DNA from: Candidatus Accumulibacter jenkinsii | GTDB lineage: Bacteria; Pseudomonadota; Gammaproteobacteria; Burkholderiales; Rhodocyclaceae | Length of the DNA: 64,000 bases | Direction: 5' to 3' | Assembly (NCBI GenBank): GCA_036625225.1 | Contig: JAZKUF010000005.1 | Location: 35,553-99,552 of the forward strand | Shown: piece after piece, positions 1 through 64,000 of the stretch | How positions within the stretch are numbered: the stretch's first letter is position 1 | Layout of the letters: every line of letters begins with the position of its first letter | Position numbers and translations under genes: made by a program | The notes under the pieces: generated by a model | The model's database searches: none | Seen by the model: the letters and a program-made list of their open reading frames with translations, nothing else | What the model was told of the DNA's origin: nothing

Positions 1-1117
1 AGGCATGGTGCCGATGAGGATCCTCATCGCCGAACCAGGGACATTGAATCTCGGCGAGTTTTACCAATCGTCCGGAGGCCTCAGGCGCCGGCTCGAGCTG
101 CTCGCCAACACGGCGGACCTGCTCGCGCGCCTTCACGCCGTGCCGCTGGTTTACGCCGACGTCTCGCCGAACAACGTGTTCATCTCGGATACGGCCGAGG
201 CGAGCGAGGTCTGGCTGATCGACCTCGATAATCTCGACTATCTCTCCGTGAACGCGCCCGGGATATTCACGCCTGGCTTCGGTGCGCCAGAGGTCGTGAC
301 GCGCCGCGCAGGGGTCTCGACCCTCTCCGACTCCTACTCCTTCGCCGTCCTCGCGTTCTGGGTCCTCACACAGCAGCACCCGTTTCTTGGCGACTACGTC
401 GAGGAGGGCGGATGGGATGACGACGGCGACCAGGATCGCGAGCAACTCGCGTTTCGCGGCGAGCTACCGTGGATCGAAGACAGCGCGGACGACTCCAACC
501 GCACTAATAAAGGGGTCGCGCGCCACCTCGTGCTCTCGATACCCCTTAAAGAGCTGTTCCAGCGAACCTTTGAAGCTGGTCGAAAAGATCGTCTGGCGCG
601 ACCGAGCATGGCCGAGTGGGCCGAGGCGCTCCGTTGTGCAGCCGATCGCGTCGTCTCTTGCAGGAGCTGCGACTCTTCGTTCGATGTGACCGCTCGCAAG
701 TGTCCGTTTTGCACGGCGAGTCCTAGCCCGTCGTTCATCCACATGCAGGTGAACCGTTGGGACCCCGAGTTCGACGACGCGGCCGGGGCATCTGCGGTCA
801 GCACCCGCGGCGCCGTCTGGCACAAGATGATCGACGTCATGAAGGACAGCGTTGTGCTCCGTCATGTTGTCGAGCCTGTTCTCGCAGACAGAGATGACGC
901 GCCGGTCCTCCGCGTGCGAGTCTTGCGGAGCGGCATCGCCATCGAAGCTCTAGCGAACCAAGAGGTCCACGTGGTCCTTGGAGGCCGCATGCTGCGCATG
1001 GGGGCCGAGATCAAACTGCCACTGCCCAAGGCTGGAAACGAAGCGATTCTTCACTTCGGCCCGCTGGACCGCCCCCACCGCATGGCTGTCCTCCGGCTCT
1101 ATGCGGAGGAAACGTGA
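1..1117 (+). CDS. Hanks-type Ser/Thr protein kinase-like protein, 5'-truncated by the window edge, with a C-terminal zinc ribbon and beta-rich tail
   Basis: ORF 5..1117 starts mid-kinase; no glycine loop or VAIK lysine is in the window. Catalytic-loop-like 'YADVSPNNVF', DFG-equivalent 'LIDLDNL', 'GFGAPE' (APE motif), then 4-Cys ribbon 'CRSCDSS...CPFC'. Stop overlaps the next start (GTGA, 1114-1117). Confidence 0.7.
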   Translation, partial: GMVPMRILIAEPGTLNLGEFYQSSGGLRRRLELLANTADLLARLHAVPLVYADVSPNNVFISDTAEASEVWLIDLDNLDYLSVNAPGIFTPGFGAPEVVTRRAGVSTLSDSYSFAVLAFWVLTQQHPFLGDYVEEGGWDDDGDQDREQLAFRGELPWIEDSADDSNRTNKGVARHLVLSIPLKELFQRTFEAGRKDRLARPSMAEWAEALRCAADRVVSCRSCDSSFDVTARKCPFCTASPSPSFIHMQVNRWDPEFDDAAGASAVSTRGAVWHKMIDVMKDSVVLRHVVEPVLADRDDAPVLRVRVLRSGIAIEALANQEVHVVLGGRMLRMGAEIKLPLPKAGNEAILHFGPLDRPHRMAVLRLYAEET

Positions 1118-4100
1118 AGATCGAACAGGTTCCCTACGGCCAGATTGAGAGCATTCGACTTAGGTGGACGTCGGCGAGTGGGACGCTTCCAAGCTCAGTC
1201 GTGCCTGGTGCCGAGGCGGTGCTTCAGTTCTCTGAGCGCGAGGCGCAGGTGACGCTTCGGATTGGTGGAGATGTCTTGGGCATTCAAGGCGATGGTCGAA
1301 AGCATGAGGTCCTGCTCGCCGACCTATGCACGCGGCACTTGCCTCGTCTGGCTTGGGTCGTCAATGCAGCAGCCCAAGTTATCACGTTGCAGGTCCACAC
1401 GTTCCTGCGAACCCTGACGCTGCCGCCGATTGAACTCGGCGTCGACGAGAAGGTGCTGGACGCGCTGGCGCGGATCGACCGTAGGCTCGCCTCGCCGGAG
1501 CGTGCGCTGCAATGGCTGGAGGAGCAGTTCCTGCTCGACGGAGAGAGCGGCAGGCGAGGGTTTGCGACGGCGGAGTCCAAAACCGGTGTCTTCGCGCTCT
1601 TTGGCCGGACGACGCGGGCGTTCATTCGGGGGGTGAAGCGCTCGGGCTCCACCGAGGGTCTGCTCGTCGATCGCGTCGCTCGCGGGCGCGGTCAGGGCGG
1701 AGAACAGCTCGCTCTGGTGTCGGGGGATGTACGGTTTATCGATGCAACTGTCGCGGGGGAGCTCCGCGCCGATGCAGCAGCTCAGCTTTCGTCTCTGGTC
1801 ACTGCTGGGTCGAGCTTCTTGGACCTGTGGAGCCGCTACGGAGCGATGGAGAACGAAGCGGCGTTGCGCAGGGCGCGGAGGGCTGGTTGGCTCAAGTACG
1901 AACACGTCGAGTCGCTCCCGGACGGACGGTATCGCTTCTCGCTCGCGAACGACTGCACCCTCGAGGATGCGGACCAGTTCAAGCGCACGCTCACCGAGGA
2001 GCAAGGGCTCGGCGTCGAAGCCGTCGGCGAGGTCCCCGAGGTGCTCACGCGCGAGATGTCGTGGGCCGAGTATGACCAGCCTCGCCCGAAGGACGCTCCG
2101 TCGCCTAGGACCTTCGACGGACACGTGGAACTCCACCGGCGAGATCGCACTATTACGCTGGTCCAGCGGCAGAGCGACGAGGGCACTCCGCCGGACACAG
2201 GGGCGCTGGTCGTCTCCCTGCATGGAGACAAAACGCGGCTGAAGCGCCGGTCTGAGGCCGAAAACGCCATCCGTGGAAACACCAACCCGATGCCCCAACT
2301 CCGATATCTGTTGGAAGGGCTGGAGGTTCCGGTCCCTCGCTGTGGCGACATCAAGCCCGTGACGCCCAACGTGAGGCGGAAGGTGTTCGGGACGCGCAGC
2401 CCCACGCCGACGCAGGAGAAGGCGCTTTGGGTTGCACTCAATACGCCGGACATCGCGCTAATCCAAGGCCCGCCGGGCACAGGAAAGACGACAGTCATTG
2501 TCGCCCTCGTTGAGCGGCTTCAAGAGGTCTGGGACACGCAGGACGGCGTCCAGGGCCGTCTACTGCTGAGCGGCTTCCAGCACGACGCTGTCGAGAACGC
2601 GATTCAGCGCATGAACGTGAACGGACTCCCTCCCATCAAGTTCGGCGGTCGAGCGAACAACGCCGAGGATGCGGACAGTGTCGACGTGACGATCGACAGG
2701 TGGTCCGGCGAACGCAGCGCGGAGATTCGCAAGAACCTCCCGCCACAGCCCGCTTCAGTTCTGAAGAAGGAGCTCTCCGAGCTGGTGCAGGGCTATTTTC
2801 TGGCGCCGGGCACGCTCGAACACACGGCGTCCTTGCTTCAAAGTGTCGCGACACGCGTCCATGGCGCGGTGCCCGCAGCGCTCGTCGACCGCATCGTCGC
2901 GCTTGCACGAGAGCTGTTCGAGCGTGCGCGAGCGGCACGCGGTGGAGACCCGGACCACGAGCGCCTCGTCCGCTGCGTGCGCGGTCTGCGCTGCGACGTG
3001 CGTTCCTTCGCCGATGATGGAGCACGAAATGCTGTCCGGCTCGATCGCGAGTTTGCCCGCTCAGGGCGTAGAGGCGAGCAAGCGAAGACGCTGCTCGAGA
3101 CTGCCTCGCGATGGAGCGGGACTGGGATCCCTCCGTTCCTCGACGACCTTCGCGTGCTTCGCCGACGGCTGTTGCTTGATCTACTCCCTCCTGATCGCAC
3201 CGAGGACACCATCCCGCGCGTTCGCACCGATGTCCTCGAGTTGCTGAGCGAGGTGCGTGATCACCTCGAGCAGTGTCAGAACACGACGCGAGACGCGGCA
3301 AACGAGGCGACGTGGAGGTTCCTCTCGGCGCTCGAAGGGGAGCCAGAGGCCGTCAAGTTCGCCGTCATCTCGTACACATCGGTGTTCGCTGCGACCTGCC
3401 AGCAGTCGGCAAGGCAGGAGCTTGCAACGCTCAAGGGCTCCGAGGGCTACGACACCGTCGTCGTGGATGAGGCCGCGCGCGCGATGCCGCTCGACCTTTT
3501 CATCCCAATGGCCCGCGCAAGGCGACGGATCGTGCTCGTAGGCGACCACCGTCAGCTCCCTCACATTCTCGACCAAGAGCTTGAGCGCGAACTCGAGGAG
3601 GCGCTGTCAGATGGCAAAAGCGCGGGAGAACGCACGGGCGAAATGCTGAAAGAGAGCCTCTTCGAGCGACTCTTCAAGGATCTCGGGGATCGAGAGAAGC
3701 GCGACAGAATCCCTCGCGTGGTCACCCTCGACGAGCAGTACCGCATGCACCCGGTGCTGGGGCAGTTCGTCAGCGACCAGTTCTACAAACCGCACGGCGA
3801 GGCCTTCAGGTCGCCCCTTCCTGCTTCGAACTTCGTTCACTCGCTGCCCGGCCATGGCGGACCGGCATCGTGGCTCAATGTGCCGCACAAACTTGGCCCT
3901 GAGCGTAATGGACAAAGCAAGTCGCGTCCTGTCGAGGCGCAGGCTATCGTTGCAGAGTTGAAGCGGCTCATGGATTCGACGGAGGGCCGCGAACTTACCT
4001 TCGGCGTGATCTCCTTCTACAAGCAGCAGGTCAAGGTGATCGAGGATGCGCTCGTGGAAGCCGGGATCGTCGCTCGAACGGACGAGACGACGGAGATCGT

Positions 4101-4410
4101 TGTCCCCTACCGGGAGTTGCCGTTCCCCAATGGTCGCGTCGCGGAGCGCCTCCGGTTCGGCACCGTCGACGCTTTCCAGGGCATGGAGTTCGATGTCGTG
4201 TTCCTCTCGATGGTCCGCAGCAATCCCCGCAGGGTCTTCGGGCACGTCACCTCTCCGAACCGTCTCTGCGTGGCGATGAGCCGTCAGAAGCGGCTCCTGA
4301 TCGTTGCAGGCGACGACGGCATGCTCCGCGCGGACAATGCGCCGAAGGCGATCAGCCCCCTGGTCGAGTTCTACAAGTTGAGCGAGGTGCGCGATGCCGC
4401 CCGTGTTTGA
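1114..4410 (+). CDS. Superfamily-1 helicase, Upf1/Dna2-like (AAA_11/AAA_12 layout), with an unassigned ~450-aa N-terminal region
   Basis: Walker A 'GPPGTGKT', Walker B 'VVVDEAARA', 'GDHRQLPH', 'LDEQYRMH', 'GTVDAFQGMEFDVVFLS', 'VAMSRQKRLLIV'. GTG start overlaps the kinase stop. The 3' end overlaps the next gene by 17 nt. Confidence 0.85.
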   Translation: MKIEQVPYGQIESIRLRWTSASGTLPSSVVPGAEAVLQFSEREAQVTLRIGGDVLGIQGDGRKHEVLLADLCTRHLPRLAWVVNAAAQVITLQVHTFLRTLTLPPIELGVDEKVLDALARIDRRLASPERALQWLEEQFLLDGESGRRGFATAESKTGVFALFGRTTRAFIRGVKRSGSTEGLLVDRVARGRGQGGEQLALVSGDVRFIDATVAGELRADAAAQLSSLVTAGSSFLDLWSRYGAMENEAALRRARRAGWLKYEHVESLPDGRYRFSLANDCTLEDADQFKRTLTEEQGLGVEAVGEVPEVLTREMSWAEYDQPRPKDAPSPRTFDGHVELHRRDRTITLVQRQSDEGTPPDTGALVVSLHGDKTRLKRRSEAENAIRGNTNPMPQLRYLLEGLEVPVPRCGDIKPVTPNVRRKVFGTRSPTPTQEKALWVALNTPDIALIQGPPGTGKTTVIVALVERLQEVWDTQDGVQGRLLLSGFQHDAVENAIQRMNVNGLPPIKFGGRANNAEDADSVDVTIDRWSGERSAEIRKNLPPQPASVLKKELSELVQGYFLAPGTLEHTASLLQSVATRVHGAVPAALVDRIVALARELFERARAARGGDPDHERLVRCVRGLRCDVRSFADDGARNAVRLDREFARSGRRGEQAKTLLETASRWSGTGIPPFLDDLRVLRRRLLLDLLPPDRTEDTIPRVRTDVLELLSEVRDHLEQCQNTTRDAANEATWRFLSALEGEPEAVKFAVISYTSVFAATCQQSARQELATLKGSEGYDTVVVDEAARAMPLDLFIPMARARRRIVLVGDHRQLPHILDQELERELEEALSDGKSAGERTGEMLKESLFERLFKDLGDREKRDRIPRVVTLDEQYRMHPVLGQFVSDQFYKPHGEAFRSPLPASNFVHSLPGHGGPASWLNVPHKLGPERNGQSKSRPVEAQAIVAELKRLMDSTEGRELTFGVISFYKQQVKVIEDALVEAGIVARTDETTEIVVPYRELPFPNGRVAERLRFGTVDAFQGMEFDVVFLSMVRSNPRRVFGHVTSPNRLCVAMSRQKRLLIVAGDDGMLRADNAPKAISPLVEFYKLSEVRDAARV

Positions 4411-6619
4411 TCGCACGACGCCGGTCGTGGATTTCGGCGCCACGTCGTTGCCGTTCAAGCGCGGGGCTCGTCGATGGCTGGTGTGGCCCGCGCTCGCGTA
4501 CAAGGTCCTTCTTCCGTCTCGGGGCAACCCGCCGTTCAACGTACTTCAGCGCGCCGCGCTCGACATGTGTCGAGCGGGGGTCCGGGACGCCGAGGAGATC
4601 TCGCGCCGCCTCTCGCTCCATTTGGACTTGGTCGCTTTCGTGATCGAGCAACTCGTCACCATCGGCATGCTCGATGAGGCGCGCGTACCGACGCACCGGG
4701 CGCTGCGCCTGATGAACGAGGAGGACGAACCCAGTGAGTTGGAGGACGCCGGCTACGTCTTCGTCGATGTGGTTGATGGGAGACGCGTCTGGCCGCGCGT
4801 CCACCGAGGAGGCCTACCAATCGTCGAGGCTGAGTTCGAGCAGTCCAAGGCCAAGTTCCAGCGGGGCACCCTGGGCCACCCGGAGGATGTCTTCGCCAAC
4901 GTAGTGTGGCCAGAAACCGGGGCACGGTCTATCGCGCCGAGCGCGTACGAGGCGCAGAAGTCTGCCCGACATCACGCTCGCCGATTGCGCGCCTTCCGAC
5001 GTGAGGTCTCTCCCGGCGGAGGCTCCGGGGGAGCCCTAGATACTCTCAAGGCTGGAGGGCTACGTGTCGTCGATGTGGAGCCGGAGCCCATTTTCGTGGC
5101 GGCCTGTGTGTTTCTGCCGAAGGATGTGCGGCAGCGCTCCTGGTTGATCACGGATCCCTTGGGGCTCGGTGTCAGCGACGTGCTTCGGGCCGGGGTGACC
5201 AAGCTCGCCAAGGAAGGGAAGTACGGCCTCGCGGAGTTGCTGAAAAAGGTCGCAGGCGACGCTTGGCACGTCGATGAGGGAGATCTCGCACTGTACTTGG
5301 CTGAGGCTAAGCAAGCCGCTACCGAGCGCGTCGCCCGTCGCCTCGGCGAGGCCGCGAGGCTGCTCCCCCCCGATGCACTGGCACGTCTCGCCGATGCCGA
5401 CGTGCGCCTCGAAGGAGTGCAGACGGCCAAGCCAATCGAAGACTTCCTCGGCAATGCGTACGCGGCCCTTGAGAGCGTATTTGGCTGGCTGGTGTCGCTC
5501 TTCCCGGACCCGAGCCTCTTCTCAGTGCTAGGTAACAACGCGCCCGAGAACGCGACGCTACTCCGACGAATCGCTGATCAGGTCGGCTTCGCTGCCTCAC
5601 AGCGCATACTGCCTCTCCTGAGCGTCACCCGTGGCATCGTGAAGGGGGCGATCTGTTTCGGCAACAAGACCTTCCCGGGCCGACTGGCTGCGACGCTGCT
5701 GGCGGCGCAGCGCAACGGAGACCACCCGCTCGCCACTTTGGCCGCGCGCGAGCCCGACGCGCTGGAGTTCTTCGCTGAGATGGGAAAGCGCAGAATCGAC
5801 GCCTCGCACGACACCTCGGCGGTCCCGAGCGTCGAGATCGCGGTCGAGATGAAGGACCGCTTGTTCGCGGTCCTACGGGCGCTGGTTGGTGCTGGTCCAG
5901 TGGACGTGGAGACCGACGCACAGGCGCCATCATGGGGGGGCGACCTGCTTCTGCGCGTCCGAGCGCGGGCTGAACAGGCCTCCGAGGGGTATCCAGGGCT
6001 CGTTGAACGTCCCGATCTGCGTGCGCGCGTGATCGAAATGCACCACGCAGCGCTGCTCGTGAAGTTGCTCGCAGGGTCCGCAGCCACGTCCTCGGAAAAG
6101 TTGCTCGCAGGGTCCGCAGCCACGTCCTCGGAAACCTTGAGTACGCGGGCTCGCGACGCTGTTGTGGCTCTCACCATCGCGATGGAGGCGACCTTCGCAG
6201 CGATCGAAGCAGAGGCTTCGACGCCATCCGAGGTCGCGCAGACGATCTCGGATGACCGGGAGCGAAACGCGACGCTCCTAGCGTCTGCGGCCGTCGCGGT
6301 CGGCTTCGAGGTCGAAACGTCGGGGCAACTCCCCAAGGCTCTTACCCACGCAAAAGCTAACCGTATGCGGCGGGCTGCGCAGGGTCAGAGGGAGACGTTG
6401 TCGGCGCGCGTTGCTGTCCAGTTGTTTGCAGCGCACATGAAGGCAGACCATCCGCTCCGCGAGGTCGCGAAGCGGCTTCCCTCCTTGCTTCGGGACGTGG
6501 GTCGCATCGTCGATGCCCGCGGGCATGGAGATGATGTCGTCGTCACGGCATCCGAAGTCGCCGAGATCGAGACGATGGTTGCAAACGACATTCGGACGAT
6601 GCTCGAAGCGATTGATTAA
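4394..6619 (+). CDS. Hypothetical protein with N-terminal wHTH-like segment and two HEPN-like R-x4-6-H helices (candidate RNase)
   Basis: 'EMGKRRIDASHDTSAVPSVEIAVEMKDRLFAVLRAL' (codons at 5789-5809) and C-terminal 'DVGRIVDARGHGDDVVVTASEVAEIETMVANDIRTMLEAI' (6503-6526) look like two copies of one helix-motif-helix unit. N-terminal 'NVLQRAALDMCRAGVRDAEEISRRLSLHLDLVAFVIEQL' looks wHTH-like. Translationally coupled on both sides. Confidence 0.55.
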   Translation: MPPVFDRTTPVVDFGATSLPFKRGARRWLVWPALAYKVLLPSRGNPPFNVLQRAALDMCRAGVRDAEEISRRLSLHLDLVAFVIEQLVTIGMLDEARVPTHRALRLMNEEDEPSELEDAGYVFVDVVDGRRVWPRVHRGGLPIVEAEFEQSKAKFQRGTLGHPEDVFANVVWPETGARSIAPSAYEAQKSARHHARRLRAFRREVSPGGGSGGALDTLKAGGLRVVDVEPEPIFVAACVFLPKDVRQRSWLITDPLGLGVSDVLRAGVTKLAKEGKYGLAELLKKVAGDAWHVDEGDLALYLAEAKQAATERVARRLGEAARLLPPDALARLADADVRLEGVQTAKPIEDFLGNAYAALESVFGWLVSLFPDPSLFSVLGNNAPENATLLRRIADQVGFAASQRILPLLSVTRGIVKGAICFGNKTFPGRLAATLLAAQRNGDHPLATLAAREPDALEFFAEMGKRRIDASHDTSAVPSVEIAVEMKDRLFAVLRALVGAGPVDVETDAQAPSWGGDLLLRVRARAEQASEGYPGLVERPDLRARVIEMHHAALLVKLLAGSAATSSEKLLAGSAATSSETLSTRARDAVVALTIAMEATFAAIEAEASTPSEVAQTISDDRERNATLLASAAVAVGFEVETSGQLPKALTHAKANRMRRAAQGQRETLSARVAVQLFAAHMKADHPLREVAKRLPSLLRDVGRIVDARGHGDDVVVTASEVAEIETMVANDIRTMLEAID
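6062..6133 (+). repeat. Perfect 36-bp tandem duplication (2 copies) inside the CDS
   Basis: 'aagttgctcgcagggtccgcagccacgtcctcggaa' occurs at 6062-6097 and again at 6098-6133, encoding KLLAGSAATSSE twice, in frame. Confidence 0.95.
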
Positions 6620-6635
6620 GGAGAAATCGAAGACC

Positions 6636-9071
6636 ATGAGCGGCCTATACGAAGGAACCACCACTGCCGGAGCCAATACAAAGGGCGCTAATACTGCGCT
6701 CGACGTCAACGCGGCGGTTCGCGTCAAGCAACTCGACGCGCGTGAGCAGTCCTTGACTGCAAGGGAGCACACGCTAAAGGAGCTCGAGCGACAGATCAAG
6801 GACCAGGCTACCTCACTTAAGGAACGTGAGGCGGAGGTCGAGGCTGCGGAGTCGAAGACCCAGCGCGACCTCGCCGATCTCGCGAAACGCCAGAAGCAGG
6901 TGGCAGAGACCGAGAGCTCCATTGAGGCGCGCGCTCGTGACTTGGCTCAGCGTGAGATCGAGGCGAGCGAAGGATTCGCCTCCAAGAACCGTGAAGCGCT
7001 CACCGCGCTCACGAAGACTCACGCGTCATTGCGCGCCCAGTCGGAGCGTCTGCAGTCCGAGTTGGATGCCGCCCGGATAAAGGGCATCGAAGACCTCGAG
7101 AAGCGGCTCGCCGATGAGCGACGAACCCGCACCGAGGCTCTCGACGCTGATATTCAAGCGGATCGCAAGCGTCACATCGCAAAGCTCGCTGCCGAGGGCG
7201 CAACGCAGGATGTGGCGCTTGCTGAACAGAGGGCGCGCTTCGCCAAGGAGCAGCAGACCGCGCTTGAGGAGATCGAGCGAGAGCGCGTTCGTCTTGCTGA
7301 CCTGGAGGCCGAGCTTCGCCACAGGCTCGGCGACCTGCGCTGGAAGGAGGAGGACCTCGCGGGGTACCGCTCTGGCATCGACCGGTCCATTGAGGAGCGG
7401 TCTCGCGACCAAGTGGCGTCGTTGGAGCGCCAGTTGGACGCGCTGCGCGAGGACCACAGACGGGACCGTGACCTGGTCATCTCGCTCGAGTCTCAGTTGG
7501 CAGCGTCGCGCGACCTCCTGACCCGATTCGGAGACGACCCCGCCGAGATCGAGAAGCGCATCGCGCAGCAGGCGAAGAAGATCAGCGACCTTGAAAAGGA
7601 GCTGCTCCGTCGTCCAAGCGCAACCGACAAGGAACTCTTGGTCACCCTGCAAGAGCAGGAGCGTGTCTGGGCGGCTGAACGAGACCGGTTGGTTCGTGAG
7701 ATCACACAGCTCAAGGCTGAGCAGAGCCGCTGGCTGACCGGTGTCGCCGACCTCGAGCAGCAACGGGAACGACGCGAGGTGGCAGAGCGTCGGATCGAGG
7801 TGCTTGCTGGAGAGATGGAAAAGTACAGGGCGGACGTCGACCGGATGCGTGCGCTATATCAGAGCCCCGCAGAGCGGGCGGCACTGGTCGGGCGCATCGA
7901 GGATCCGTGGCGTACTGATTTCAAACGAGCCAAGGGCAGCACGCCGAGGGAACTCGACTGGCTCAACGATATCGTGGCCAAGTGCGAATACAGCGGCATG
8001 CGTTTCCCGAAGCGCCTGGTTCACGCTTTCCATACGTCGCTGAAGGCCGCAGAGCTATCACCACTGACACCACTGACGGTGCTCGCCGGCGTGAGCGGCA
8101 CCGGAAAGTCGGAACTTCCTCGCCTTTACTCGCGTTTCGGTGGGCTTGGGTTCCTCTCACTCGCCGTCCAACCAAACTGGGACGGCCCGCAGTCGCTGTT
8201 CGGTTTCTTCAACTCGATCGACAACCAATTCAACGCAACAACGGTCCTGCGCGCGATGGTGCAGGCGCAGCATGACCCTGACCACGAGACCTACAAACAC
8301 GGGCTCTCGGACCGCCTCCTGTTGGTTTTGCTCGACGAGATGAATCTCGCTCACGTTGAGCAGTACTTCAGTGACCTCCTTAGCCGCCTCGAGCAGCGTC
8401 GTGGGGAGAGCCGAGACGTCACGCTCGATATCGACCTCGGTTCCAGAGAGCCGCCGTACCAGTTGCGCCTTGGTCGGAATGTGCTCTGGGTGGGCACGAT
8501 GAACGAGGACGAGACGACGAAGGCTCTCTCCGACAAGGTCATCGATCGCTCGAACCTGTTGTACTTTCCGCGTCCGCGCGAGCTTCACAGTCGTACGGAG
8601 GTTACCCTCGGTGCGGAGTCGCCGTTGCTGGCGGAGAGTGCGTGGCGCGAGTGGCTGCAGCTTCGGTCGCCGTTCACCTCGGACGAGCTCAAGCCCTTCA
8701 AGGATGGGCTTCAGGAGATCAACTCGCGGCTGGAATACGTCGGCCGCGCCCTCGGACACCGCGTCTGGCAGTCGGTTGAGTTCTACATAGCCAACCACCC
8801 CGAAGTGATCGACGCACGCGCGCGGAAGGACGAGGACGCGCTCCAGCGCGAGATGCGACGTGCCTACGAGGATCAGCTCGTCCTCAAGGTGATGCCGAAG
8901 CTTCGTGGCATCGAAACCTCCGGCAAGTCGAGAAACGAGACCCTCGATCCGATCAAGAAGCAGCTCGCCGAGTTTGGCACAGGCTTGTCCAAGGACTTCG
9001 ACATCGCGTGCCGCGTTGGACATGGTGCGTTCCTCTGGAACAGCGCGACGTACCTGGAGAACGCTGAATGA
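6636..9071 (+). CDS. Coiled-coil / McrB-family AAA+ GTPase fusion
   Basis: ATG at 6636 follows 'aaggag'. About 430 aa are E/R/L/A/Q-rich coiled coil ('LKELERQIKDQATSLKEREAEVEAAESK...'). Then McrB-type core: 'LAGVSGTGKSELPRLY', 'LLVLLDEMNLAHVEQYFSDLLS', 'VGTMNEDETTKALSDKVIDRSNLLYF'. Stop overlaps the next start (ATGA, 9068-9071). Confidence 0.8.
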   Translation: MSGLYEGTTTAGANTKGANTALDVNAAVRVKQLDAREQSLTAREHTLKELERQIKDQATSLKEREAEVEAAESKTQRDLADLAKRQKQVAETESSIEARARDLAQREIEASEGFASKNREALTALTKTHASLRAQSERLQSELDAARIKGIEDLEKRLADERRTRTEALDADIQADRKRHIAKLAAEGATQDVALAEQRARFAKEQQTALEEIERERVRLADLEAELRHRLGDLRWKEEDLAGYRSGIDRSIEERSRDQVASLERQLDALREDHRRDRDLVISLESQLAASRDLLTRFGDDPAEIEKRIAQQAKKISDLEKELLRRPSATDKELLVTLQEQERVWAAERDRLVREITQLKAEQSRWLTGVADLEQQRERREVAERRIEVLAGEMEKYRADVDRMRALYQSPAERAALVGRIEDPWRTDFKRAKGSTPRELDWLNDIVAKCEYSGMRFPKRLVHAFHTSLKAAELSPLTPLTVLAGVSGTGKSELPRLYSRFGGLGFLSLAVQPNWDGPQSLFGFFNSIDNQFNATTVLRAMVQAQHDPDHETYKHGLSDRLLLVLLDEMNLAHVEQYFSDLLSRLEQRRGESRDVTLDIDLGSREPPYQLRLGRNVLWVGTMNEDETTKALSDKVIDRSNLLYFPRPRELHSRTEVTLGAESPLLAESAWREWLQLRSPFTSDELKPFKDGLQEINSRLEYVGRALGHRVWQSVEFYIANHPEVIDARARKDEDALQREMRRAYEDQLVLKVMPKLRGIETSGKSRNETLDPIKKQLAEFGTGLSKDFDIACRVGHGAFLWNSATYLENAE

Positions 9072-12000
9072 AGAAGGTTCGCGCAGCCCGCGACCGCGCT
9101 GCTCCCAAGACGGCGGGGCCGCCGCCGCTCCCGGAGCTCGACGGATTGGACGCCCTTGCGGCGTCCGACGCGCCGACCGTGACGGCGGCTTGGTGGATAT
9201 CCCTTCAGGTTTCGGAGCACGTCTTCTCAATGATCGCGCACGGCGATCCGCGCACTGGCGAACCCCTTTCGAGACCTCTAACGGAGATCCTTCGCGACGT
9301 TCGCCACGCGACCGCGACCGGAAGTCGACCGTTTCCCAGCGATCGCCTCCTCGGCGCCGCCGAGTTCGCCATCGACTCCCTGGAATACCTGCTCGACCGG
9401 CATCGACATCGAATCGTCAGGGTCCACCAGCAACTCCCGTTCCATCAGCTTCGCGAGGTCGACACGCGATCGATGGCGTGGCTCGCACGACAGCCCGGAA
9501 GGAACATCCGCGAGAAGCTCTCGGGCCGCACCCATGCGTTGGGCGCAAAGCGCGACGTGTCCGTCGACACGACCGAAAACCGGCTCCTCCGGTCGTTCGC
9601 CAAGCTCCTCGTTCAGCGCGCCAGCAATCGCCTGGAGAACAGGGACGCCTACGACGGCACGACCGAGGATGAAGAGCGCATACGTCGGCTGGAGGAGTGC
9701 GTTCGCCTCTGCGATGAGCGGATGAGACGGTCCGAGCTCGCCGATGTTCCGACGCTGACCCGACTGCAGCCGAACAATGTTCTATTGAATGACCCGCACT
9801 ACTCGCGGGTGTTTCGCGCATGGAAGTGGCTGCGCGATGGTGAGGAAGCCTTGCGTGGCTCTTGGAAGGATGTCCTCCAGCGTACCCGCGTCCTTCTTTA
9901 TTGGATGACGGCGGCACAACTTGTGACACGTGAGCGAGTGGTGGTCGCGGAGACGTTCGGGCGCGTCCTCACGGGGCGGGGCGATGAGCGACACATCGGC
10001 ATCGAGGTGCTTGGTGCCGAGGCGGTTGGTGCGAACTGGTTCTTGAACCCACCGCTTCACTTCTTGGTGCTGCCCACCGGGGGCAACAATGCGGTGTTCC
10101 GTATCCGCGTCGCGCTCGAGGGCGAGTACATCCTCGTACACGTCGCTTCGCTGGGCGGGAGAGGGCTCCTTGTTGATGAGTCGGTCGCTACGCTTGCCTT
10201 TGAGGTGCGGCCCACTTCGGAGCGTCTCCTGCCTCAGCGCGGGATTGGGATCGCCGTGGATGGCCTCGAGGTCTCAGTTCGAGGGACGGACCGCGGCTAC
10301 GCCGACCTCGCGGGGCTGACGCCCCTCGCAACGCAGGTGGCTCTGCAGATCCTCGAGCGTTGCGGCGGGAACCCCAATAACGAGCGCCAGGAGCACACCT
10401 CTGCTGAAGTGGGAGACGGCGCGCGCATCGGCATCGAGATTGGCACCGCGTCGCTGCATGTCGGCGCGCAACATAAACTGCCGCTGGTGTCGGCACCGTG
10501 GGCATTGGCTCTCGACCTGCCGGGGGACACGGGCGGCATCGAGTGGCTTGAAGGCCGTTCAGAACGAGAGATGGTCCTTGGTGCTGCCGGTCGGTCGCTG
10601 TGGAGCACCGGCGACATCTTGGATACGGACGGGAAGGCCGACGCAGGGATGGTTGCCTTGGCAGCGGACCGCCTGCTGGGTAGCCTTGCGTCTGAGCTAC
10701 AGATACCGACCGACGCACGGGTCGCCTATGCCGTCCCCGATGCAGTCGATGAATTCTCGCAGCGCAGCCTGCGGAGCGCGTTCGGGGGGGCGTTCCATCG
10801 GCCGGTTCCGGTGTGGAGAAGCGTTGCGGCCGCGATGTCCTGGGCGTCGGAGGCGGGGAAGCGCGGCCCGCGCTCAGGAGAGTCGGTGGTCGTCGTCGAC
10901 ACGGAGTTTAGTGGCGTCTCGCTGACAGTGCTCACCGCCTGCCACGACAAGAAGCTCGAGCAGGCACATCCGTCGTCACGCGGAATCTACTGGGAACGCA
11001 AGCCGCCACTTCCGCCCGACGAGCAGTTGGAGACGCTCGGTTGGCCGCGTGTACTTGGCTCCTACGCGCGGATGTTGGTGGAGCGTGAGCTGAGTTCGCA
11101 GGCTCCCGAGGTCCAAGAGCGCGTTGTCGAGGATCTCCTTCGCAGTGGCAAGATCGGTGCTCTCGTAGCGCGCGGCGGGTCGATCTTCGTGCAGGTGCCG
11201 TCGAGCCAGAGAACGATGCCCGACGTCGTGGAATTCTTTGAAGACCCCGCGTGGTTCGACGACGAGGTGGCGGGCTGGGGCCAACGACTGGATCAGAGCC
11301 TGCAGAACACGCTTGCACAACTCGACGGCCATCGGGTGCTGCTCATCGGTGGCCCCTGCTCCTACAGCCGGTTTCACCGCGGAACGCACTCCGGACAAAT
11401 CAAGACGTTCGATGTGGCCAAGGGGTTCGGCTTACTCACACTAGATGCGATCGGCGTAGACGTCTTCTTTCACATCAATACGACTCGTGTTCCTCGTAAT
11501 GTCACCCTAGTCCCCAGGCTTGCAGTTGAGTGCGACTTTGCAAGGGGGAAGAAGGGGCTGGAAGCTCGACAAGTCGCTCCTGTGCAGCAAGGCAAGTCGC
11601 GGCCGCACGTTCCATCGCTCGCGATATGGTTGCTACGGCGCACCTTCGTCATGCCTCAGGACTTGGCGCGTGGAGCCCATGAGTGCTTGCTCCGAATGGA
11701 CACCGGCTCGCCGACTTGGCGTGAGTGGCTGCCCGAGCTGTCGCTGGAGGTCGTACGCGACGGGCACTTCGGCGAACTCCCCCTACTCGAGCGAGGCACG
11801 TTCGTCGACCCATTCCTCGGCGACGCCGTGCAATTCACAGTGCCGGAACACCTCACGCTGGGACGCGGACATCGTTGGTTCTCTTTCCCGTTGCTCGTTG
11901 GTCGCCAGGGACGCCGCCCTGTCGCGTGGGAGGCGCGGTTGGACTCGCCCGCGTTCCCCCTCGACCACGACGTCCGGGCGCGGCTGCGGCTGTCATACCG

Positions 12001-13111
12001 GTACGGACTCGACAATAGCTATGAGCTCACCGTGGAGCCTGCGTTGCCGCATGATGCTCCATTCGCCAGAGTGGAAGCCAAGTGGATCAAGGGCGGCGAG
12101 ATCGCCACCGCGTTGGTGGCGCGGGAGCCGTTGCCGCTCGAACGTAGGCCGTGGGATCGCGTGGGCACGGAGTCCTTCCTTAATGCCGCACGCTCCCTTC
12201 ACCTGCATGATGAACGCAATGCGAAGCGCCTCTTCGCGCTGACGCGCGCATGCTGGTCGGAGGGGCGAAGCCTCGCAACAGCGCCAGCGGACGTGCACCG
12301 AATGTTCGACGGCTTCCGCGACCAATTGCTGAATGCGCTTCCGCCGAAGCTGAGCGTTCATGACATGCCACGTGCGCTCGAAATCCTCTCGTTGCTTCAC
12401 GAGGACGCTCCGACTGAAGTCATCGGCTGGCTGCTCGAACTCGATGCGCCGGCTGGTGATGGGCGGATACCGGTGCCCCTTTATCGGAAGACGGCAGGCA
12501 TGCTCGCCATGGTTGTCGGAGATGGTCAGGGTGAGCGTGTGGCTGTGCTTAACCGATTGCTCGATCATCTCCAGCGGCACGGCCACAGCAACACTTTCGA
12601 CCCGCAGTTGACTGGTATCACCATGAGGGCGCTGGGCAACGCAGCGTGGAGACATCCAGGCTTCATCGGCTCACTGGCCTCCACACAGGACGGCGCCGCG
12701 CTCGTCATCGCTTCGTGTCGACGCTCGCTGAATGGTCTTCTTGCACGCATTCCAGTTAAGGTTTCGTCCGATGAGGAGCGCCAGAAGATCTCGCGGCTTT
12801 ACGGCACGCAGTTCCGGGATGCCTGTGAGTTGCTGCTGGTGCTGATGGCCGTCGCCCCATCGGCCCCAGTGGTTGCGCCGCTACGCGCCGGCTCTCCATC
12901 AGCCGACGGTTTCGCGAAAGTTGTTCGGCAGATAGACGCTCGGCTTTCCGCCCTTGAGGCCTTGCCCTCCTGGCGAGTACGCCTCGATGTGAATGTGCCA
13001 CCAGCGCTTCATCGGATGTCGGCAGTAACATTCGCTCTGAATACGTACCTTGTCGAGGGCTCGGGTGCGAATTTGGTACAGGTTGCTGGTGCTGAATTCG
13101 ACGTCAGTTGA
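9068..13111 (+). CDS. 1347-aa fusion: McrC-N/DUF2357-like region, degenerate Hsp70/actin-like ATPase fold, cold-shock domain, ~550-aa helical C-terminal region; no PD-(D/E)xK motif seen
   Basis: 'DVSVDTTENRLLRSFAKLLV' (McrC/DUF2357-type DTxENR motif). Hsp70-like 'RIGIEIGTASLHVG', 'AYAVPDAVDEFSQRSL...VWRSVAAAMSW', 'VVVVDTEFSGVSLTVL', 'VLLIGGPCSY'. CSD 'GQIKTFDVAKGFGLLTLDAIGVDVFFHINT' (RNP1/RNP2-like). Confidence 0.7.
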   Translation: MKKVRAARDRAAPKTAGPPPLPELDGLDALAASDAPTVTAAWWISLQVSEHVFSMIAHGDPRTGEPLSRPLTEILRDVRHATATGSRPFPSDRLLGAAEFAIDSLEYLLDRHRHRIVRVHQQLPFHQLREVDTRSMAWLARQPGRNIREKLSGRTHALGAKRDVSVDTTENRLLRSFAKLLVQRASNRLENRDAYDGTTEDEERIRRLEECVRLCDERMRRSELADVPTLTRLQPNNVLLNDPHYSRVFRAWKWLRDGEEALRGSWKDVLQRTRVLLYWMTAAQLVTRERVVVAETFGRVLTGRGDERHIGIEVLGAEAVGANWFLNPPLHFLVLPTGGNNAVFRIRVALEGEYILVHVASLGGRGLLVDESVATLAFEVRPTSERLLPQRGIGIAVDGLEVSVRGTDRGYADLAGLTPLATQVALQILERCGGNPNNERQEHTSAEVGDGARIGIEIGTASLHVGAQHKLPLVSAPWALALDLPGDTGGIEWLEGRSEREMVLGAAGRSLWSTGDILDTDGKADAGMVALAADRLLGSLASELQIPTDARVAYAVPDAVDEFSQRSLRSAFGGAFHRPVPVWRSVAAAMSWASEAGKRGPRSGESVVVVDTEFSGVSLTVLTACHDKKLEQAHPSSRGIYWERKPPLPPDEQLETLGWPRVLGSYARMLVERELSSQAPEVQERVVEDLLRSGKIGALVARGGSIFVQVPSSQRTMPDVVEFFEDPAWFDDEVAGWGQRLDQSLQNTLAQLDGHRVLLIGGPCSYSRFHRGTHSGQIKTFDVAKGFGLLTLDAIGVDVFFHINTTRVPRNVTLVPRLAVECDFARGKKGLEARQVAPVQQGKSRPHVPSLAIWLLRRTFVMPQDLARGAHECLLRMDTGSPTWREWLPELSLEVVRDGHFGELPLLERGTFVDPFLGDAVQFTVPEHLTLGRGHRWFSFPLLVGRQGRRPVAWEARLDSPAFPLDHDVRARLRLSYRYGLDNSYELTVEPALPHDAPFARVEAKWIKGGEIATALVAREPLPLERRPWDRVGTESFLNAARSLHLHDERNAKRLFALTRACWSEGRSLATAPADVHRMFDGFRDQLLNALPPKLSVHDMPRALEILSLLHEDAPTEVIGWLLELDAPAGDGRIPVPLYRKTAGMLAMVVGDGQGERVAVLNRLLDHLQRHGHSNTFDPQLTGITMRALGNAAWRHPGFIGSLASTQDGAALVIASCRRSLNGLLARIPVKVSSDEERQKISRLYGTQFRDACELLLVLMAVAPSAPVVAPLRAGSPSADGFAKVVRQIDARLSALEALPSWRVRLDVNVPPALHRMSAVTFALNTYLVEGSGANLVQVAGAEFDVS

Positions 13112-13583
13112 TTGCCAAATATCTGCCGTTCAGTTGGCATTTGCCTTGTGACTGCAAAGGCCGAACAGCGACGCCGTCGTCCGAGCCTCGTGGTCGGCAG
13201 GTATGTTATCAGAAAGCGGCCCTTGCTCATCAAAACATCATCAGGCCGTTTTGGTCGTTAGCAGAATTTCAAGGTGCCCGGTAGCCGCCGGCGACGTGAA
13301 TGTTTCGGTGATCCACCAGGCCTATGGAAGTTCGGTAGCGTTATGCGGGCCAGCCGCGCGCGAGTGGCTCCGAGCGGGGGGCACCAGGCGCACCTGGGGT
13401 TCCGGCCTGACGGAACCTGTCTCGACGTCAAACAGATCAGCCCGTGAAACAAGCGCAGGGCTTTTGCCATCAGCGTAACAAACTGTTTTATTGAGTCTTT
13501 TAGCTATTTTAAAAAATTGTTTCACGGCCCAGCGGCGTTCCAGAGGGCGAGAGCAGAAAATTCCCCTCCTCTGCCGCTTCACA

Positions 13584-13607
13584 TAGTCATTATGGGGATA
13601 ATGACTA
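13584..13607. promoter_or_regulatory. Perfect 10-bp-arm palindrome (candidate operator), conserved in the duplicated copy at 44690-44715
   Basis: TAGTCATTAT-gggg-ATAATGACTA. The partner copy is CCAGTCATTA-tttttc-TAATGACTGG. Arm core AGTCATTA/TAATGACT is conserved while the spacer differs. Confidence 0.35.
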
Positions 13608-13811
13608 AAAGTTGCGGCGAAGCGTTATATTTAAAACGTTAAACGTTCGTTAATAGACGATATTTCAGGTTCGTGGGGGGTGCCCTTGAGGATGGCGGGG
13701 TTGGTCTTTGCTTGGTGAGCCCTGTCATCAATAGCAGGCGCCCCAGTCGCCGCTATCAACAAGTTGTATTGGCGGTTTGCCTCTCCCGCAGCCATATTGA
13801 GATAAAGGTTT

Positions 13812-13840
13812 TTGAGCTTTGAAGTCCTGTCACCCAGATT
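13812..13840 (+). promoter_or_regulatory. Candidate sigma-70 promoter of the PON-like gene
   Basis: TTGAGC, a 17-nt spacer, then CAGATT, about 60 nt upstream of the ATG at 13899. It lies in the best-conserved 40-mer shared with the inverted copy (44221-44260) and overlaps the hairpin CCTGTC-N10-GACAGG. Confidence 0.3.
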
Positions 13841-13898
13841 CGACAGGGCCTGAAGCACGGCGGGGACGGTGGTCCAAAGCCACGGCGAAGGGGAAGAG

Positions 13899-14979
13899 CA
13901 TGCAAATACTGAGCGTCAGGGGAGCCGCTGCGCCGGCAACCTCTCCCACCTCTTGGCCCAAAAATCTCGCCATTCCCGGTCCGGAGGACTTTGTCATCGA
14001 CCGGGCGGCCCACATTGCCTATCTCTCTTCACAGGACCGTAGCGGCTCCGAAGCGGTGATGGGTGGTCTGCTGCGTATGAAAGCAAACCGATGGGAGGTG
14101 CGCGGCAGCATCTACCAGATGGACCTGAACGACCCTGACCTGTCACTTTGGCAACTGGCCGACGACTTTCCCAAGAACAAGGGTTTCCATCCGGTGGGAA
14201 TGGATCTGCACGTCAATCCCGATGGAAGCCGACGTTTGTTCATTGTGAACTGGCCTGGCCCCAACCAGTACGCCGTCGAAATTTTCGACCTCGAGACCAA
14301 CAGACTGCGGCATGTGCGCACGGTCGCGGGCAAGGCGCTGACCTGTCCGAACGACATTGCAGCCGTCGATGGCGAGCGCTTCTATGTCTCCAACTCGTTG
14401 TCTCTGCATCCCTCCCTGCAGCAGATGGAACAGCTGCTCGGTCTACCGACGGGTACGGTCGTTTACCACGATCCGGACGAAGCGGAACTACAGGTCGTGG
14501 CGACCGGCATCACCTACGCTAATGGCATCGCACTTGACCGGCGCAGGGGCAGGATTTACGTCGCATCCTTCACAAACGGTCGCATTCTCGAGTTTTTCTG
14601 GGATCCACTCCAGCCAACCGCCCCCTTGCGGCGATGCAGCGCACTTACGTTGGATTTCTTGCCCGACAACCTGGTCTGGGAAGACGAGAACACTCTTTGG
14701 GTAGCCGGTAGCCAGTTCTTAAGTGGCCTGTTCTTCATGCTCCAGTTGAGTGATCGCGCCCCCTCGTATGTCGCCAGAATTGCGCTTGCCAGCCCGGACC
14801 TGGTCGATCAGGAGCCCCTCAGTCGTGCGCGGCCAGAGATGATGTACCGCGATGATGGCGGCGAGATCCCGGCCTGCAGCGTCGCGGCCCCCTACGAATT
14901 GAACGGCGAGCGCCGGCTGATTATCGGTTCCTGCTTTGCCGATCACGCGCTCGTCTCCCTTACCTCGCCGGCTCCTTGA
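13899..14979 (+). CDS. Paraoxonase/arylesterase-like (PON/SGL six-bladed beta-propeller) hydrolase, possible lactonase
   Basis: 'FHPVGMDLHVNPDGSRRLFIVNWP...AVEIFDLETNRLRHVRTVAGKALTCPNDIAAVDGERFYVSN' parallels the PON1 core 'FNPHGISTF...LLVVNHP...VELFKF...LNDIVAVGPEHFYGTN'. ATG at 13899 follows 'aagggga'. Confidence 0.7.
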
Positions 14980-15026
14980 TCCGCCCTCTGAAGCGACGGA
15001 AAGATAGCATGGACTTGCAAGCGAGG

Positions 15027-15041
15027 TGGCACCCAGCGTGC
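15027..15041 (+). promoter_or_regulatory. Sigma-54 -24/-12-like element (TGGCAC-N5-GTGC) in the intergenic region upstream of the eCIS operon
   Basis: 'TGGCACCCAGCGTGC' has correct GG-N10-GC spacing. It sits between the PON-like stop (14979) and the ATPase start (15417). Confidence 0.25.
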
Positions 15042-15416
15042 CGCCCAGCGACCGCAAGAACCCGTTGCGGGAGAGCGAGCACTTCCGCAGGCGGAACGTG
15101 CGGCCCCGTACAGGTGATCTCAACCGTTTTTTCACACGAAGATCGCGAGCATCTGCCTTGTCCATGGTGGCCAAAAAGCACCGAATTCTGGCGCAGCACT
15201 TGTTCCTTGTCCGAACAATGTTGGGGCCAACTCACGAAACGGGAAAAAATCGTACGGTAGGCTTCTGACATTTTTGAGAGTGATGTCGCCGCCAAATTTT
15301 CGGCATGATCAAAAATCACCTGCCAGCCACAATCAAAACGAAAGTGGTTTTCGAAAAAGAGGGTTACTCGGCGTAGCGCTTCGCAGTGTGTTAACGAGCG
15401 GTTCGGGGAGAGGTCA

Positions 15417-17606
15417 ATGCCTGAAGCCTCACGTAATGGGACTTTGCCAGCGAGCAGTGATGCATTGGTATCTAGCTGCTGGTATACAACTAGCCCAGAA
15501 CATCTGGCTGATGAGCTATGTCGGCTTGATGTCCGCATTAGTCTCGCTGCGCTGCGGCGCTGTCCTGCCGTCTTTGCGGCGGAGCGCCCCGGGAGCGGTT
15601 CCGATGAGCAGGCGCTGCTCGCTGAACTGGGAAGACTCGACCGACACATCGATCTACAACGCGGGAACAGCGTCGAGCGTGGCCGGTTTCTCGGATTGCC
15701 ACACCTTGCCCGATTGTTTCGGCTCAGCCCCGTCGAGGAGCAACTGCTGCTGGCTTGTTTTGCACCAGAGGCGGATGCGCGCTATAGCAGGTTATACGGC
15801 GATCACGAGGGTAATTTGGCCGGCAGACATCCCACGGTCGCATTGCTGCTGGAGTTACTCGGCGAGGACCGCGAGACCCGAACCGTAGCGCGTGCAGCAC
15901 TTCGTGCCCAGTCACCGCTGTTCCACTACCGGCTGCTGCAACTGGTCGAGGCCGAGGCCGGTCCGTCGCCGGAGTTGTTGAGCCCCTTACGCATCGACCC
16001 GCGTATCGCTGCCTTTCTGTTGGAGATCTCGGGTATTGATGATCGCCTGGTGCCTTACGCCAGTCTGCAAATACCCCGTTCGCAGGTGGCGCCGTTGCCG
16101 GGCGGGGCGAGGTCAAGCGTGGACAGGATGACCGCTTTCGTCCGCCACCATCTTGCCGCCGGCGACGCATCCGCACCGGTCGTCTTTCATTTGCATGGGC
16201 ACGACACAGCGACAGGGCGCGCGGTAGTCCATAGCGTCTGCCGCGAGCTGTCTCTCGACCTGTTGAACGTAGACATGTATAAACTTGCCGCCGCCGGGCC
16301 GGCAGCAAGCGACCTGTTCTGGCTGGTGGGTCGCGAAGCCGTGCTCCAGCCAGCCGCCTTGTGCCTCGACAACTTTGACATCTGGGTTCAGGACAACGAC
16401 CAGACCGCCGCGCAGCGCGATGCCATATTCGGTGCGCTGCGGCACTTCTCCCAACTCACTTTCCTACTCGGCCGCGTCGCTTGGCAGCCCGGCCGACTGA
16501 GGAAAGATCTGCTCTATCTGCCGATTGAGCTGCCATTGCCGGACATCAACGCTCGTCGGTCGCTGTGGCAGGATCAGGCTGAGGCTCGTGGTATTCGCTC
16601 GGACCTTGACTATGGACAACTCGCGAGCCGCTACCGGTTTGACGCAGAAGAGATCAGTGACGTGCTCAATATAGCGGCCGGCATGGCCTATTGGCGCGAT
16701 CCCCATAGTGGGACCGTGACCTCCGACGACATCTCCTCCGCCTGTCGCGCTCAAGCTGCACCGCAGGCCGGATTTGCGGCGATACGGCGGATCCCCCGTT
16801 ACACCTGGAATGACCTTGTCCTGCCGCCCGATCATCTGCGCCAGCTGCATGAACTGTGTAACCAGGCCACTCACAGACACATCGTGCTCGGCGAGTGGGG
16901 ATTCGACCGCCGGCTGGCGTTGGGCAACAGCTTGAATGTCATGTTCAACGGTCCGTCAGGCACCGGGAAAACCATGGCCGTCGACGTCATCGCCAACGAT
17001 CTCGAGGTCGACCTCTACAAGATCGATCTGTCCCAGATCGTGAGCAAGTATATCGGCGAGACCGAGAAGAACCTCGACCGCGTATTTCGCGAGGCCCAAT
17101 CGAGCAATGCTATCGTATTTTTCGATGAGGCCGACGCCTTGTTCGGAAAACGTTCGGAAGTCAAAGACGCTCACGATCGCTATGCCAATATCGAAACCGG
17201 TTATCTGCTGCAGAAAATGGAAGAGCATGATGGCTTGGTGATCCTGGCCACCAACCTGCGCAACAACCTCGACGAGGCGTTTTTGCGGCGCATGCACTTT
17301 GTCGTCGAGTTTCCGTTTCCTGACGAGGTGCACCGCAGCAAGCTGTGGCAGGGACTGTTTCCGGACGAGGTGCCTTGCGGCGTAGACGTCGATTTTTCCT
17401 ATCTGGCGCGGCATTTCAAGGTGCCGGGCGGCAACATCCGGAATATCGCCGTATGTGCGGCGTTTCTGGCGGCTGCCGACCGTACGGAAGTGGGCATGCG
17501 GCACCTGATCCATGCCGCGCGGCGCGAATACCAGAAGCTGGGTTGCCCGTGCACAGCCACCGACTTTGGGCCCTACTACGAACTGATCAAGGCAAGTCAT
17601 GGCTAA
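15417..17606 (+). CDS. eCIS-associated AAA+ ATPase (Afp15/Pvc15-like)
   Basis: C-terminal AAA+ module 'NGPSGTGKTMAVDVIANDL', 'IVFFDEADALFGKRSE', 'VILATNLRNNLDEAFLRRMHFVVEFPFPD'. RBS 'gggagagg'. Stop overlaps the next start. Confidence 0.85.
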   Translation: MPEASRNGTLPASSDALVSSCWYTTSPEHLADELCRLDVRISLAALRRCPAVFAAERPGSGSDEQALLAELGRLDRHIDLQRGNSVERGRFLGLPHLARLFRLSPVEEQLLLACFAPEADARYSRLYGDHEGNLAGRHPTVALLLELLGEDRETRTVARAALRAQSPLFHYRLLQLVEAEAGPSPELLSPLRIDPRIAAFLLEISGIDDRLVPYASLQIPRSQVAPLPGGARSSVDRMTAFVRHHLAAGDASAPVVFHLHGHDTATGRAVVHSVCRELSLDLLNVDMYKLAAAGPAASDLFWLVGREAVLQPAALCLDNFDIWVQDNDQTAAQRDAIFGALRHFSQLTFLLGRVAWQPGRLRKDLLYLPIELPLPDINARRSLWQDQAEARGIRSDLDYGQLASRYRFDAEEISDVLNIAAGMAYWRDPHSGTVTSDDISSACRAQAAPQAGFAAIRRIPRYTWNDLVLPPDHLRQLHELCNQATHRHIVLGEWGFDRRLALGNSLNVMFNGPSGTGKTMAVDVIANDLEVDLYKIDLSQIVSKYIGETEKNLDRVFREAQSSNAIVFFDEADALFGKRSEVKDAHDRYANIETGYLLQKMEEHDGLVILATNLRNNLDEAFLRRMHFVVEFPFPDEVHRSKLWQGLFPDEVPCGVDVDFSYLARHFKVPGGNIRNIAVCAAFLAAADRTEVGMRHLIHAARREYQKLGCPCTATDFGPYYELIKASHG

Positions 17607-25997: not shown

Positions 25998-28100
25998 CTC
26001 AACCCCTCTTTAACATCTTCCTGGCATATTCCGGTCTTTTCCCGGGCAGCGCGCGCCTAGGCGGTTGATTTTATTGTTGGTAGATTTTCCAAAACGTTTT
26101 GTGGTGCCATAATAGTTTGGCTGAGGCGGCCAAACCCCTTGTTTTTGTTGTACGCTCGTGTGGATGTTTATACGCCAAACGAGAACGAACAACAAAGCCA
26201 CGGGTGAGGGCTACTTCACCTATCGACTGGTGCGCACGCAGCGTATCGGGGGCAAGGTCCGTCAGATCACGGTACTGAACCTGGGGCGGCACTTCCCGAT
26301 CAAGCAGGAAGACTGGCCGCTGTTGAGTAGCCGCATCGAGCAGTTGCTCAATCCTCAGGGGCTGCTCCTGCCCTTGCCCTGCCCGGAGGCCATCGAGCGG
26401 GCGGCGCAGCGCTACTTTGCGCAACTGGTGGCGCAGGCGCCAACCCTGGCGTCTGCGGCGGGGCAGCCCAGTGAGGGGGACGCCGGGCCAGCCAGCAAAC
26501 CGTGCCCGCCGCTAGACTTCCAGGAAGTCGATGTGGACTCGCTGCGGATGACCCAGCCCCGCTCGGTGGGGGTGGAGCAGGTCGGCCTGCATGCGCTGAG
26601 CGAACTGGGGCTCCTTGAAACGCTGAAGGATCTGGGCGTCAATGGCATCGTGCAAGCCTCGATCATCGGTAGCCTGATCGGCAGAATGGGCCAGCCGGGG
26701 TCGGAACGGGCAACCTGGAACTGGCTGCAACACCATAGCGCCTTGGGCGAATTGCTCGACTTCGACTTCCTGTCGATCTCTCACATGGGTTTGTACCGTG
26801 CCTCGGATGTTCTGATGAAGCATCGTGAAGCGATCGAAGCGCGGCTCTTTGGCTCTGTCCAGACGCTCTTTGATCTGCCAGAGACGGTCACGCTGTACGA
26901 CCTGAGCAACACCTATTTCGAAGGCGAAGCCAGCGGCAATGCCAAGGCCCGGCGGGGGCGTTCGAAGGAGAGACGCAGTGACTGCCCGCTGGTGACGCTT
27001 GGTCTGGTGCTCGACGGCAGTGGCTTCGTCAGGCGCTCACAGACCTTTGCCGGCAACGTCTCGGAACCCGGCACGCTCTCTGCCATGCTGGCCGGGCTCG
27101 GCACTCCGGCGGGCGCGCTGGTGGTGATGGACGCCGGTATTGCCACCGAGGCCAATGTGAGCTGGCTGGCCGAACACGGCTATCGCTATCTGGTGGTTCG
27201 CCGCGGCGGCAAGCGCCAGTTCGACCAGAGCCGCGCGGTGACCATTGAGACTGCCAGCGAGGAGCCGCTCCATCTGCAGAAGGAACCCAGCCCGGACGGC
27301 AAGGAAATCTGCCTGTATTGCCACTCACCGAGTCGGCAACTCAAGGAAGAAGCGATGCTCGCGCAGGCCTGCCAGCGGTTTGAAGCGGGATTGCAGGAGC
27401 TGAGCGAGGGTCTGCAAAAGCCGCAGAGCGAGAAACGCCACGACAAACTGCTCGAACGTCTGGGCCGACTCAAACAGAAGAGCCGCGGCGCCAGCCAACA
27501 CTATCAAGTCCAGTTCATCAGCGACGAGGGCAAGAAGGTGAGCGCGATCACCTGGCAGAAGGAGCTGGTCGCCGGCACGATGGCCACCCATCCCGGCGTC
27601 TATTGCCTGCGCACCAACGAACTGACCTGGGATGAAGAACGCCTCTGGCGCACCTATACGATGCTCACCGACCTGGAGAGCGTTTTTCGCAGCCTGAAGA
27701 GCGAGCTTGGCCTGCGGCCCGTCTATCACACCAACGAAGTGCGCGCCGACGGGCATCTCTTCATTACCGTGCTCGCCTATCAGTGCGTCCAGTTCCTGCG
27801 GGTCAAGCTCAAGGCGGCGGGAATAACCGACAGTTGGGCCACCCTGCGCGACATCCTCTCGGTACAGCGCCGGGTCACGGCGACCTTTACCCAGCGTGAC
27901 GGGCGCTCCTTGCATGTGCGCAAAGCGACCGTCGCCGAGCCCGAGCTGATGGCGATCTACCAGGCGCTGGGGCTCAACTGCGCACCAGGAGGAACCAGAA
28001 AACTGATCATCTGAATCCAAATCACCGGCGTGTAGTGCCACTCGAGCTTTTTTTAGACCGCAAGCGGTTGATTAAGGAAGATGCTTTTTCAGGCTTGTTA
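25998..28100 (+). mobile_element. IS1634-family (IS4 superfamily) insertion sequence; boundaries approximate
   Basis: Single transposase ORF. Imperfect terminal inverted repeats both contain CATCTTCC (near 26016 and, reverse-complemented, near 28075). The edges were inferred from where gpD homology stops and resumes. No clear target-site duplication was found. Confidence 0.6.
26164..28014 (+). CDS. IS1634-family transposase
   Basis: N-terminus 'MFIRQTRTNNKATGEGYFTYRLVRTQRIGGKVRQITVLNLG' is typical of IS1634-group transposases. Full-length ~616 aa with no frameshifts. Confidence 0.8.
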   Translation: MFIRQTRTNNKATGEGYFTYRLVRTQRIGGKVRQITVLNLGRHFPIKQEDWPLLSSRIEQLLNPQGLLLPLPCPEAIERAAQRYFAQLVAQAPTLASAAGQPSEGDAGPASKPCPPLDFQEVDVDSLRMTQPRSVGVEQVGLHALSELGLLETLKDLGVNGIVQASIIGSLIGRMGQPGSERATWNWLQHHSALGELLDFDFLSISHMGLYRASDVLMKHREAIEARLFGSVQTLFDLPETVTLYDLSNTYFEGEASGNAKARRGRSKERRSDCPLVTLGLVLDGSGFVRRSQTFAGNVSEPGTLSAMLAGLGTPAGALVVMDAGIATEANVSWLAEHGYRYLVVRRGGKRQFDQSRAVTIETASEEPLHLQKEPSPDGKEICLYCHSPSRQLKEEAMLAQACQRFEAGLQELSEGLQKPQSEKRHDKLLERLGRLKQKSRGASQHYQVQFISDEGKKVSAITWQKELVAGTMATHPGVYCLRTNELTWDEERLWRTYTMLTDLESVFRSLKSELGLRPVYHTNEVRADGHLFITVLAYQCVQFLRVKLKAAGITDSWATLRDILSVQRRVTATFTQRDGRSLHVRKATVAEPELMAIYQALGLNCAPGGTRKLII

Positions 28101-28859
28101 AACTTCGGTCAAGGTGCAGGCTTTCAATCGCCTGCACCGGCTGACCTTCGGAGATCATCAGCGCACCTTCAAGGACCGGACGTCCAGCGAGATCGCCTCC
28201 GAGATCGCCAGCAATCTGGGATTGACCGCTTCGGTCGACAGCACCCATGATAAACATCCGCATCTGACGCAGATCAACGAGACCGACCTTGCTTTCTTGC
28301 TGCGCCTGGCCCGGCCGCTGAACTACGAAGTTTCGGTGGAAGACAAGACGCTGAGCTTCTCCAAACCAAAACCGCAAGCCGGGGCCGTTGTCAGCCTGAC
28401 CTACCGACGCGACCTGGTCGAGTTCACGCCGCGCCAACGCGCTATGCCCGAAGGCACCCGGGTGGAAGTTCGCGGTTGGGATGTCAAGACCAAGAAGCCC
28501 ATCATCGGGAAGGCGGGGCCGGGCGACGAAACCGCCAAGATGGGCAGCGGCCAGACCGGGGCCGAGCGATCGGCAGCCGCTTTCTCAGCCACATCCACAA
28601 CCCGCACCATTAGCGCGCCGGCGCTGATCAACGCCGGCCAGGCGACACAGATCGCCAGGGCTTGGTACGATCGCCAACAAAACACCTTTATCAAGGCCGA
28701 GGGTGAATGTGCCGGGTCACCGTTGATCCGCGCCGGCAAGACGATCGATATCGCCGGCGTCGGCAAGGCCTTCAGCGCCATTTACTACGTCGATTCAGCC
28801 AAGCATACGATCGGACCGACCGGCTATCGCACCCGCTTCGAAGTGACGAGGAACACGCT

Positions 28860-29558
28860 GTGAGCCTTTGTCAGATGTTGACCCAGGCCGCATCTGTCGG
28901 CGCTGCCAGCGGCGTTGCTGGCGATCATGACAGCGCGGGTCGAGGCGCCGGGGCGGGGGCCGCAACCCTGGGCGTCGTTGTCGGGATCGTCACCAATATC
29001 AAGGACCCGGACAACCTGGGGCGTGTACGGGTGAAGTTTTCGTGGTTTTCCGAAGCCGATGAAAGTGAATGGGCCCGGGTCGCCACGCTGATGGCTGGCA
29101 AGGAACGCGGCAGCCTGTTCCTGCCGGAGGTCGATGACGAGGTTCTGGTGGCCTTTGAGCAGGGCGATATGCGCCGACCGTTCGTCATCGGCGCGCTGTG
29201 GAACGGTGTCGACACCTTGCCCACCGAGTTTGCCAACGACGGCAAGAACAATGTCCGGCTCATCAAGTCGCGCAGCGGCCACCTCATCAAGCTGGATGAC
29301 ACCAGCGGTAGCGAGAGAATCGAGGTGATCGACAAGTCCGGCAAGAACTCGGTCGTGATCGATACCAAGGACAACACCATCACCATCACTACCGACAAGG
29401 ACCTGATACTGCAGGCGCCCAATGGCAGGATCAGCCTCGAAGCCAAAGAGGTCGAGCTGAAGTCCAGCGCCGCTCTCAAAGTCGAGGCCGGATCGGAAAT
29501 GAACATCAAGGCGAGTGCGACCATGAATATCAAGGGAGCGACCGTCAACATCAACTAG
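28860..29558 (+). CDS. Spike protein (gpV/VgrG-like OB fold + beta-helix)
   Basis: 'GVVVGIVTNIKDPDNLGRVRVKFSW...EWARVATLMAGKERGSLFLPEVDDEVLVAFEQGDMRRPFVIGALWN', then beta-helical repeats ('VVIDTKDNTITITTDKDLILQAPNG...'). GTG overlaps the hub stop (GTGA). Confidence 0.8.
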   Translation: MSLCQMLTQAASVGAASGVAGDHDSAGRGAGAGAATLGVVVGIVTNIKDPDNLGRVRVKFSWFSEADESEWARVATLMAGKERGSLFLPEVDDEVLVAFEQGDMRRPFVIGALWNGVDTLPTEFANDGKNNVRLIKSRSGHLIKLDDTSGSERIEVIDKSGKNSVVIDTKDNTITITTDKDLILQAPNGRISLEAKEVELKSSAALKVEAGSEMNIKASATMNIKGATVNIN

Positions 29559-29673
29559 TTTTCATGACAGGGCGCCGGCTCCCGAACCGGCATCGAAGGG
29601 CCAGACCAGACAGGCCAGTGTTTCACCAACCCAGGGGACGACCCTCCCCGTAGAGTCCAATCAGGAGGATGCA

Positions 29674-30066
29674 ATGGGGCAGCCGGCGGCAAAGAAAGGC
29701 GATCAAGTCATGGCAACCGATATCCACATCGTGATGATCCCGGCCGGCCCCGCCCCGGTTCCCACGCCCTTGCCGCATCCTTTTACCGGTCTCATCGATG
29801 GCGGCCTCAGCGCCGACGTCAACATCATGGGCATGCCGGCGGCGACGGTGGACTCTACGGCGTCCAATACGCCTCCGCACATCCCCCCGGGGGGTCCGTT
29901 CCAGAATCCGCCCGGCAACAAGGCGACGATCAAGGCCGGCAGTCCTACCGTCAATATCAACGGAAAAATGGCAGCTCGCAATGGAGACATGGCAATGACC
30001 TGCAACGACCCCTCTGACCTGCCGAACGGCACCGTCGTCGCCGTGGGCACGGTGTCCATAGGATAG
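29674..30066 (+). CDS. PAAR-domain spike tip protein
   Basis: 'KKGDQVMATDIHIVM...PHPFTG...VNIMGMPAATVDS...GSPTVNINGKMAARNGDMAMTCND'. RBS 'aggagg'. Confidence 0.85.
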   Translation: MGQPAAKKGDQVMATDIHIVMIPAGPAPVPTPLPHPFTGLIDGGLSADVNIMGMPAATVDSTASNTPPHIPPGGPFQNPPGNKATIKAGSPTVNINGKMAARNGDMAMTCNDPSDLPNGTVVAVGTVSIG

Positions 30067-30069
30067 GCC

Positions 30070-30477
30070 ATGGCAGAACGTGATTTCCTGGGGGTGGGTT
30101 GGCAATTCCCGGTGGGGGTCTTCCGGGGTCCCGACGACGTGGTGCGAATCGGCGTCTCCGCGTATGAGCGCGCCGTACTGGAATCGATCCACATCCTCCT
30201 CGGCACCGCGCGCGGGGAACGGCTGATGCGACCCGATTTCGGATGCGACCTGAATCGTCTGACCTTCGCCGCCAACAACACGTCCACGGCGGGTCTGGCC
30301 ATGTTCTATGTTCGAGAGTCCCTGGAAAAGTATGAGCCCAGGATCGAGTTGCTCGCCGTTGACGCCAATCCTGATGCGCAGGTCGCGCAGCGCCTCTTGA
30401 TAGACATCGAATATCGGATTCTGGCAACCGACACCACGCACAATCTTGTCTATCCCTTCTATCTGGCGAGAGCATGA
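30070..30477 (+). CDS. Baseplate wedge protein, GPW/gp25-like
   Basis: 'FLGVGWQFPV...ESIHILLGTARGERLMRPDFGCDLNRLTF' is the gp25 family signature. Confidence 0.85.
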   Translation: MAERDFLGVGWQFPVGVFRGPDDVVRIGVSAYERAVLESIHILLGTARGERLMRPDFGCDLNRLTFAANNTSTAGLAMFYVRESLEKYEPRIELLAVDANPDAQVAQRLLIDIEYRILATDTTHNLVYPFYLARA

Positions 30478-33400
30478 TGGAGCCGCTCAGGCACCCGCCC
30501 ATTGAAGCCCGACAGGCAACCGAACTGTTGCGCGACATGATCAGGCGCATACCGATCTCCTACCCGGAGTGGAAGTCGGCGCGAGAGATTCCCCAGATTC
30601 CCCTGGATGTTCTGAGCCTGGCGGACGATACACGTGACTTCGGCATGGCGCTGCTGAAGCTCGCCGCCCATATGGGCCAGGTCATCGCCGGTCAGGTCAA
30701 TAGAATTCCAGACAAGAACTTCCTGGCCTTCCTCGACTTTGTCGGAATCGATCTGAGTCCGCCGAAATCGGCGCACGCGCCGTTGTCGTTTTTCCTGTCC
30801 GACAAGGCGCCGGATGATGGATTCGTTCCCCAAGGCACGCAGGTCGGTGCCGTCAAGCGCGAAGACGTCATCTTCGAGACCGACGAAGACCTGCTGGTGA
30901 GCCGGGCAACATTGCTGGGCGCCTATTCCGTCGACCCGGCCAGGGATCGCCATCTTGACCTGAGCGCCGTGGTTCTGGCGCCGGGCGCAGAAGCCATGGA
31001 TGTTTTCGGCGACTCCGGTTCTTCGCCTGCGTGGTTGCCCAACGAGCATGCCTTGTATCTCGGGCACGACACCCTGTTCTCCCAGGCTGCCGGGGCCGGG
31101 GACCCGCTGAGCATCATCTTCAAGATGGCGATTGGCGACACTCTGCCGGCGCTGGTCTGGGAGTATTCTACGGCCGAGGGTTGGCAGCCGGCGGTGGACC
31201 CGCTGACTACCTCGACTGGCCAGGTTCTGAAGACACCGGGTATCGCCAAACGCGCCGTCGAGGGCCACGACGACTCCGGCGAGGCGATCAGCAGGATCAG
31301 TTATTGGCTAAGGGCGAAGACCACCGACCCGAAGGCGCTGACGATCTCGAATGTGAGCGTGGCGGTAAGCATCGACAATAAAGCGGTGCCGACATACAAG
31401 GCCATGTTCAACCACGTCGCTCTTGACCTCAGCAAGGACTTCCTTCCCTTCGGCGAACGTCCCAGGTTCAACGATACCTTCTACATCGCCAGCCAGCCGG
31501 CATTTTCCGGCCACGCCTCGAGGGTTAGCTTCGCTATCGTATTGTCCAGGACCCCCGCCACGCCGACCAATGTCGGTCTGGATTGGGAGTATTGGGATGG
31601 AACGAGCTGGCAGCTTATTGCCCACACGACCCAGACCGGCACTCCCGACCCGATACCCAACTATCAATTTTCCGACACGACCAAGGCCTTTACCCAGAGT
31701 GGAAGCATCCGCTTCATTTGTCCGGACATGCAGCCAGCCTCTGTAAACGGCGAGGTGGATTACTGGATTCGCATCCGAATCGTGACGGGTGATTACGGCC
31801 AGGAGGCGACCTATCGGGCAACGGCGAACGATGCCCTGAAGGCGGAACTCGGAAAGATCGAGACCGACGCGACCCACTATCAAAAGATCATCGATCTCTT
31901 GACCCAATATGGGCTTGTCGACACCTATCAATATGTCGCCGCGACCTTCGACGCGCCGTCGATCAAGTCCTTGGATCTGGCTTACTCGCTGAGCACCACG
32001 ACAGGAACGACGATGCGCTTGACGAACAATGGTCTCGTCTACCGGGACGTGTCGTCGCTCGCCCAGTTTCAGCCCTTTTTCCAGGGAGACGACCATACCC
32101 CGGTGCTGTATCTTGAATTTGACTCCGTTACCGTCGTTCCCGGCACGCCGCTGTGTGTATACCTGCAGGTCGTGCAGCCGGTCTATGGCGCGCGCACCCA
32201 CACCGTCGGTTCCGCTGCGCGCCCCGCGGTAGTCTGGTGGTACTGGAATGGCACGTCCTGGACCCGCTTGCCGGCCGACGACGAAACAGACAACCTCACG
32301 CGTAGCGGTCTGCTTCGCTTCATCGTTCCGGTAGATGCCGCCGACCGCTATCTGTTCGGGAAGCGGCGCTTTTGGCTCAGGGCCAGTCTCGAGTCCGGCG
32401 GCTACCGCTCGCCGCCGAGGCTGGAGGGCATCCTCTTGAACACCGTCTGGGCGAGTCATGGCGTCACCTTCAGGGACCAGGTCCTCGGGTCGAGCAATGG
32501 CGATCCGAAGCAAATGTTTCAATACCCGAAGTTCCCGGTTCTGGCCGGGCAGCTGGTCGAGATTCGTGAACCGACCCTGCCGACAGACGCTGACCGAGCG
32601 CTGATTGTCGGCGCCGAAGGGCCGGACGCGATCCGTACCGTCACTGACAGCGCCGGCAATATCACTGAAGTCTGGGTGCGCTGGCACGACGTCTCGGCCC
32701 TGAGCTTGTCGACGGCTGCGGATCGCCACTATGTGCTCGACCGGGCGTCTGGCCGGCTCCTGTTTGGCGACGGCGTCCAGGGGCGGATTCCGCCCGCCGG
32801 CAAGGCCAATATCGTCGCCAGGACCTACCGAGCCGGAGGGGGCACGAAGGGGCTGTGCGCGAAGCGTACCTTGATCGAACTCAAGACGACCTTGCCACTG
32901 ATCGACAAGGTCACCAACTACGAATCCAGCGCGGGGGCCGCCGACCAGGAGAATATCGACAGCGTCGCCATGAGCGGCCCGCTGCGCATCAAGAGCCGCG
33001 ATCGTGCGGTGACGGTCGAGGATTACGAGTGGCTGGCCCGGGAAGCGGCCACCGAGGTCGCGAAGTCGCGCTGCCTGGCGCTGACCAGGGCGGAGTCGCT
33101 GCTGGCGGGGAATTCCCCCGGGAACGATCCGGGATGGCTCACGGTGATCGTCGTGCCCGACGGGCAGGAAGCGCAGCCGCTGCCGACCGAAGGTCTGATC
33201 AATACCGTCAAGGACTACTTGCGACAGCGATCCTTGCCAACGCTGGCGACCCGGATGGAGGTCATCGGCCCCAGATATGTCCCGGTCGATGTGTCTGCAG
33301 TGGTCGTTCCCAAGCGGATGGCAGAAGCCAAGACCGTCGAGAAGCGTGTCTTCGACCAACTCAAGGCCTTCCTGCACCCGCTGAGCGGCGGCCCGGATGG

Positions 33401-33599
33401 GGATGGCTGGGAGTTCGGCCGGAGCCTCTATCTGTCGGAAGTGGCCGCCATCGTTCAGGCGACCGACGGAGTCGATCGCGTGCGCAGCCTGATCTTCAGA
33501 AAGAGCGGTGACTTGACGCCGCCGCCCAATCAAATAGCCATCGGCGCCAACGATCTGCCGGCCGCCGGGAACCTCGCTGTTCTGGCCACGGAGGCCTAG
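30474..33599 (+). CDS. Large baseplate protein (Afp11/gp6-like region)
   Basis: 1041 aa, start overlaps the gp25 stop. C-terminal region 'VTVEDYEWLAREAATEVAKSRCL...LTVIVVP...' resembles the baseplate-J family. Position is conserved in eCIS operons. Confidence 0.65.
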   Translation: MMEPLRHPPIEARQATELLRDMIRRIPISYPEWKSAREIPQIPLDVLSLADDTRDFGMALLKLAAHMGQVIAGQVNRIPDKNFLAFLDFVGIDLSPPKSAHAPLSFFLSDKAPDDGFVPQGTQVGAVKREDVIFETDEDLLVSRATLLGAYSVDPARDRHLDLSAVVLAPGAEAMDVFGDSGSSPAWLPNEHALYLGHDTLFSQAAGAGDPLSIIFKMAIGDTLPALVWEYSTAEGWQPAVDPLTTSTGQVLKTPGIAKRAVEGHDDSGEAISRISYWLRAKTTDPKALTISNVSVAVSIDNKAVPTYKAMFNHVALDLSKDFLPFGERPRFNDTFYIASQPAFSGHASRVSFAIVLSRTPATPTNVGLDWEYWDGTSWQLIAHTTQTGTPDPIPNYQFSDTTKAFTQSGSIRFICPDMQPASVNGEVDYWIRIRIVTGDYGQEATYRATANDALKAELGKIETDATHYQKIIDLLTQYGLVDTYQYVAATFDAPSIKSLDLAYSLSTTTGTTMRLTNNGLVYRDVSSLAQFQPFFQGDDHTPVLYLEFDSVTVVPGTPLCVYLQVVQPVYGARTHTVGSAARPAVVWWYWNGTSWTRLPADDETDNLTRSGLLRFIVPVDAADRYLFGKRRFWLRASLESGGYRSPPRLEGILLNTVWASHGVTFRDQVLGSSNGDPKQMFQYPKFPVLAGQLVEIREPTLPTDADRALIVGAEGPDAIRTVTDSAGNITEVWVRWHDVSALSLSTAADRHYVLDRASGRLLFGDGVQGRIPPAGKANIVARTYRAGGGTKGLCAKRTLIELKTTLPLIDKVTNYESSAGAADQENIDSVAMSGPLRIKSRDRAVTVEDYEWLAREAATEVAKSRCLALTRAESLLAGNSPGNDPGWLTVIVVPDGQEAQPLPTEGLINTVKDYLRQRSLPTLATRMEVIGPRYVPVDVSAVVVPKRMAEAKTVEKRVFDQLKAFLHPLSGGPDGDGWEFGRSLYLSEVAAIVQATDGVDRVRSLIFRKSGDLTPPPNQIAIGANDLPAAGNLAVLATEA

Positions 33600-33601
33600 T
33601 C

Positions 33602-34648
33602 ATGCCGCTGCCGCTACCCGACCTCGACAAACGCCGCTTCGACGATCTGGTGGCCGAAATGCGCGTGCTGATTCCGCAGTTCGCGCCAGAGTGGACCAAC
33701 CACAATCCGTCCGACCCCGGTGTGACGCTGACCGAACTCCTCGCGTGGGTGACCGAAGTCAACCTGTATCGCGCCAATCGGGTGACGCCACGCACGGTGG
33801 CAAACTTCCTGTCGCTGTTGCTCGGCGAATCTTCGATCCCGAGCGAAGCCTTCCAGGCCGCAATGCACGGGGTGTCGTCAGCCGACATCGAGCGCAAGGC
33901 CCGGCAGGTGAGTGCCGAGATTGAAGACGTCTTTGTGCGCTACGCCGAGCAGGAAACCCGTGTCTCGGTACTGATCGTGGTGCGGGCCGGAGCGACGCAG
34001 CTTGCCGATATCGTCGCCGCTACCCAGAAACAATTGGCGAACTTATGGGTGGTGGGCCCGAAACTGACCGTTGAGCTACTCGAGAGCGCCAAACAGCGCG
34101 CCCTGCGATTCTTCAATGATCCCTACCGCGCCATCACTACCTCGGATTTCGAGCGTGAGGCAATGCTCGCCGACCCCGCAGTCGGACGGGTGGCCATCGT
34201 CGCCAACGCCTTGCTCGGCAGCATTACCGTCGCCGTCGTTCCGGCCACTGGCGTTGTCGCGAGCCCGGGCCTCCTGGCCAGGGTCAAGCGTCGACTCGAG
34301 GACCGAAAGCTGGTGGGCACCCGGATTATCGTCCGGCCCGCCGCCTACACCCGGGTTGACCTCAAGGTTCGACTGGGGGTGAGGCCCAATTCTCTGGCGG
34401 AAAAAGCCCTTTCGGATACCGACGTGCTGCTCAGGCGTTTTTTTGATCCGCTGGCCGGCGGTCAGGACGGCACTGGCTGGCCGTTTGGCCGGCCGGTGTC
34501 GGTGTATGAGCTTTATCGGATCATCGAATCGGTGCCGGGCGTGGACCACGTGGAAAGCGTCGAAATGAACGCTGACCCGGACCGCCACGAGGTACCGATT
34601 GAAGATCTGCCGATCATGGGCAGTCTGGAAACCATCACGGTGAATTGA
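33602..34648 (+). CDS. Baseplate J-like protein
   Basis: 'LPDLDKRRFDDLVAEMRVLIPQFAPEWTNHNPSDPGVTLTELLAWVTEVNLYRANRV' is the typical baseplate-J N-terminus. Confidence 0.7.
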   Translation: MPLPLPDLDKRRFDDLVAEMRVLIPQFAPEWTNHNPSDPGVTLTELLAWVTEVNLYRANRVTPRTVANFLSLLLGESSIPSEAFQAAMHGVSSADIERKARQVSAEIEDVFVRYAEQETRVSVLIVVRAGATQLADIVAATQKQLANLWVVGPKLTVELLESAKQRALRFFNDPYRAITTSDFEREAMLADPAVGRVAIVANALLGSITVAVVPATGVVASPGLLARVKRRLEDRKLVGTRIIVRPAAYTRVDLKVRLGVRPNSLAEKALSDTDVLLRRFFDPLAGGQDGTGWPFGRPVSVYELYRIIESVPGVDHVESVEMNADPDRHEVPIEDLPIMGSLETITVN

Positions 34649-34650
34649 CC

Positions 34651-35277
34651 ATGGCTGACGAAAACACCGATTATGCGTCGTTGCTGCCGGAGTTGCTGCG
34701 GCATCCGGATTCCAGCCCGACAGGAGCACAAGAGCCTTCGGCAGTGGTCCGTCTGCTGGCGGTCATCGATCCGATGTTCACGGACTTCGAACTGTTGCTC
34801 GATAACCTCTCCGACTATTTCGATCCGTGGCTGGCGCGCGAGGATTTTCTTCCCTGGCTGGCGAGCTGGACGGCGCTGGTGCTGCGCGCCGACTGGTCGG
34901 CGGTGCAGAAGCGAGAGGTGCTGACCAGGATCATTCCGCTTTATCGCAAACGGGGTACGAAAGCGGGCCTGGAAGAGTACCTGAAGATATACGCAGGCGA
35001 TGGCGTATCCATTCTTGACGAGCTTGATCCGATGCAGGTCGGCGTCACCTCGACGGTCGGCGTCGACACGGTCGTGGAAGGCCTGCCCGCGCACTTCTTC
35101 CACACCAATGTCGCTTTCACGACGCCGGATCCAGCCGAGTTATCCAGAAAAACGGCATCAGTACGGGCGGTGCTCGATATCGAAAAGCCGGCGCACACCT
35201 ACTACAACCTGAGCATTTCCGGTCCGACTTTCCAGATTGGTGTGCGGTCAATAGTGGGTAAGGACACTCTTATCTAG
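34651..35277 (+). CDS. Tail protein I (P2 gpI-like baseplate component)
   Basis: 'LLPELLR...FLPWLASWTALVLRADWS...REVLTRIIPLYRKRGTKAGLEEYLKIY' matches the Tail_P2_I pattern. Confidence 0.75.
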   Translation: MADENTDYASLLPELLRHPDSSPTGAQEPSAVVRLLAVIDPMFTDFELLLDNLSDYFDPWLAREDFLPWLASWTALVLRADWSAVQKREVLTRIIPLYRKRGTKAGLEEYLKIYAGDGVSILDELDPMQVGVTSTVGVDTVVEGLPAHFFHTNVAFTTPDPAELSRKTASVRAVLDIEKPAHTYYNLSISGPTFQIGVRSIVGKDTLI

Positions 35278-35298
35278 CGTCATTCAGGAGGCACCACG

Positions 35299-38200
35299 AT
35301 GACAATCAAGCGGCTCAATTATTTCACCGGCCAGTTTCTTCGTGAGGAAGACTTCAACGATGAACAGGGCTATCACCTGACGATGCGTCGAACCCACAAC
35401 CGGCGGGCGCATACCCCCGGCATCGTTGACGGTCTCACGGTGCTGGCGGCCACCAACCAGGTCATGGTGAGCGCCGGCCTGGCGATAGACCCGTCCGGAC
35501 GCGAGATCATCCTTGATGCAGCGATGGCGGTGCCGGTCGCCGCCGGTGATGTCGACGCCTTTGTCGTGATGGCTCTCGACGAGAAGAAGACCGATACCAA
35601 GGCCGAGACCGGCATCTCGGGCGAAACGCGCTGGAGCGAAAGCCCGCTGCTGACCTTGGCGAGCTCGGTTCCGGCCGGCGCCGTCGGCCTGGCGCAGATC
35701 GCGGCCGTCGCCGGCGATGGCACGGTGACGCTGAACGGCGACTATCGCCGCATCTACTCGGCCCCGGCGTTGGCAGGTGACCTGAGCGTAGGACGCGACC
35801 TGACCGCGCACGGCAACGTCGCGGTCTCCGGAGACATCGTCGTCAGTGGCAAGGTGGACGGTCGCGACCTGTCCAGCGACGGCAGCAAGCTCGATGCCCA
35901 CGCGGCAGACAGCGCCAATCCGCATGCCACGACCGCCGCGCAGGTCGATACGCAGGGCGGCAGCAACCGACTCGTCACCCAGATCAACGCCAGCTCCGGG
36001 ATCATTGCCGAAGCGCGCATCGAGAGCAGCATTGCCCGCGAGACCCGCTTCAACACGGCCAGCGGACACGACCACGACGGCTCCGACAGCAAGAAGATCT
36101 CCCCCTCGAGCCTCGAGGGGGCAAGCGCCAGCGTCACCGCGGACAACCTGAATGTCCTCACCGCCGGCTCCACTTCCGACGCCGCCACGCTCCACACGCA
36201 CACCGTCTTGCCCGCATTGGCAGGCGAGCTGACAGTGCCGGGCAACCTCACTGTCGTCAAAAACATCGTCGTCAGCGGCACGGTGGACGGTCGCGACCTG
36301 TCCAGCGACGGCAGCAAGCTCGATACCCACGCGGCAGACAGCGCCAATCCGCATGCCACGACCGCCGCGCAGGTCGATACGCAGGGCGGCAGCAACCGAC
36401 TCGTCACCCAGATCAACACCAGCTCCGGGACCATTGCCGAAGCGCGCATCGAGAGCACCATCGCCCGCGAGACCCGCTTCAACACCGCCAGCGGACACGA
36501 CCACGACGGCTCCGACAGCAAGAAGATCTCCCCCTCGAGCCTCGAGGGGGTAAGCGCCCGCGTCACCGCGGCCAACCTGAACGTCCTCACCGCCGGCCCT
36601 ACTTCCGACGCCGCTGCACTCCACACGCACCCCTTCGTGCCGGACGACGGCAGCGTCACCCTGAAGAAACTGGACCCCGCCACCCGGGCCCGGATGCTGA
36701 GAGTCCCTTTACTGGCCCAGAGCCTCAACGTCAATGTGGCGCAAGCTATACGTTTATCACAACTTTTCGGTAGCGCCTTTGACGGAACCTGCCTCTGGGT
36801 GGCGGATTCCCCAAGCGGCGTGGTCCTGAAGATCGACCCCGCCAGTAATGTCGTAGTGGCGACGGTCGAAGTAGGTTATTACCCGCGACCCTTGGCGTTT
36901 GGCGGCGGCTATCTGTGGGTGGCCAACTGGAACAATATCGTCAAGCAGATCGACGTCGCGACCAATACCGTGGTGGCGACGATCCGCGTCGAATCGGCAT
37001 CCCTCGCTCTAGCTATCAGTGGCGACTCGCTGTGGGTTGCAAATTTCTACGCTGATTCGGTCAGCAGAATCGATATGGTGACCCATACCATCACGGCGAC
37101 GGTTCCTGTCGGGAGCAGGCCGCTAGGTTTGGCGGTGGTCGGCAGCTTCCTGTGGGTGGCCAACAGTGGCAGTAACGGCGTCAGCAAGATCGACATGGCG
37201 AGTAACACCGTGGTGGCCACCGTGTCCGTTGGCAGTCAGCCGGTAGCCTTGGCGGCCGCAACGGCAACCTTTCTCTGGGTGGCGAATGCTGGCGACATAA
37301 CGGTGAGCAAGGTCGATGTGGGCGCCAATACGGTGGCTGCCACCCTTCCGGTCGACATGAATCCCTTTGCGATTGCCGTCATTGGAACCTTTGTATGGGT
37401 GGGCGGGTGGCAGGAGGTCAAAAAGATCGATCCCGTCACCAACGCGGTGGTCGCCACCGTTGGGGCGCAGGTCGGGTATTACGGTAATGGAATGGTGAAT
37501 GCCGGCGGATTCCTGTGGGTTTCTGGTGATCTTCAGATGAAGAAGATCGACGTCACGGCCCATACCGTGGCGGCAACGGTATGGCCGGCGGAATCCCGCG
37601 GCATGGCGTTTGATGGCCTCTATCTGTGGGTCGCTCTTTATGGCAGCGATCGGATCCTGAAGGTCGACATCGACACCCTCCAGATCGTGCAGACCGTGCC
37701 GGTCGGGACACGCCCCCACAGTGTCGCCTGCAATGGAAGCCACCTTTTTGTCACCAACTATGGCAGCAATAGCGTCAGCAAGATAGACCCGCTGACCGGT
37801 GAGGTCGTGGCCAGCATCGCGGTGGGGGCGAATCCGGCCGGCATTGCTTACCATAGTTCCTATCAGACGCTATGGGTGGCCAATAGCGGCGACGGGACCA
37901 TCAGCGTATTCTACGACTATGATACCTCGGTGGCCCGGACCCATCAGGTGGGAACCAATCCGCAAGGGGTTGCGTGTGACCGCTATTCTGTCTGGGTCAC
38001 CAGCACCGGCAGCAACATGGTCACCCGTCTGGGGGCCTGGATCGATGGCGGAGTCGAACTGACTCTCTCCGTTGCCGCGGCTCCCCAAACCATCGTCTTT
38101 GATAACTACCGCCTGTGGGTCGCACATGCCGCGACTAACACCCTGAGCACGATATACTCTGATACTGCCATACTTACAACCGTCGCCTTGCCCACCGGAG

Positions 38201-38412
38201 CCCAGCCGACCAAGATGTGTTTCAACGGCACCCATCTACTGGTTCAATGCAGCGATGGGCAGCTCTATCGAATCGACCCCTACACCCAGACCGTCCTGGC
38301 CATACCTGTCTGGGGGCGTCTTGGATCAGGATGGGTCAGCGGCGTGCTGGCTTTCGACGGTGTCAATACTTGGGCAGTAGAAGATGGCACTCTTTACCGG
38401 GCACCTGTCTGA
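35299..38412 (+). CDS. Tail fibre / receptor-binding protein: N-terminal attachment region, two 143-aa repeats, C-terminal multi-blade YVTN-type beta-propeller
   Basis: RBS 'aggagg'. 'KRLNYFTGQFLREEDFNDEQGYH' is a fibre-type N-terminus. It carries 12 or more ~40-aa repeats of the form 'LWVAN...V.KID..TNTVVATI.VG..P..'. Confidence 0.7.
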   Translation: MTIKRLNYFTGQFLREEDFNDEQGYHLTMRRTHNRRAHTPGIVDGLTVLAATNQVMVSAGLAIDPSGREIILDAAMAVPVAAGDVDAFVVMALDEKKTDTKAETGISGETRWSESPLLTLASSVPAGAVGLAQIAAVAGDGTVTLNGDYRRIYSAPALAGDLSVGRDLTAHGNVAVSGDIVVSGKVDGRDLSSDGSKLDAHAADSANPHATTAAQVDTQGGSNRLVTQINASSGIIAEARIESSIARETRFNTASGHDHDGSDSKKISPSSLEGASASVTADNLNVLTAGSTSDAATLHTHTVLPALAGELTVPGNLTVVKNIVVSGTVDGRDLSSDGSKLDTHAADSANPHATTAAQVDTQGGSNRLVTQINTSSGTIAEARIESTIARETRFNTASGHDHDGSDSKKISPSSLEGVSARVTAANLNVLTAGPTSDAAALHTHPFVPDDGSVTLKKLDPATRARMLRVPLLAQSLNVNVAQAIRLSQLFGSAFDGTCLWVADSPSGVVLKIDPASNVVVATVEVGYYPRPLAFGGGYLWVANWNNIVKQIDVATNTVVATIRVESASLALAISGDSLWVANFYADSVSRIDMVTHTITATVPVGSRPLGLAVVGSFLWVANSGSNGVSKIDMASNTVVATVSVGSQPVALAAATATFLWVANAGDITVSKVDVGANTVAATLPVDMNPFAIAVIGTFVWVGGWQEVKKIDPVTNAVVATVGAQVGYYGNGMVNAGGFLWVSGDLQMKKIDVTAHTVAATVWPAESRGMAFDGLYLWVALYGSDRILKVDIDTLQIVQTVPVGTRPHSVACNGSHLFVTNYGSNSVSKIDPLTGEVVASIAVGANPAGIAYHSSYQTLWVANSGDGTISVFYDYDTSVARTHQVGTNPQGVACDRYSVWVTSTGSNMVTRLGAWIDGGVELTLSVAAAPQTIVFDNYRLWVAHAATNTLSTIYSDTAILTTVALPTGAQPTKMCFNGTHLLVQCSDGQLYRIDPYTQTVLAIPVWGRLGSGWVSGVLAFDGVNTWAVEDGTLYRAPV
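35834..36630 (+). repeat. About 1.9 tandem copies of a 429-bp (143-aa) unit in the fibre gene
   Basis: 'acatcgtcgtcag' and 'gtggacggtcgcgacctgtccagcgacggcagcaagctcgat' recur at 35834/36263 and 35854/36283. The period is 429 bp, in frame. Confidence 0.9.
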
Positions 38413-38479
38413 ACGTCAAAGCCACCGGACGCCGGTGCCGCGAACCATCGATCGACCATTGTCAGGAGGATACGAGGCC

Positions 38480-38752
38480 ATGAACTACTACAGAATTTCC
38501 TATTCCATCAACGCCAGCACCGAACGCGTCTACCCCAAGGAAATGAAGGGCGTCGTCTTCACGATGACCCAGGACCATGCCAGCGAGCATTTCATGGTCG
38601 CGGGCACCGAAGCCACCATCGACGTAAACGGGACATCGATTGTTGCCCTGACAGAGGAAGCGGCCGATGCCCTGGTCAAGACGCTTCGCGACACTTTCCC
38701 CAAGCCGCCGCCCTTTGCGGGTGCTCCGTTCCCCCCCCCTCCGGGACGCTGA
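38480..38752 (+). CDS. Hypothetical 90-aa protein just upstream of the effector (candidate adaptor, chaperone or immunity protein)
   Basis: ATG preceded by 'caggagga'. No recognisable motif. Ends in a C9 homopolymer-encoded 'FPPPP'. Confidence 0.4.
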   Translation: MNYYRISYSINASTERVYPKEMKGVVFTMTQDHASEHFMVAGTEATIDVNGTSIVALTEEAADALVKTLRDTFPKPPPFAGAPFPPPPGR

Positions 38753-38911
38753 TCCTCCGACCCGTGGGCAGGCTGGGGAACGACCGCCGTCCGTGCGTCG
38801 CGGGCAAAGACATTGGCGTTGGCGGGACGCTGCCAGCGCCCTTTCAAATTCAGGATTCGGCCAGGAATGCCCTGAGTTCTGGCACCGGTCGATGGCAGGA
38901 GGTTTGGCAAT

Positions 38912-41900
38912 ATGGAATCGACAAAGCAGGCGATACAACCCGCAGCGAGCCGTGCACGGCGCCCCGCTTCGGCGCCCTTGCCTCGCGCATCGTGCATCAG
39001 CCATGACAGCGACTCAGCGCCGTTACGCAGGAAAGTCATCCAGGCCAAACTGACCTTGAGCCACCCGGATGACCGTTTTGAAAAAGAAGCCGACCGCATC
39101 GCCGATCAGGTGTTGCGGATGCCCGACCCGGCGCTGACCCGGCCGGGGATCGATCCAACACCGATCCGTCCACTGTCGATCCAGCGTCTGTGCAAGGAAT
39201 GCGAAGATGAACTGCAGCGGCAGTTCCAGGATACCGGAACCGATCCCGGAAGTTCCAGCCTCGATACCATCGCCACCACCTTGCGTCACACCGGCAGCCT
39301 CCTCGATTCGCCTACCCGCGCCTTCTTCGAACCGCGCTTCGGCGTCGACTTCAGTGCCGTGCGTATCCACACCGACACCCAGGCCAGCGAATCGGCTCGC
39401 GCCGTCAACGCTCTTGCCTATACCGTCGGCCACGACGTGGTGTTCAACAGCGGTCAATACGCACCACACAGTGACACCGGCAGACGCTTGCTGGCGCATG
39501 AGCTGACGCATGTCGTGCAGCAGGGCGGCGGGATCGCCCGCCAGCCCGCGGATGCCGGCACCGGCACGGACGCCGGTGAGCCGATGTTCGAGACGAAGAG
39601 CGGCCAGGTCTCGGAGACCGACGTGCAGACGCTGGCAGCAGTGATCTTCGCCGAGTCGTCGCGGACCGACCCGCGCGAAGACGCCGCGGTCGGCTACGTG
39701 CTGGTGGGCAAGATGAAGGGCGGCGCGTCGATCCAGAAGATCGTGCATCGGCCGCGGCTGTACAGCAGCGTGACCGGCCACAAGGGCAAGGGCTCGCGCG
39801 AGTACCGGGCCTTCATTGGCGACTTCGAGCCCGGGGACCCGACCGGGCTCCCCCAGCAACAGCCCAAGACGATGCAGGCCTATGCGGACCAGCTGGCCCC
39901 GGCCATCACCCGCTACCGGGCCCTGGCGCTGAGGATACTGAACCTGGAGGAGCCGAATCCCGTCATGGGTGCGGTAGGCCAGGGCGGCATGATCGACCTG
40001 TTCTCGGACTATCCGGCGCGGGACGAGAACGGCAACTACAGGGGTCATGCTAAGAATACCTACTGGGAGGGCGTGAAGGCCAGGCACCGGTACTTGCAGA
40101 TCGGCCGCTCGGTGTTCGTCTGGGAGAAGGCAGAGGACGTGCCGGGGCAGAGTGCGGAGAAGCGGGCTATGACGCCGGGCACGCCAAAGACCCCGAAGAA
40201 CCCGGCGTCCCCGGAAGCGTCGCCACTGCAGGTGGCACCGAAGCGTGAAACCCTGTTCAGGCAGGTTGTCGATGCCGGCACCGCAGCCAGCCCGCCCGCC
40301 GCCAGGGCAGATGACGCTGACGCCCGGCGCAAGGAAGTGCTGCGCTGGGCCGAGAGGCTGTCGGGCTTGCCCTATGCCTACTCGGGCGATGACACGGTGG
40401 CGCAGATCGCCCAGAAGCAGCGCCAGCTGGCCGACGAGATCGCCGGCCTGAAGGCCAATCTGCACGCGGCCAAGTCTGCCAAGCCCACCAGCGGCGACGC
40501 TGGGGCGCCGGGCGCCGACGCCGTCCAGAAAACCCTGAAAGCGCTCGAGCAGGCCGAGAAGACTTTGGCCGAGCTAGCGGGCCAGCTGGCTGCCGCCAGG
40601 GAAAGCTGCTGGCAGAAGACGCTGCGCGCCCTCATCGTGGACAAGACCGGTCCGGCGTCGAACGAGCTGCTCACCGCCCTGCGCGACTATGGCGTCGTCT
40701 GCAACACGTACACCGAAGCCGTGATGCGCCTGTCGGGCTACCATGACTTCCCACTCACCGGCCAGATCTACCTACCGCAGTCCGAGCGCTACGAGGCAAT
40801 CGACAAGGAGCGCATGCAGAAGCGTCGCGGCTTGCCCGGCTGGGGCCTCGAGTGGGCCGAGCGCATGGTCGACTGGGCGCTCGCCAACGGCTCGGTGATC
40901 TACGACAGCGCGAGCCCGCCGGCCGAGATGCCCGCGCCCGCGGCGGGCGACATCGTGCTGTTCCTCCGCCCGGGCGGCAACGCCTACCACGCCAACATCG
41001 TGGCGGCGGAGGCCGGTGGCTCATTCAATCTCATCGGCGCTAGCCGTCCCGGCCACCTCTCGGGCCGCGCGCTCACCACGCCTTTCAAGAGCTACGCCGA
41101 CAGGTTGCCGGGCCGGGGCGGGCCGCAATCGATCCCGCAGATCATGGGACAGGACCGGTACGCGTGGATCCTGCGGCCCGGCCGGGCGCTGCCGGCCCCG
41201 GCCGATGAAGCCGCGCCGGGCGCCTCGGTCAAACCGGATGAGGCGGTGCTGCACCGCCATGCCCCTGCGGGTGCGGGTGGTGGTGCCGTCAGCGCCTGGG
41301 TCGAACGGTCGATCCGCGGCCTGTCGGGTCACGGCGACGCACTGCCCGCGGGCCTGCGCGACTTCGCCGAGGCCGGTCTCGGGCAGGCGCTTCCCGACGT
41401 GCGTATCCACACCGGCCCGCGGGCGGACGCGCTCGCCCGGGAGGTGAAGGCCGATGCATTCACGCTGGGGCGCGACGTGTTCTTCGGCGAGGGGCACTTT
41501 GCGCCGCAGACTTGGCGCGGCAGGCGGCTGATCGCCCACGAACTGGCGCACGTAATGCAGCAGGCAGCCGCGCCGACCACGACCCTGCATCGCTTCACGG
41601 CCGAACTCGGGGATAGCAACGCCATCCTCATCAGACCCGAGATGAAGGACACCGACGCAGACCTCGACCGCGTGTTGTGCCCCGGCATCCAGCCGCGCAG
41701 GATCGCGGGTCGCAGCCGCATCGACGTCACGGCCTGTTTCCCGCCGGGTGTAGTGAAGGCGATGTCCGTGGGCCCATTGAACTGTAACGACTTCGTCCGT
41801 CGGGCGCGCGGCGAGGTCGCGCCGGGCACCCAGCCGCAAGTCGGCGACCTGCTGCCGCGCGTGCTGTGGGAAGAACTGCTGAAGAAGGGTTACCGGATCC

Positions 41901-42346
41901 GCAGCATCGGGGCCGTGCGGCTCAGCGGCCGCGTCGAGACGCTGACAGAGACCCGCTGGAAGCCGTTCGAACCGCGCATGGGCGACCTGGTGTTCATGAA
42001 CGGCTCGATCCACCTCAAGGGCAACGCGAAGTCACCCGATCGTGCCGGCGACAACTTCACGGTCGACTGGGATCACGTCGCGTTCTTCATCCTGCGCAGC
42101 CGCGACGGAGTGGAGTACCACCTTGCCAAGGACGGCGACGAGAACCCGGTAGGCATCTACCACACCGGCATGATGCCCGAGGACCCGGAGGCACCCGAGG
42201 CCGAGGGCGCCTACGTGAAGGGCGCCACCACCCTCACGGCCTACCTGGCCGCGTTCGATCCCGATCCAGCGCCGCCGCCGCGCAGCGCTGCCGACGCGGG
42301 GACGAAGCCTCCGCGCAACGAACTGAAGCCCAAGAGTAACCGATAA
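38912..42346 (+). CDS. eCIS-associated multidomain effector: two DUF4157 zinc-metallopeptidase-like modules, SleB-like and two NlpC/P60-like (papain-fold) regions
   Basis: DUF4157 #1 'DDRFEKEADRIADQVLRM...DFSAVRIHTD...LLAHELTHVVQQ'. DUF4157 #2 'LPDVRIHTGPRADALAREV...LIAHELAHVMQQ'. 'LAAVIFAESSRTDPREDAAVGYVLVGKM' is SleB-like. 'VCNTYTEAV...GDIVLFLRPGGNAYHANIV' and 'NCNDFVRRA...GDLVFMNGS...DHVAFFIL' show Cys/His papain-like patterns. Confidence 0.8.
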   Translation: MESTKQAIQPAASRARRPASAPLPRASCISHDSDSAPLRRKVIQAKLTLSHPDDRFEKEADRIADQVLRMPDPALTRPGIDPTPIRPLSIQRLCKECEDELQRQFQDTGTDPGSSSLDTIATTLRHTGSLLDSPTRAFFEPRFGVDFSAVRIHTDTQASESARAVNALAYTVGHDVVFNSGQYAPHSDTGRRLLAHELTHVVQQGGGIARQPADAGTGTDAGEPMFETKSGQVSETDVQTLAAVIFAESSRTDPREDAAVGYVLVGKMKGGASIQKIVHRPRLYSSVTGHKGKGSREYRAFIGDFEPGDPTGLPQQQPKTMQAYADQLAPAITRYRALALRILNLEEPNPVMGAVGQGGMIDLFSDYPARDENGNYRGHAKNTYWEGVKARHRYLQIGRSVFVWEKAEDVPGQSAEKRAMTPGTPKTPKNPASPEASPLQVAPKRETLFRQVVDAGTAASPPAARADDADARRKEVLRWAERLSGLPYAYSGDDTVAQIAQKQRQLADEIAGLKANLHAAKSAKPTSGDAGAPGADAVQKTLKALEQAEKTLAELAGQLAAARESCWQKTLRALIVDKTGPASNELLTALRDYGVVCNTYTEAVMRLSGYHDFPLTGQIYLPQSERYEAIDKERMQKRRGLPGWGLEWAERMVDWALANGSVIYDSASPPAEMPAPAAGDIVLFLRPGGNAYHANIVAAEAGGSFNLIGASRPGHLSGRALTTPFKSYADRLPGRGGPQSIPQIMGQDRYAWILRPGRALPAPADEAAPGASVKPDEAVLHRHAPAGAGGGAVSAWVERSIRGLSGHGDALPAGLRDFAEAGLGQALPDVRIHTGPRADALAREVKADAFTLGRDVFFGEGHFAPQTWRGRRLIAHELAHVMQQAAAPTTTLHRFTAELGDSNAILIRPEMKDTDADLDRVLCPGIQPRRIAGRSRIDVTACFPPGVVKAMSVGPLNCNDFVRRARGEVAPGTQPQVGDLLPRVLWEELLKKGYRIRSIGAVRLSGRVETLTETRWKPFEPRMGDLVFMNGSIHLKGNAKSPDRAGDNFTVDWDHVAFFILRSRDGVEYHLAKDGDENPVGIYHTGMMPEDPEAPEAEGAYVKGATTLTAYLAAFDPDPAPPPRSAADAGTKPPRNELKPKSNR

Positions 42347-42468
42347 CCTGGCGGCGGAAAACGTTCACTAGTTGTAGCGACGCGCAATGATGTCGGCCCA
42401 GACTCACAATCAAGGGGCCTTTCTGACGCAAATTAGTTGAGACCCTTGGCGCTCGCCAGAAGTGACCC

Positions 42469-42495
42469 ACTTTGGCCGGAACGATGATCAAGGCC
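42469..42495 (+). repeat. 27-bp direct repeat, copy 1 (partner 53476-53502, one mismatch)
   Basis: ACTTTGGCCGGAACGATGATCAAGGCC versus ACTTTGGCCGGAATGATGATCAAGGCC. Confidence 0.9.
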
Positions 42496-42852
42496 TCAGG
42501 CGATTGCTGCCACAACCGCGGGCCATGCGACCTTAACGAAGTCCTTTAGAGCCGGGTAGGCCCATGAGAAGTTTTTCTGAACGACTTCTAGCGCAGCCAA
42601 GACCTTCGATTTATCTTGCGTCTTCACAGCTTGAACCAAGTCCTTCGCATGCGACTCGGCGGCCGAACGAACCTCGCCAGTAATCCCCGAACGCTGTGCG
42701 AGAACATCGAGTAGACTGTAGAGCTCTTTAGTTACCGTCTCAATCGACGCTTGCATCGTTGAGGTCCCGGTTATTGAAGACTGGTCTCCCTGTGCCGCCG
42801 CACCAAGGGAAACATTCCCGCCGGTTACGTTAATATTAAATGACTTGTTCAT
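42496..42852 (-). CDS. Hypothetical 118-aa protein in a lower-G+C module
   Basis: Start overlaps the upstream stop (ATGA). N-terminus 'NINVTGGNVSLGAAAQG' echoes the C-terminus of the upstream protein. Confidence 0.5.
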   Translation of the reverse strand: MNKSFNINVTGGNVSLGAAAQGDQSSITGTSTMQASIETVTKELYSLLDVLAQRSGITGEVRSAAESHAKDLVQAVKTQDKSKVLAALEVVQKNFSWAYPALKDFVKVAWPAVVAAIA

Positions 42853-43703
42853 GTGTTCGCCGCCTTGGCAGTGCCAGTTACCTTGTTCATGGCTCCTTGA
42901 ACGATTGACCCAAACGAAGCCTTGCCGCCGCTTACGTTTACATTGAGAACGCTCGCCCGCTGCTGCTTTAGGTCACTTGTATCGACCCCGAAAGAATCGA
43001 GCACTTGAACCAGAGTCTCAAAGGCAACGAACTGAAGCTCACGAGTGCGAGTCAAAACATCAATTCCGTTGAAAAACCCGGGGTAGACGGTAAGAAGTCC
43101 TGGCAGAGGATCGTGCTCTCTTCGAATGTAGGGTAGCAGCATAAATGGAACAGTGAGTGGCGCCAATGCATACCGCCAGAGCAATTTATTTGGATCGCGT
43201 ACGCCCCCCACCAGAATCCACCACTGTAGGCTTTGGACCATTCCTTCCCTTGTGAAACTTGCTAGGACGTGAAATTTTGTCCCCCTTACTGATTCTTTCC
43301 CATCAACAAGCATGAACGTACGGGTCTCGGGTGACGGAAGATCCCGGTCAATGTCCTTCAAAGCAACGAACTTTAATTCGGAGCAACCAAGGCTGCCTCT
43401 GAGGGCGTTGCCGAACGAAGACTTGAGGCTTTCAAGAACGGGTTCTTTGGACTGAAACGTGTGAAAGAACGTGCCGTACTGAACGCCGAGCGCGTTGGCC
43501 GCTCCGTTACGAGAAAACTCAAGAGCGTTGGAGTTGCGTCTGTGCTCAGCAGAGGCGATCATGGCTCGGCTTATCATCATCGCCGGCACCACGTAAATGG
43601 CTCCGGCCAAGAACAAGCCGGGTCCGCCCGCCTCCAATAGCAGGACCGCCAAGTATCCGTATAGAACGAGAACGATCAGTGCATTACTCAGTTTGAATCG
43701 CAT
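42849..43703 (-). CDS. Hypothetical membrane protein with two N-terminal TM helices (lower-G+C module)
   Basis: 'LIVLVLYGYLAVLLLEAGGPGLFLAGAIYVVPAMMI' is hydrophobic. Codon usage is visibly AT-richer than the flanking DNA. C-terminus 'NVNVSGGKASFGSIVQG'. Confidence 0.55.
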   Translation of the reverse strand: MRFKLSNALIVLVLYGYLAVLLLEAGGPGLFLAGAIYVVPAMMISRAMIASAEHRRNSNALEFSRNGAANALGVQYGTFFHTFQSKEPVLESLKSSFGNALRGSLGCSELKFVALKDIDRDLPSPETRTFMLVDGKESVRGTKFHVLASFTREGMVQSLQWWILVGGVRDPNKLLWRYALAPLTVPFMLLPYIRREHDPLPGLLTVYPGFFNGIDVLTRTRELQFVAFETLVQVLDSFGVDTSDLKQQRASVLNVNVSGGKASFGSIVQGAMNKVTGTAKAANT

Positions 43704-43861
43704 AGTAAAGTTGATCCACAAAAGAAGACAAGATTTCGTCTAATTTAAGATATTAATTCAACTTCATCCGGTTACGGGACAACGCTACCCGGATGTTGCT
43801 CGGGATCCCCGCCGTCAAGCTTGGGCTAATTGCCGTTCAGGCCTTCCGTCCAGCAGTTTTT

Positions 43862-44164
43862 TTAAAGCCGGATGAACATTCGCAGCATCCCCGGATCCGA
43901 GCCTGCCAAACTCGCCATGCACCTGACGATGATCGAGCGTGAAGAGTTTAAAGCGCACCTTGGACGGCGCAGGCAAGCCGGCGGTAGCCATATTGGTGAA
44001 CGGGCAGTTGAGTGGTCAGGGCGAGTTGTCTTGTGAGGAGACACAGCGATGTTGGCCGCACGAACGACCGCCACATCCTCGGGACCAAGAATGGCGAGAT
44101 TTTTGACGAATTGGAAAGATAGCCCTGCCGGCGCAGCGGCCCCCTTGACGTTCTTCTTTTGCAT
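43862..44164 (-). pseudogene. Truncated paralogue of the PON-like gene (only ~40 N-terminal codons homologous)
   Basis: 'MQKKNVKGAAAPAG...VKNLAILGPEDVAVVRAANIA' versus 13899-gene 'MQILSVRGAAAPAT...PKNLAIPGPEDFVIDRAAHIA'. Similarity ends near 44040. Confidence 0.55.
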
Positions 44165-44274
44165 ACCTTTCCCCGCTCGCCGGGGCTTGGAATCCCCCCG
44201 TGCGCCCTATGCCCCCGCTCCTGTCAAATCTGGGTAACAGGACTTCAAAGCTCAAAAACATTCACCGTAATATG

Positions 44275-44497
44275 CGGCATTATGGAGCAGCCACCCCAAC
44301 TCATTGAATCATGGACTTACAGCACCGATGGATGGTGCCAACGGCTGAAAAAGACGGCAAAACCAGCCATCAGCGTGTCAATGGCATGAGCGGACGCGGG
44401 TTGCGACTTGGTTCGGCCCTCTGGCGGCAAGCACCAGACCAGTGTGGCTTGCGTAACTCATTGATTTTTGGCATGGGGTTTTAGCTCCATAATGCCG
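44275..44497. mobile_element. 223-bp MITE-like insertion with 14-bp perfect terminal inverted repeats and an 8-bp target-site duplication
   Basis: TIRs are CGGCATTATGGAGC (44275-44288) and GCTCCATAATGCCG (44484-44497). Flanking direct repeat GTAATATG lies at 44267-44274 and 44498-44505. The uninterrupted homologous site is in the left arm (reverse complement of ~13790-13800). No ORF inside. Confidence 0.7.
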
Positions 44498-44689
44498 GTA
44501 ATATGGCAGCGGGAGAGGTAAACCGCCAATACAACTTATTGATAGCAGCGACTGGGATGCCCGCTGGGGATGGCCGGGGCTCCCGAAGCAAAGATCAACC
44601 CCGAGCTCCTAAAGGGCAGCCTGACGAACCCGAAAATTCGTCTCATAACTAACGCACAACGTTTAATTTATAACGCTTTTCCTCCATTT

Positions 44690-44715
44690 CCAGTCATTAT
44701 TTTTCTAATGACTGG
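44690..44715. promoter_or_regulatory. Perfect 10-bp-arm palindrome, paralogue of 13584-13607
   Basis: CCAGTCATTA-tttttc-TAATGACTGG. Confidence 0.35.
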
Positions 44716-45084
44716 AAACCGGGACGAGCCGCGAGAAATGGCCACGAGCGGCGCCGGAACCGCGCCGGCGGCGTGGAACAAAAGCGAAAAACGACAGAAA
44801 TGTTTATAAAAAACAGATGGATGACTACTATTAAAGAGCCGAAAATTGTTTCACGGCCGGCACGAGGGGGAGGAACACACGCTGGGTCTCTGTCATTTGG
44901 GGGGAGAAACGGGCGGTGGGGCAGCTGTTTCGAACCGACAGTGAGGAACGAAGGGCTTCGCTCGCGCCCCTCCACGACATGACCTGAGCGCCGGTCAACG
45001 CATGCGGCGAATGGGTTGATTTATCACCGCTGGATATGCGGCGATTGTCTTGACTCTGCCCAGATTGACCCGCACAATTCCCGC

Positions 45085-46215
45085 ATGAATGACGGAATCA
45101 AGCGCTTCATCTGGCAGCAGGACGATTGGCCGCACTGGCGTTTCGACCATGAGAGGCTGGCGCAGCCACTGGCCCGGGTGCATCAGTCGCAGGGCCGCCT
45201 GCTCGGGCGCCTGCAGGATCTCGGCATCGGGCTGCGCGAGCAGGCCAGCCTCCAGGTATGGACCCAAGACGTACTCAAGACGAGCGAGATCGAGGGGGAA
45301 ACACTCAACCCCGATTCGGTTCGCTCGTCGCTCGCCCGCCGGTTGGGGATGGACATCGGTGCTTTGGCTCCCGCCGACCGGAATGTCGAAGGCGTCATCG
45401 ACATGGTCCTCGATGCCACGCAGCAGCACGCCAGTGAGTTGACGCCCCAGCGCCTGTTCGGCTGGCATGCCGCACTGTTCCCGACCGGCTACAGCGGACT
45501 GGCCAGGATCCGTGTCGGCGCCTGGCGTGACGACGCGCTGGGACCGATGCAAGTCGTCTCCGGCCCCCTGGGCCGACAGAAGGTGCACTACGAGGCCCCG
45601 CCGGCCGATTCGCTGGCGGCCGGAATGTCGGACTTCCTGCGCTGGTTCAACAGCGATCAGCCCCTCGATCCGGTGATCCAGGCGGGACTGGCCCATCTGT
45701 GGCTGGTGACGCTCCATCCTTTCGACGATGGCAACGGGCGCATCGCACGAGCCGTGGGGGACATGGCCCTGGCACGAGCCGAGCGCTCGACGCAGCGCTT
45801 CTACAGCGTGTCGGCCCAGCTGCAACGCGAACGTCGGGATTATTACGACCGGCTGGAGCGCACTCAGCGGGGAACCCTTGAGGTGACCGACTGGCTGGAA
45901 GGGTTCGTCGGCTGCCTGCAGCGGGCCATTGATGGTGCCGAAGAGACGCTGGCTGCGGTGCTCGCCAAGGCCAGCTTCTGGCAGCGCTGGGCGGGTACGC
46001 CGATGAATGAGCGGCAAATCAAACTGCTCAACCGGCTGCTCGATGGGTTCGAAGGCAAGCTGACCAGTGGCAAGTGGGCCGTGATCGCCAAGTGTTCCTC
46101 CGATACGGCGCTGCGGGATATTCACGAGTTGCTGGCACGCGGTGTCCTGATGAAATCGGATGCCGCTGGGCGCAGCACGAGCTACGCGTTGACGCCGCCT
46201 GGAAGGGGGTCGTGA
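45085..46215 (+). CDS. Fic-family protein (AMPylase-type) with DUF4172-like N-terminus
   Basis: Fic motif 'HPFDDGNGRIARA'. N-terminus 'FIWQQDDWPHWRFD'. Confidence 0.85.
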   Translation: MNDGIKRFIWQQDDWPHWRFDHERLAQPLARVHQSQGRLLGRLQDLGIGLREQASLQVWTQDVLKTSEIEGETLNPDSVRSSLARRLGMDIGALAPADRNVEGVIDMVLDATQQHASELTPQRLFGWHAALFPTGYSGLARIRVGAWRDDALGPMQVVSGPLGRQKVHYEAPPADSLAAGMSDFLRWFNSDQPLDPVIQAGLAHLWLVTLHPFDDGNGRIARAVGDMALARAERSTQRFYSVSAQLQRERRDYYDRLERTQRGTLEVTDWLEGFVGCLQRAIDGAEETLAAVLAKASFWQRWAGTPMNERQIKLLNRLLDGFEGKLTSGKWAVIAKCSSDTALRDIHELLARGVLMKSDAAGRSTSYALTPPGRGS

Positions 46216-46329
46216 CCGCCCAAGGCCGGCGGGCCGAGGATTCCTAACCCCTGACGGCGACATTGCCGCGATCGCCGTCTCGCGGAGGTTCATCGTGGCG
46301 TCACGCGACACGGTTCCCCATGAGGGCAG

Positions 46330-46990
46330 CCCGCGTCACCCTCGTCAATTCCTGGGAAGGTCGCGCGATCCAGAGGCTGCTTGAGGGCACCACTTCTTCA
46401 ACCCCAATCAAATGGACGGAATTTTCTGGGGTTCCGGCTTACAGCCCCCTGCTGTGCGCAAGGGTGACCCCGTCGTCACCGGGACGGCGATCCTCGCGCG
46501 GGAAGAACACCCCCCGGTCGGGGAGGAGGCCATTGAATGGCGATTGCTGACCAATCGGACGGCGGAAACACTGGAAGATATCGTGCAACTCATCGATTGG
46601 TACCGTCGTCGCTGGCTGGTGGAAATTTTTTCCGAATTTGGAAATCGGGCTGTAAGGTCGAAGCCCTGCAACTGGGAACACTGGAGCGGCTGGAACGAGC
46701 CCTGGTCATTTACCTGATCATCGCCTGGCGCATTCTGTACCTGGTGACCTGGGGCCGGGAGTGCCCTGCCTTGCCGTGTGAGGTGGTGTTTGATCGCGAG
46801 GAGTAGCAAGCCGCGTGGATCGTCGCCTATCGGCGCCGACCGCCGGACACGCCGCCGCCCCTGGGCCAGATGGTGCGGCTGATTGCCGAGTTTGGCGGCT
46901 TCCTCGGCCGAAAGCACGATGGTCATCCGTGTCCTTCCGGCAAGATTGCATGAAATCGCTGGACGTCCTTGGTAAGGTTGGCTGCGAATT
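46330..46990 (+). pseudogene. C-terminal remnant of an IS4-family (Tn5/IS50-like) transposase, frameshifted
   Basis: Pieces lie in three frames: 'EEAIEWRLLTNRTAETLEDIVQLIDWYRRRWLVEIF', 'KSGCKVEALQLGTLERLERALVIYLIIAWRILYL', '...LIAEFGGFLGRKHDGHP'. Confidence 0.55.
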
Positions 46991-47011
46991 CAACCTGAAG
47001 AGGAGCGGCAG

Positions 47012-47440
47012 ATGGACAACCTGGAGAAGGTGGCGGCAGTAGGTTCTGGCGAGAGCCTGGCGGAGGTACGGGAGCGGTTCAAGGGCTGGCGTGAAACGCG
47101 GGGACGCGGGGAGCACATTCCTCGATCGTTGTGGGCGGCGGCGGTTGGCATCGCACGAGAACACGGCCTGCACGTCACCGCGCGGGAACTCCAGCTGAAT
47201 TATGAAGGGTTGAAGCGGCGCCAGCAGGGGCAGGCCGGGGGGGCGCTCGGGACCAGGGGAAATGAAACCCGGTTCGTCGAATTGACGGTGTCGCCCGCCC
47301 AGGAGCCCGTCGCTCAGCGCCTCTGCGAGTGCACGATAGAACTCGAGAACCCACGCGGCGCCAAGATGCGGGTGGAACTCAATGGCCCGGGCCTGGCCGG
47401 TCTCGCCGGCCTGTGCAGCGCCTTCTGGTGCGCCGCATGA
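47012..47440 (+). CDS. tnpA: IS66-family accessory protein TnpA (orf1)
   Basis: Precedes and overlaps tnpB (ATGA). C-terminal 'RFVELTV...CTIELENPRGAKMRVELNG' resembles IS66 orf1 proteins. Confidence 0.55.
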   Translation: MDNLEKVAAVGSGESLAEVRERFKGWRETRGRGEHIPRSLWAAAVGIAREHGLHVTARELQLNYEGLKRRQQGQAGGALGTRGNETRFVELTVSPAQEPVAQRLCECTIELENPRGAKMRVELNGPGLAGLAGLCSAFWCAA

Positions 47441-47790
47441 TCCAGATCACGCCGCACATGCGTCTCCTGGTCGCGGTCGAACCGATCGATTTTCGGGCCG
47501 GCATCGATGGGCTGGCCGGCATCTGCCGGCAGCGCCTGGCGGCCGATCCGTTCAGCGGCGGGCTGTTCATCTTCCGCAACCGCGCACGGACAGCGATCAA
47601 GATTCTGGTCTACGATGGCCAGGGTTTCTGGCTCTGCCAGAAGCGTCTGTCGAGTGGCCGGTTTGCCTTCTGGCCCGATGGTACGGCGCCGCTCCAGCCG
47701 CTTCAGGCTTGCGAGCTGCAGGTGCTGCTGATGGCCGGCGACCCCACGCGGACCCGCGCGGCGCCGGCCTGGCGCCGCCTCGCGGCGTAG
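47437..47790 (+). CDS. tnpB: IS66-family TnpB (orf2)
   Basis: 'MRLLVAVEPIDFRAGIDGLAGICRQRLAADPFSGGLFIFRNRARTAIKILVYDGQGFWLCQKRLSSGRFAFWP' is the canonical IS66 Orf2 sequence pattern. Confidence 0.85.
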   Translation: MIQITPHMRLLVAVEPIDFRAGIDGLAGICRQRLAADPFSGGLFIFRNRARTAIKILVYDGQGFWLCQKRLSSGRFAFWPDGTAPLQPLQACELQVLLMAGDPTRTRAAPAWRRLAA

Positions 47791-47926
47791 GGTCGCCAGC
47801 GCTCAGGTGATTTCAGGAAATTCCTCTACCCGCCAAGCCGAGGAAGCAGGCGGCCACAGGCGGATGCATCTACCCGCTTCTCCACGATTAGGCAGAATAC
47901 CGGTACGAGGTTTGTTGGAAATCGCC

Positions 47927-49561
47927 TCAGGTGGCGGCAAGTTGCTGGTGGTAATTCCAGGGCAGCCACTGCGCCGCCTGGGCCAGCACCTGGCTGACGT
48001 TTTTGTGCAAGGCCTGCAGATAGGCGAACGGATTGACCCGACAGAGCTCGCACGTATGGATCAGGCTCATGTAGACGTCCCCCACCTCGGCCCCCTTCGG
48101 GGTCTTGTAGAACATCGAATTCTTGCGATGCATGATCGCCCGCTTGAGTGCCCTTTCGGCGAGGTTGTTGTCCAGGGGGGCGCCGGCCTGGCGTAGAAAG
48201 AGCGTCATGCCGTCCCAGTGCTTGATCAGATAGGTCAGGGCCTTGCCCAGACTGCTGTGCGGCTCGACAAGAGACTTCGCGAACTGATCCCCGATCCAGT
48301 CACGCATGGCCTGCATCGGCGGGCCGCTGTGTTCCTGGTGGTAGAGCAGGCGCTCGTCGGGCGACATCGCTTTCGCCTGGCAATGCGCCTCGTGGGCATA
48401 GACCTGGGCCAGGGTCTCGATCACATAGCGGCAGTGCTCGGGGAAATGCGGCACCAGATCGACAAAACGGCGGCGGCCATGAGCGATGCATTTGCCGATG
48501 ATCGTCGCGAACTCGCCGACGAAGTTGCTCGCGAGCGCATCGCTCATCTGCATCGGGATTGCCAGCCCCGGCTCCCGCTTCGCGAGGACCGCCGAGAGGT
48601 TCTGCCCGGCGTGGGGGTGACCGGTGAAATACAGCGCCACGTGCTTGCCCTCATCGAGCACGGCGACGATGCTGGAAGTATTGATCGCCTTGCGCTTCGC
48701 TTCCAGGCTGGCGGCTTCGATCTGCTTCCTCTCGGCGATCAGCGACAGGATCTTCATCGGGGTGTCGTCGCAGTGCAGCAGATCAGCCTGTCCGGCCTCG
48801 CGAATCAGCTCGTCGAAGACGGCGCGCGGCGCCGGTACCGCCTGAGAGAGGATGTCCCACTGCGTCGAATCCGGTAGTGGCACGTTGAGGCTCGCCTGCA
48901 GCCCTTCGATGCGATGGAACGGCATCCCGCTGCCGTAGCGCAACTGGGCGAGCAGGCTCGCACAGCTGGGGTCATATTTCGACGCGCAGACGCCTTCGGG
49001 CAGCGGCGCCACGTAGGTCGTCTCGCACATCCGGCAGCGCAGGGTTTCCAGGCGGTAGATCGTGGCGTCAATCGGTGGCTGGCCGACCACTTTGACGACG
49101 ATGCGGGGAGGCGAGGCATAGACCTTGGCCTGGTCGCAGTTCGGGCAGGGATCGCCGGCCTTCAGACCCGGAAGCTTCACTTCGATGACCTGCGAATCGA
49201 CATACTTCGCCGCGCTATTGCGGCCGTGGCCTGGCTTCGGGGGACTCGCTTCGGCGGGCGCGGTCTCTCCGGCCGCGGTCTCTCCGGGCGCGGCCGCATC
49301 CGCAGCGGCGGGTATTTCGTCCGTCTGGGGGAGCGGCTTTAGGAGATGGCGTTTGCTCTCGGTCGGGGCGCCGAACACCATCTGTCGAAAACGCGCCAGC
49401 GAGAGCTTCGTGTTCTGCAGGGCCTGCATGACGAAGACAAAGGTCGAGAGGATCTGGCTGAGCCGGGCGTACTGCGGGGCCGGAAACACCGGTTTCGCGA
49501 GGGCCAGCAGTTCGTCGATCTGCGCTGGCGTGACATCGACCTGTTCAGGCGGTTTCTTCAT
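47927..49561 (-). CDS. tnpC: IS66-family transposase TnpC, on the opposite strand to the tnpA-tnpB pair
   Basis: Zn-finger 'CPNCDQ...CRMCET', then DDE_Tnp_IS66-type body ('LLHCDDTPMKIL', 'ALYFTGHPHAGQNL', 'MSDALASNF', 'CIAHGRRRFVD', 'DNNLAERALKRAIMHRKNSMFYKT'). Confidence 0.85.
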   Translation of the reverse strand: MKKPPEQVDVTPAQIDELLALAKPVFPAPQYARLSQILSTFVFVMQALQNTKLSLARFRQMVFGAPTESKRHLLKPLPQTDEIPAAADAAAPGETAAGETAPAEASPPKPGHGRNSAAKYVDSQVIEVKLPGLKAGDPCPNCDQAKVYASPPRIVVKVVGQPPIDATIYRLETLRCRMCETTYVAPLPEGVCASKYDPSCASLLAQLRYGSGMPFHRIEGLQASLNVPLPDSTQWDILSQAVPAPRAVFDELIREAGQADLLHCDDTPMKILSLIAERKQIEAASLEAKRKAINTSSIVAVLDEGKHVALYFTGHPHAGQNLSAVLAKREPGLAIPMQMSDALASNFVGEFATIIGKCIAHGRRRFVDLVPHFPEHCRYVIETLAQVYAHEAHCQAKAMSPDERLLYHQEHSGPPMQAMRDWIGDQFAKSLVEPHSSLGKALTYLIKHWDGMTLFLRQAGAPLDNNLAERALKRAIMHRKNSMFYKTPKGAEVGDVYMSLIHTCELCRVNPFAYLQALHKNVSQVLAQAAQWLPWNYHQQLAAT

Positions 49562-49776
49562 GCGAGCGCTGATCGCCGCGGGCGACAGTCCTTGACCCAC
49601 GGATAGCCCAGGTTCCACCCTTCACACCCCGGCTTCGACCCGGTCTTGCGACTCGACGCCGGATGATCGGCGATCGACGGGCGGATGAAGACGAGATCGT
49701 CTTCGGAAATCTGCCGGTGTCGGTCCCTCGGGGGCGTGTGCATGTGCCGCACCATACCCGATTTGAGCGTGGAACG

Positions 49777-51768
49777 TCAGCTGAAAGTGCAAATATTTGA
49801 TCGCGGGAGGCTTCCGGCGGCCTTGTCCAGGGCGTTTTGCAGCTTTGCCGGAGGGACACAGCCGATGATGCCGGCAAACAGGATCTTCCTTGCCGGCCTG
49901 GCGCGCTGGTACTTGACTTGCCAATGCTCGAATTCGTCGAGGAAGTTCGTGGCATGATCGACCGTCGCCAGCATCTCCAGTAGGGAGATGTATTTTTTGT
50001 CTGGGAAGAAGGCTCCCAGGGACAAGCATTCCACCTCCTCCTTCTTGGGCGTACCGACATGGAAGCTGCCGTTGGGGCGAATGCTCAGGTACGGATTTTC
50101 ACCGGAACTGAGGTTCTGGTTGGTTTCCTGGAACCGAGCATCAAGAGCCAGATCAAGTGCACTCAAGGTGGCTTTGTAGTGGGCGAACCCCTCAAGCTGG
50201 GCGCGTTGAAGGTACTCGGCCCGACGAGCTTCCCAATCGGCCTTCGGGATCAGGTATTCGTCGAGGGAGCGATATTTCTCCGAATGGAGCAGATTCAGCG
50301 CGCCGGATTTGATGGCGTCGGCGATCTCAACAAAGAGGATTGCCTTGTACAGTGAGACGCGGAACTTGCCATCCGGGGCGGTCAGTGCGGCGCGCTGTTC
50401 GTCGGAAAGAAAGTCTACGGGGGCGCTTTTGTCGACGTGGCCCTCCTTTTGCTGGTAATGGCGTAACGCATTCCACAAGGTAGGATTGCTGCAATTCGGC
50501 GCAAACTGTATCTGGCGCACGATCTCGGCGACCCGGTGTTGCAGCTTGAGGGAGCGAGATTCCAGGAGGGCGAAGTCGTCCAGCCCCTGCTGAAGCTTCA
50601 CCGCCTCTTGCTGTTCGGCCTGCGCCGGCTGGGCGGATTCCGACTTCAGCGCCACGTCGATCAAAGCAAGCTTCTGGCTGTCGCTCAGTTGTGCGTCGGC
50701 AACGATATGCCTGATGGTCGATAGCGTCTCCCGGACGTTTTTCCGAAGTTGTTCGACGAGCGCGGCGAAGGACTGGTTGCGCTGCTCGCGCTCTTGGAAA
50801 TAGAGGTCCTTTTGCTCCCTCGCGGCGGCATTGACTGCCGCTTGCACGGCGCTCAACAGCGTATCGATCAAGGTGTCGTTCAGTTTGAAAGTCTGATACA
50901 TGACGAAGGCAATCAGGAGCAGAAAGCGGTCTTCGTCAGCACGTCGCGAGATCTGCGGAATCTGGGCCTTGATGACCGAGTAGGCGTAGTAGCGAATGCA
51001 CTCGTAGCTCAAGCCCAGGCGCTGGATAACCGGTTTCAGTTCGAGATAGAGCGTCTGAACAATCCCCAAGTCTGCCAGATTGGCTCTGACTTTCGACGGC
51101 AGGGTGGATGGGTGAGGCTTTTTCAGCAACGTCAGGCGGTAGCGCCAGCTCTCACCTGTGCCGTTGCCGGGATCCTTTTCCAGCAATTCATTGAGCTTCG
51201 TGCGTTGATTTTCGTTGAGGCAATGGTCGATGATTTCGCTGAGCGTACGCTGCTGGCGATGGAGCGAAGAGACCATCAGATCAGCCAACACGTTGTAGCT
51301 GGGGATCTCTATCTTCTCTCGGGTCAGGAACTGGATGATGTCCAGCAGGACCAGTTTGGGCCGAAACTGGACGCGTATTCGGGTCGCAATCTCCCTGGCG
51401 GTGTTGATCTTCGCCGCTTCGTCGAACGGGCCGTAGCCAAAATAGCTCAGGATGACGCGCTGATGGCGGATAGATGTTGCCTTGTCGTAGGCCTCGACGC
51501 GAACCTCGTCCGGGTTGACACCGATCTGGCACGTGACGTACTCGATATCCCCTTGGCGGAATTGCAGGCCAAAGAATTTGCGCCGCGCCTTGAAGTACCC
51601 AGCAGCCAGCAGAAAACAGACTTTATTGGTGGGAGTGCGCAGGTTCACCATCGAGTCTTTGAGCAGCAACGGCAGGGAGAAGAAGCGCTTGCGCTCGGCG
51701 CTGTTGAACACCGGCGGAGACTCGAATGCTTCCTCCTCCAGCGTGTTGAAGATCTTCATTCTTGCCAT
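49777..51768 (-). pseudogene. tnpA: Tn3-family transposase, 3'-truncated (N-terminal ~660 aa only; DDE region missing)
   Basis: DUF4158-type N-terminus 'FNTLEEEAFESPPVFNSAERKRFFSLP...KVCFLLAAGYFKARRKFF'. Tn3 transposases run ~1000 aa. The frame ends next to the IS66 tnpC. Confidence 0.75.
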
Positions 51769-51806
51769 GGAAAGCGCTCACCGGGTGGAAAACATGCAGG
51801 GATCGT

Positions 51807-51869
51807 TTATACGATAAGGAAAATTAGGCGAAAAGGCTTGATATACCAATCGGTATGCTTATCGTATAA
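51807..51869. promoter_or_regulatory. res-like site between divergent tnpA and tnpR: 12-bp perfect inverted repeat enclosing a second palindrome
   Basis: TTATACGATAAG (51807-51818) and CTTATCGTATAA (51858-51869), with inner ATACC-aatc-GGTAT (51843-51856). Confidence 0.45.
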
Positions 51870-51904
51870 GCAGACAATTCCGGTATTCATCGAATGGCGT
51901 AACC

Positions 51905-52564
51905 ATGGCGACAAAAGCGCCTTCCCCTGCACGCAAAACAGTCGCTTATCTGCGGGTGTCGACGCTCGATCAGGACCTTGAGAAGAACAAGGCAGATATC
52001 CTGAGATTCGCCAACCCCCGTGATCTGGGCCAGGTGCATTTCGTCGAGGAGATCGCCTCCGGGCGAAAGTCGTGGCGGGACCGCCAGATCGCGCAGGTGC
52101 TAGAGGATCTGCAAAACGGGGATGCCCTCATCGTCTCGGAACTCTCGCGCTTGGGCCGCAGCATGCTCGAATGCATGGAGATTCTGGCGCTCGCGACACG
52201 CAAGGGAATCCGCGTCTACTCGGTGAAGGGCGGCTGGCAACTGGACCACAGCCTCCAGAGCAAGATCCTCGCGCTGGCGTTTTCGATGGCGGCAGAGATC
52301 GAACGCGATCTGATCTCGCAGCGCACCAAGGAAGCCCTGCGCTTCAAGAAAGCACAAGGCTTCACCCTCGGGCGGCCCAAAGGGCCAGGCAAAAGCAAGC
52401 TCGATGCTTTCCGGCCAGAAATCGAGAGCCTGTTGGCGAACGGCTCGACGCAGCGGTTCATCGCGCGCCGTTACCACACCACGGAAGCGAACCTCTACAA
52501 CTGGCTCAGGAAGCATGGGATGAAGACGGCAAAAATCCATCCGACAGCGCGCGAGTCAGGTTAA
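51905..52564 (+). CDS. tnpR: Serine recombinase / Tn3-family resolvase
   Basis: 'VAYLRVSTLDQDLEKNK' carries the catalytic Ser motif, followed by 'IVSELSRLGRS' and a C-terminal HTH. Confidence 0.85.
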   Translation: MATKAPSPARKTVAYLRVSTLDQDLEKNKADILRFANPRDLGQVHFVEEIASGRKSWRDRQIAQVLEDLQNGDALIVSELSRLGRSMLECMEILALATRKGIRVYSVKGGWQLDHSLQSKILALAFSMAAEIERDLISQRTKEALRFKKAQGFTLGRPKGPGKSKLDAFRPEIESLLANGSTQRFIARRYHTTEANLYNWLRKHGMKTAKIHPTARESG

Positions 52565-52649
52565 CAGGGGCTCGGCGCTGCGTGAGCAGGGAAATTCAGG
52601 GCGCGAACCGCTCCAAATCCTATGAAACTTTTGTGTCGTTTGTTTAGTT

Positions 52650-52790
52650 TTACCCGAAGCTGGTATCGCTGATCCCTTCCTGCGCGCAGAAGTCGGTTAC
52701 GCTTAATCCGCTGCCAGCAAATCGCGACAGCAACCCCTGCCAGTCGTCCGCACTGCGCCGCAACCGTAACTCTTGACCATTCTTCGACAT
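52650..52790 (-). pseudogene. 46-codon remnant of an IS66 orf1-like HTH protein
   Basis: RBS 'gaggagg' plus ATG. 'MSKNGQELRLRRSADDWQGLLSRFAGSGLSVTDFCAQEGISDTSFG' stops prematurely next to the resolvase 3' end. Confidence 0.35.
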
Positions 52791-52865
52791 CCTTGCCTCC
52801 TCGTTCCATGATCTGACGGACCTATTGTCGTCAGCATCAAGGCATCGAGGAAGAACGCCTCCAGG

Positions 52866-53381
52866 TTACCGGTTACCCATGTCCTGCGCCAGCGCCGCGC
52901 GCTGCTCTCCCGCGACGGCGACCACGGCTTCCTCCAGAGCCACATTGAGTCCCTGGTGGGCACCGTAGCTGGCGCCGACAAATGCCGACAGACCGCTCAA
53001 CTCCAGGAATTGGCACACCACCCGGACCCCCGCGCCGCCCTGCAGGGTGATGGTGAAGTGCGCTGCCAACACCAGCTGATGCAGCCACCGCACGCCTTCC
53101 GGGGTCTCCACCCAGGCCGCCAGGACCGCGGGGGGCGCGCCCGCCGCAACCGGCTTGCACCACTCCTGCAAGGTACTGCGTGCCAGGCCGAGGTCCTCGG
53201 CCACCTGCCGTTGCGGCTCTCCCGCCGCCAAGCGGACGGCAGCCTTCTCAAGCTTCTCCGCCCGTTCCAGGCGCGAGCGGCGCAGCTTGGGATGGCCACC
53301 GACCCTCAATGGCCGTACCGCGCGCAGTGACACCCGCCTCGTGTCTGGGCTATAGTCAGTCCCGGCAGGACGTTCGAGCAT
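52866..53381 (-). CDS. Transposase-like HTH protein (probable N-terminal fragment, family unassigned)
   Basis: RBS 'gagggag'. 'AAGEPQRQVAEDLGLARSTLQEWCK' is an HTH. No catalytic domain is present. Confidence 0.35.
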   Translation of the reverse strand: MLERPAGTDYSPDTRRVSLRAVRPLRVGGHPKLRRSRLERAEKLEKAAVRLAAGEPQRQVAEDLGLARSTLQEWCKPVAAGAPPAVLAAWVETPEGVRWLHQLVLAAHFTITLQGGAGVRVVCQFLELSGLSAFVGASYGAHQGLNVALEEAVVAVAGEQRAALAQDMGNR

Positions 53382-53472
53382 CTTCTTTCTCCCTCGGTTG
53401 GTTCGCACCCCAAGGGTACGGGATTTCGAGGGTCCTGCCACTCTCCCGCAGGGCTTTCACCCAGCGCAACAC

Positions 53473-54036
53473 TCAACTTTGGCCGGAATGATGATCAAGG
53501 CCGTCATGAAAGCGAATCTGGTTGCGCCCGGCTTCCTTGGCGCGATACATCGCCGCATCGGCTTCCCTGAGGATGTCGTCGGCGGTCAGTCGATGATCGA
53601 TGAAGAGGGCGATGCCGATGCTGGCCGTGCAATGGTGCTCGATCGTCGTCTCCGCCTGGCCTTCCCTCCCCAAGGTCAGCGCATAGGGGGCTGCCAGGCT
53701 GAGACGAATCTTGTCGGCCAGGTGCCGGGTGCGGAGCCGCGCTTCGGCTTCGTCTGCCGGCAGATCGCTGAGGAGGACGACGAACTCGTCGCCGCCGAAG
53801 CGCGCGACCGAGTCCATCGCGCGCACGTAGGCTTTCAGGCGAGTCGCCGCTTCGATCAGCAGCAGGTCTCCGGCCTCATGCCCATGCCTGTCATTGACCG
53901 GCTTGAAGTTGTCGAGATCGAGGAACATCAGCGCGCCATGTCCGCCGCTGCGCCGGCTTTCCGCCAGCCAGATGATGGATCCTTTCCTCGGCCTGCCGGC
54001 GTTCGGTTCTCCCGGGCCCGGAATGGACCGGGCCAT
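53473..54036 (-). pseudogene. GGDEF diguanylate-cyclase domain fragment lacking its N-terminal elements and any sensor domain
   Basis: 'FLDLDNFKPVNDRHGHEAGDLLL...RFGGDEFVVLL...SIGIALF...ADAAMYRAKEAGRNQ'. The usual 'D.LTGL.NRR' lead-in is absent. It abuts the stop of the upstream gene. Confidence 0.65.
53476..53502 (+). repeat. 27-bp direct repeat, copy 2 (partner 42469-42495)
   Basis: Overlaps the last codons and stop of the GGDEF fragment. Confidence 0.9.
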
Positions 54037-54048
54037 AAACCCTCTTCC

Positions 54049-54570
54049 CTACTTTACACGCCGGTAGTGGGCGGTCATGAACTCCTGCCACTTGCCGTCG
54101 TCGCCCAGGCAATGGGAGGTCAGGCTCCGGTGGTCGGCGGCTTTGATCTCGATGACGTCCTTGTACCGGGTCAGTTTCCCGGCAGTTGCTCCGGGCGACA
54201 TATCCGGCCCTTCGGCGTTGAGTGTCAAAACCTTTCCGCTCGAATCCAGTTCGCCTTCGTACAGCCACATGTGCGTCATCATCGAGCCGACCCAGGTCCC
54301 GATGTAGCGTTTCTTTGCCGGGTCGTAGCCGAGCGTCATCAGCATGGTCGCGCTGCCGCCCTCAGGCATCTCCCCTTGCCCCTCCGCGAGAATCCAGAGG
54401 CCTCCCAGGCTTCGCACGCTCTCGGTGCCCTTGCAGGTCTCCGCCGGCTGGGCCGCCATGGTCATCCGAGCCTCTGACGTCCATTCGCCGACGAGTTGCT
54501 GCAGCCAGCGGTGTTCCTCCTGGAGGGTTGGAGTTAGCGCTTGCCCGGCTGCTTGGGTTTGTGTATCCAT
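54049..54570 (-). CDS. DUF1579-family protein
   Basis: 'EHRWLQQLVGEWTSEARM...GGLWILAEGQGEMPEGG...MTLGYDPAKKRYIGTWVGSMMTHMWLYEGELD' is the DUF1579 pattern. Confidence 0.7.
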   Translation of the reverse strand: MDTQTQAAGQALTPTLQEEHRWLQQLVGEWTSEARMTMAAQPAETCKGTESVRSLGGLWILAEGQGEMPEGGSATMLMTLGYDPAKKRYIGTWVGSMMTHMWLYEGELDSSGKVLTLNAEGPDMSPGATAGKLTRYKDVIEIKAADHRSLTSHCLGDDGKWQEFMTAHYRRVK

Positions 54571-54830
54571 TGCTTTGTCTCCTTTCGCAAACAGGTGAGG
54601 TGGTAGCCTGCCATTGATCCTTGGAATCTCCCGACTGCCGGGAAGGATTCGTGGTCATTGGACACGAAGCCTGTTCAGTGATTCCGCCCGGTTTGAATGA
54701 AGGAAGGGTTGTCGTATCCCGCGGGAGCCCGGATCTCCAGACCGTGGGGTAGCGAACAGACCGGGTTTCTTGGCCTCGCTAGATTCGTTTCGCAAGCCGG
54801 TTGCTCAACCCCCTGGAAGAGGAGACACCC

Positions 54831-55265
54831 ATGATTGAAAAGACCGCCAGTGTTCATTGGGAAGGCCCAGGCAAGAAGGGGCAAGGAAGGATCAGCACCG
54901 AGACCGGTGCCCTGAATCAATACCCCTATGGTTTTGCCAACCGTTTCGAGGATGACCGGCGCGGCACCAACCCCGAGGAAATTCTCGCCGCAGCTCACGC
55001 TGCCTGCTTCACGATGGCGTTTTCGTTCGCCTGTGATAAAGCGGGGTGGGCGACTGCCGATGCGGATACCACGGCTACAGTACGCCTGGTCAGGCAAGGC
55101 GACGGTTTTGTCATCGACCGCATCGCACTGACCCTGCAGGCCACGGTTGCCGGGATTGACGAGGCGACCTTCCAGGAGATCGCCGCGGCTGCCAAGCGTG
55201 ACTGCCCGTTATCGCAGGCCCTGGCCAGCGTCGCGGAGATCAGCTTGCAAGCGACCTTGAAATAG
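54831..55265 (+). CDS. osmC: OsmC-family peroxiredoxin
   Basis: 'HWEGPGKKGQGRIS...NPEEILAAAHAACFTMAFSFAC'. RBS 'gaggag'. Confidence 0.85.
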   Translation: MIEKTASVHWEGPGKKGQGRISTETGALNQYPYGFANRFEDDRRGTNPEEILAAAHAACFTMAFSFACDKAGWATADADTTATVRLVRQGDGFVIDRIALTLQATVAGIDEATFQEIAAAAKRDCPLSQALASVAEISLQATLK

Positions 55266-55602
55266 AGTTTACGAATCACCGGCGGCGCTTTAGCCACCTC
55301 GCCGGGCCTCCGCACTCGCATGTCATCGCGAGGATGAGCAAAGTGGAGGGATGCAAGCCGAAACCCCGGAAAATTCCGTGAGAGGGCTTTCGGCTTCTTC
55401 CTGAACTTTAGCGGCATGTGAAGTTCGCATCGCCGGATCCTTTAGTTCGACGGCGATCCCGCAAACTTTTTCGTTCTTTCCACACTTTGCCGGAAGGACA
55501 CGGAGAACACGGGCCTGGCAGCAACGAGTCTGCCGGGAAGCGCAAGTCCGGGCGGATCCGAAAAGCCGACCCCTGGGTTCGAGCAGTATTCCCAGACAGC
55601 CT

Positions 55603-57030
55603 CTAAACGAGGTCTGCCGCCGAGGTCGACAGGCTTCCCGGCGGGACCCGCGCAAGGCGGCGTTCGACGGTCGGCAATCGCATGAGGTTGCGATACTTCG
55701 AGACGGTGCGGCGAGCGACCTGCAGGCCCTGCTCGCCGAGCAGATCGGCAAGCCGGGCGTCGGACAGGGGTTGATGGGGGTCTTCGTGGGCGATGAGTTC
55801 CTTGAGCACGGCCCGCACCGCGGTTGCGGAGTACGAGCTGCCACCGGAGGTGACCAGCTCCTGCGAAAAGAAGCGCCGGAACTCAAAGACGCCACTCGGC
55901 GTTGCCATGTATTTACCGCTTACCGTTCGGCACACCGTCGATTCGTGCAGAGCCAGCTCGGCGGCGATCTGCTTCATGGTCAGCGGTCTCATGGCCACGT
56001 CGCCATATTCGAGGAATCGCTTCTGCCGGGTGACTATCGCTTCGGCAACGCGCTGGATGGTCGCCGAGCGTTGTCCCAGGCTGCGCATCAGCCAGCGGGC
56101 TTCCTGTAGTTGCTGGGACAGCTGCGTGCCGGCGTAGGATCGGCTCGAAATCACTGCAGCATAGGCGTGATTGACCCGGATGCGAGGCAGCGCGGATGGG
56201 TTGAGGGTGACGCTCCAGTGGCCGCCGGCCTTGCCGACAATGACGTCGGGAACGACATAGCGGGTCTTGTCGGCGCCGTAGCGATCACCCGGCCGGGGCT
56301 CCAGCGAGCGGATCAGCTTGAGCGCGGCGCTCACCTCGGCCTCGCTGCAGCCGATGGCCTGCTGCAGTTTGGCAAACTCGCAGCGGGCGAGCTGCGGCAG
56401 GAACTGGCGGACGATCGCGCGCGCTGCGGGCAGGCCGGGTGTCTCATCGGGCAGGCCGGCGAGCTGCAATTGCAGGCACTCATCGAGCGAGCGGGCCGCA
56501 ATGCCGGCAGGTTCCAGCGTCTGAACCAGGCGCAGGATCGCGCCCAGTTCGTCGACCGTGACCTCATGTGCGTCGGGGACAAGGGCAAGCAGTTCTGCCA
56601 GATCGATTCTCAGATAACCGTCATCGTCGAGTGTGTCGATCAGCAGGAGGGCCAGGGCCCGCTCGCGATCGGGCATCTGCGAGAGCAGCAACTGGCCGCG
56701 CAGGTGGTCGCGCAAGCTCGTCTCGGCTTCGGTCCACTCGCTCCAGTCGGTGTCCTCGTCATGCGGCCCGCTGACGCGCGTAAAACTGTCCACACTGCGG
56801 TCACGGTCGTCGGCGTCGTCGGGGATCGAGGTTTCAACCGCTTCTTGCTGCCGTTCACCAGCCAACCTGCTCACCGCGTCCGGGTCTTCCTCGAGTAAAG
56901 GGTTGGTCGCCAGGACCCGTTCCAGTTCTTCATCGAGCTCGAACGCCGAGAGCTGAAGCAGACGCAGCGCCTGTTGCAACTGCGGGGTGATCGCCAGCTG
57001 CTGGCGCATCCCCAGTTCGATACCATTCAT
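55603..57030 (-). CDS. rpoN: RNA polymerase sigma-54 factor
   Basis: N-terminal 'LAITPQLQQALRLLQLS' and RpoN box 'ARRTVSKYR'. The start is ambiguous between 57036 and 57030 (SD 'ggagg'). Confidence 0.9.
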   Translation of the reverse strand: MNGIELGMRQQLAITPQLQQALRLLQLSAFELDEELERVLATNPLLEEDPDAVSRLAGERQQEAVETSIPDDADDRDRSVDSFTRVSGPHDEDTDWSEWTEAETSLRDHLRGQLLLSQMPDRERALALLLIDTLDDDGYLRIDLAELLALVPDAHEVTVDELGAILRLVQTLEPAGIAARSLDECLQLQLAGLPDETPGLPAARAIVRQFLPQLARCEFAKLQQAIGCSEAEVSAALKLIRSLEPRPGDRYGADKTRYVVPDVIVGKAGGHWSVTLNPSALPRIRVNHAYAAVISSRSYAGTQLSQQLQEARWLMRSLGQRSATIQRVAEAIVTRQKRFLEYGDVAMRPLTMKQIAAELALHESTVCRTVSGKYMATPSGVFEFRRFFSQELVTSGGSSYSATAVRAVLKELIAHEDPHQPLSDARLADLLGEQGLQVARRTVSKYRNLMRLPTVERRLARVPPGSLSTSAADLV

Positions 57031-57164
57031 CCTCATCACCTCCATGTGCTCACGCCGGCCTGCGGCGCGATGCACCATGCCTTTGTTCCTGTTTGCAGCA
57101 ATAGTCGTGCCGGGCGGCCTTGCCTACCCCACTTCAATGACCGAGAGAGGGATCGAGCGCGCCT

Positions 57165-59402
57165 CTAGAGAGGAAGCGCGTTGACCGGGAGTTCTATCGA
57201 GGGTCGCTGGCCGGGGCGGCGCAGCGCGTCGACGAAGCGGCCGAGGGCCGAGTCGAAGCTCGGCATGAGGCTGCCCCGGCGGCTGCCGAGCGTGCTGTTG
57301 GCCGGTCGCAGGGCGATCCAGCCGGCTTCGGCCGGCGCCGCCGGGCGAATCAGGCCTTGCGCTGTGCCGCAGACGCTCGACAGCTCGCGGGCGAACTCAT
57401 ACCAGCTCAGGCGACCGGGATTGGTGAGGTGCCAGATGCCGCTCTCCCCGTCGATCAACAGGTCGAGGGTGTGGTGCACCAGATCGGGGACATAGGTGGG
57501 CGAGAGGGTGACCTGGTCTACCGCCGCCACTTCATTGCCCGCCTGTAGCCTGGCCAGGGTCCGGGTGGCGAAGTTGTCGCGATCCCAGGGTCCGAAAATG
57601 GCGCTGGTGCGAATGATCAGGGTGTCCGGATGCCGGGCCAGCACCGATTGCTCCGCCATTGCCTTGCTGTGGCCGTACACATTGAGCGGGGCCACCGGGT
57701 CGATCTCAAGATAAGGGCCGGTCTTCTCGCCATCGAACACGAGATCGCTGGAAAAGGTGACCATAGGAATGCCCATTTCGGCGCAGGCGTCGGCAAGTTT
57801 TTCCGGGCCGGTGCAGTTGTCCCGCCAGCAGCGGGCGGTCTCCCGTTCGGCAAGGTCTACATCGACACAGCCGGCGGCGTTGATCACCGCCCACGGCCGT
57901 AAGCGGGTCAGGACATGAAAGACCGCGAGCGGGTCGGCGATATCCAGGGTCTCGCGCCCGAGCAGGTGATGCGGCAAGGCGCGCGCGATGCAGGCGCGCG
58001 CCAGCGCCTGGCCAAGGGTGCCGCGACCGCCGACGATGAGCAACCCTCTTGGCTTGCCGGTCGACTGCGGTGGTGCCGGCGGCGGCGCGCCGGGGCGGCA
58101 AAGCACCGGCGGATAGTGCAGGCGGTCAGGGCGGTGCCACCAGCCCGGCGAATCAAGGACGGGATGGTCGCAATGCCCGTTCGTGGCAAGGTCGCGCAGC
58201 AGCCCGACCATCGCCGTCGGTCGCGGGCAAGGGGCGCGGATATCGAAGACGCCGGCTTCGTAGATCCCTGCCGGGCGGGTCAGCACGCTGTTCCAGTCGG
58301 TGGCGCCGAACAACGACCAGGCGGTGACCGCCCGGATATCGATGCCTTCAGCCTGGAGCCGCAGCGCCGTTGCCCACACCTCCGCGAACCAGCGCATCTG
58401 TTCATCCCGGCTGCAGCCGTTATGGACTTCGGTCACCGCCAGGGGCAGCCGGTAGCGTTGCCACGCTTCCCGGAGGACGCCTGCCGGCCCGGCGCAGCCG
58501 TCGGCGACCACCCGCTGCGCTTCGACGTCGGCGTAGCGATGGCGGCCGTTGCCACCCTGGCGTTGCGGCGCGTAGTGATGCAGCCGATGATCGAGAAAAC
58601 GTTCGCTGGTCAGGTAGTGGTTGATGCCGATGAGATCGGGCGGGCAAGGCCTCAGCAGCCAGTCTTCAAGTTCATCCCTGCTGACCTCATGCTGCAGCAG
58701 ATAGTCGCGCAGCGGATGCTCGGCGCCGACGCGACCGGTCAGCAGATCCCAGGTCAGCCAGCGCCGATGGTTTTCGAAATCCGCCTGATACCGGAGCTTC
58801 GGTGTCGCCCAGGTGCAACCCAGATCGTCGGTCTGGATCAGGCGCGCAGCGGGGTTGACCGCCCGGATGGCGGCCATCGCGAGGCGGGTGCCAGCCAGCT
58901 GATTGAGCAGCAGGCGCAGGAAAACGGTCGTATTGCGGGCATGCGGATACCAGTGGCCGTAAAGGCCGCTGAAACGAGCCGTGGTGAGCGGCTCGTTCAC
59001 CGGCGTGTAATCCTCTACCCAGGGATAACGCTCCGCGACGCGGGCGGCAAAGTCGGCCAGCCCGCGGGCAAACCCCGGATCCGCGAGGCTGGTGTAGGCC
59101 GGGCCGCTGCCGTGGTGCACGAGGCCGACGATCGGCCGGATGCCGAGCTCGCGCAGGCGGGACAGGCGTTGGTCGGTCCACGACCAGTCGCAGGCTGCCG
59201 GCTGCCCGGGTGCCACCCGCTCCCAGAGCACCGGATAGCGCAGCGACTTCAGCCCCAGGCCGGCAAACAGGTCGAGGTCGGCGTGCCGCTCCTGGTGCCC
59301 GGTGGATCCCAGCTGATCGGTATAGCGGTCGCCGACGCGGGCGACCGTACACTCGACCCCTCCCCACAGCTCAACCGATGGCAAGCTTTTTGACCTGTCC
59401 AT
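57165..59402 (-). CDS. Fusion protein: GH1-like (TIM-barrel glycosidase-like) N-terminal domain + RmlD-like NAD(P)-dependent sugar reductase C-terminal domain
   Basis: N-terminal 'ELWGGVECTVARVGDRY..DQL..TGH..R..DLDL...LG...LRYPVLWE'. C-terminal 'LLIVGGRGTLGQALARAC' Rossmann motif and RmlD-like remainder. Confidence 0.65.
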   Translation of the reverse strand: MDRSKSLPSVELWGGVECTVARVGDRYTDQLGSTGHQERHADLDLFAGLGLKSLRYPVLWERVAPGQPAACDWSWTDQRLSRLRELGIRPIVGLVHHGSGPAYTSLADPGFARGLADFAARVAERYPWVEDYTPVNEPLTTARFSGLYGHWYPHARNTTVFLRLLLNQLAGTRLAMAAIRAVNPAARLIQTDDLGCTWATPKLRYQADFENHRRWLTWDLLTGRVGAEHPLRDYLLQHEVSRDELEDWLLRPCPPDLIGINHYLTSERFLDHRLHHYAPQRQGGNGRHRYADVEAQRVVADGCAGPAGVLREAWQRYRLPLAVTEVHNGCSRDEQMRWFAEVWATALRLQAEGIDIRAVTAWSLFGATDWNSVLTRPAGIYEAGVFDIRAPCPRPTAMVGLLRDLATNGHCDHPVLDSPGWWHRPDRLHYPPVLCRPGAPPPAPPQSTGKPRGLLIVGGRGTLGQALARACIARALPHHLLGRETLDIADPLAVFHVLTRLRPWAVINAAGCVDVDLAERETARCWRDNCTGPEKLADACAEMGIPMVTFSSDLVFDGEKTGPYLEIDPVAPLNVYGHSKAMAEQSVLARHPDTLIIRTSAIFGPWDRDNFATRTLARLQAGNEVAAVDQVTLSPTYVPDLVHHTLDLLIDGESGIWHLTNPGRLSWYEFARELSSVCGTAQGLIRPAAPAEAGWIALRPANSTLGSRRGSLMPSFDSALGRFVDALRRPGQRPSIELPVNALPL

Positions 59403-61722
59403 CCTGTTCCGCCACGCCGTCGAGTCCGCACAGGCGCTGATAGAGCGTGAGCGCCTGACCTACCACCTGATCCATGTTGTAGTAACGGTAGGTGGCCAGC
59501 CGGCCAACGAACCAGACGCCCGGCGTGTCGTTTGCCAGAGCCTGGTATTTCTTGAACAGGAGGGCGTTTTCCGGGTTGGGCACCGGGTAGTAGGGATCGC
59601 CCTCGTCAGCGGGGAATTCCAGCGAGATGCTGGTCTGGCGGTTGGCCTGCCCGGTGAGGTGCTTGTACTCGGTGATCCGCGTGTAGAGGATGTTCGCAGA
59701 GGGGTAATTGACCACTGCCACCGGCTGGAACCGGGAACGATTCAGGGTCACGTGGCGAAATTGCAGCGAACGGTAAGGCAAGGGTCCGAAACGATAGTCA
59801 AAGAACTCGTCTACCGGCCCGCTGTAGATCATCCGTTCATGGCGGATGCCTTTGGTGATTTCCCGATAGTCGGTGTTCAGCATCAGCTTGATATTCCGAT
59901 GATCGAGCAGGTTCTCGAAAAGGCGGGAATAGCCACACTTCGGCATCGCCTGGTACACATCCCCGAAGTAACGGTCGTCGGTATTCGTCCGCGTCGGGAT
60001 GCGGGCGGTAACCGATTTGTCGAGCTGCGAGGGGTCGACTCCCCATTGCTTGCGCGTATAGCCCTCGAAGAATTTCTCGTAGAGATCCTTGCCGACCGTC
60101 GCCATCACCACATCCCGGGCGGTGCGCAGGGTCAGCGGCGCTTCGGCACGCTGGGCGAGGAAGGCCGCCATGTCGCTGGACGAGAGATTGAGGCCATAGA
60201 GGCGGTTGATCGTCGTCAGGTTGATCGGCATCGGCAGCATCTTTCCGTCGACGTAGGCGAGAACGCGGTGCTGGTAAGGCCGCCAGGCGGTGAAGCGGGA
60301 AAGATAATCCCAGATGCGCTCGGAGTTGGTATGGAAGATGTGGGGTCCGTAGCGGTGCACCAGAATCCCGGCGTCGTTGTAACAGTCGTAGGCATTGCCA
60401 CCGATATGGGGCCGCCGGTCAACCACCAGCACCCGCTTGTTCGACCCGGCGGCCAGGCGCTCGGCGAGGACGGCGCCGGCGAAACCGGCGCCGACGATCA
60501 GGTAGTCGAACGGGCGCCCCCGGACCGGCAGCAAATGGCCTGCGCTCTGGCGCTCAGGCGGCACCGCCCGGCGGTGTAGCGCTTCATCGATGCGCGACAC
60601 CATGCCCTCCCAGGTATGGTCCCAGGAAGAGCTGGCGAGCGCCGCATCTACCTGGGCGAGCCAGCCACTCGCTTGAGCGCTTTCCCGGTCGGCAAGGATC
60701 TGGCCGATTTTTGCGGCAAAGCCGGCGGCGTCCTCGGCAATTGCGACCAGACCCTTGTTGCCATAGTCGTGAACGACATCGGCAATCGGCGTGGAGACCA
60801 CCGGGCGTCCGGCCGCCAGATACTCGGGGGTCTTGGTCGGGCTGATGAAGCGGGTCGCCCGGTTAATCGCAAAAGGCATCAGGGCGACATCCCAACTGGC
60901 CATGTAGAGCGGCAGCTCGTCGTATTTCTTGCCGCCCAGGTAGTGGATGTTGGCGGCTCCGGGCAGGGCCTGCGGATCGATCTTCACCACCGGACCGAGC
61001 AGGACGAGATGCCAGTCCGGACGCAGGCCGGCGAGTTCGCTGATCAGCCCGAGATCGAGCCGCTCGTCGATGACGCCGCAGAAACCCAAGCGTGGATGCG
61101 GAATCGAGCGCTGCTCAAGTGGCTCGACGAGCTTGCCGCGGGCGGTCCGGAAATGTTCGGCGTCGACGCTGCTCGGAAAGGCATGCACATTGCCGTGCAA
61201 CTTGCGCTTGACGTCGAAGAGACTGCGGCCGCCGGTGAACACCACGTCGGCGCAGCTCAGCAGTCGCCGCTCCATGCTCTGCAACTGGCGCGGGGCGCCG
61301 AGAAAGCCGGTCAGGTCGTCCATGCAATCGTAGACGGTGATCGCCCGCGCGAGGTGATCGGAGAAAGCGAGGCTCATTGGCGTGTAATACCAGAGAAGCA
61401 GGCGCTCGATTCCCATCTGACCGATCAGGCAATCGAGCAGCACCCGCTGCGCGTCGACCGTTCCCGCGTCGTCGAGACCGGGGGGCAGGCAGGGGACGGC
61501 GACGCTGACCTTGCCCTCCTTTCGCAGGTCGAGGCGCGGCACTTCGGCATCGACGTCAATGATCGGTTCCTCGAAAAAGAAGACCGGCAGCGAGTCGGCG
61601 AAGCGGCTCATGAGGTGTTGCGGGCGCTGGAAGACAAAGGCCCAGCGTAAATGCGACAGGCACAGGACGGCGTCGCAGGCGACAAGACATGAAGTCAGGG
61701 AAGTCATCGAGCGGTGGTTCAT
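59371..61722 (-). CDS. glf: Fusion protein: glycosyltransferase (N) + UDP-galactopyranose mutase (C)
   Basis: UGM part: 'DYLIVGAGFAGAVLAERLA', 'GGNAYDCYNDAGILVHRYGPHIFHTN', 'GRLATYRYYNMDQ'. Start chosen at 'MNHRSM' (61722); the ORF is open further upstream. Confidence 0.75.
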   Translation of the reverse strand: MNHRSMTSLTSCLVACDAVLCLSHLRWAFVFQRPQHLMSRFADSLPVFFFEEPIIDVDAEVPRLDLRKEGKVSVAVPCLPPGLDDAGTVDAQRVLLDCLIGQMGIERLLLWYYTPMSLAFSDHLARAITVYDCMDDLTGFLGAPRQLQSMERRLLSCADVVFTGGRSLFDVKRKLHGNVHAFPSSVDAEHFRTARGKLVEPLEQRSIPHPRLGFCGVIDERLDLGLISELAGLRPDWHLVLLGPVVKIDPQALPGAANIHYLGGKKYDELPLYMASWDVALMPFAINRATRFISPTKTPEYLAAGRPVVSTPIADVVHDYGNKGLVAIAEDAAGFAAKIGQILADRESAQASGWLAQVDAALASSSWDHTWEGMVSRIDEALHRRAVPPERQSAGHLLPVRGRPFDYLIVGAGFAGAVLAERLAAGSNKRVLVVDRRPHIGGNAYDCYNDAGILVHRYGPHIFHTNSERIWDYLSRFTAWRPYQHRVLAYVDGKMLPMPINLTTINRLYGLNLSSSDMAAFLAQRAEAPLTLRTARDVVMATVGKDLYEKFFEGYTRKQWGVDPSQLDKSVTARIPTRTNTDDRYFGDVYQAMPKCGYSRLFENLLDHRNIKLMLNTDYREITKGIRHERMIYSGPVDEFFDYRFGPLPYRSLQFRHVTLNRSRFQPVAVVNYPSANILYTRITEYKHLTGQANRQTSISLEFPADEGDPYYPVPNPENALLFKKYQALANDTPGVWFVGRLATYRYYNMDQVVGQALTLYQRLCGLDGVAEQDGQVKKLAIG

Positions 61723-62008
61723 GGGGCCCTCGCTTTGCTGTTGGAAAGCAGAAAACTGGTCCAGTCGAGAAGACATCGTCCATTGAAAAGCAAGCGACAT
61801 GCCACGCCTTCGATCGCTTGCGGGAAGCGTCGCAGCGCTTCCTGAGCGGCAAAAAGGGGCAGCCCGAGAGTAAAAATTTCCGCTTCTCGGCGCTTTGCCG
61901 GCGCCTTCCCTGAGCGGCCACACCGGGGCTTCGGCCTGCCGATCGCGCGCAGCGAGGGCGTACAGCGGGGGCGTAGCCAGATCGCCTCGTGCGCGTCTGC
62001 GTCTCCGC

Positions 62009-63076
62009 CTACGGCACCAGCTGGCGTCCCGAGAAACCCTGCCGGGCATAGGCCTCGAGCACGTCGGCGGCAATTTCGGCGAGGGCCTGCGGAGGACAGA
62101 GCGCGACGCAGGCGCCGCCGAAACCGGCGCCGGTCAGGCGCGCGCCATAAACCGCAGGCGTCGCCTGCAGCAGTGCGACCAGCGTGTCGAGTGCCGGCAG
62201 CGAGACTTCGTAGTCATCGCGCAGGCTGCTATGCGAGGCGTTCATCAAGGCCCCGAAAGTGGCGGCATTAGGGCCTGTGATGGCCTGCAAAACGCGCGCA
62301 TTCTCGCTGACGACATGCCGGGCGCGGTGGCGCAGGGGGACCGGCAAGGCCTCAAGAGTCGCCGCATCGACGACGTCGCGCAGCGCGCCGAGGCCCAGGA
62401 GACGCGCGGCCGCTTCGCATTGTGCACGGCGCTCGTTGTAGCCACTCTGCGCGAGCGAACGCGGCACGCCGGAGTCGAGGACCAGCACGGCGCTGTCGGC
62501 CGGCAACGCGACGAGCCGGCTGGCGAGCGTGCGCGTGTCGATGAAAAGCGCCTGCGTCGTGCCGGCGAGGCTCGACGCCAGCTGATCCATGATGCCGCAG
62601 GCGACGCCGGCATGCCGGATCTCGGCCGCCTGCGCGAGCTGCGCGATGTGCAGGTCGTCGAGCGCGAGGCCGAGGAGTCGGCGCAGCGCGCGCAGGGTGG
62701 CGACCTCGAGCGCGGCGCTCGACGAGAGGCCGACCCCCATCGGCACGTCGGAGTGCACATGGATGTCGAGCGCCGGTACCGGCACCCCCGCGGCACGCGC
62801 TTCGACCAGGCAACCATAGACGTAGGAGGCGAAATGTTCGGCCGGCGGTTGGCTAAGGGAGAATGTCAGGCAGCGGTCGAAAGTGCTGCTGTAGAGGGCA
62901 GACCGTTCACCCGGCCGGCGGCGCAGGGTCACCGTCGTGTGTTTGGCGATGGCGATGGGCAAGACAAAGCCGTCGTTGTAGTCGGTGTGCTCGCCGAGCA
63001 GGTTGACCCGGCCGGGCGCCTCGGCCATCGCTTCGCCCGCTTCTCCGAAGACGTCGGCAAAGGTTCTCGTCGGCAT
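62009..63076 (-). CDS. galK: Galactokinase
   Basis: 'GRVNLLGEHTDYNDGFVLPIAI' signature, 'GVGLSSSAALEVA', 'GAGFGG'. Confidence 0.85.
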   Translation of the reverse strand: MPTRTFADVFGEAGEAMAEAPGRVNLLGEHTDYNDGFVLPIAIAKHTTVTLRRRPGERSALYSSTFDRCLTFSLSQPPAEHFASYVYGCLVEARAAGVPVPALDIHVHSDVPMGVGLSSSAALEVATLRALRRLLGLALDDLHIAQLAQAAEIRHAGVACGIMDQLASSLAGTTQALFIDTRTLASRLVALPADSAVLVLDSGVPRSLAQSGYNERRAQCEAAARLLGLGALRDVVDAATLEALPVPLRHRARHVVSENARVLQAITGPNAATFGALMNASHSSLRDDYEVSLPALDTLVALLQATPAVYGARLTGAGFGGACVALCPPQALAEIAADVLEAYARQGFSGRQLVP

Positions 63077-63089
63077 CGCCAGGGGCCGG

Positions 63090-64000: not shown

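What the first reader, a model, noticed from the sequence alone, without database searches (positions are those of the whole stretch)
1..13111. Five-gene coupled operon: kinase / Upf1-like helicase / tandem-HEPN-like protein / coiled-coil-McrB GTPase / giant McrC-N-Hsp70-CSD fusion, a candidate McrBC-derived RNA-targeting immunity system
Seen in sequence: five co-directional ORFs with overlapping or abutting stops and starts (GTGA 1114-1117; 17-nt overlap 4394-4410; 16-nt gap 6620-6635; ATGA 9068-9071). The first ORF is cut by the window edge, so the operon continues to the left. Domain content by motif: Hanks kinase C-lobe plus Zn ribbon; SF1 Upf1/Dna2-like helicase; a protein with two R-x4-6-H helices; ~430 aa of coiled coil fused to a McrB-type AAA+ core; and a 1347-aa protein combining a McrC/DUF2357-type 'DTxENR' region, an Hsp70/actin-like fold and a cold-shock domain. 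Established knowledge: McrB-McrC pairs are GTP-driven restriction motors. Coiled-coil McrB + McrC + Upf1-like helicase + HEPN, Hsp70-like and OB-fold RNA-binding domains was described computationally as the 'CoCoNuT' (coiled-coil nuclease tandem) branch of McrBC systems. As far as I recall none has been studied experimentally, and that recollection needs checking. Inference: this is a defence or abortive-infection system whose effector acts on RNA (CSD, HEPN-like, Upf1-like) rather than on modified DNA, with kinase-based signalling on top. The particular fusion and gene order may be a new subtype.
Basis: partly seen in the sequence, partly recalled or inferred. Interest (0 to 1): 0.9.

Follow-up and report, generated by a model that had tools for sequence, protein, structure and literature searches.

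The report
Type III-A CoCoNuT defence operon

Summary
Five co-directional, translationally coupled ORFs lie at the stated coordinates, and the first is cut by the window edge.

Every domain call was recovered except the HEPN fold, which is only partly supported:
- a kinase C-lobe plus CxxC…CxxC zinc ribbon
- an Upf1/SMUBP-2-like SF1 helicase
- a wHTH protein with two homologous all-alpha domains carrying conserved RxxxxH and RxH motifs
- a coiled-coil McrB-like GTPase with the NxD signature
- a DUF2357–Hsp70(NBD/SBD)–CSD–helical-repeat giant

This matches, gene for gene, the Type III-A CoCoNuT with a TerY-P module described by Bell et al. (eLife 2024). It is not a new subtype.

In 48 related loci the order is invariant wherever the flanks allow: RtcR-like activator, VWA, PP2C, kinase, CnuH, CnuE, CnuB, CnuC(D). 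PP2C and VWA genes therefore very probably lie just left of the window.

The window comes from a Candidatus Accumulibacter sp. UW20 MAG.

A 2026 preprint shows a Type II CoCoNuT ("Obs") protecting Pseudomonas aeruginosa against RNA phages. Type III-A itself remains untested.

Verdict: real, a new member of a known kind, of moderate interest.

The parts
2..1117 (+). 3' part (371 codons) of the TerY-P serine/threonine kinase with a C-terminal zinc ribbon (CRSC aa 220, CPFC aa 234). About 119 N-terminal codons lie left of the window.
   Evidence: Pkinase E=3.9e-8, matching profile positions 105-209 only. PADLOC PD-T4-6, MAD6 and MkoA kinase hits. Orthologues are 489-490 aa.
1114..4410 (+). CnuH, an Upf1-like SF1 helicase of 1098 aa. 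Walker A is at aa 452 and Walker B at aa 785, so a large insertion lies between them. An uncharacterised region of about 430 aa sits at the N-terminus; the family paper assigns it SmpB-like OB and RelE-like domains.
   Evidence: AAA_11 1e-30 and AAA_12 2.5e-36. PDB SMUBP-2 5e-23, plus Nam7/Upf1 and Sen1. PADLOC MkoA 1.3e-89. The N-terminal domains were not tested; there was no sequence hit.
4394..6619 (+). CnuE, the putative effector (741 aa). It has an N-terminal beta/wHTH module followed by two homologous all-alpha domains, with RxxxxH (R467-H472, nt 5792-5809) and RxH (R709-H711, nt 6518-6526).
   Evidence: AF2 pLDDT 83. wHTH matched by Foldseek to MarR/MntR at prob 0.95-0.99, and by PF24409 in 31 of 35 homologues. 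R467, H472 and R709 are invariant. hhalign of domain 1 against domain 2 gives prob 98%, E=2.4e-13, with the motifs aligned. HEPN_MAE_28990 was hit in 3 of 65 remote relatives.
6065..6136 (+). In-frame 36-bp tandem duplication inside cnuE (LLAGSAATSSEK/T x2). It lies in a low-confidence loop between the two R..H domains and is absent from the 728-729 aa orthologues.
   Evidence: 34 of 36 nt are identical between the copies. pLDDT is below 50 at aa 562-574.
6636..9071 (+). CnuB: a helical/coiled-coil region of about 430 aa fused to a McrB-like AAA+ GTPase. Walker A is GVSGTGKS (aa 485) and Walker B is DEMN (aa 567). The NxD signature N623-E-D625-E is at nt 8502-8510.
   Evidence: The profile's only PDB hit is T. 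gammatolerans McrB 6UT3, E=3.9e-4 (single sequence). The motifs are invariant in 10 orthologues. PADLOC PDC-M26A 4e-29. SMC/Rad50 coiled-coil arm hits. Residues 30-430 are 74% EKRQDAL and 3.5% P/G.
9068..13111 (+). CnuCD (1347 aa). Domains are DUF2357 / McrC N-terminal (aa 107-252, with DTTENR at 167), a beta-rich domain, an Hsp70-like NBD, a CSD (aa 775-837, nt 11390-11578), an Hsp70 SBD-like beta domain, and about 300 aa of helical repeats. No nuclease domain was detected.
   Evidence: DUF2357 4e-12 and CSD 2.4e-7. CSD in PDB 3.5e-11. AF2 model of aa 261-1347 has pLDDT 85.9 and pTM 0.79. Foldseek finds DnaK, BiP and Hsp110 full-length at E down to 4.4e-11, prob 1.0, over 640-800 aligned columns.

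Best explanation
This is the 3' five-sevenths of a Type III-A CoCoNuT (coiled-coil nuclease tandem) operon with its TerY-P module, in a Candidatus Accumulibacter MAG.

Shown here: the domain architectures, the catalytic-type motifs, the translational coupling, and strict collinearity of VWA-PP2C-STK-CnuH-CnuE-CnuB-CnuCD across distant bacteria.

Inferred mechanism, from homology and from Bell et al. 2024:
1. An upstream RtcR-like CARF/sigma-54 activator, present in the relatives that resolve that region, and the VWA/PP2C/kinase phospho-switch control expression and licensing.
2. CnuH, an Upf1-like 5'-3' RNA helicase, loads on phage or aberrant RNA. It works with CnuE, whose wHTH docks on the helicase and whose two HEPN-like R..H domains form the RNase.
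3. CnuB forms a GTP-driven McrB-type ring on long coiled-coil stalks. The DUF2357 domain of CnuCD inserts into that ring to stimulate GTPase activity.
4. CnuCD carries no nuclease. It contributes RNA- or ribosome-binding modules instead (Hsp70-like NBD/SBD, CSD, helical repeats). The McrBC half therefore acts as a target-recognition and motor scaffold that brings the CnuH/CnuE RNase to its substrate.
5. The outcome is degradation of phage RNA, or abortive infection if the signal persists.
For: Architecture:
- All five proteins match the published Type III-A description feature by feature (against the paper text).
- NxD rather than NxxD is present and invariant.
- RxxxxH followed by a C-terminal RxH is conserved in a family of 584 50%-identity clusters. 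There the H of RxxxxH is the only invariant column among 65 divergent members.
- The two R..H domains are paralogous and the motifs align.
- CnuCD has an Hsp70 NBD+SBD fold and no nuclease hit.

Context:
- VWA, PP2C, STK, CnuH, CnuE, CnuB and CnuC(D) keep the same order and strand in 48 loci wherever the flank allows. An RtcR-like activator lies upstream in the loci where it was detected.
- In relatives the operon abuts recombinase, Prim-Pol and RadC mobile-element genes.
- The kinase is 82-89% identical across Myxococcota and Alpha- and Betaproteobacteria, which indicates horizontal transfer.

Function by analogy:
- A Type II CoCoNuT protects against RNA phages.
- STK plus CnuH hit the Mokosh MkoA model at 1.3e-89. 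Mokosh needs its helicase ATPase and its nuclease to defend.
Against: - There are no experimental data for any Type III-A system.
- The HEPN fold was not recovered for this protein by Foldseek against PDB, by Pfam or by a PDB profile. Only 3 of 65 distant relatives touch a Pfam HEPN family, best E=8.5e-4.
- The SmpB-like and RelE-like domains of CnuH were not tested.
- The coiled coil is supported only by composition and SMC-arm hits.
- The upstream genes of this very genome could not be retrieved.
- Type II Obs also restricts a DNA phage, so exclusive RNA targeting is not established.
Confidence: 0.85

Rival explanations
1. Two independent defence systems sit side by side. One is a Mokosh-type-I-like cassette (kinase + Upf1-like helicase + nuclease gene) and the other is a degenerate, nuclease-less McrBC pair. 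They have no functional coupling.
For: PADLOC MkoA matches both the kinase and CnuH. Mokosh works alone as a two-gene system. Locus L006 keeps STK/CnuH at 85% identity, but CnuB is 68% and CnuCD 42%, which shows the two halves can be exchanged.
Against: All loci with enough flank keep both halves contiguous, on the same strand and in the same order. The stop/start overlaps or a 16-nt gap link the two halves. A CnuCD without a nuclease has no obvious output of its own. In Obs, transposon hits in both obsC and obsG/cnuC abolished the phenotype.
Confidence: 0.08
2. It is a conventional Type IV (McrBC-like) restriction system that recognises and cuts modified phage DNA.
For: There is a McrB-like GTPase and a DUF2357 partner. 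The related Type II Obs blocks one DNA phage. Upf1/DNA2-family helicases can act on ssDNA.
Against: CnuCD has no PD-(D/E)xK or other DNase domain. CnuB carries a coiled coil instead of a DNA-reader domain, and NxD instead of NxxD. The accessory domains (CSD, Hsp70-like, R..H) point to RNA.
Confidence: 0.05
3. It is a housekeeping or stress RNA quality-control module for ribosome rescue or RNA repair, regulated by RtcR, and not an immune system.
For: RtcR-like activators lie upstream in relatives. The locus has Hsp70-like, CSD and Upf1-like domains, and the paper proposes a link to tmRNA/SmpB.
Against: The distribution is patchy, with near-identical copies in different phyla. The locus sits next to recombinases and mobile-element genes. 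It hits anti-phage candidate models in PADLOC. A Type II relative has a phage-protection phenotype.
Confidence: 0.05

Closest known systems
Type III-A CoCoNuT with TerY-P (Bell, Sahakyan, Makarova, Wolf, Koonin, eLife 2024; PMC11090510)
   Same: The gene order STK-ZnR, CnuH, CnuE, CnuB, CnuCD is the same. So are the NxD GTPase on a coiled coil, the DUF2357-Hsp70 NBD/SBD-CSD-helical repeat fusion without a nuclease, the Upf1-like helicase with a large insertion after Walker A, the wHTH plus two R..H domains (RxxxxH then RxH), the overlapping reading frames, and the single CSD typical of the variant without CARF nucleases.
   Different: Nothing architectural differs. This copy has a 12-aa in-frame duplication in CnuE. 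The VWA, PP2C and RtcR-like genes are outside the window and could not be retrieved for this genome. The host, Ca. Accumulibacter, was not found in the part of the paper's supplement that is held, which is truncated.
Type II CoCoNuT 'Obs' of Pseudomonas aeruginosa PMM16 (bioRxiv 10.64898/2026.04.06.716636)
   Same: It is a seven-gene operon (obsA to obsG/cnuC) that its authors report as strongly homologous to Type II CoCoNuTs. That type shares the TerY-P, CnuH, CnuE, CnuB and CnuC gene set with this locus. [quoted passage not shown]
   Different: According to the family paper, Type II CnuC keeps an inactivated PD-(D/E)xK, a beta-sandwich and a Zn ribbon, has no Hsp70 or CSD, and its CnuE has one HEPN domain. 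Here CnuCD is an Hsp70-CSD fusion and CnuE has two R..H domains.
Mokosh type I (MkoA STK + Upf1-like helicase; MkoB PLD nuclease; Millman et al. 2022)
   Same: The kinase and CnuH both hit the PADLOC MkoA model (kinase E=3e-4, helicase E=1.3e-89). In both systems a helicase gene is followed by a nuclease gene.
   Different: Here the kinase and helicase are separate genes. The effector is a HEPN-like wHTH protein, not PLD. The cassette is welded to a McrB/McrC-derived pair.
Canonical McrBC (E. coli McrBC; T. gammatolerans McrB, PDB 6UT3)
   Same: It has the AAA+ GTPase core with Walker A, Walker B and the N..D signature, and a DUF2357-type partner.
   Different: The signature is NxD, not NxxD. 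A coiled coil replaces the DNA-reader domain. The partner lacks the PD-(D/E)xK nuclease.

Membership tests
Type III-A CoCoNuT | CnuB: McrB-like GTPase with the shortened NxD signature, usually followed by E or D | tested here: met
   GTMN623-E-D625-E is invariant in 10 orthologues. It aligns to the NTAD of T. gammatolerans McrB. McrB is the only PDB hit of the profile, E=3.9e-4.
Type III-A CoCoNuT | CnuB: long N-terminal coiled coil | tested here: met
   Residues 30-430 are 74% E/K/R/Q/D/A/L and 3.5% P/G. They match SMC/Rad50 arm models at 6e-6 to 2e-4. No dedicated coiled-coil predictor was run.
Type III-A CoCoNuT | CnuC: N-terminal DUF2357 (McrC N-terminal) domain | tested here: met
   PF09823 E=4e-12, aa 107-252, above the gathering score.
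Type III-A CoCoNuT | CnuCD: PD-(D/E)xK nuclease lost and replaced by an Hsp70-like NBD/SBD | tested here: met
   The AF2 model has pLDDT 85.9. Foldseek finds full-length DnaK/BiP/Hsp110 at E down to 4.4e-11, prob 1.0. No nuclease family appears in Pfam or the PDB profile.
Type III-A CoCoNuT | CnuCD: cold-shock domain located outside DUF2357 | tested here: met
   CSD at aa 775-837: Pfam 2.4e-7 and PDB Csp 3.5e-11.
Type III-A CoCoNuT | CnuCD: C-terminal HEAT-like helical repeats | tested here: inconclusive
   The model shows about 300 aa of stacked helices, aa ~1030-1330. No HEAT protein appeared among the 50 listed Foldseek hits.
Type III-A CoCoNuT | CnuH: UPF1-like SF1 helicase with a large helical insertion after Walker A | tested here: met
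   SMUBP-2, Nam7/Upf1 and Sen1 are the best PDB matches. The AAA_11 match spans aa 433-816 for a 257-position profile. Walker A is at 452 and Walker B at 785.
Type III-A CoCoNuT | CnuH: N-terminal SmpB-like OB fold and RelE-like (RTL) domain | not tested
The sequence search of aa 2-430 against PDB found nothing.
Type III-A CoCoNuT | CnuE: elongated wHTH followed by two HEPN domains, the first with RxxxxH and the C-terminal one with RxH | tested here: inconclusive
   Met: wHTH, invariant R467/H472 and R709 with near-invariant H711, and two paralogous domains with aligned motifs. Not shown: the HEPN fold, with no Foldseek, Pfam or PDB hit for this protein. Only 3 of 65 remote relatives hit HEPN_MAE_28990.
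Type III-A CoCoNuT | TerY-P triad (VWA, PP2C, STK-Zn ribbon) upstream; frequent but not core | tested here: inconclusive
   STK-ZnR is present but cut by the window edge. VWA and PP2C precede the kinase in nearly every related locus with flank. The left flank of this genome was not retrievable.
Canonical McrBC Type IV restriction | NxxD GTPase signature, an N-terminal DNA-reader domain on McrB, and a PD-(D/E)xK nuclease on McrC | tested here: not met
   The signature is NxD. The N-terminus is a coiled coil. No nuclease is present in CnuCD.
Mokosh type I | MkoA: STK fused to an Upf1-like helicase | tested here: inconclusive
   Both parts hit PADLOC MkoA, the helicase at 1.3e-89 and the kinase at 3e-4. 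They are separate genes overlapping by GTGA.
Mokosh type I | MkoB: PLD-family nuclease | tested here: not met
   There is no PLD hit in any of the five proteins. The gene after the helicase is the wHTH/R..H protein.

The most novel reading that the evidence does not exclude
A McrB-type GTPase ring has been repurposed from DNA restriction to RNA- or ribosome-directed immunity. CnuB/CnuCD would use Hsp70-like, CSD and helical-repeat modules to find stalled or phage-programmed translation complexes. It would then deliver a Mokosh-like, kinase-licensed Upf1-helicase/HEPN RNase. On this reading, Type II/III CoCoNuTs are chimeras of a Mokosh-type cassette and a nuclease-less McrBC. The original CoCoNuT paper does not mention Mokosh.
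Probability: 0.4. Interest if true: 0.65.

Novelty: new member of a known kind. Interest (0 to 1): 0.33.

Why it matters
CoCoNuTs are among the most elaborate predicted defence systems, and their mechanism is unknown. The only phenotype reported so far is for a Type II system.

This locus adds an intact, compact Type III-A copy from a wastewater phosphorus-removing bacterium. Its close relatives in culturable hosts (Rhodopila globiformis DSM 161, Myxococcus qinghaiensis, Azospirillum sp.) could be cloned for testing.

It does not change what is known about the family. Its value is as a confirmed, well-annotated example, with clear catalytic residues to mutate. It also makes the Mokosh-CnuH link explicit.

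Tried and rejected
Retrieving the left flank of this genome failed:
- Exact-protein look-ups of CnuCD, P0001 and P0066 found no contig on record.
- An exact 40-mer scan of metagenome contigs found nothing.
- The protein-based metagenome scan found only relatives of 89% identity or less.

Showing the HEPN fold directly also failed:
- Foldseek of the full CnuE model against PDB gave only wHTH matches and spurious helical membrane proteins.
- Pfam on 35 homologues gave no HEPN family.
- The PDB sequence profile gave nothing.
- Indirect support came only from motif conservation, the internal duplication and 3 weak Pfam HEPN hits in remote relatives.

Other dead ends:
- I tried to check whether relatives are listed in the paper's Supplementary file 3, but the stored copy is truncated before the Type III-A sheet.
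- The CnuH N-terminus against PDB sequences gave nothing.
- A crude heptad score for CnuB was uninformative.

A functional link to the adjacent contractile injection system locus was considered and rejected. Relatives have unrelated mobile-element genes downstream of CnuCD instead.
Full report
**Observation.**
The first 13.1 kb of the window carry five co-directional ORFs at the reported coordinates. The junctions are as described:
- GTGA at 1114-1117, behind a GGAGGA Shine-Dalgarno.
- A 17-nt overlap at 4394-4410.
- A 16-nt gap with AAGGAG before ATG 6636.
- ATGA at 9068-9071.

ORF1 has no upstream stop. It matches only the C-lobe half of the Pkinase profile, positions 105-209 of 263. Orthologues are 489-490 aa, so about 119 codons lie left of the window. 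G+C falls from about 0.64 to about 0.59 just after the last stop.

**Domain content, gene by gene.**

1. ORF1 is a protein-kinase C-lobe (Pfam 3.9e-8) followed by CRSC…CPFC.

2. ORF2 is an SF1 helicase.
   - Pfam gives AAA_11 at 1e-30 and AAA_12 at 2.5e-36.
   - Its best solved relatives are SMUBP-2, Nam7/Upf1 and Sen1.
   - Walker A (aa 452) and Walker B (aa 785) are 333 residues apart.
   - PADLOC assigns it to Mokosh MkoA at 1.3e-89, and the kinase hits the same model.

3. ORF3 has no significant Pfam, NCBIfam or PADLOC family, only a sub-threshold wHTH-PRTase_assc hit.
   - An AlphaFold model built on 35 homologues (pLDDT 83) shows an N-terminal beta/wHTH module. Foldseek matches it to MarR/MntR at prob 0.95-0.99, and PF24409 hits 31 of 35 homologues.
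   - The C-terminal half is all-alpha.
   - R467 and H472 (RxxxxH) and R709 are invariant, and H711 is nearly so.
   - A profile of the C-terminal half finds 584 clusters at 50% identity. Among 65 divergent members, the only invariant column is the H of RxxxxH, and RxH is again conserved.
   - hhalign of residues 335-505 against 575-741 gives 98% probability, E=2.4e-13. It aligns RRIDASH with AR---GH, so the protein carries a tandem duplication of one R..H domain.
   - The HEPN fold was not recovered directly. The only link is three weak HEPN_MAE_28990 hits among remote relatives.

4. ORF4 starts with about 430 residues that are 74% E/K/R/Q/D/A/L. They match SMC/Rad50 arms.
   - An AAA+ core follows, and its profile hits only T. 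gammatolerans McrB in the PDB (3.9e-4).
   - Walker A, Walker B and the signature GTMNEDE are invariant.
   - The signature is NxD-E, not NxxD.

5. ORF5 has DUF2357 (4e-12) and a CSD (2.4e-7; PDB 3.5e-11).
   - A model of residues 261-1347 (pLDDT 85.9, pTM 0.79) matches full-length DnaK, BiP and Hsp110 over 640-800 columns at E down to 4.4e-11.
   - It ends in about 300 residues of helical repeats.
   - No nuclease domain was found.

**What it is.**
These features coincide point by point with the Type III-A CoCoNuT of Bell et al. (PMC11090510):
- a TerY-P STK with a Zn ribbon
- CnuH, a UPF1-like helicase with an insertion after Walker A
- CnuE, a wHTH plus two HEPN domains, RxxxxH then RxH
- CnuB, a coiled coil fused to an NxD McrB GTPase
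- CnuCD, DUF2357 fused to Hsp70 NBD/SBD, CSD and HEAT-like repeats, with the PD-(D/E)xK lost
- overlapping reading frames

The single CSD fits the paper's variant without CARF-nuclease extensions.

**Source and relatives.**
The window is from a Candidatus Accumulibacter sp. UW20 MAG. Proteins P0001 and P0066 are 100% identical to the window's products and come from a contig of 256,858 bp.

Scans of species-representative genomes and metagenomes with the kinase gave 48 loci. In every locus with enough flank, VWA, PP2C, STK, CnuH, CnuE, CnuB and CnuC(D) keep the same order on one strand. An RtcR-like match lies upstream in most loci that reach that far. Gene calls on relatives' contigs agree.

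PP2C and VWA genes, and probably a sigma-54 activator, are therefore expected just left of the window. This genome's own flank could not be retrieved.

The kinase is 82-89% identical in Myxococcota and in Alpha- and Betaproteobacteria. Relatives have serine recombinase, Prim-Pol and RadC genes just downstream. Both observations fit horizontal spread on mobile islands.

**How it probably works.**
Only the anatomy is shown here. The mechanism is inferred.

The kinase/phosphatase/VWA triad and the RtcR-like activator would set expression or licensing. CnuH would translocate on RNA and present it to CnuE's paired R..H sites.

CnuB would form a GTPase ring on coiled-coil stalks, activated by the DUF2357 of CnuCD. 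CnuCD's Hsp70-like, CSD and helical modules would then recognise RNA or ribosome-associated targets in place of the lost nuclease.

Two experimentally tested systems support parts of this model:
- Mokosh type I (STK-helicase plus a nuclease) needs helicase ATP binding and the nuclease active site.
- The seven-gene Type II CoCoNuT 'Obs' protects P. aeruginosa from ssRNA phages PP7 and LeviOr01 and from DNA phage MPK7. Transposon hits in obsC and obsG/cnuC abolish the phenotype.

No study of a Type III-A system was found.

**Rivals.**
- Two unrelated neighbouring systems. This is contradicted by the invariant linkage and coupling, although L006 shows that the halves can recombine.
- A classical DNA-cutting McrBC. 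There is no nuclease, no reader domain, and the signature is NxD.
- A housekeeping RNA-quality-control module. This is contradicted by the patchy, horizontally transferred, island-borne distribution.

**Novelty and score.**
The suggestion of a new subtype is not, and the statement that no CoCoNuT has been tested is out of date.

This is a new member of a known, computationally described kind. Interest is moderate to low for the locus itself. The family remains mechanistically open, and the Mokosh-CnuH homology seen here is not discussed in the CoCoNuT paper.

Noticed in passing
window 15417-42346: A complete extracellular contractile injection system (eCIS/Pvc-like) locus lies here. It has a WHD-AAA+ ATPase, Pvc16_N, sheath, gp19-like and CIS tube proteins, a Phage_base_V spike, two Baseplate_J genes, Tail_P2_I, a 1037-aa NHL/propeller protein and a 1144-aa eCIS_core (DUF4157) protein. 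A 1086-aa ORF at 21758-25018 has no Pfam hit. Relatives of the CoCoNuT operon do not have this neighbour.
   Followed up: partly
window 26158-28014: A DDE_Tnp_1 transposase ORF (618 aa) lies inside the eCIS locus, between the tube genes and the spike gene. It may be an IS insertion splitting the operon.
   Followed up: no
window 47927-52564: A cluster of mobile-element genes: an IS66-family transposase (-), a DUF4158 Tn3-type transposase N-terminal fragment (-) and a resolvase (+).
   Followed up: no
window 55603-57078 (-): A full-length sigma-54 (rpoN) gene lies about 42 kb from the operon. Relatives of the operon are preceded by an RtcR-like sigma-54-dependent activator. This is probably just the host rpoN.
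   Followed up: no
window 6065-6136: A 36-bp in-frame tandem duplication in cnuE (34 of 36 nt identical) adds 12 aa in a disordered linker. Orthologues are 728-729 aa.
   Followed up: yes
L006 (uncultured Myxococcales MAG) 10001-21104: This is a mosaic operon. STK and CnuH are 85% identical to the window, but CnuE is 70%, CnuB 68% and CnuCD only 42%. This suggests recombination between the helicase half and the McrBC half.
   Followed up: no
L001-L011, L016-L020: The kinase is 79-89% identical at the amino-acid level across Sandaracinaceae/Myxococcus, Rhodopila/Azospirillum (Alphaproteobacteria) and Betaproteobacteria. This indicates recent cross-phylum horizontal transfer of the whole operon.
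   Followed up: partly
L007 7-5787: Upstream of the RtcR-like gene in a Betaproteobacteria MAG lie an SNF2-family helicase (870 aa) and a 1052-aa Sacsin/HATPase-like protein on the same strand. This may be an ancillary restriction module of the kind the CoCoNuT paper describes in superoperons.
   Followed up: no
L049 14394-22511; L050 21238-22405: Immediately downstream of CnuCD, relatives carry a large serine recombinase, Transposase_31, Prim-Pol and AAA_25 (L049) or DUF5983 and RadC (L050). This points to carriage on integrative mobile elements.
   Followed up: no
window 13112-15260: G+C drops from about 0.64 to about 0.59 right after the operon, and a weak terminator-like hairpin lies at 13124-13139. 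The spacer holds a 91-aa ORF with no hits and an arylesterase/SGL beta-propeller gene at 13819-14979.
   Followed up: no

Follow-up and report, generated by a model that had tools for sequence, protein, structure and literature searches.

A nuclease-less McrC relative in Candidatus Accumulibacter jenkinsii, probably the sensor subunit CnuCD of a Type III-A CoCoNuT defence operon

A McrC-like reading frame that lacks a nuclease

The window analysed here, a 64,000-nucleotide stretch of the Candidatus Accumulibacter jenkinsii MAG, holds a long reading frame that opens like McrC, directly follows a McrB-like gene and seems to carry no nuclease. What does such a protein do, and where does the cutting activity reside? 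The frame is as follows.

9068..13111, + strand: CnuCD, the ORF under study (1347 aa)

The product has the accession MEF8701259.1. The initially annotated overlap with the upstream McrB-like gene (CnuB) is an ATGA junction, in which the ATG shares bases with the CnuB stop codon. We consider it probable that this ORF encodes the McrC-derived CnuCD subunit of a Type III-A CoCoNuT defence operon and that it works by the sensor mechanism proposed below. Most likely it would serve as an adaptor that senses the target, has no nuclease left of its own and plugs into the CnuB GTPase ring.

CoCoNuTs (coiled-coil nuclease tandems) are anti-phage systems, predicted to target RNA, that were described by comparative genomics in 2024 (Bell, Sahakyan, Makarova, Wolf and Koonin, eLife; PMC11090510). 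The features of architecture, operon and synteny that support this identity are all listed there for Type III-A. Like the published Type III-A CnuCD, the protein combines DUF2357, an Hsp70-like NBD/SBD whose Walker A-like motifs are degenerate, one CSD lying outside DUF2357 and a helical C-terminus, and is without a PD-(D/E)xK nuclease, IG domain or zinc ribbon; its partners, STK-ZnR, CnuH, a two-HEPN CnuE and CnuB, a coiled-coil GTPase of the NxD type, stand in the same order, and no defining feature differs. Fusion of an McrC N-domain, an Hsp70-like module and a CSD is thus already described, and the locus is another Type III-A CoCoNuT. An exhaustive search returned 362 clusters (50% identity clustering, E<=1e-10), and related loci occur in many phyla. 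The earlier view of the fusion as unusual is not supported: it is both published and widespread. An RNA- or ssDNA-sensing adaptor coupled to a McrB-like motor is likewise what has been hypothesised in print for proteins of this class. The literature searched yielded no experimental test of any Type III-A CoCoNuT; a related Type II system gave P. aeruginosa protection from ssRNA phages and from one DNA phage (bioRxiv 10.64898/2026.04.06.716636).

An McrC N-domain without its nuclease

9146..9922, + strand: McrC N-terminal (DUF2357) domain, aa ~27-285 (Pfam, AF2, Foldseek)
9938..10357, + strand: all-beta domain (aa 291-411) and helix (aa 414-430) (AF2 secondary structure)

The Pfam DUF2357 profile matched aa 107-252 of CnuCD (E 4e-12; 46 bits, where the cut-off is 23), and the stretch DVSVDTTENRLLRSFAKLL (aa 163-181), previously read as a DTxENR-type McrC motif, lies within this match. 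Across 52 homologues N171 was invariant and D167, T168, E170 and R172 were nearly so. The domain was modelled by AF2 as a helical bundle plus a beta-hairpin (pLDDT ~90), and the top three Foldseek matches of the N-terminal model were the homologous domains of E. coli and T. gammatolerans McrC (chains 6hz4_M, 6ut5_G and 6ut6_G; probability 0.99, 1.00 and 0.92). These results bear out the McrC reading of the N-terminus. The hairpin loop (aa 125-155) has invariant R129, D132, W138, L139, G144, R145 and K150, and is the predicted finger that would enter the CnuB ring.

No PD-(D/E)xK nuclease in CnuCD was matched by Pfam, NCBIfam or PADLOC, a nuclease fold was absent from both AF2 models, and no D...(D/E)xK block was conserved among the 52 homologues. 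The earlier observation that this nuclease is missing therefore stands, C-terminal region included, by sequence, fold and conservation. Where McrC has the nuclease, CnuCD has ~900 aa of Hsp70-like, CSD and helical modules.

A DUF2357 N-terminus, and a gene lying directly 3' of and translationally coupled to that of a McrB-family GTPase as in McrC, might also be expected if the protein were an ordinary McrC with a PD-(D/E)xK nuclease diverged beyond recognition; the locus would then encode a DNA-cutting Type IV restriction enzyme. However, the high-confidence AF2 models (pLDDT 83 and 89) span the whole protein and all of their folded segments are other folds or the all-beta domain, with no restriction-endonuclease-like alpha/beta core and no nuclease among the PDB fold matches. 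The partner GTPase, moreover, is of the NxD and not the NxxD type. Between the folds, the conservation, the profile searches and this partner, the restriction-enzyme reading is effectively refuted and retains next to no probability.

The all-beta domain that follows DUF2357 had been overlooked in the initial annotation. It comprises 10 strands (AF2, pLDDT mostly 80-95), gave no convincing PDB fold match in Foldseek, and is absent from the Type III-A description in the main text of PMC11090510.

An Hsp70-like module interrupted by a cold-shock domain

10424..11362, + strand: Hsp70-like NBD, aa ~453-765, with degenerate phosphate loops (AF2, Foldseek, motif conservation)
11387..11581, + strand: CSD, aa 774-838, at the NBD-SBD junction (Pfam, PDB sequence matches, AF2)
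11717..12094, + strand: Hsp70 SBD-beta-like beta-sandwich, aa ~884-1009 (Foldseek, conservation)
12158..13057, + strand: C-terminal all-helical repeat region, aa ~1031-1330 (AF2)

For aa 440-1347, AF2 returned a model with pLDDT 89.4 and pTM 0.86, in which an Hsp70-like NBD plus SBD-beta and a CSD barrel are both predicted. Foldseek matches of this model were dominated by Hsp70, the best being full-length DnaK, BiP and Hsp110 (E 1e-11 to 1e-8, probability 1.0). Alignments to full-length DnaK extended over 600-800 columns with E 1e-11, compared with E ~1e-6 for NBD-only targets. At the sequence level, unlike Hsp70, CnuCD had no Pfam HSP70 match; a profile HMM searched against PDB sequences matched only cold-shock proteins, and hhalign against DnaK gave a probability of 2%. 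The strings quoted earlier as landmarks of a degenerate Hsp70/actin-like ATPase are all present and conserved: G455 is kept in 51/52 homologues, E/D457 in 45/52, D558 in 52/52 and D611 in 49/52, the adenosine-motif GG is retained as G761 (48/52) and G762 (42/52), and the PVWRSxAAA block is likewise conserved. This GG, a VPxxxxxxQR motif and the connect helix are among the residual motifs common to CnuCD and Hsp70. Phosphate-1 and phosphate-2 loops rich in Gly and Thr, as Hsp70 has them, have been lost.

The SBD-beta-like segment, with invariant P889, L891, P964 and L965, shows the strongest conservation in the family, and distant homologues scored best at positions 420-590 of the aa 440-1347 fragment (aa ~860-1030). 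Its presence corrects in part the description of the last ~550 aa as probably helical. That description holds for ~300 aa of helical repeats (13 helices, pLDDT ~90), labelled HEAT-like in Type III-A CnuCD (PMC11090510), and for linker helices; it fails for the beta-sandwich. Compared with Hsp70, CnuCD has the putative HEAT-like region in place of the SBD-alpha lid, the CSD in place of the interdomain linker, and the McrC-N fusion. Hsp70-like NBD/SBD units also accompany NxD McrB GTPases in Type III-B/III-C systems and in early NxD-clade Hsp70-McrB fusions (PMC11090510), but the unit is a separate gene (CnuD) in the former and is fused to McrB in the latter, whereas here it is joined to an McrC N-domain.

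The CSD was recognised by Pfam at aa 775-837 (E 2.4e-7, 31 bits against a gathering cut-off of 27) and by PDB cold-shock proteins, with E 1e-4 for CnuCD and E 2e-6 for the family profile. Both the RNP1 motif KGFG(L/F)(L/I) and the RNP2 motif (V/L)FFH, residues of which had already been pointed out, are conserved among homologues, and a 5-strand barrel is predicted. The domain is inserted where Hsp70 has its NBD-SBD linker; this exact position is absent from the main text of PMC11090510, as is the replacement of the CSD by tandem S1 domains in some relatives. OB-fold modules are in fact shuffled on the CnuCD scaffold. An extra CSD follows DUF2357, at the region of CnuCD's all-beta domain, in relatives P0057, P0059 and L027, two tandem S1 domains lie within the NBD in P0062 and P0063, and P0055 has no CSD and keeps the Hsp70-like module.

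The SBD-beta of bona fide Hsp70s binds peptides. The Hsp70-like module might accordingly sense protein, its SBD-beta clamp binding an exposed peptide, for instance in a phage protein or in a nascent chain stalled on the ribosome; peptide binding rather than RNA recognition would then set off the CnuB GTPase together with the HEPN effector, and the CSD would do no more than anchor the complex to RNA or ribosomes. The strong conservation of the SBD-beta-like domain and the CSD-less P0055 are consistent with this, and since the acidic NBD residues (E/D457, D558, D611) and GG 761-762 are retained, nucleotide-dependent clamping is conceivable. The degenerate phosphate-binding loops, however, speak against a normal chaperone cycle driven by ATP, OB folds that bind RNA (CSD, S1) have repeatedly been added to the scaffold, and the effector and helicase of the operon are RNA-directed types. 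We regard protein sensing as unlikely. RNA binding by the Hsp70-like module itself is conjecture.

Operon partners and proposed mechanism

2..1117, + strand: Ser/Thr kinase with C-terminal zinc ribbon (STK-ZnR of the TerY-P module; Pkinase E 3.9e-8)
1114..4410, + strand: CnuH, UPF1/IGHMBP2-like SF1 helicase with a ~420-aa N-terminal extension
4394..6619, + strand: CnuE, predicted effector, wHTH and two HEPN domains (motifs)
5792..5809, + strand: CnuE HEPN motif 1, R-IDAS-H (Rx4H), aa 467-472 (alignment of 43 homologues)
6518..6526, + strand: CnuE HEPN motif 2, shortened RGH (RxH), aa 709-711 (alignment of 43 homologues)
6636..9071, + strand: CnuB, long N-terminal coiled-coil and McrB-like GTPase
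8502..8513, + strand: CnuB NxD-E GTPase signature, N-E-D-E in 'GTMNEDETT', replacing the canonical McrB NxxD
13124..13139, + strand: weak terminator-like hairpin just 3' of the CnuCD stop (consensus scan)

The gene had been read as half of a two-gene McrBC pair, which missed CnuE and CnuH upstream in the same operon. Inside the window the order is STK-ZnR, CnuH, CnuE, CnuB and CnuCD, with reading frames that overlap or abut at the junctions; VWA and PP2C lie outside it. The consensus scan for terminators gave 3 sites against 1.1 expected, and the hairpin is weak evidence for the operon end.

The kinase is cut at its 5' end by the window start (its frame has no stop as far back as base 2), and of the Pkinase profile just the C-lobe (positions 105-209) is matched; a homologue is 490 aa long with a PP2C gene upstream (L001-L003, L083). 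It carries a CxxC...CxxC pair ('CRSC...CPFC'). CnuH matched AAA_11 (E 1.2e-30) and AAA_12 (E 2.5e-36) in Pfam, the IGHMBP2 family TIGR00376 (E 2.8e-43) and PADLOC MkoA (E 1.3e-89). By its motifs CnuE is predicted to be a two-HEPN protein: Rx4H was present in 43/43 homologues and the C-terminal RGH in 41/43, and a weak wHTH-PRTase_assc match covers aa 56-109 (E 0.0068). CnuE of this type, including the shortened second HEPN motif, is described in the Type III-A paper (PMC11090510).

The longest CnuB frame runs from 6513; the likely start is ATG 6636, preceded by a GGAG at 6620 directly 3' of the CnuE stop codon, and homologues are 774-831 aa long. SMC/Rad50 coiled-coil matches fall within aa 73-450 (numbered from 6513), and both Walker motifs, A (GVSGTGKS) and B (LLDEMN), are conserved. 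GTMN[EQ]DE occurs in 75/75 aligned homologues, and it is by NxD that the CoCoNuT branch is defined (PMC11090510). In contrast to McrBC, CnuB thus has NxD for NxxD and a ~450-aa coiled-coil for the DNA-binding domain. It matched PADLOC PDC-M26A (E 5e-29), whereas CnuCD matched none of the PDC-M26 models. The likeness to Mokosh (MkoA, PDC-M26) is confined to the homologous helicase and GTPase modules; the Mokosh PLD nuclease partner is not present here.

From the observed domain identities, the lack of a nuclease and the conservation of motifs and operon, we infer the following biochemical steps. DUF2357 with its invariant finger loop would insert into the coiled-coil CnuB ring and, like McrC in McrBC, control GTP hydrolysis. 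The ancestral PD-(D/E)xK nuclease would have been replaced by a sensor module made of the Hsp70-like clamp, the CSD and the helical repeat platform. The NBD/SBD clamp probably binds ATP and barely hydrolyses it, and the CSD at its hinge may bind RNA or ssDNA, so that the module could recognise its target. This would most likely be RNA of viral origin or aberrant RNA, perhaps bound to ribosomes. RNA cleavage would be delegated to the two-HEPN RNase CnuE and the UPF1-like helicase CnuH, probably tethered via coiled-coils, with the kinase/phosphatase module as regulator. Nuclease activity would thus most likely come from these two upstream proteins and not from CnuCD.

Distribution of the operon

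Among 65 CnuCD-homologue loci with enough upstream flank, CnuB was found at 65, upstream CnuH at 60 and STK at 60, and gene order was kept in ~60/65. These loci come from Pseudomonadota, Myxococcota, Latescibacterota, Planctomycetota, Actinomycetota and Bacillota.

Stress is the classical context of CSD and Hsp70 folds, and a UPF1-like helicase is reminiscent of RNA surveillance, so the operon could also be imagined as a housekeeping RNA quality-control or cold-/heat-stress machine. We think this very improbable. Its occurrence is unlike that of housekeeping genes: it is scattered over phyla, with plasmid copies and with IS elements, CARF nucleases and HNH nearby, and the window copy is in an island; PADLOC defence models match three operon genes, and the related Type II CoCoNuT gave phage protection.

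Plasmid-borne copies account for 20 PLSDB records, and a complete VWA...CARF...PP2C-kinase-CnuH-CnuE-CnuB-CnuCD array is carried on a Klebsiella plasmid. Copies also adjoin IS elements, CARF nucleases and an HNH gene. The island that contains the operon in this window also holds an eCIS cluster and transposases.

CnuCD retains the McrC N-terminal domain and has lost the nuclease

CnuCD, the McrC-derived subunit of the locus, is encoded by an ORF at 9068-13111 (+; 1347 aa) whose start codon overlaps, as ATGA, the stop of the McrB-like gene upstream. NCBI lists an identical protein (MEF8701259.1, 'DUF2357 domain-containing protein'), derived from a MAG of Candidatus Accumulibacter sp. UW20. Every string that the initial annotation had quoted from the protein was present in this ORF. 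Pfam recognised two domains, one of them DUF2357, the McrC N-terminal domain (aa 107-252, E 4e-12). Beyond the second, a cold-shock domain (CSD), searches with NCBIfam, PADLOC, PHROGs and the PDB sequences added nothing.

We modelled CnuCD with AF2 as two overlapping pieces (aa 1-480 and aa 440-1347) and examined conservation in a family alignment of 51 homologs (78-23% identity). The N-terminal model (pLDDT 83.3) had as its three best Foldseek matches in the PDB the McrC chains of McrBC complexes, 6hz4_M, 6ut5_G and 6ut6_G (probability 0.99, 1.00 and 0.92; E-values weak, 9e-3 to 9e-2). Pfam and Foldseek thus agree that the McrC N-terminal domain is kept. Seven invariant residues (R129, D132, W138, L139, G144, R145 and K150) cluster in a loop that joins two long strands (aa 115-165), which by analogy with McrC would be the position of the finger. 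In the AF2 model the N-terminus runs straight into helices and the N-terminal IG beta-sandwich is absent; there is no zinc ribbon either, the sequence having no CxxC pairs. An all-beta domain follows DUF2357 and was modelled confidently, with no PDB fold match by Foldseek for aa 291-411:

9938-10357 (CnuCD aa 291-430; beta aa 291-411): unassigned all-beta domain between DUF2357 and the Hsp70-like nucleotide-binding domain

By HMM, fold and conservation alike, CnuCD has no PD-(D/E)xK nuclease. No nuclease family matched in Pfam, NCBIfam, PADLOC, PHROGs or the PDB sequences, neither AF2 model contained a restriction-endonuclease-like core, and no D...(D/E)xK pattern was conserved in the family alignment. 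A cryptic nuclease in aa 291-411 or in the C-terminus was considered and rejected, since the former is all-beta and the latter all-alpha, and a conserved acidic/lysine triad is missing from both. CnuCD is accordingly not a canonical McrC of McrBC Type IV restriction, which carries a C-terminal PD-(D/E)xK endonuclease. The initial annotation had described a McrC-like N-terminus and had seen no nuclease; the DUF2357 and McrC-chain matches support the first of these statements, and the second held in all three kinds of search, the C-terminal region included.

An Hsp70-like fold is predicted in the remainder of CnuCD

The model of aa 440-1347 was of high quality (pLDDT 89.4, pTM 0.86). Its best PDB matches by Foldseek were full-length DnaK, BiP, Hsc70 and Hsp110 (E 1e-11 to 1e-8, full-length DnaK at 1e-11), each with probability 1.0 over 600-800 aligned columns. 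Structures of the nucleotide-binding domain (NBD) only, together with MreB, ranked next (E ~1e-6). Targets that contain the substrate-binding beta domain (SBD-beta) outscored those with the NBD only, which places in CnuCD an Hsp70-like NBD (aa ~453-765) as well as an SBD-beta-like sandwich (aa ~884-1009). The two folds that characterise the Hsp70 chaperone family, an actin-like ATPase NBD and SBD-beta, are therefore both predicted in CnuCD. They are followed by ~300 aa of stacked helices (aa ~1031-1330), in which Pfam found nothing.

Membership of the Hsp70 family by sequence was rejected: the Pfam HSP70 model was silent and the phosphate loops are not intact. The CnuCD family profile, searched against PDB sequences, detected cold-shock proteins only, and when the family was aligned to E. 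coli DnaK with hhalign the probability was 2%, though this alignment paired VLLIGGPCSY of CnuCD with VILVGGQTRMP of DnaK. Since the sequence searches gave no proof, the Hsp70 assignment rests on predicted structure. Across 52 sequences the NBD is conserved at G455 (51/52), E/D457 (45/52), D558 (52/52) and D611 (49/52), and likewise at the PVWRSxAAA block and G761-G762. The family has kept the acidic residues and lost the Gly/Thr-rich phosphate loops of true Hsp70s, with GIE(I/L)G(T/N)A in place of DxGTTxS at phosphate-1 and D(T)EF(S/G)G in place of DxGGGTxD at phosphate-2.

A single cold-shock domain lies at the NBD-SBD junction

Pfam PF00313 matched aa 775-837 (E 2.4e-7; 31 bits against a gathering cut-off of 27). 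Pfam, the PDB cold-shock proteins and the family profile together delimit one CSD, at aa 774-838, outside DUF2357. RNP1 and RNP2 aromatic motifs read KGFGLL and VFFHI in the window protein (family consensus KGFGFI and FFH). The initial annotation had called a degenerate Hsp70-like ATPase and a CSD; the former is corroborated by the fold and by the conserved motifs in a protein without Gly/Thr-rich loops, and the latter by a Pfam score above the gathering threshold with RNP1 and RNP2 present. Domain delineation with AlphaFold, one of the checks proposed there, was run on CnuCD and predicted the Hsp70-like NBD and SBD with the high confidence noted for aa 440-1347.

In the AF2 model the CSD sits between NBD and SBD, where Hsp70 has its interdomain linker. 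In real Hsp70s this linker is the element that transmits allostery between the two domains. Relatives of CnuCD carry no, one or two CSDs, several of them two. In two relatives (P0057, P0059) and one homologous locus (L027) a CSD is inserted within the beta domain that follows DUF2357; in two distant relatives (P0062, P0063) lobe II of the NBD contains a tandem pair of S1 RNA-binding domains in place of a CSD; and one (P0055) has no OB-fold module. A speculative scheme, to which we give little weight, is an RNA-gated switch: binding of ssRNA at the CSD hinge would gate docking of the Hsp70-like clamp and so turn on the ring of the GTPase CnuB through the McrC finger, and interchangeable OB-fold 'antennae' would tune the choice of target. 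To the general reading of this part of CnuCD as an RNA sensor, the chief alternative is that its highly conserved SBD-like domain recognises a peptide instead, which we consider improbable. The SBD-beta-like segment was the best-conserved stretch in an exhaustive HMMER search with aa 440-1347.

The operon partners of CnuCD

Upstream of CnuCD lie four co-oriented genes whose frames overlap or abut:

2-1117 (+): Ser/Thr kinase, C-terminal 370 aa, with a CxxC...CxxC zinc ribbon (STK-ZnR); cut by the window start
1114-4410 (+): CnuH, UPF1/IGHMBP2-like SF1 helicase; AAA_11/AAA_12, TIGR00376 (E 2.8e-43), PADLOC MkoA (E 1e-89)
4394-6619 (+): CnuE, 741 aa; weak wHTH match (E 0.0068) and two HEPN-type motifs
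6636-9071 (+): CnuB, ~450-aa coiled-coil and McrB-like GTPase; GGAG before the likely start

Residues 1-420 of CnuH had no sequence-level match in Pfam, PADLOC or NCBIfam. All 43 CnuE homologs (43/43) keep the Rx4H motif RIDASH (R467-H472), and 41/43 keep the C-terminal RGH (R709-G-H711, a shortened RxH); at the level of motifs CnuE reads as a wHTH with two putative HEPN domains. The longest CnuB ORF starts at 6513, overlaps CnuE by 107 nt and specifies 852 aa. Translation probably starts instead at the ATG at 6636, because a GGAG lies directly after the CnuE stop and the shorter product fits homolog lengths better; the 852-aa reading would then be 41 aa too long.

Walker A and Walker B of CnuB are intact, and its GTPase signature, GTMNEDETT, is an NxD followed by E (GTMN[EQ]DE in 75/75 aligned homologs). 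SMC, Rad50 and other coiled-coil models matched it between aa 73 and 450, and the N-terminal sequence is highly charged and heptad-like, all of which points to a long coiled-coil N-terminal to the GTPase. CnuB is thus not a canonical McrB partner, which would have NxxD and an N-terminal DNA-binding domain. Classification as Mokosh or PDC-M26, prompted by the PADLOC matches, was rejected since only modules are shared.

The locus is a Type III-A CoCoNuT

CoCoNuT systems are defined by an NxD McrB GTPase, CnuB, fused to a long coiled-coil, the NxD usually being followed by E or D (Bell et al., eLife 2024, PMC11090510). Their McrC homologs have often lost or inactivated the nuclease, HEPN or other nucleases are closely linked to the genes, and the systems, relatives of the McrBC restriction enzymes, are predicted to target RNA (PMC11090510). 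[quoted passage not shown] CnuH is a UPF1-like helicase with an N-terminal SmpB-like OB fold and a RelE/colicin-D-like RTL domain; CnuE has a wHTH and two HEPN domains, one with RxxxxH and one with a C-terminal shortened RxH; and a TerY-P module (VWA, PP2C, STK-ZnR) is frequent upstream without being core (PMC11090510).

The window operon shares these features as far as they were tested: the NxD GTPase and coiled-coil of CnuB, the DUF2357 kept with nuclease, IG domain and zinc ribbon lost, the Hsp70-like NBD/SBD fusion with one CSD, the adjacent CnuH and the HEPN motifs of CnuE. The STK-ZnR of TerY-P is in the window, cut by its start, and the VWA and PP2C positions would be off-window. The locus is therefore a new member of Type III-A, a system type that is described and widespread; no experimental test of it turned up in the literature searched, where the only experimental data found concern a Type II CoCoNuT that shielded P. 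aeruginosa from ssRNA phages and from one DNA phage (bioRxiv 10.64898/2026.04.06.716636). The initial annotation had guessed at an RNA- or ssDNA-sensing adaptor, which agrees with the published CoCoNuT hypothesis. Three details appear to be absent from the main text of PMC11090510 and are modest additions: where exactly at the hinge the CSD sits, the beta domain that has no assignment, and the variants with S1 domains.

By analogy with McrBC structures, a DUF2357 finger inserted into the CnuB hexamer would tune GTP hydrolysis. The nuclease may have been replaced by a sensor made up of the Hsp70-like clamp and the CSD with its intact RNP1 and RNP2 motifs. The clamp would probably bind ATP and hardly hydrolyse it, and cleavage would most plausibly be carried out by CnuE through its HEPN domains, with the CnuH helicase.

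Distribution of homologous loci

A scan of one genome per species found 78 loci with a CnuCD homolog. Synteny was counted in the 65 loci with at least 9 kb upstream of it: CnuB was present in 65/65, the CnuH helicase and the kinase in 60/65 each, and the fast-evolving CnuE was BLAST-detectable in 40/65. Hosts include Azospirillum, Rhodopila, Thiocapsa, Myxococcus, Corallococcus, Pseudomonas, Neisseria, Achromobacter and Aeromonas, as well as actinobacteria, planctomycetes, Latescibacterota and a Halalkalibacter. With aa 440-1347 as query, the exhaustive HMMER search gave 611 clusters (50% identity) at E<=1e-3, of which 110 were at E<=1e-30; most were 1200-1450 aa long. The initial annotation had called the fusion unusual, a claim that fails: the fusion is widespread, and its architecture was published in 2024.

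PP2C lies directly upstream of the kinase in three metagenomic loci (L001-L003), one of which (L003, the P0062 locus, 10001-15722) has a Card1-type CARF endonuclease gene (Card1_endonuc) directly downstream. The full extended Type III-A array is found on the K. pneumoniae mcr-10 IncF plasmid pKP57-mcr10 (L083; NZ_CP088129.1, 93309-114610), in the order VWA, hypothetical, AAA ATPase, CARF, hypothetical, PP2C, kinase, CnuH, CnuE, CnuB, CnuCD. Twenty plasmid records matched; at least 8 others among those listed, from Klebsiella, Enterobacter and Raoultella, repeated the L083 match (27% coverage, 32.1% identity). RefSeq labels CnuB on L083 'chromosome partitioning protein ParA'.

Since architecture and hypothesis were both published in 2024, the finding opens no new category. 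The window locus is an intact Type III-A example with well-modelled domains, though cut at the kinase gene by the window start, and it enlarges the phage-defence inventory of Candidatus Accumulibacter, which wastewater plants employ for enhanced biological phosphorus removal. It is a possible template for experiments on how a nuclease-less McrC derivative would link its Hsp70-like/CSD sensor with a GTPase ring and with a HEPN RNase.

Genomic neighbourhood

Downstream of the CoCoNuT operon, at a distance of ~2 kb, lies a complete-looking cluster for an extracellular contractile injection system (eCIS/PVC-like; 15417-42346, +). It encodes a WHD+AAA ATPase, Pvc16_N, tail sheath, gp19-like tube, Phage_base_V spike, two Baseplate_J proteins, an NHL/beta-propeller protein and an eCIS_core protein, and includes a 1086-aa ORF with no Pfam match (21758-25018). 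A DDE_Tnp_1 transposase ORF (26158-28014, +) between the sheath/tube and spike/baseplate genes may represent an IS element that has inserted there and divided the cluster. Further downstream, an IS66-family transposase (47927-49618, -) adjoins a Tn3-type DUF4158 transposase N-terminal ORF (49777-51768, -), and GC dips to 0.55-0.56 in the window; together these suggest a mobile-element-rich island. Two unusual fusion ORFs (57165-62073, -) adjoin rpoN (55603-57078): one of 745 aa unites a glycosyl hydrolase family 1 domain with an RmlD-like reductase, and one of 900 aa unites a glycosyltransferase with a UDP-galactopyranose mutase.
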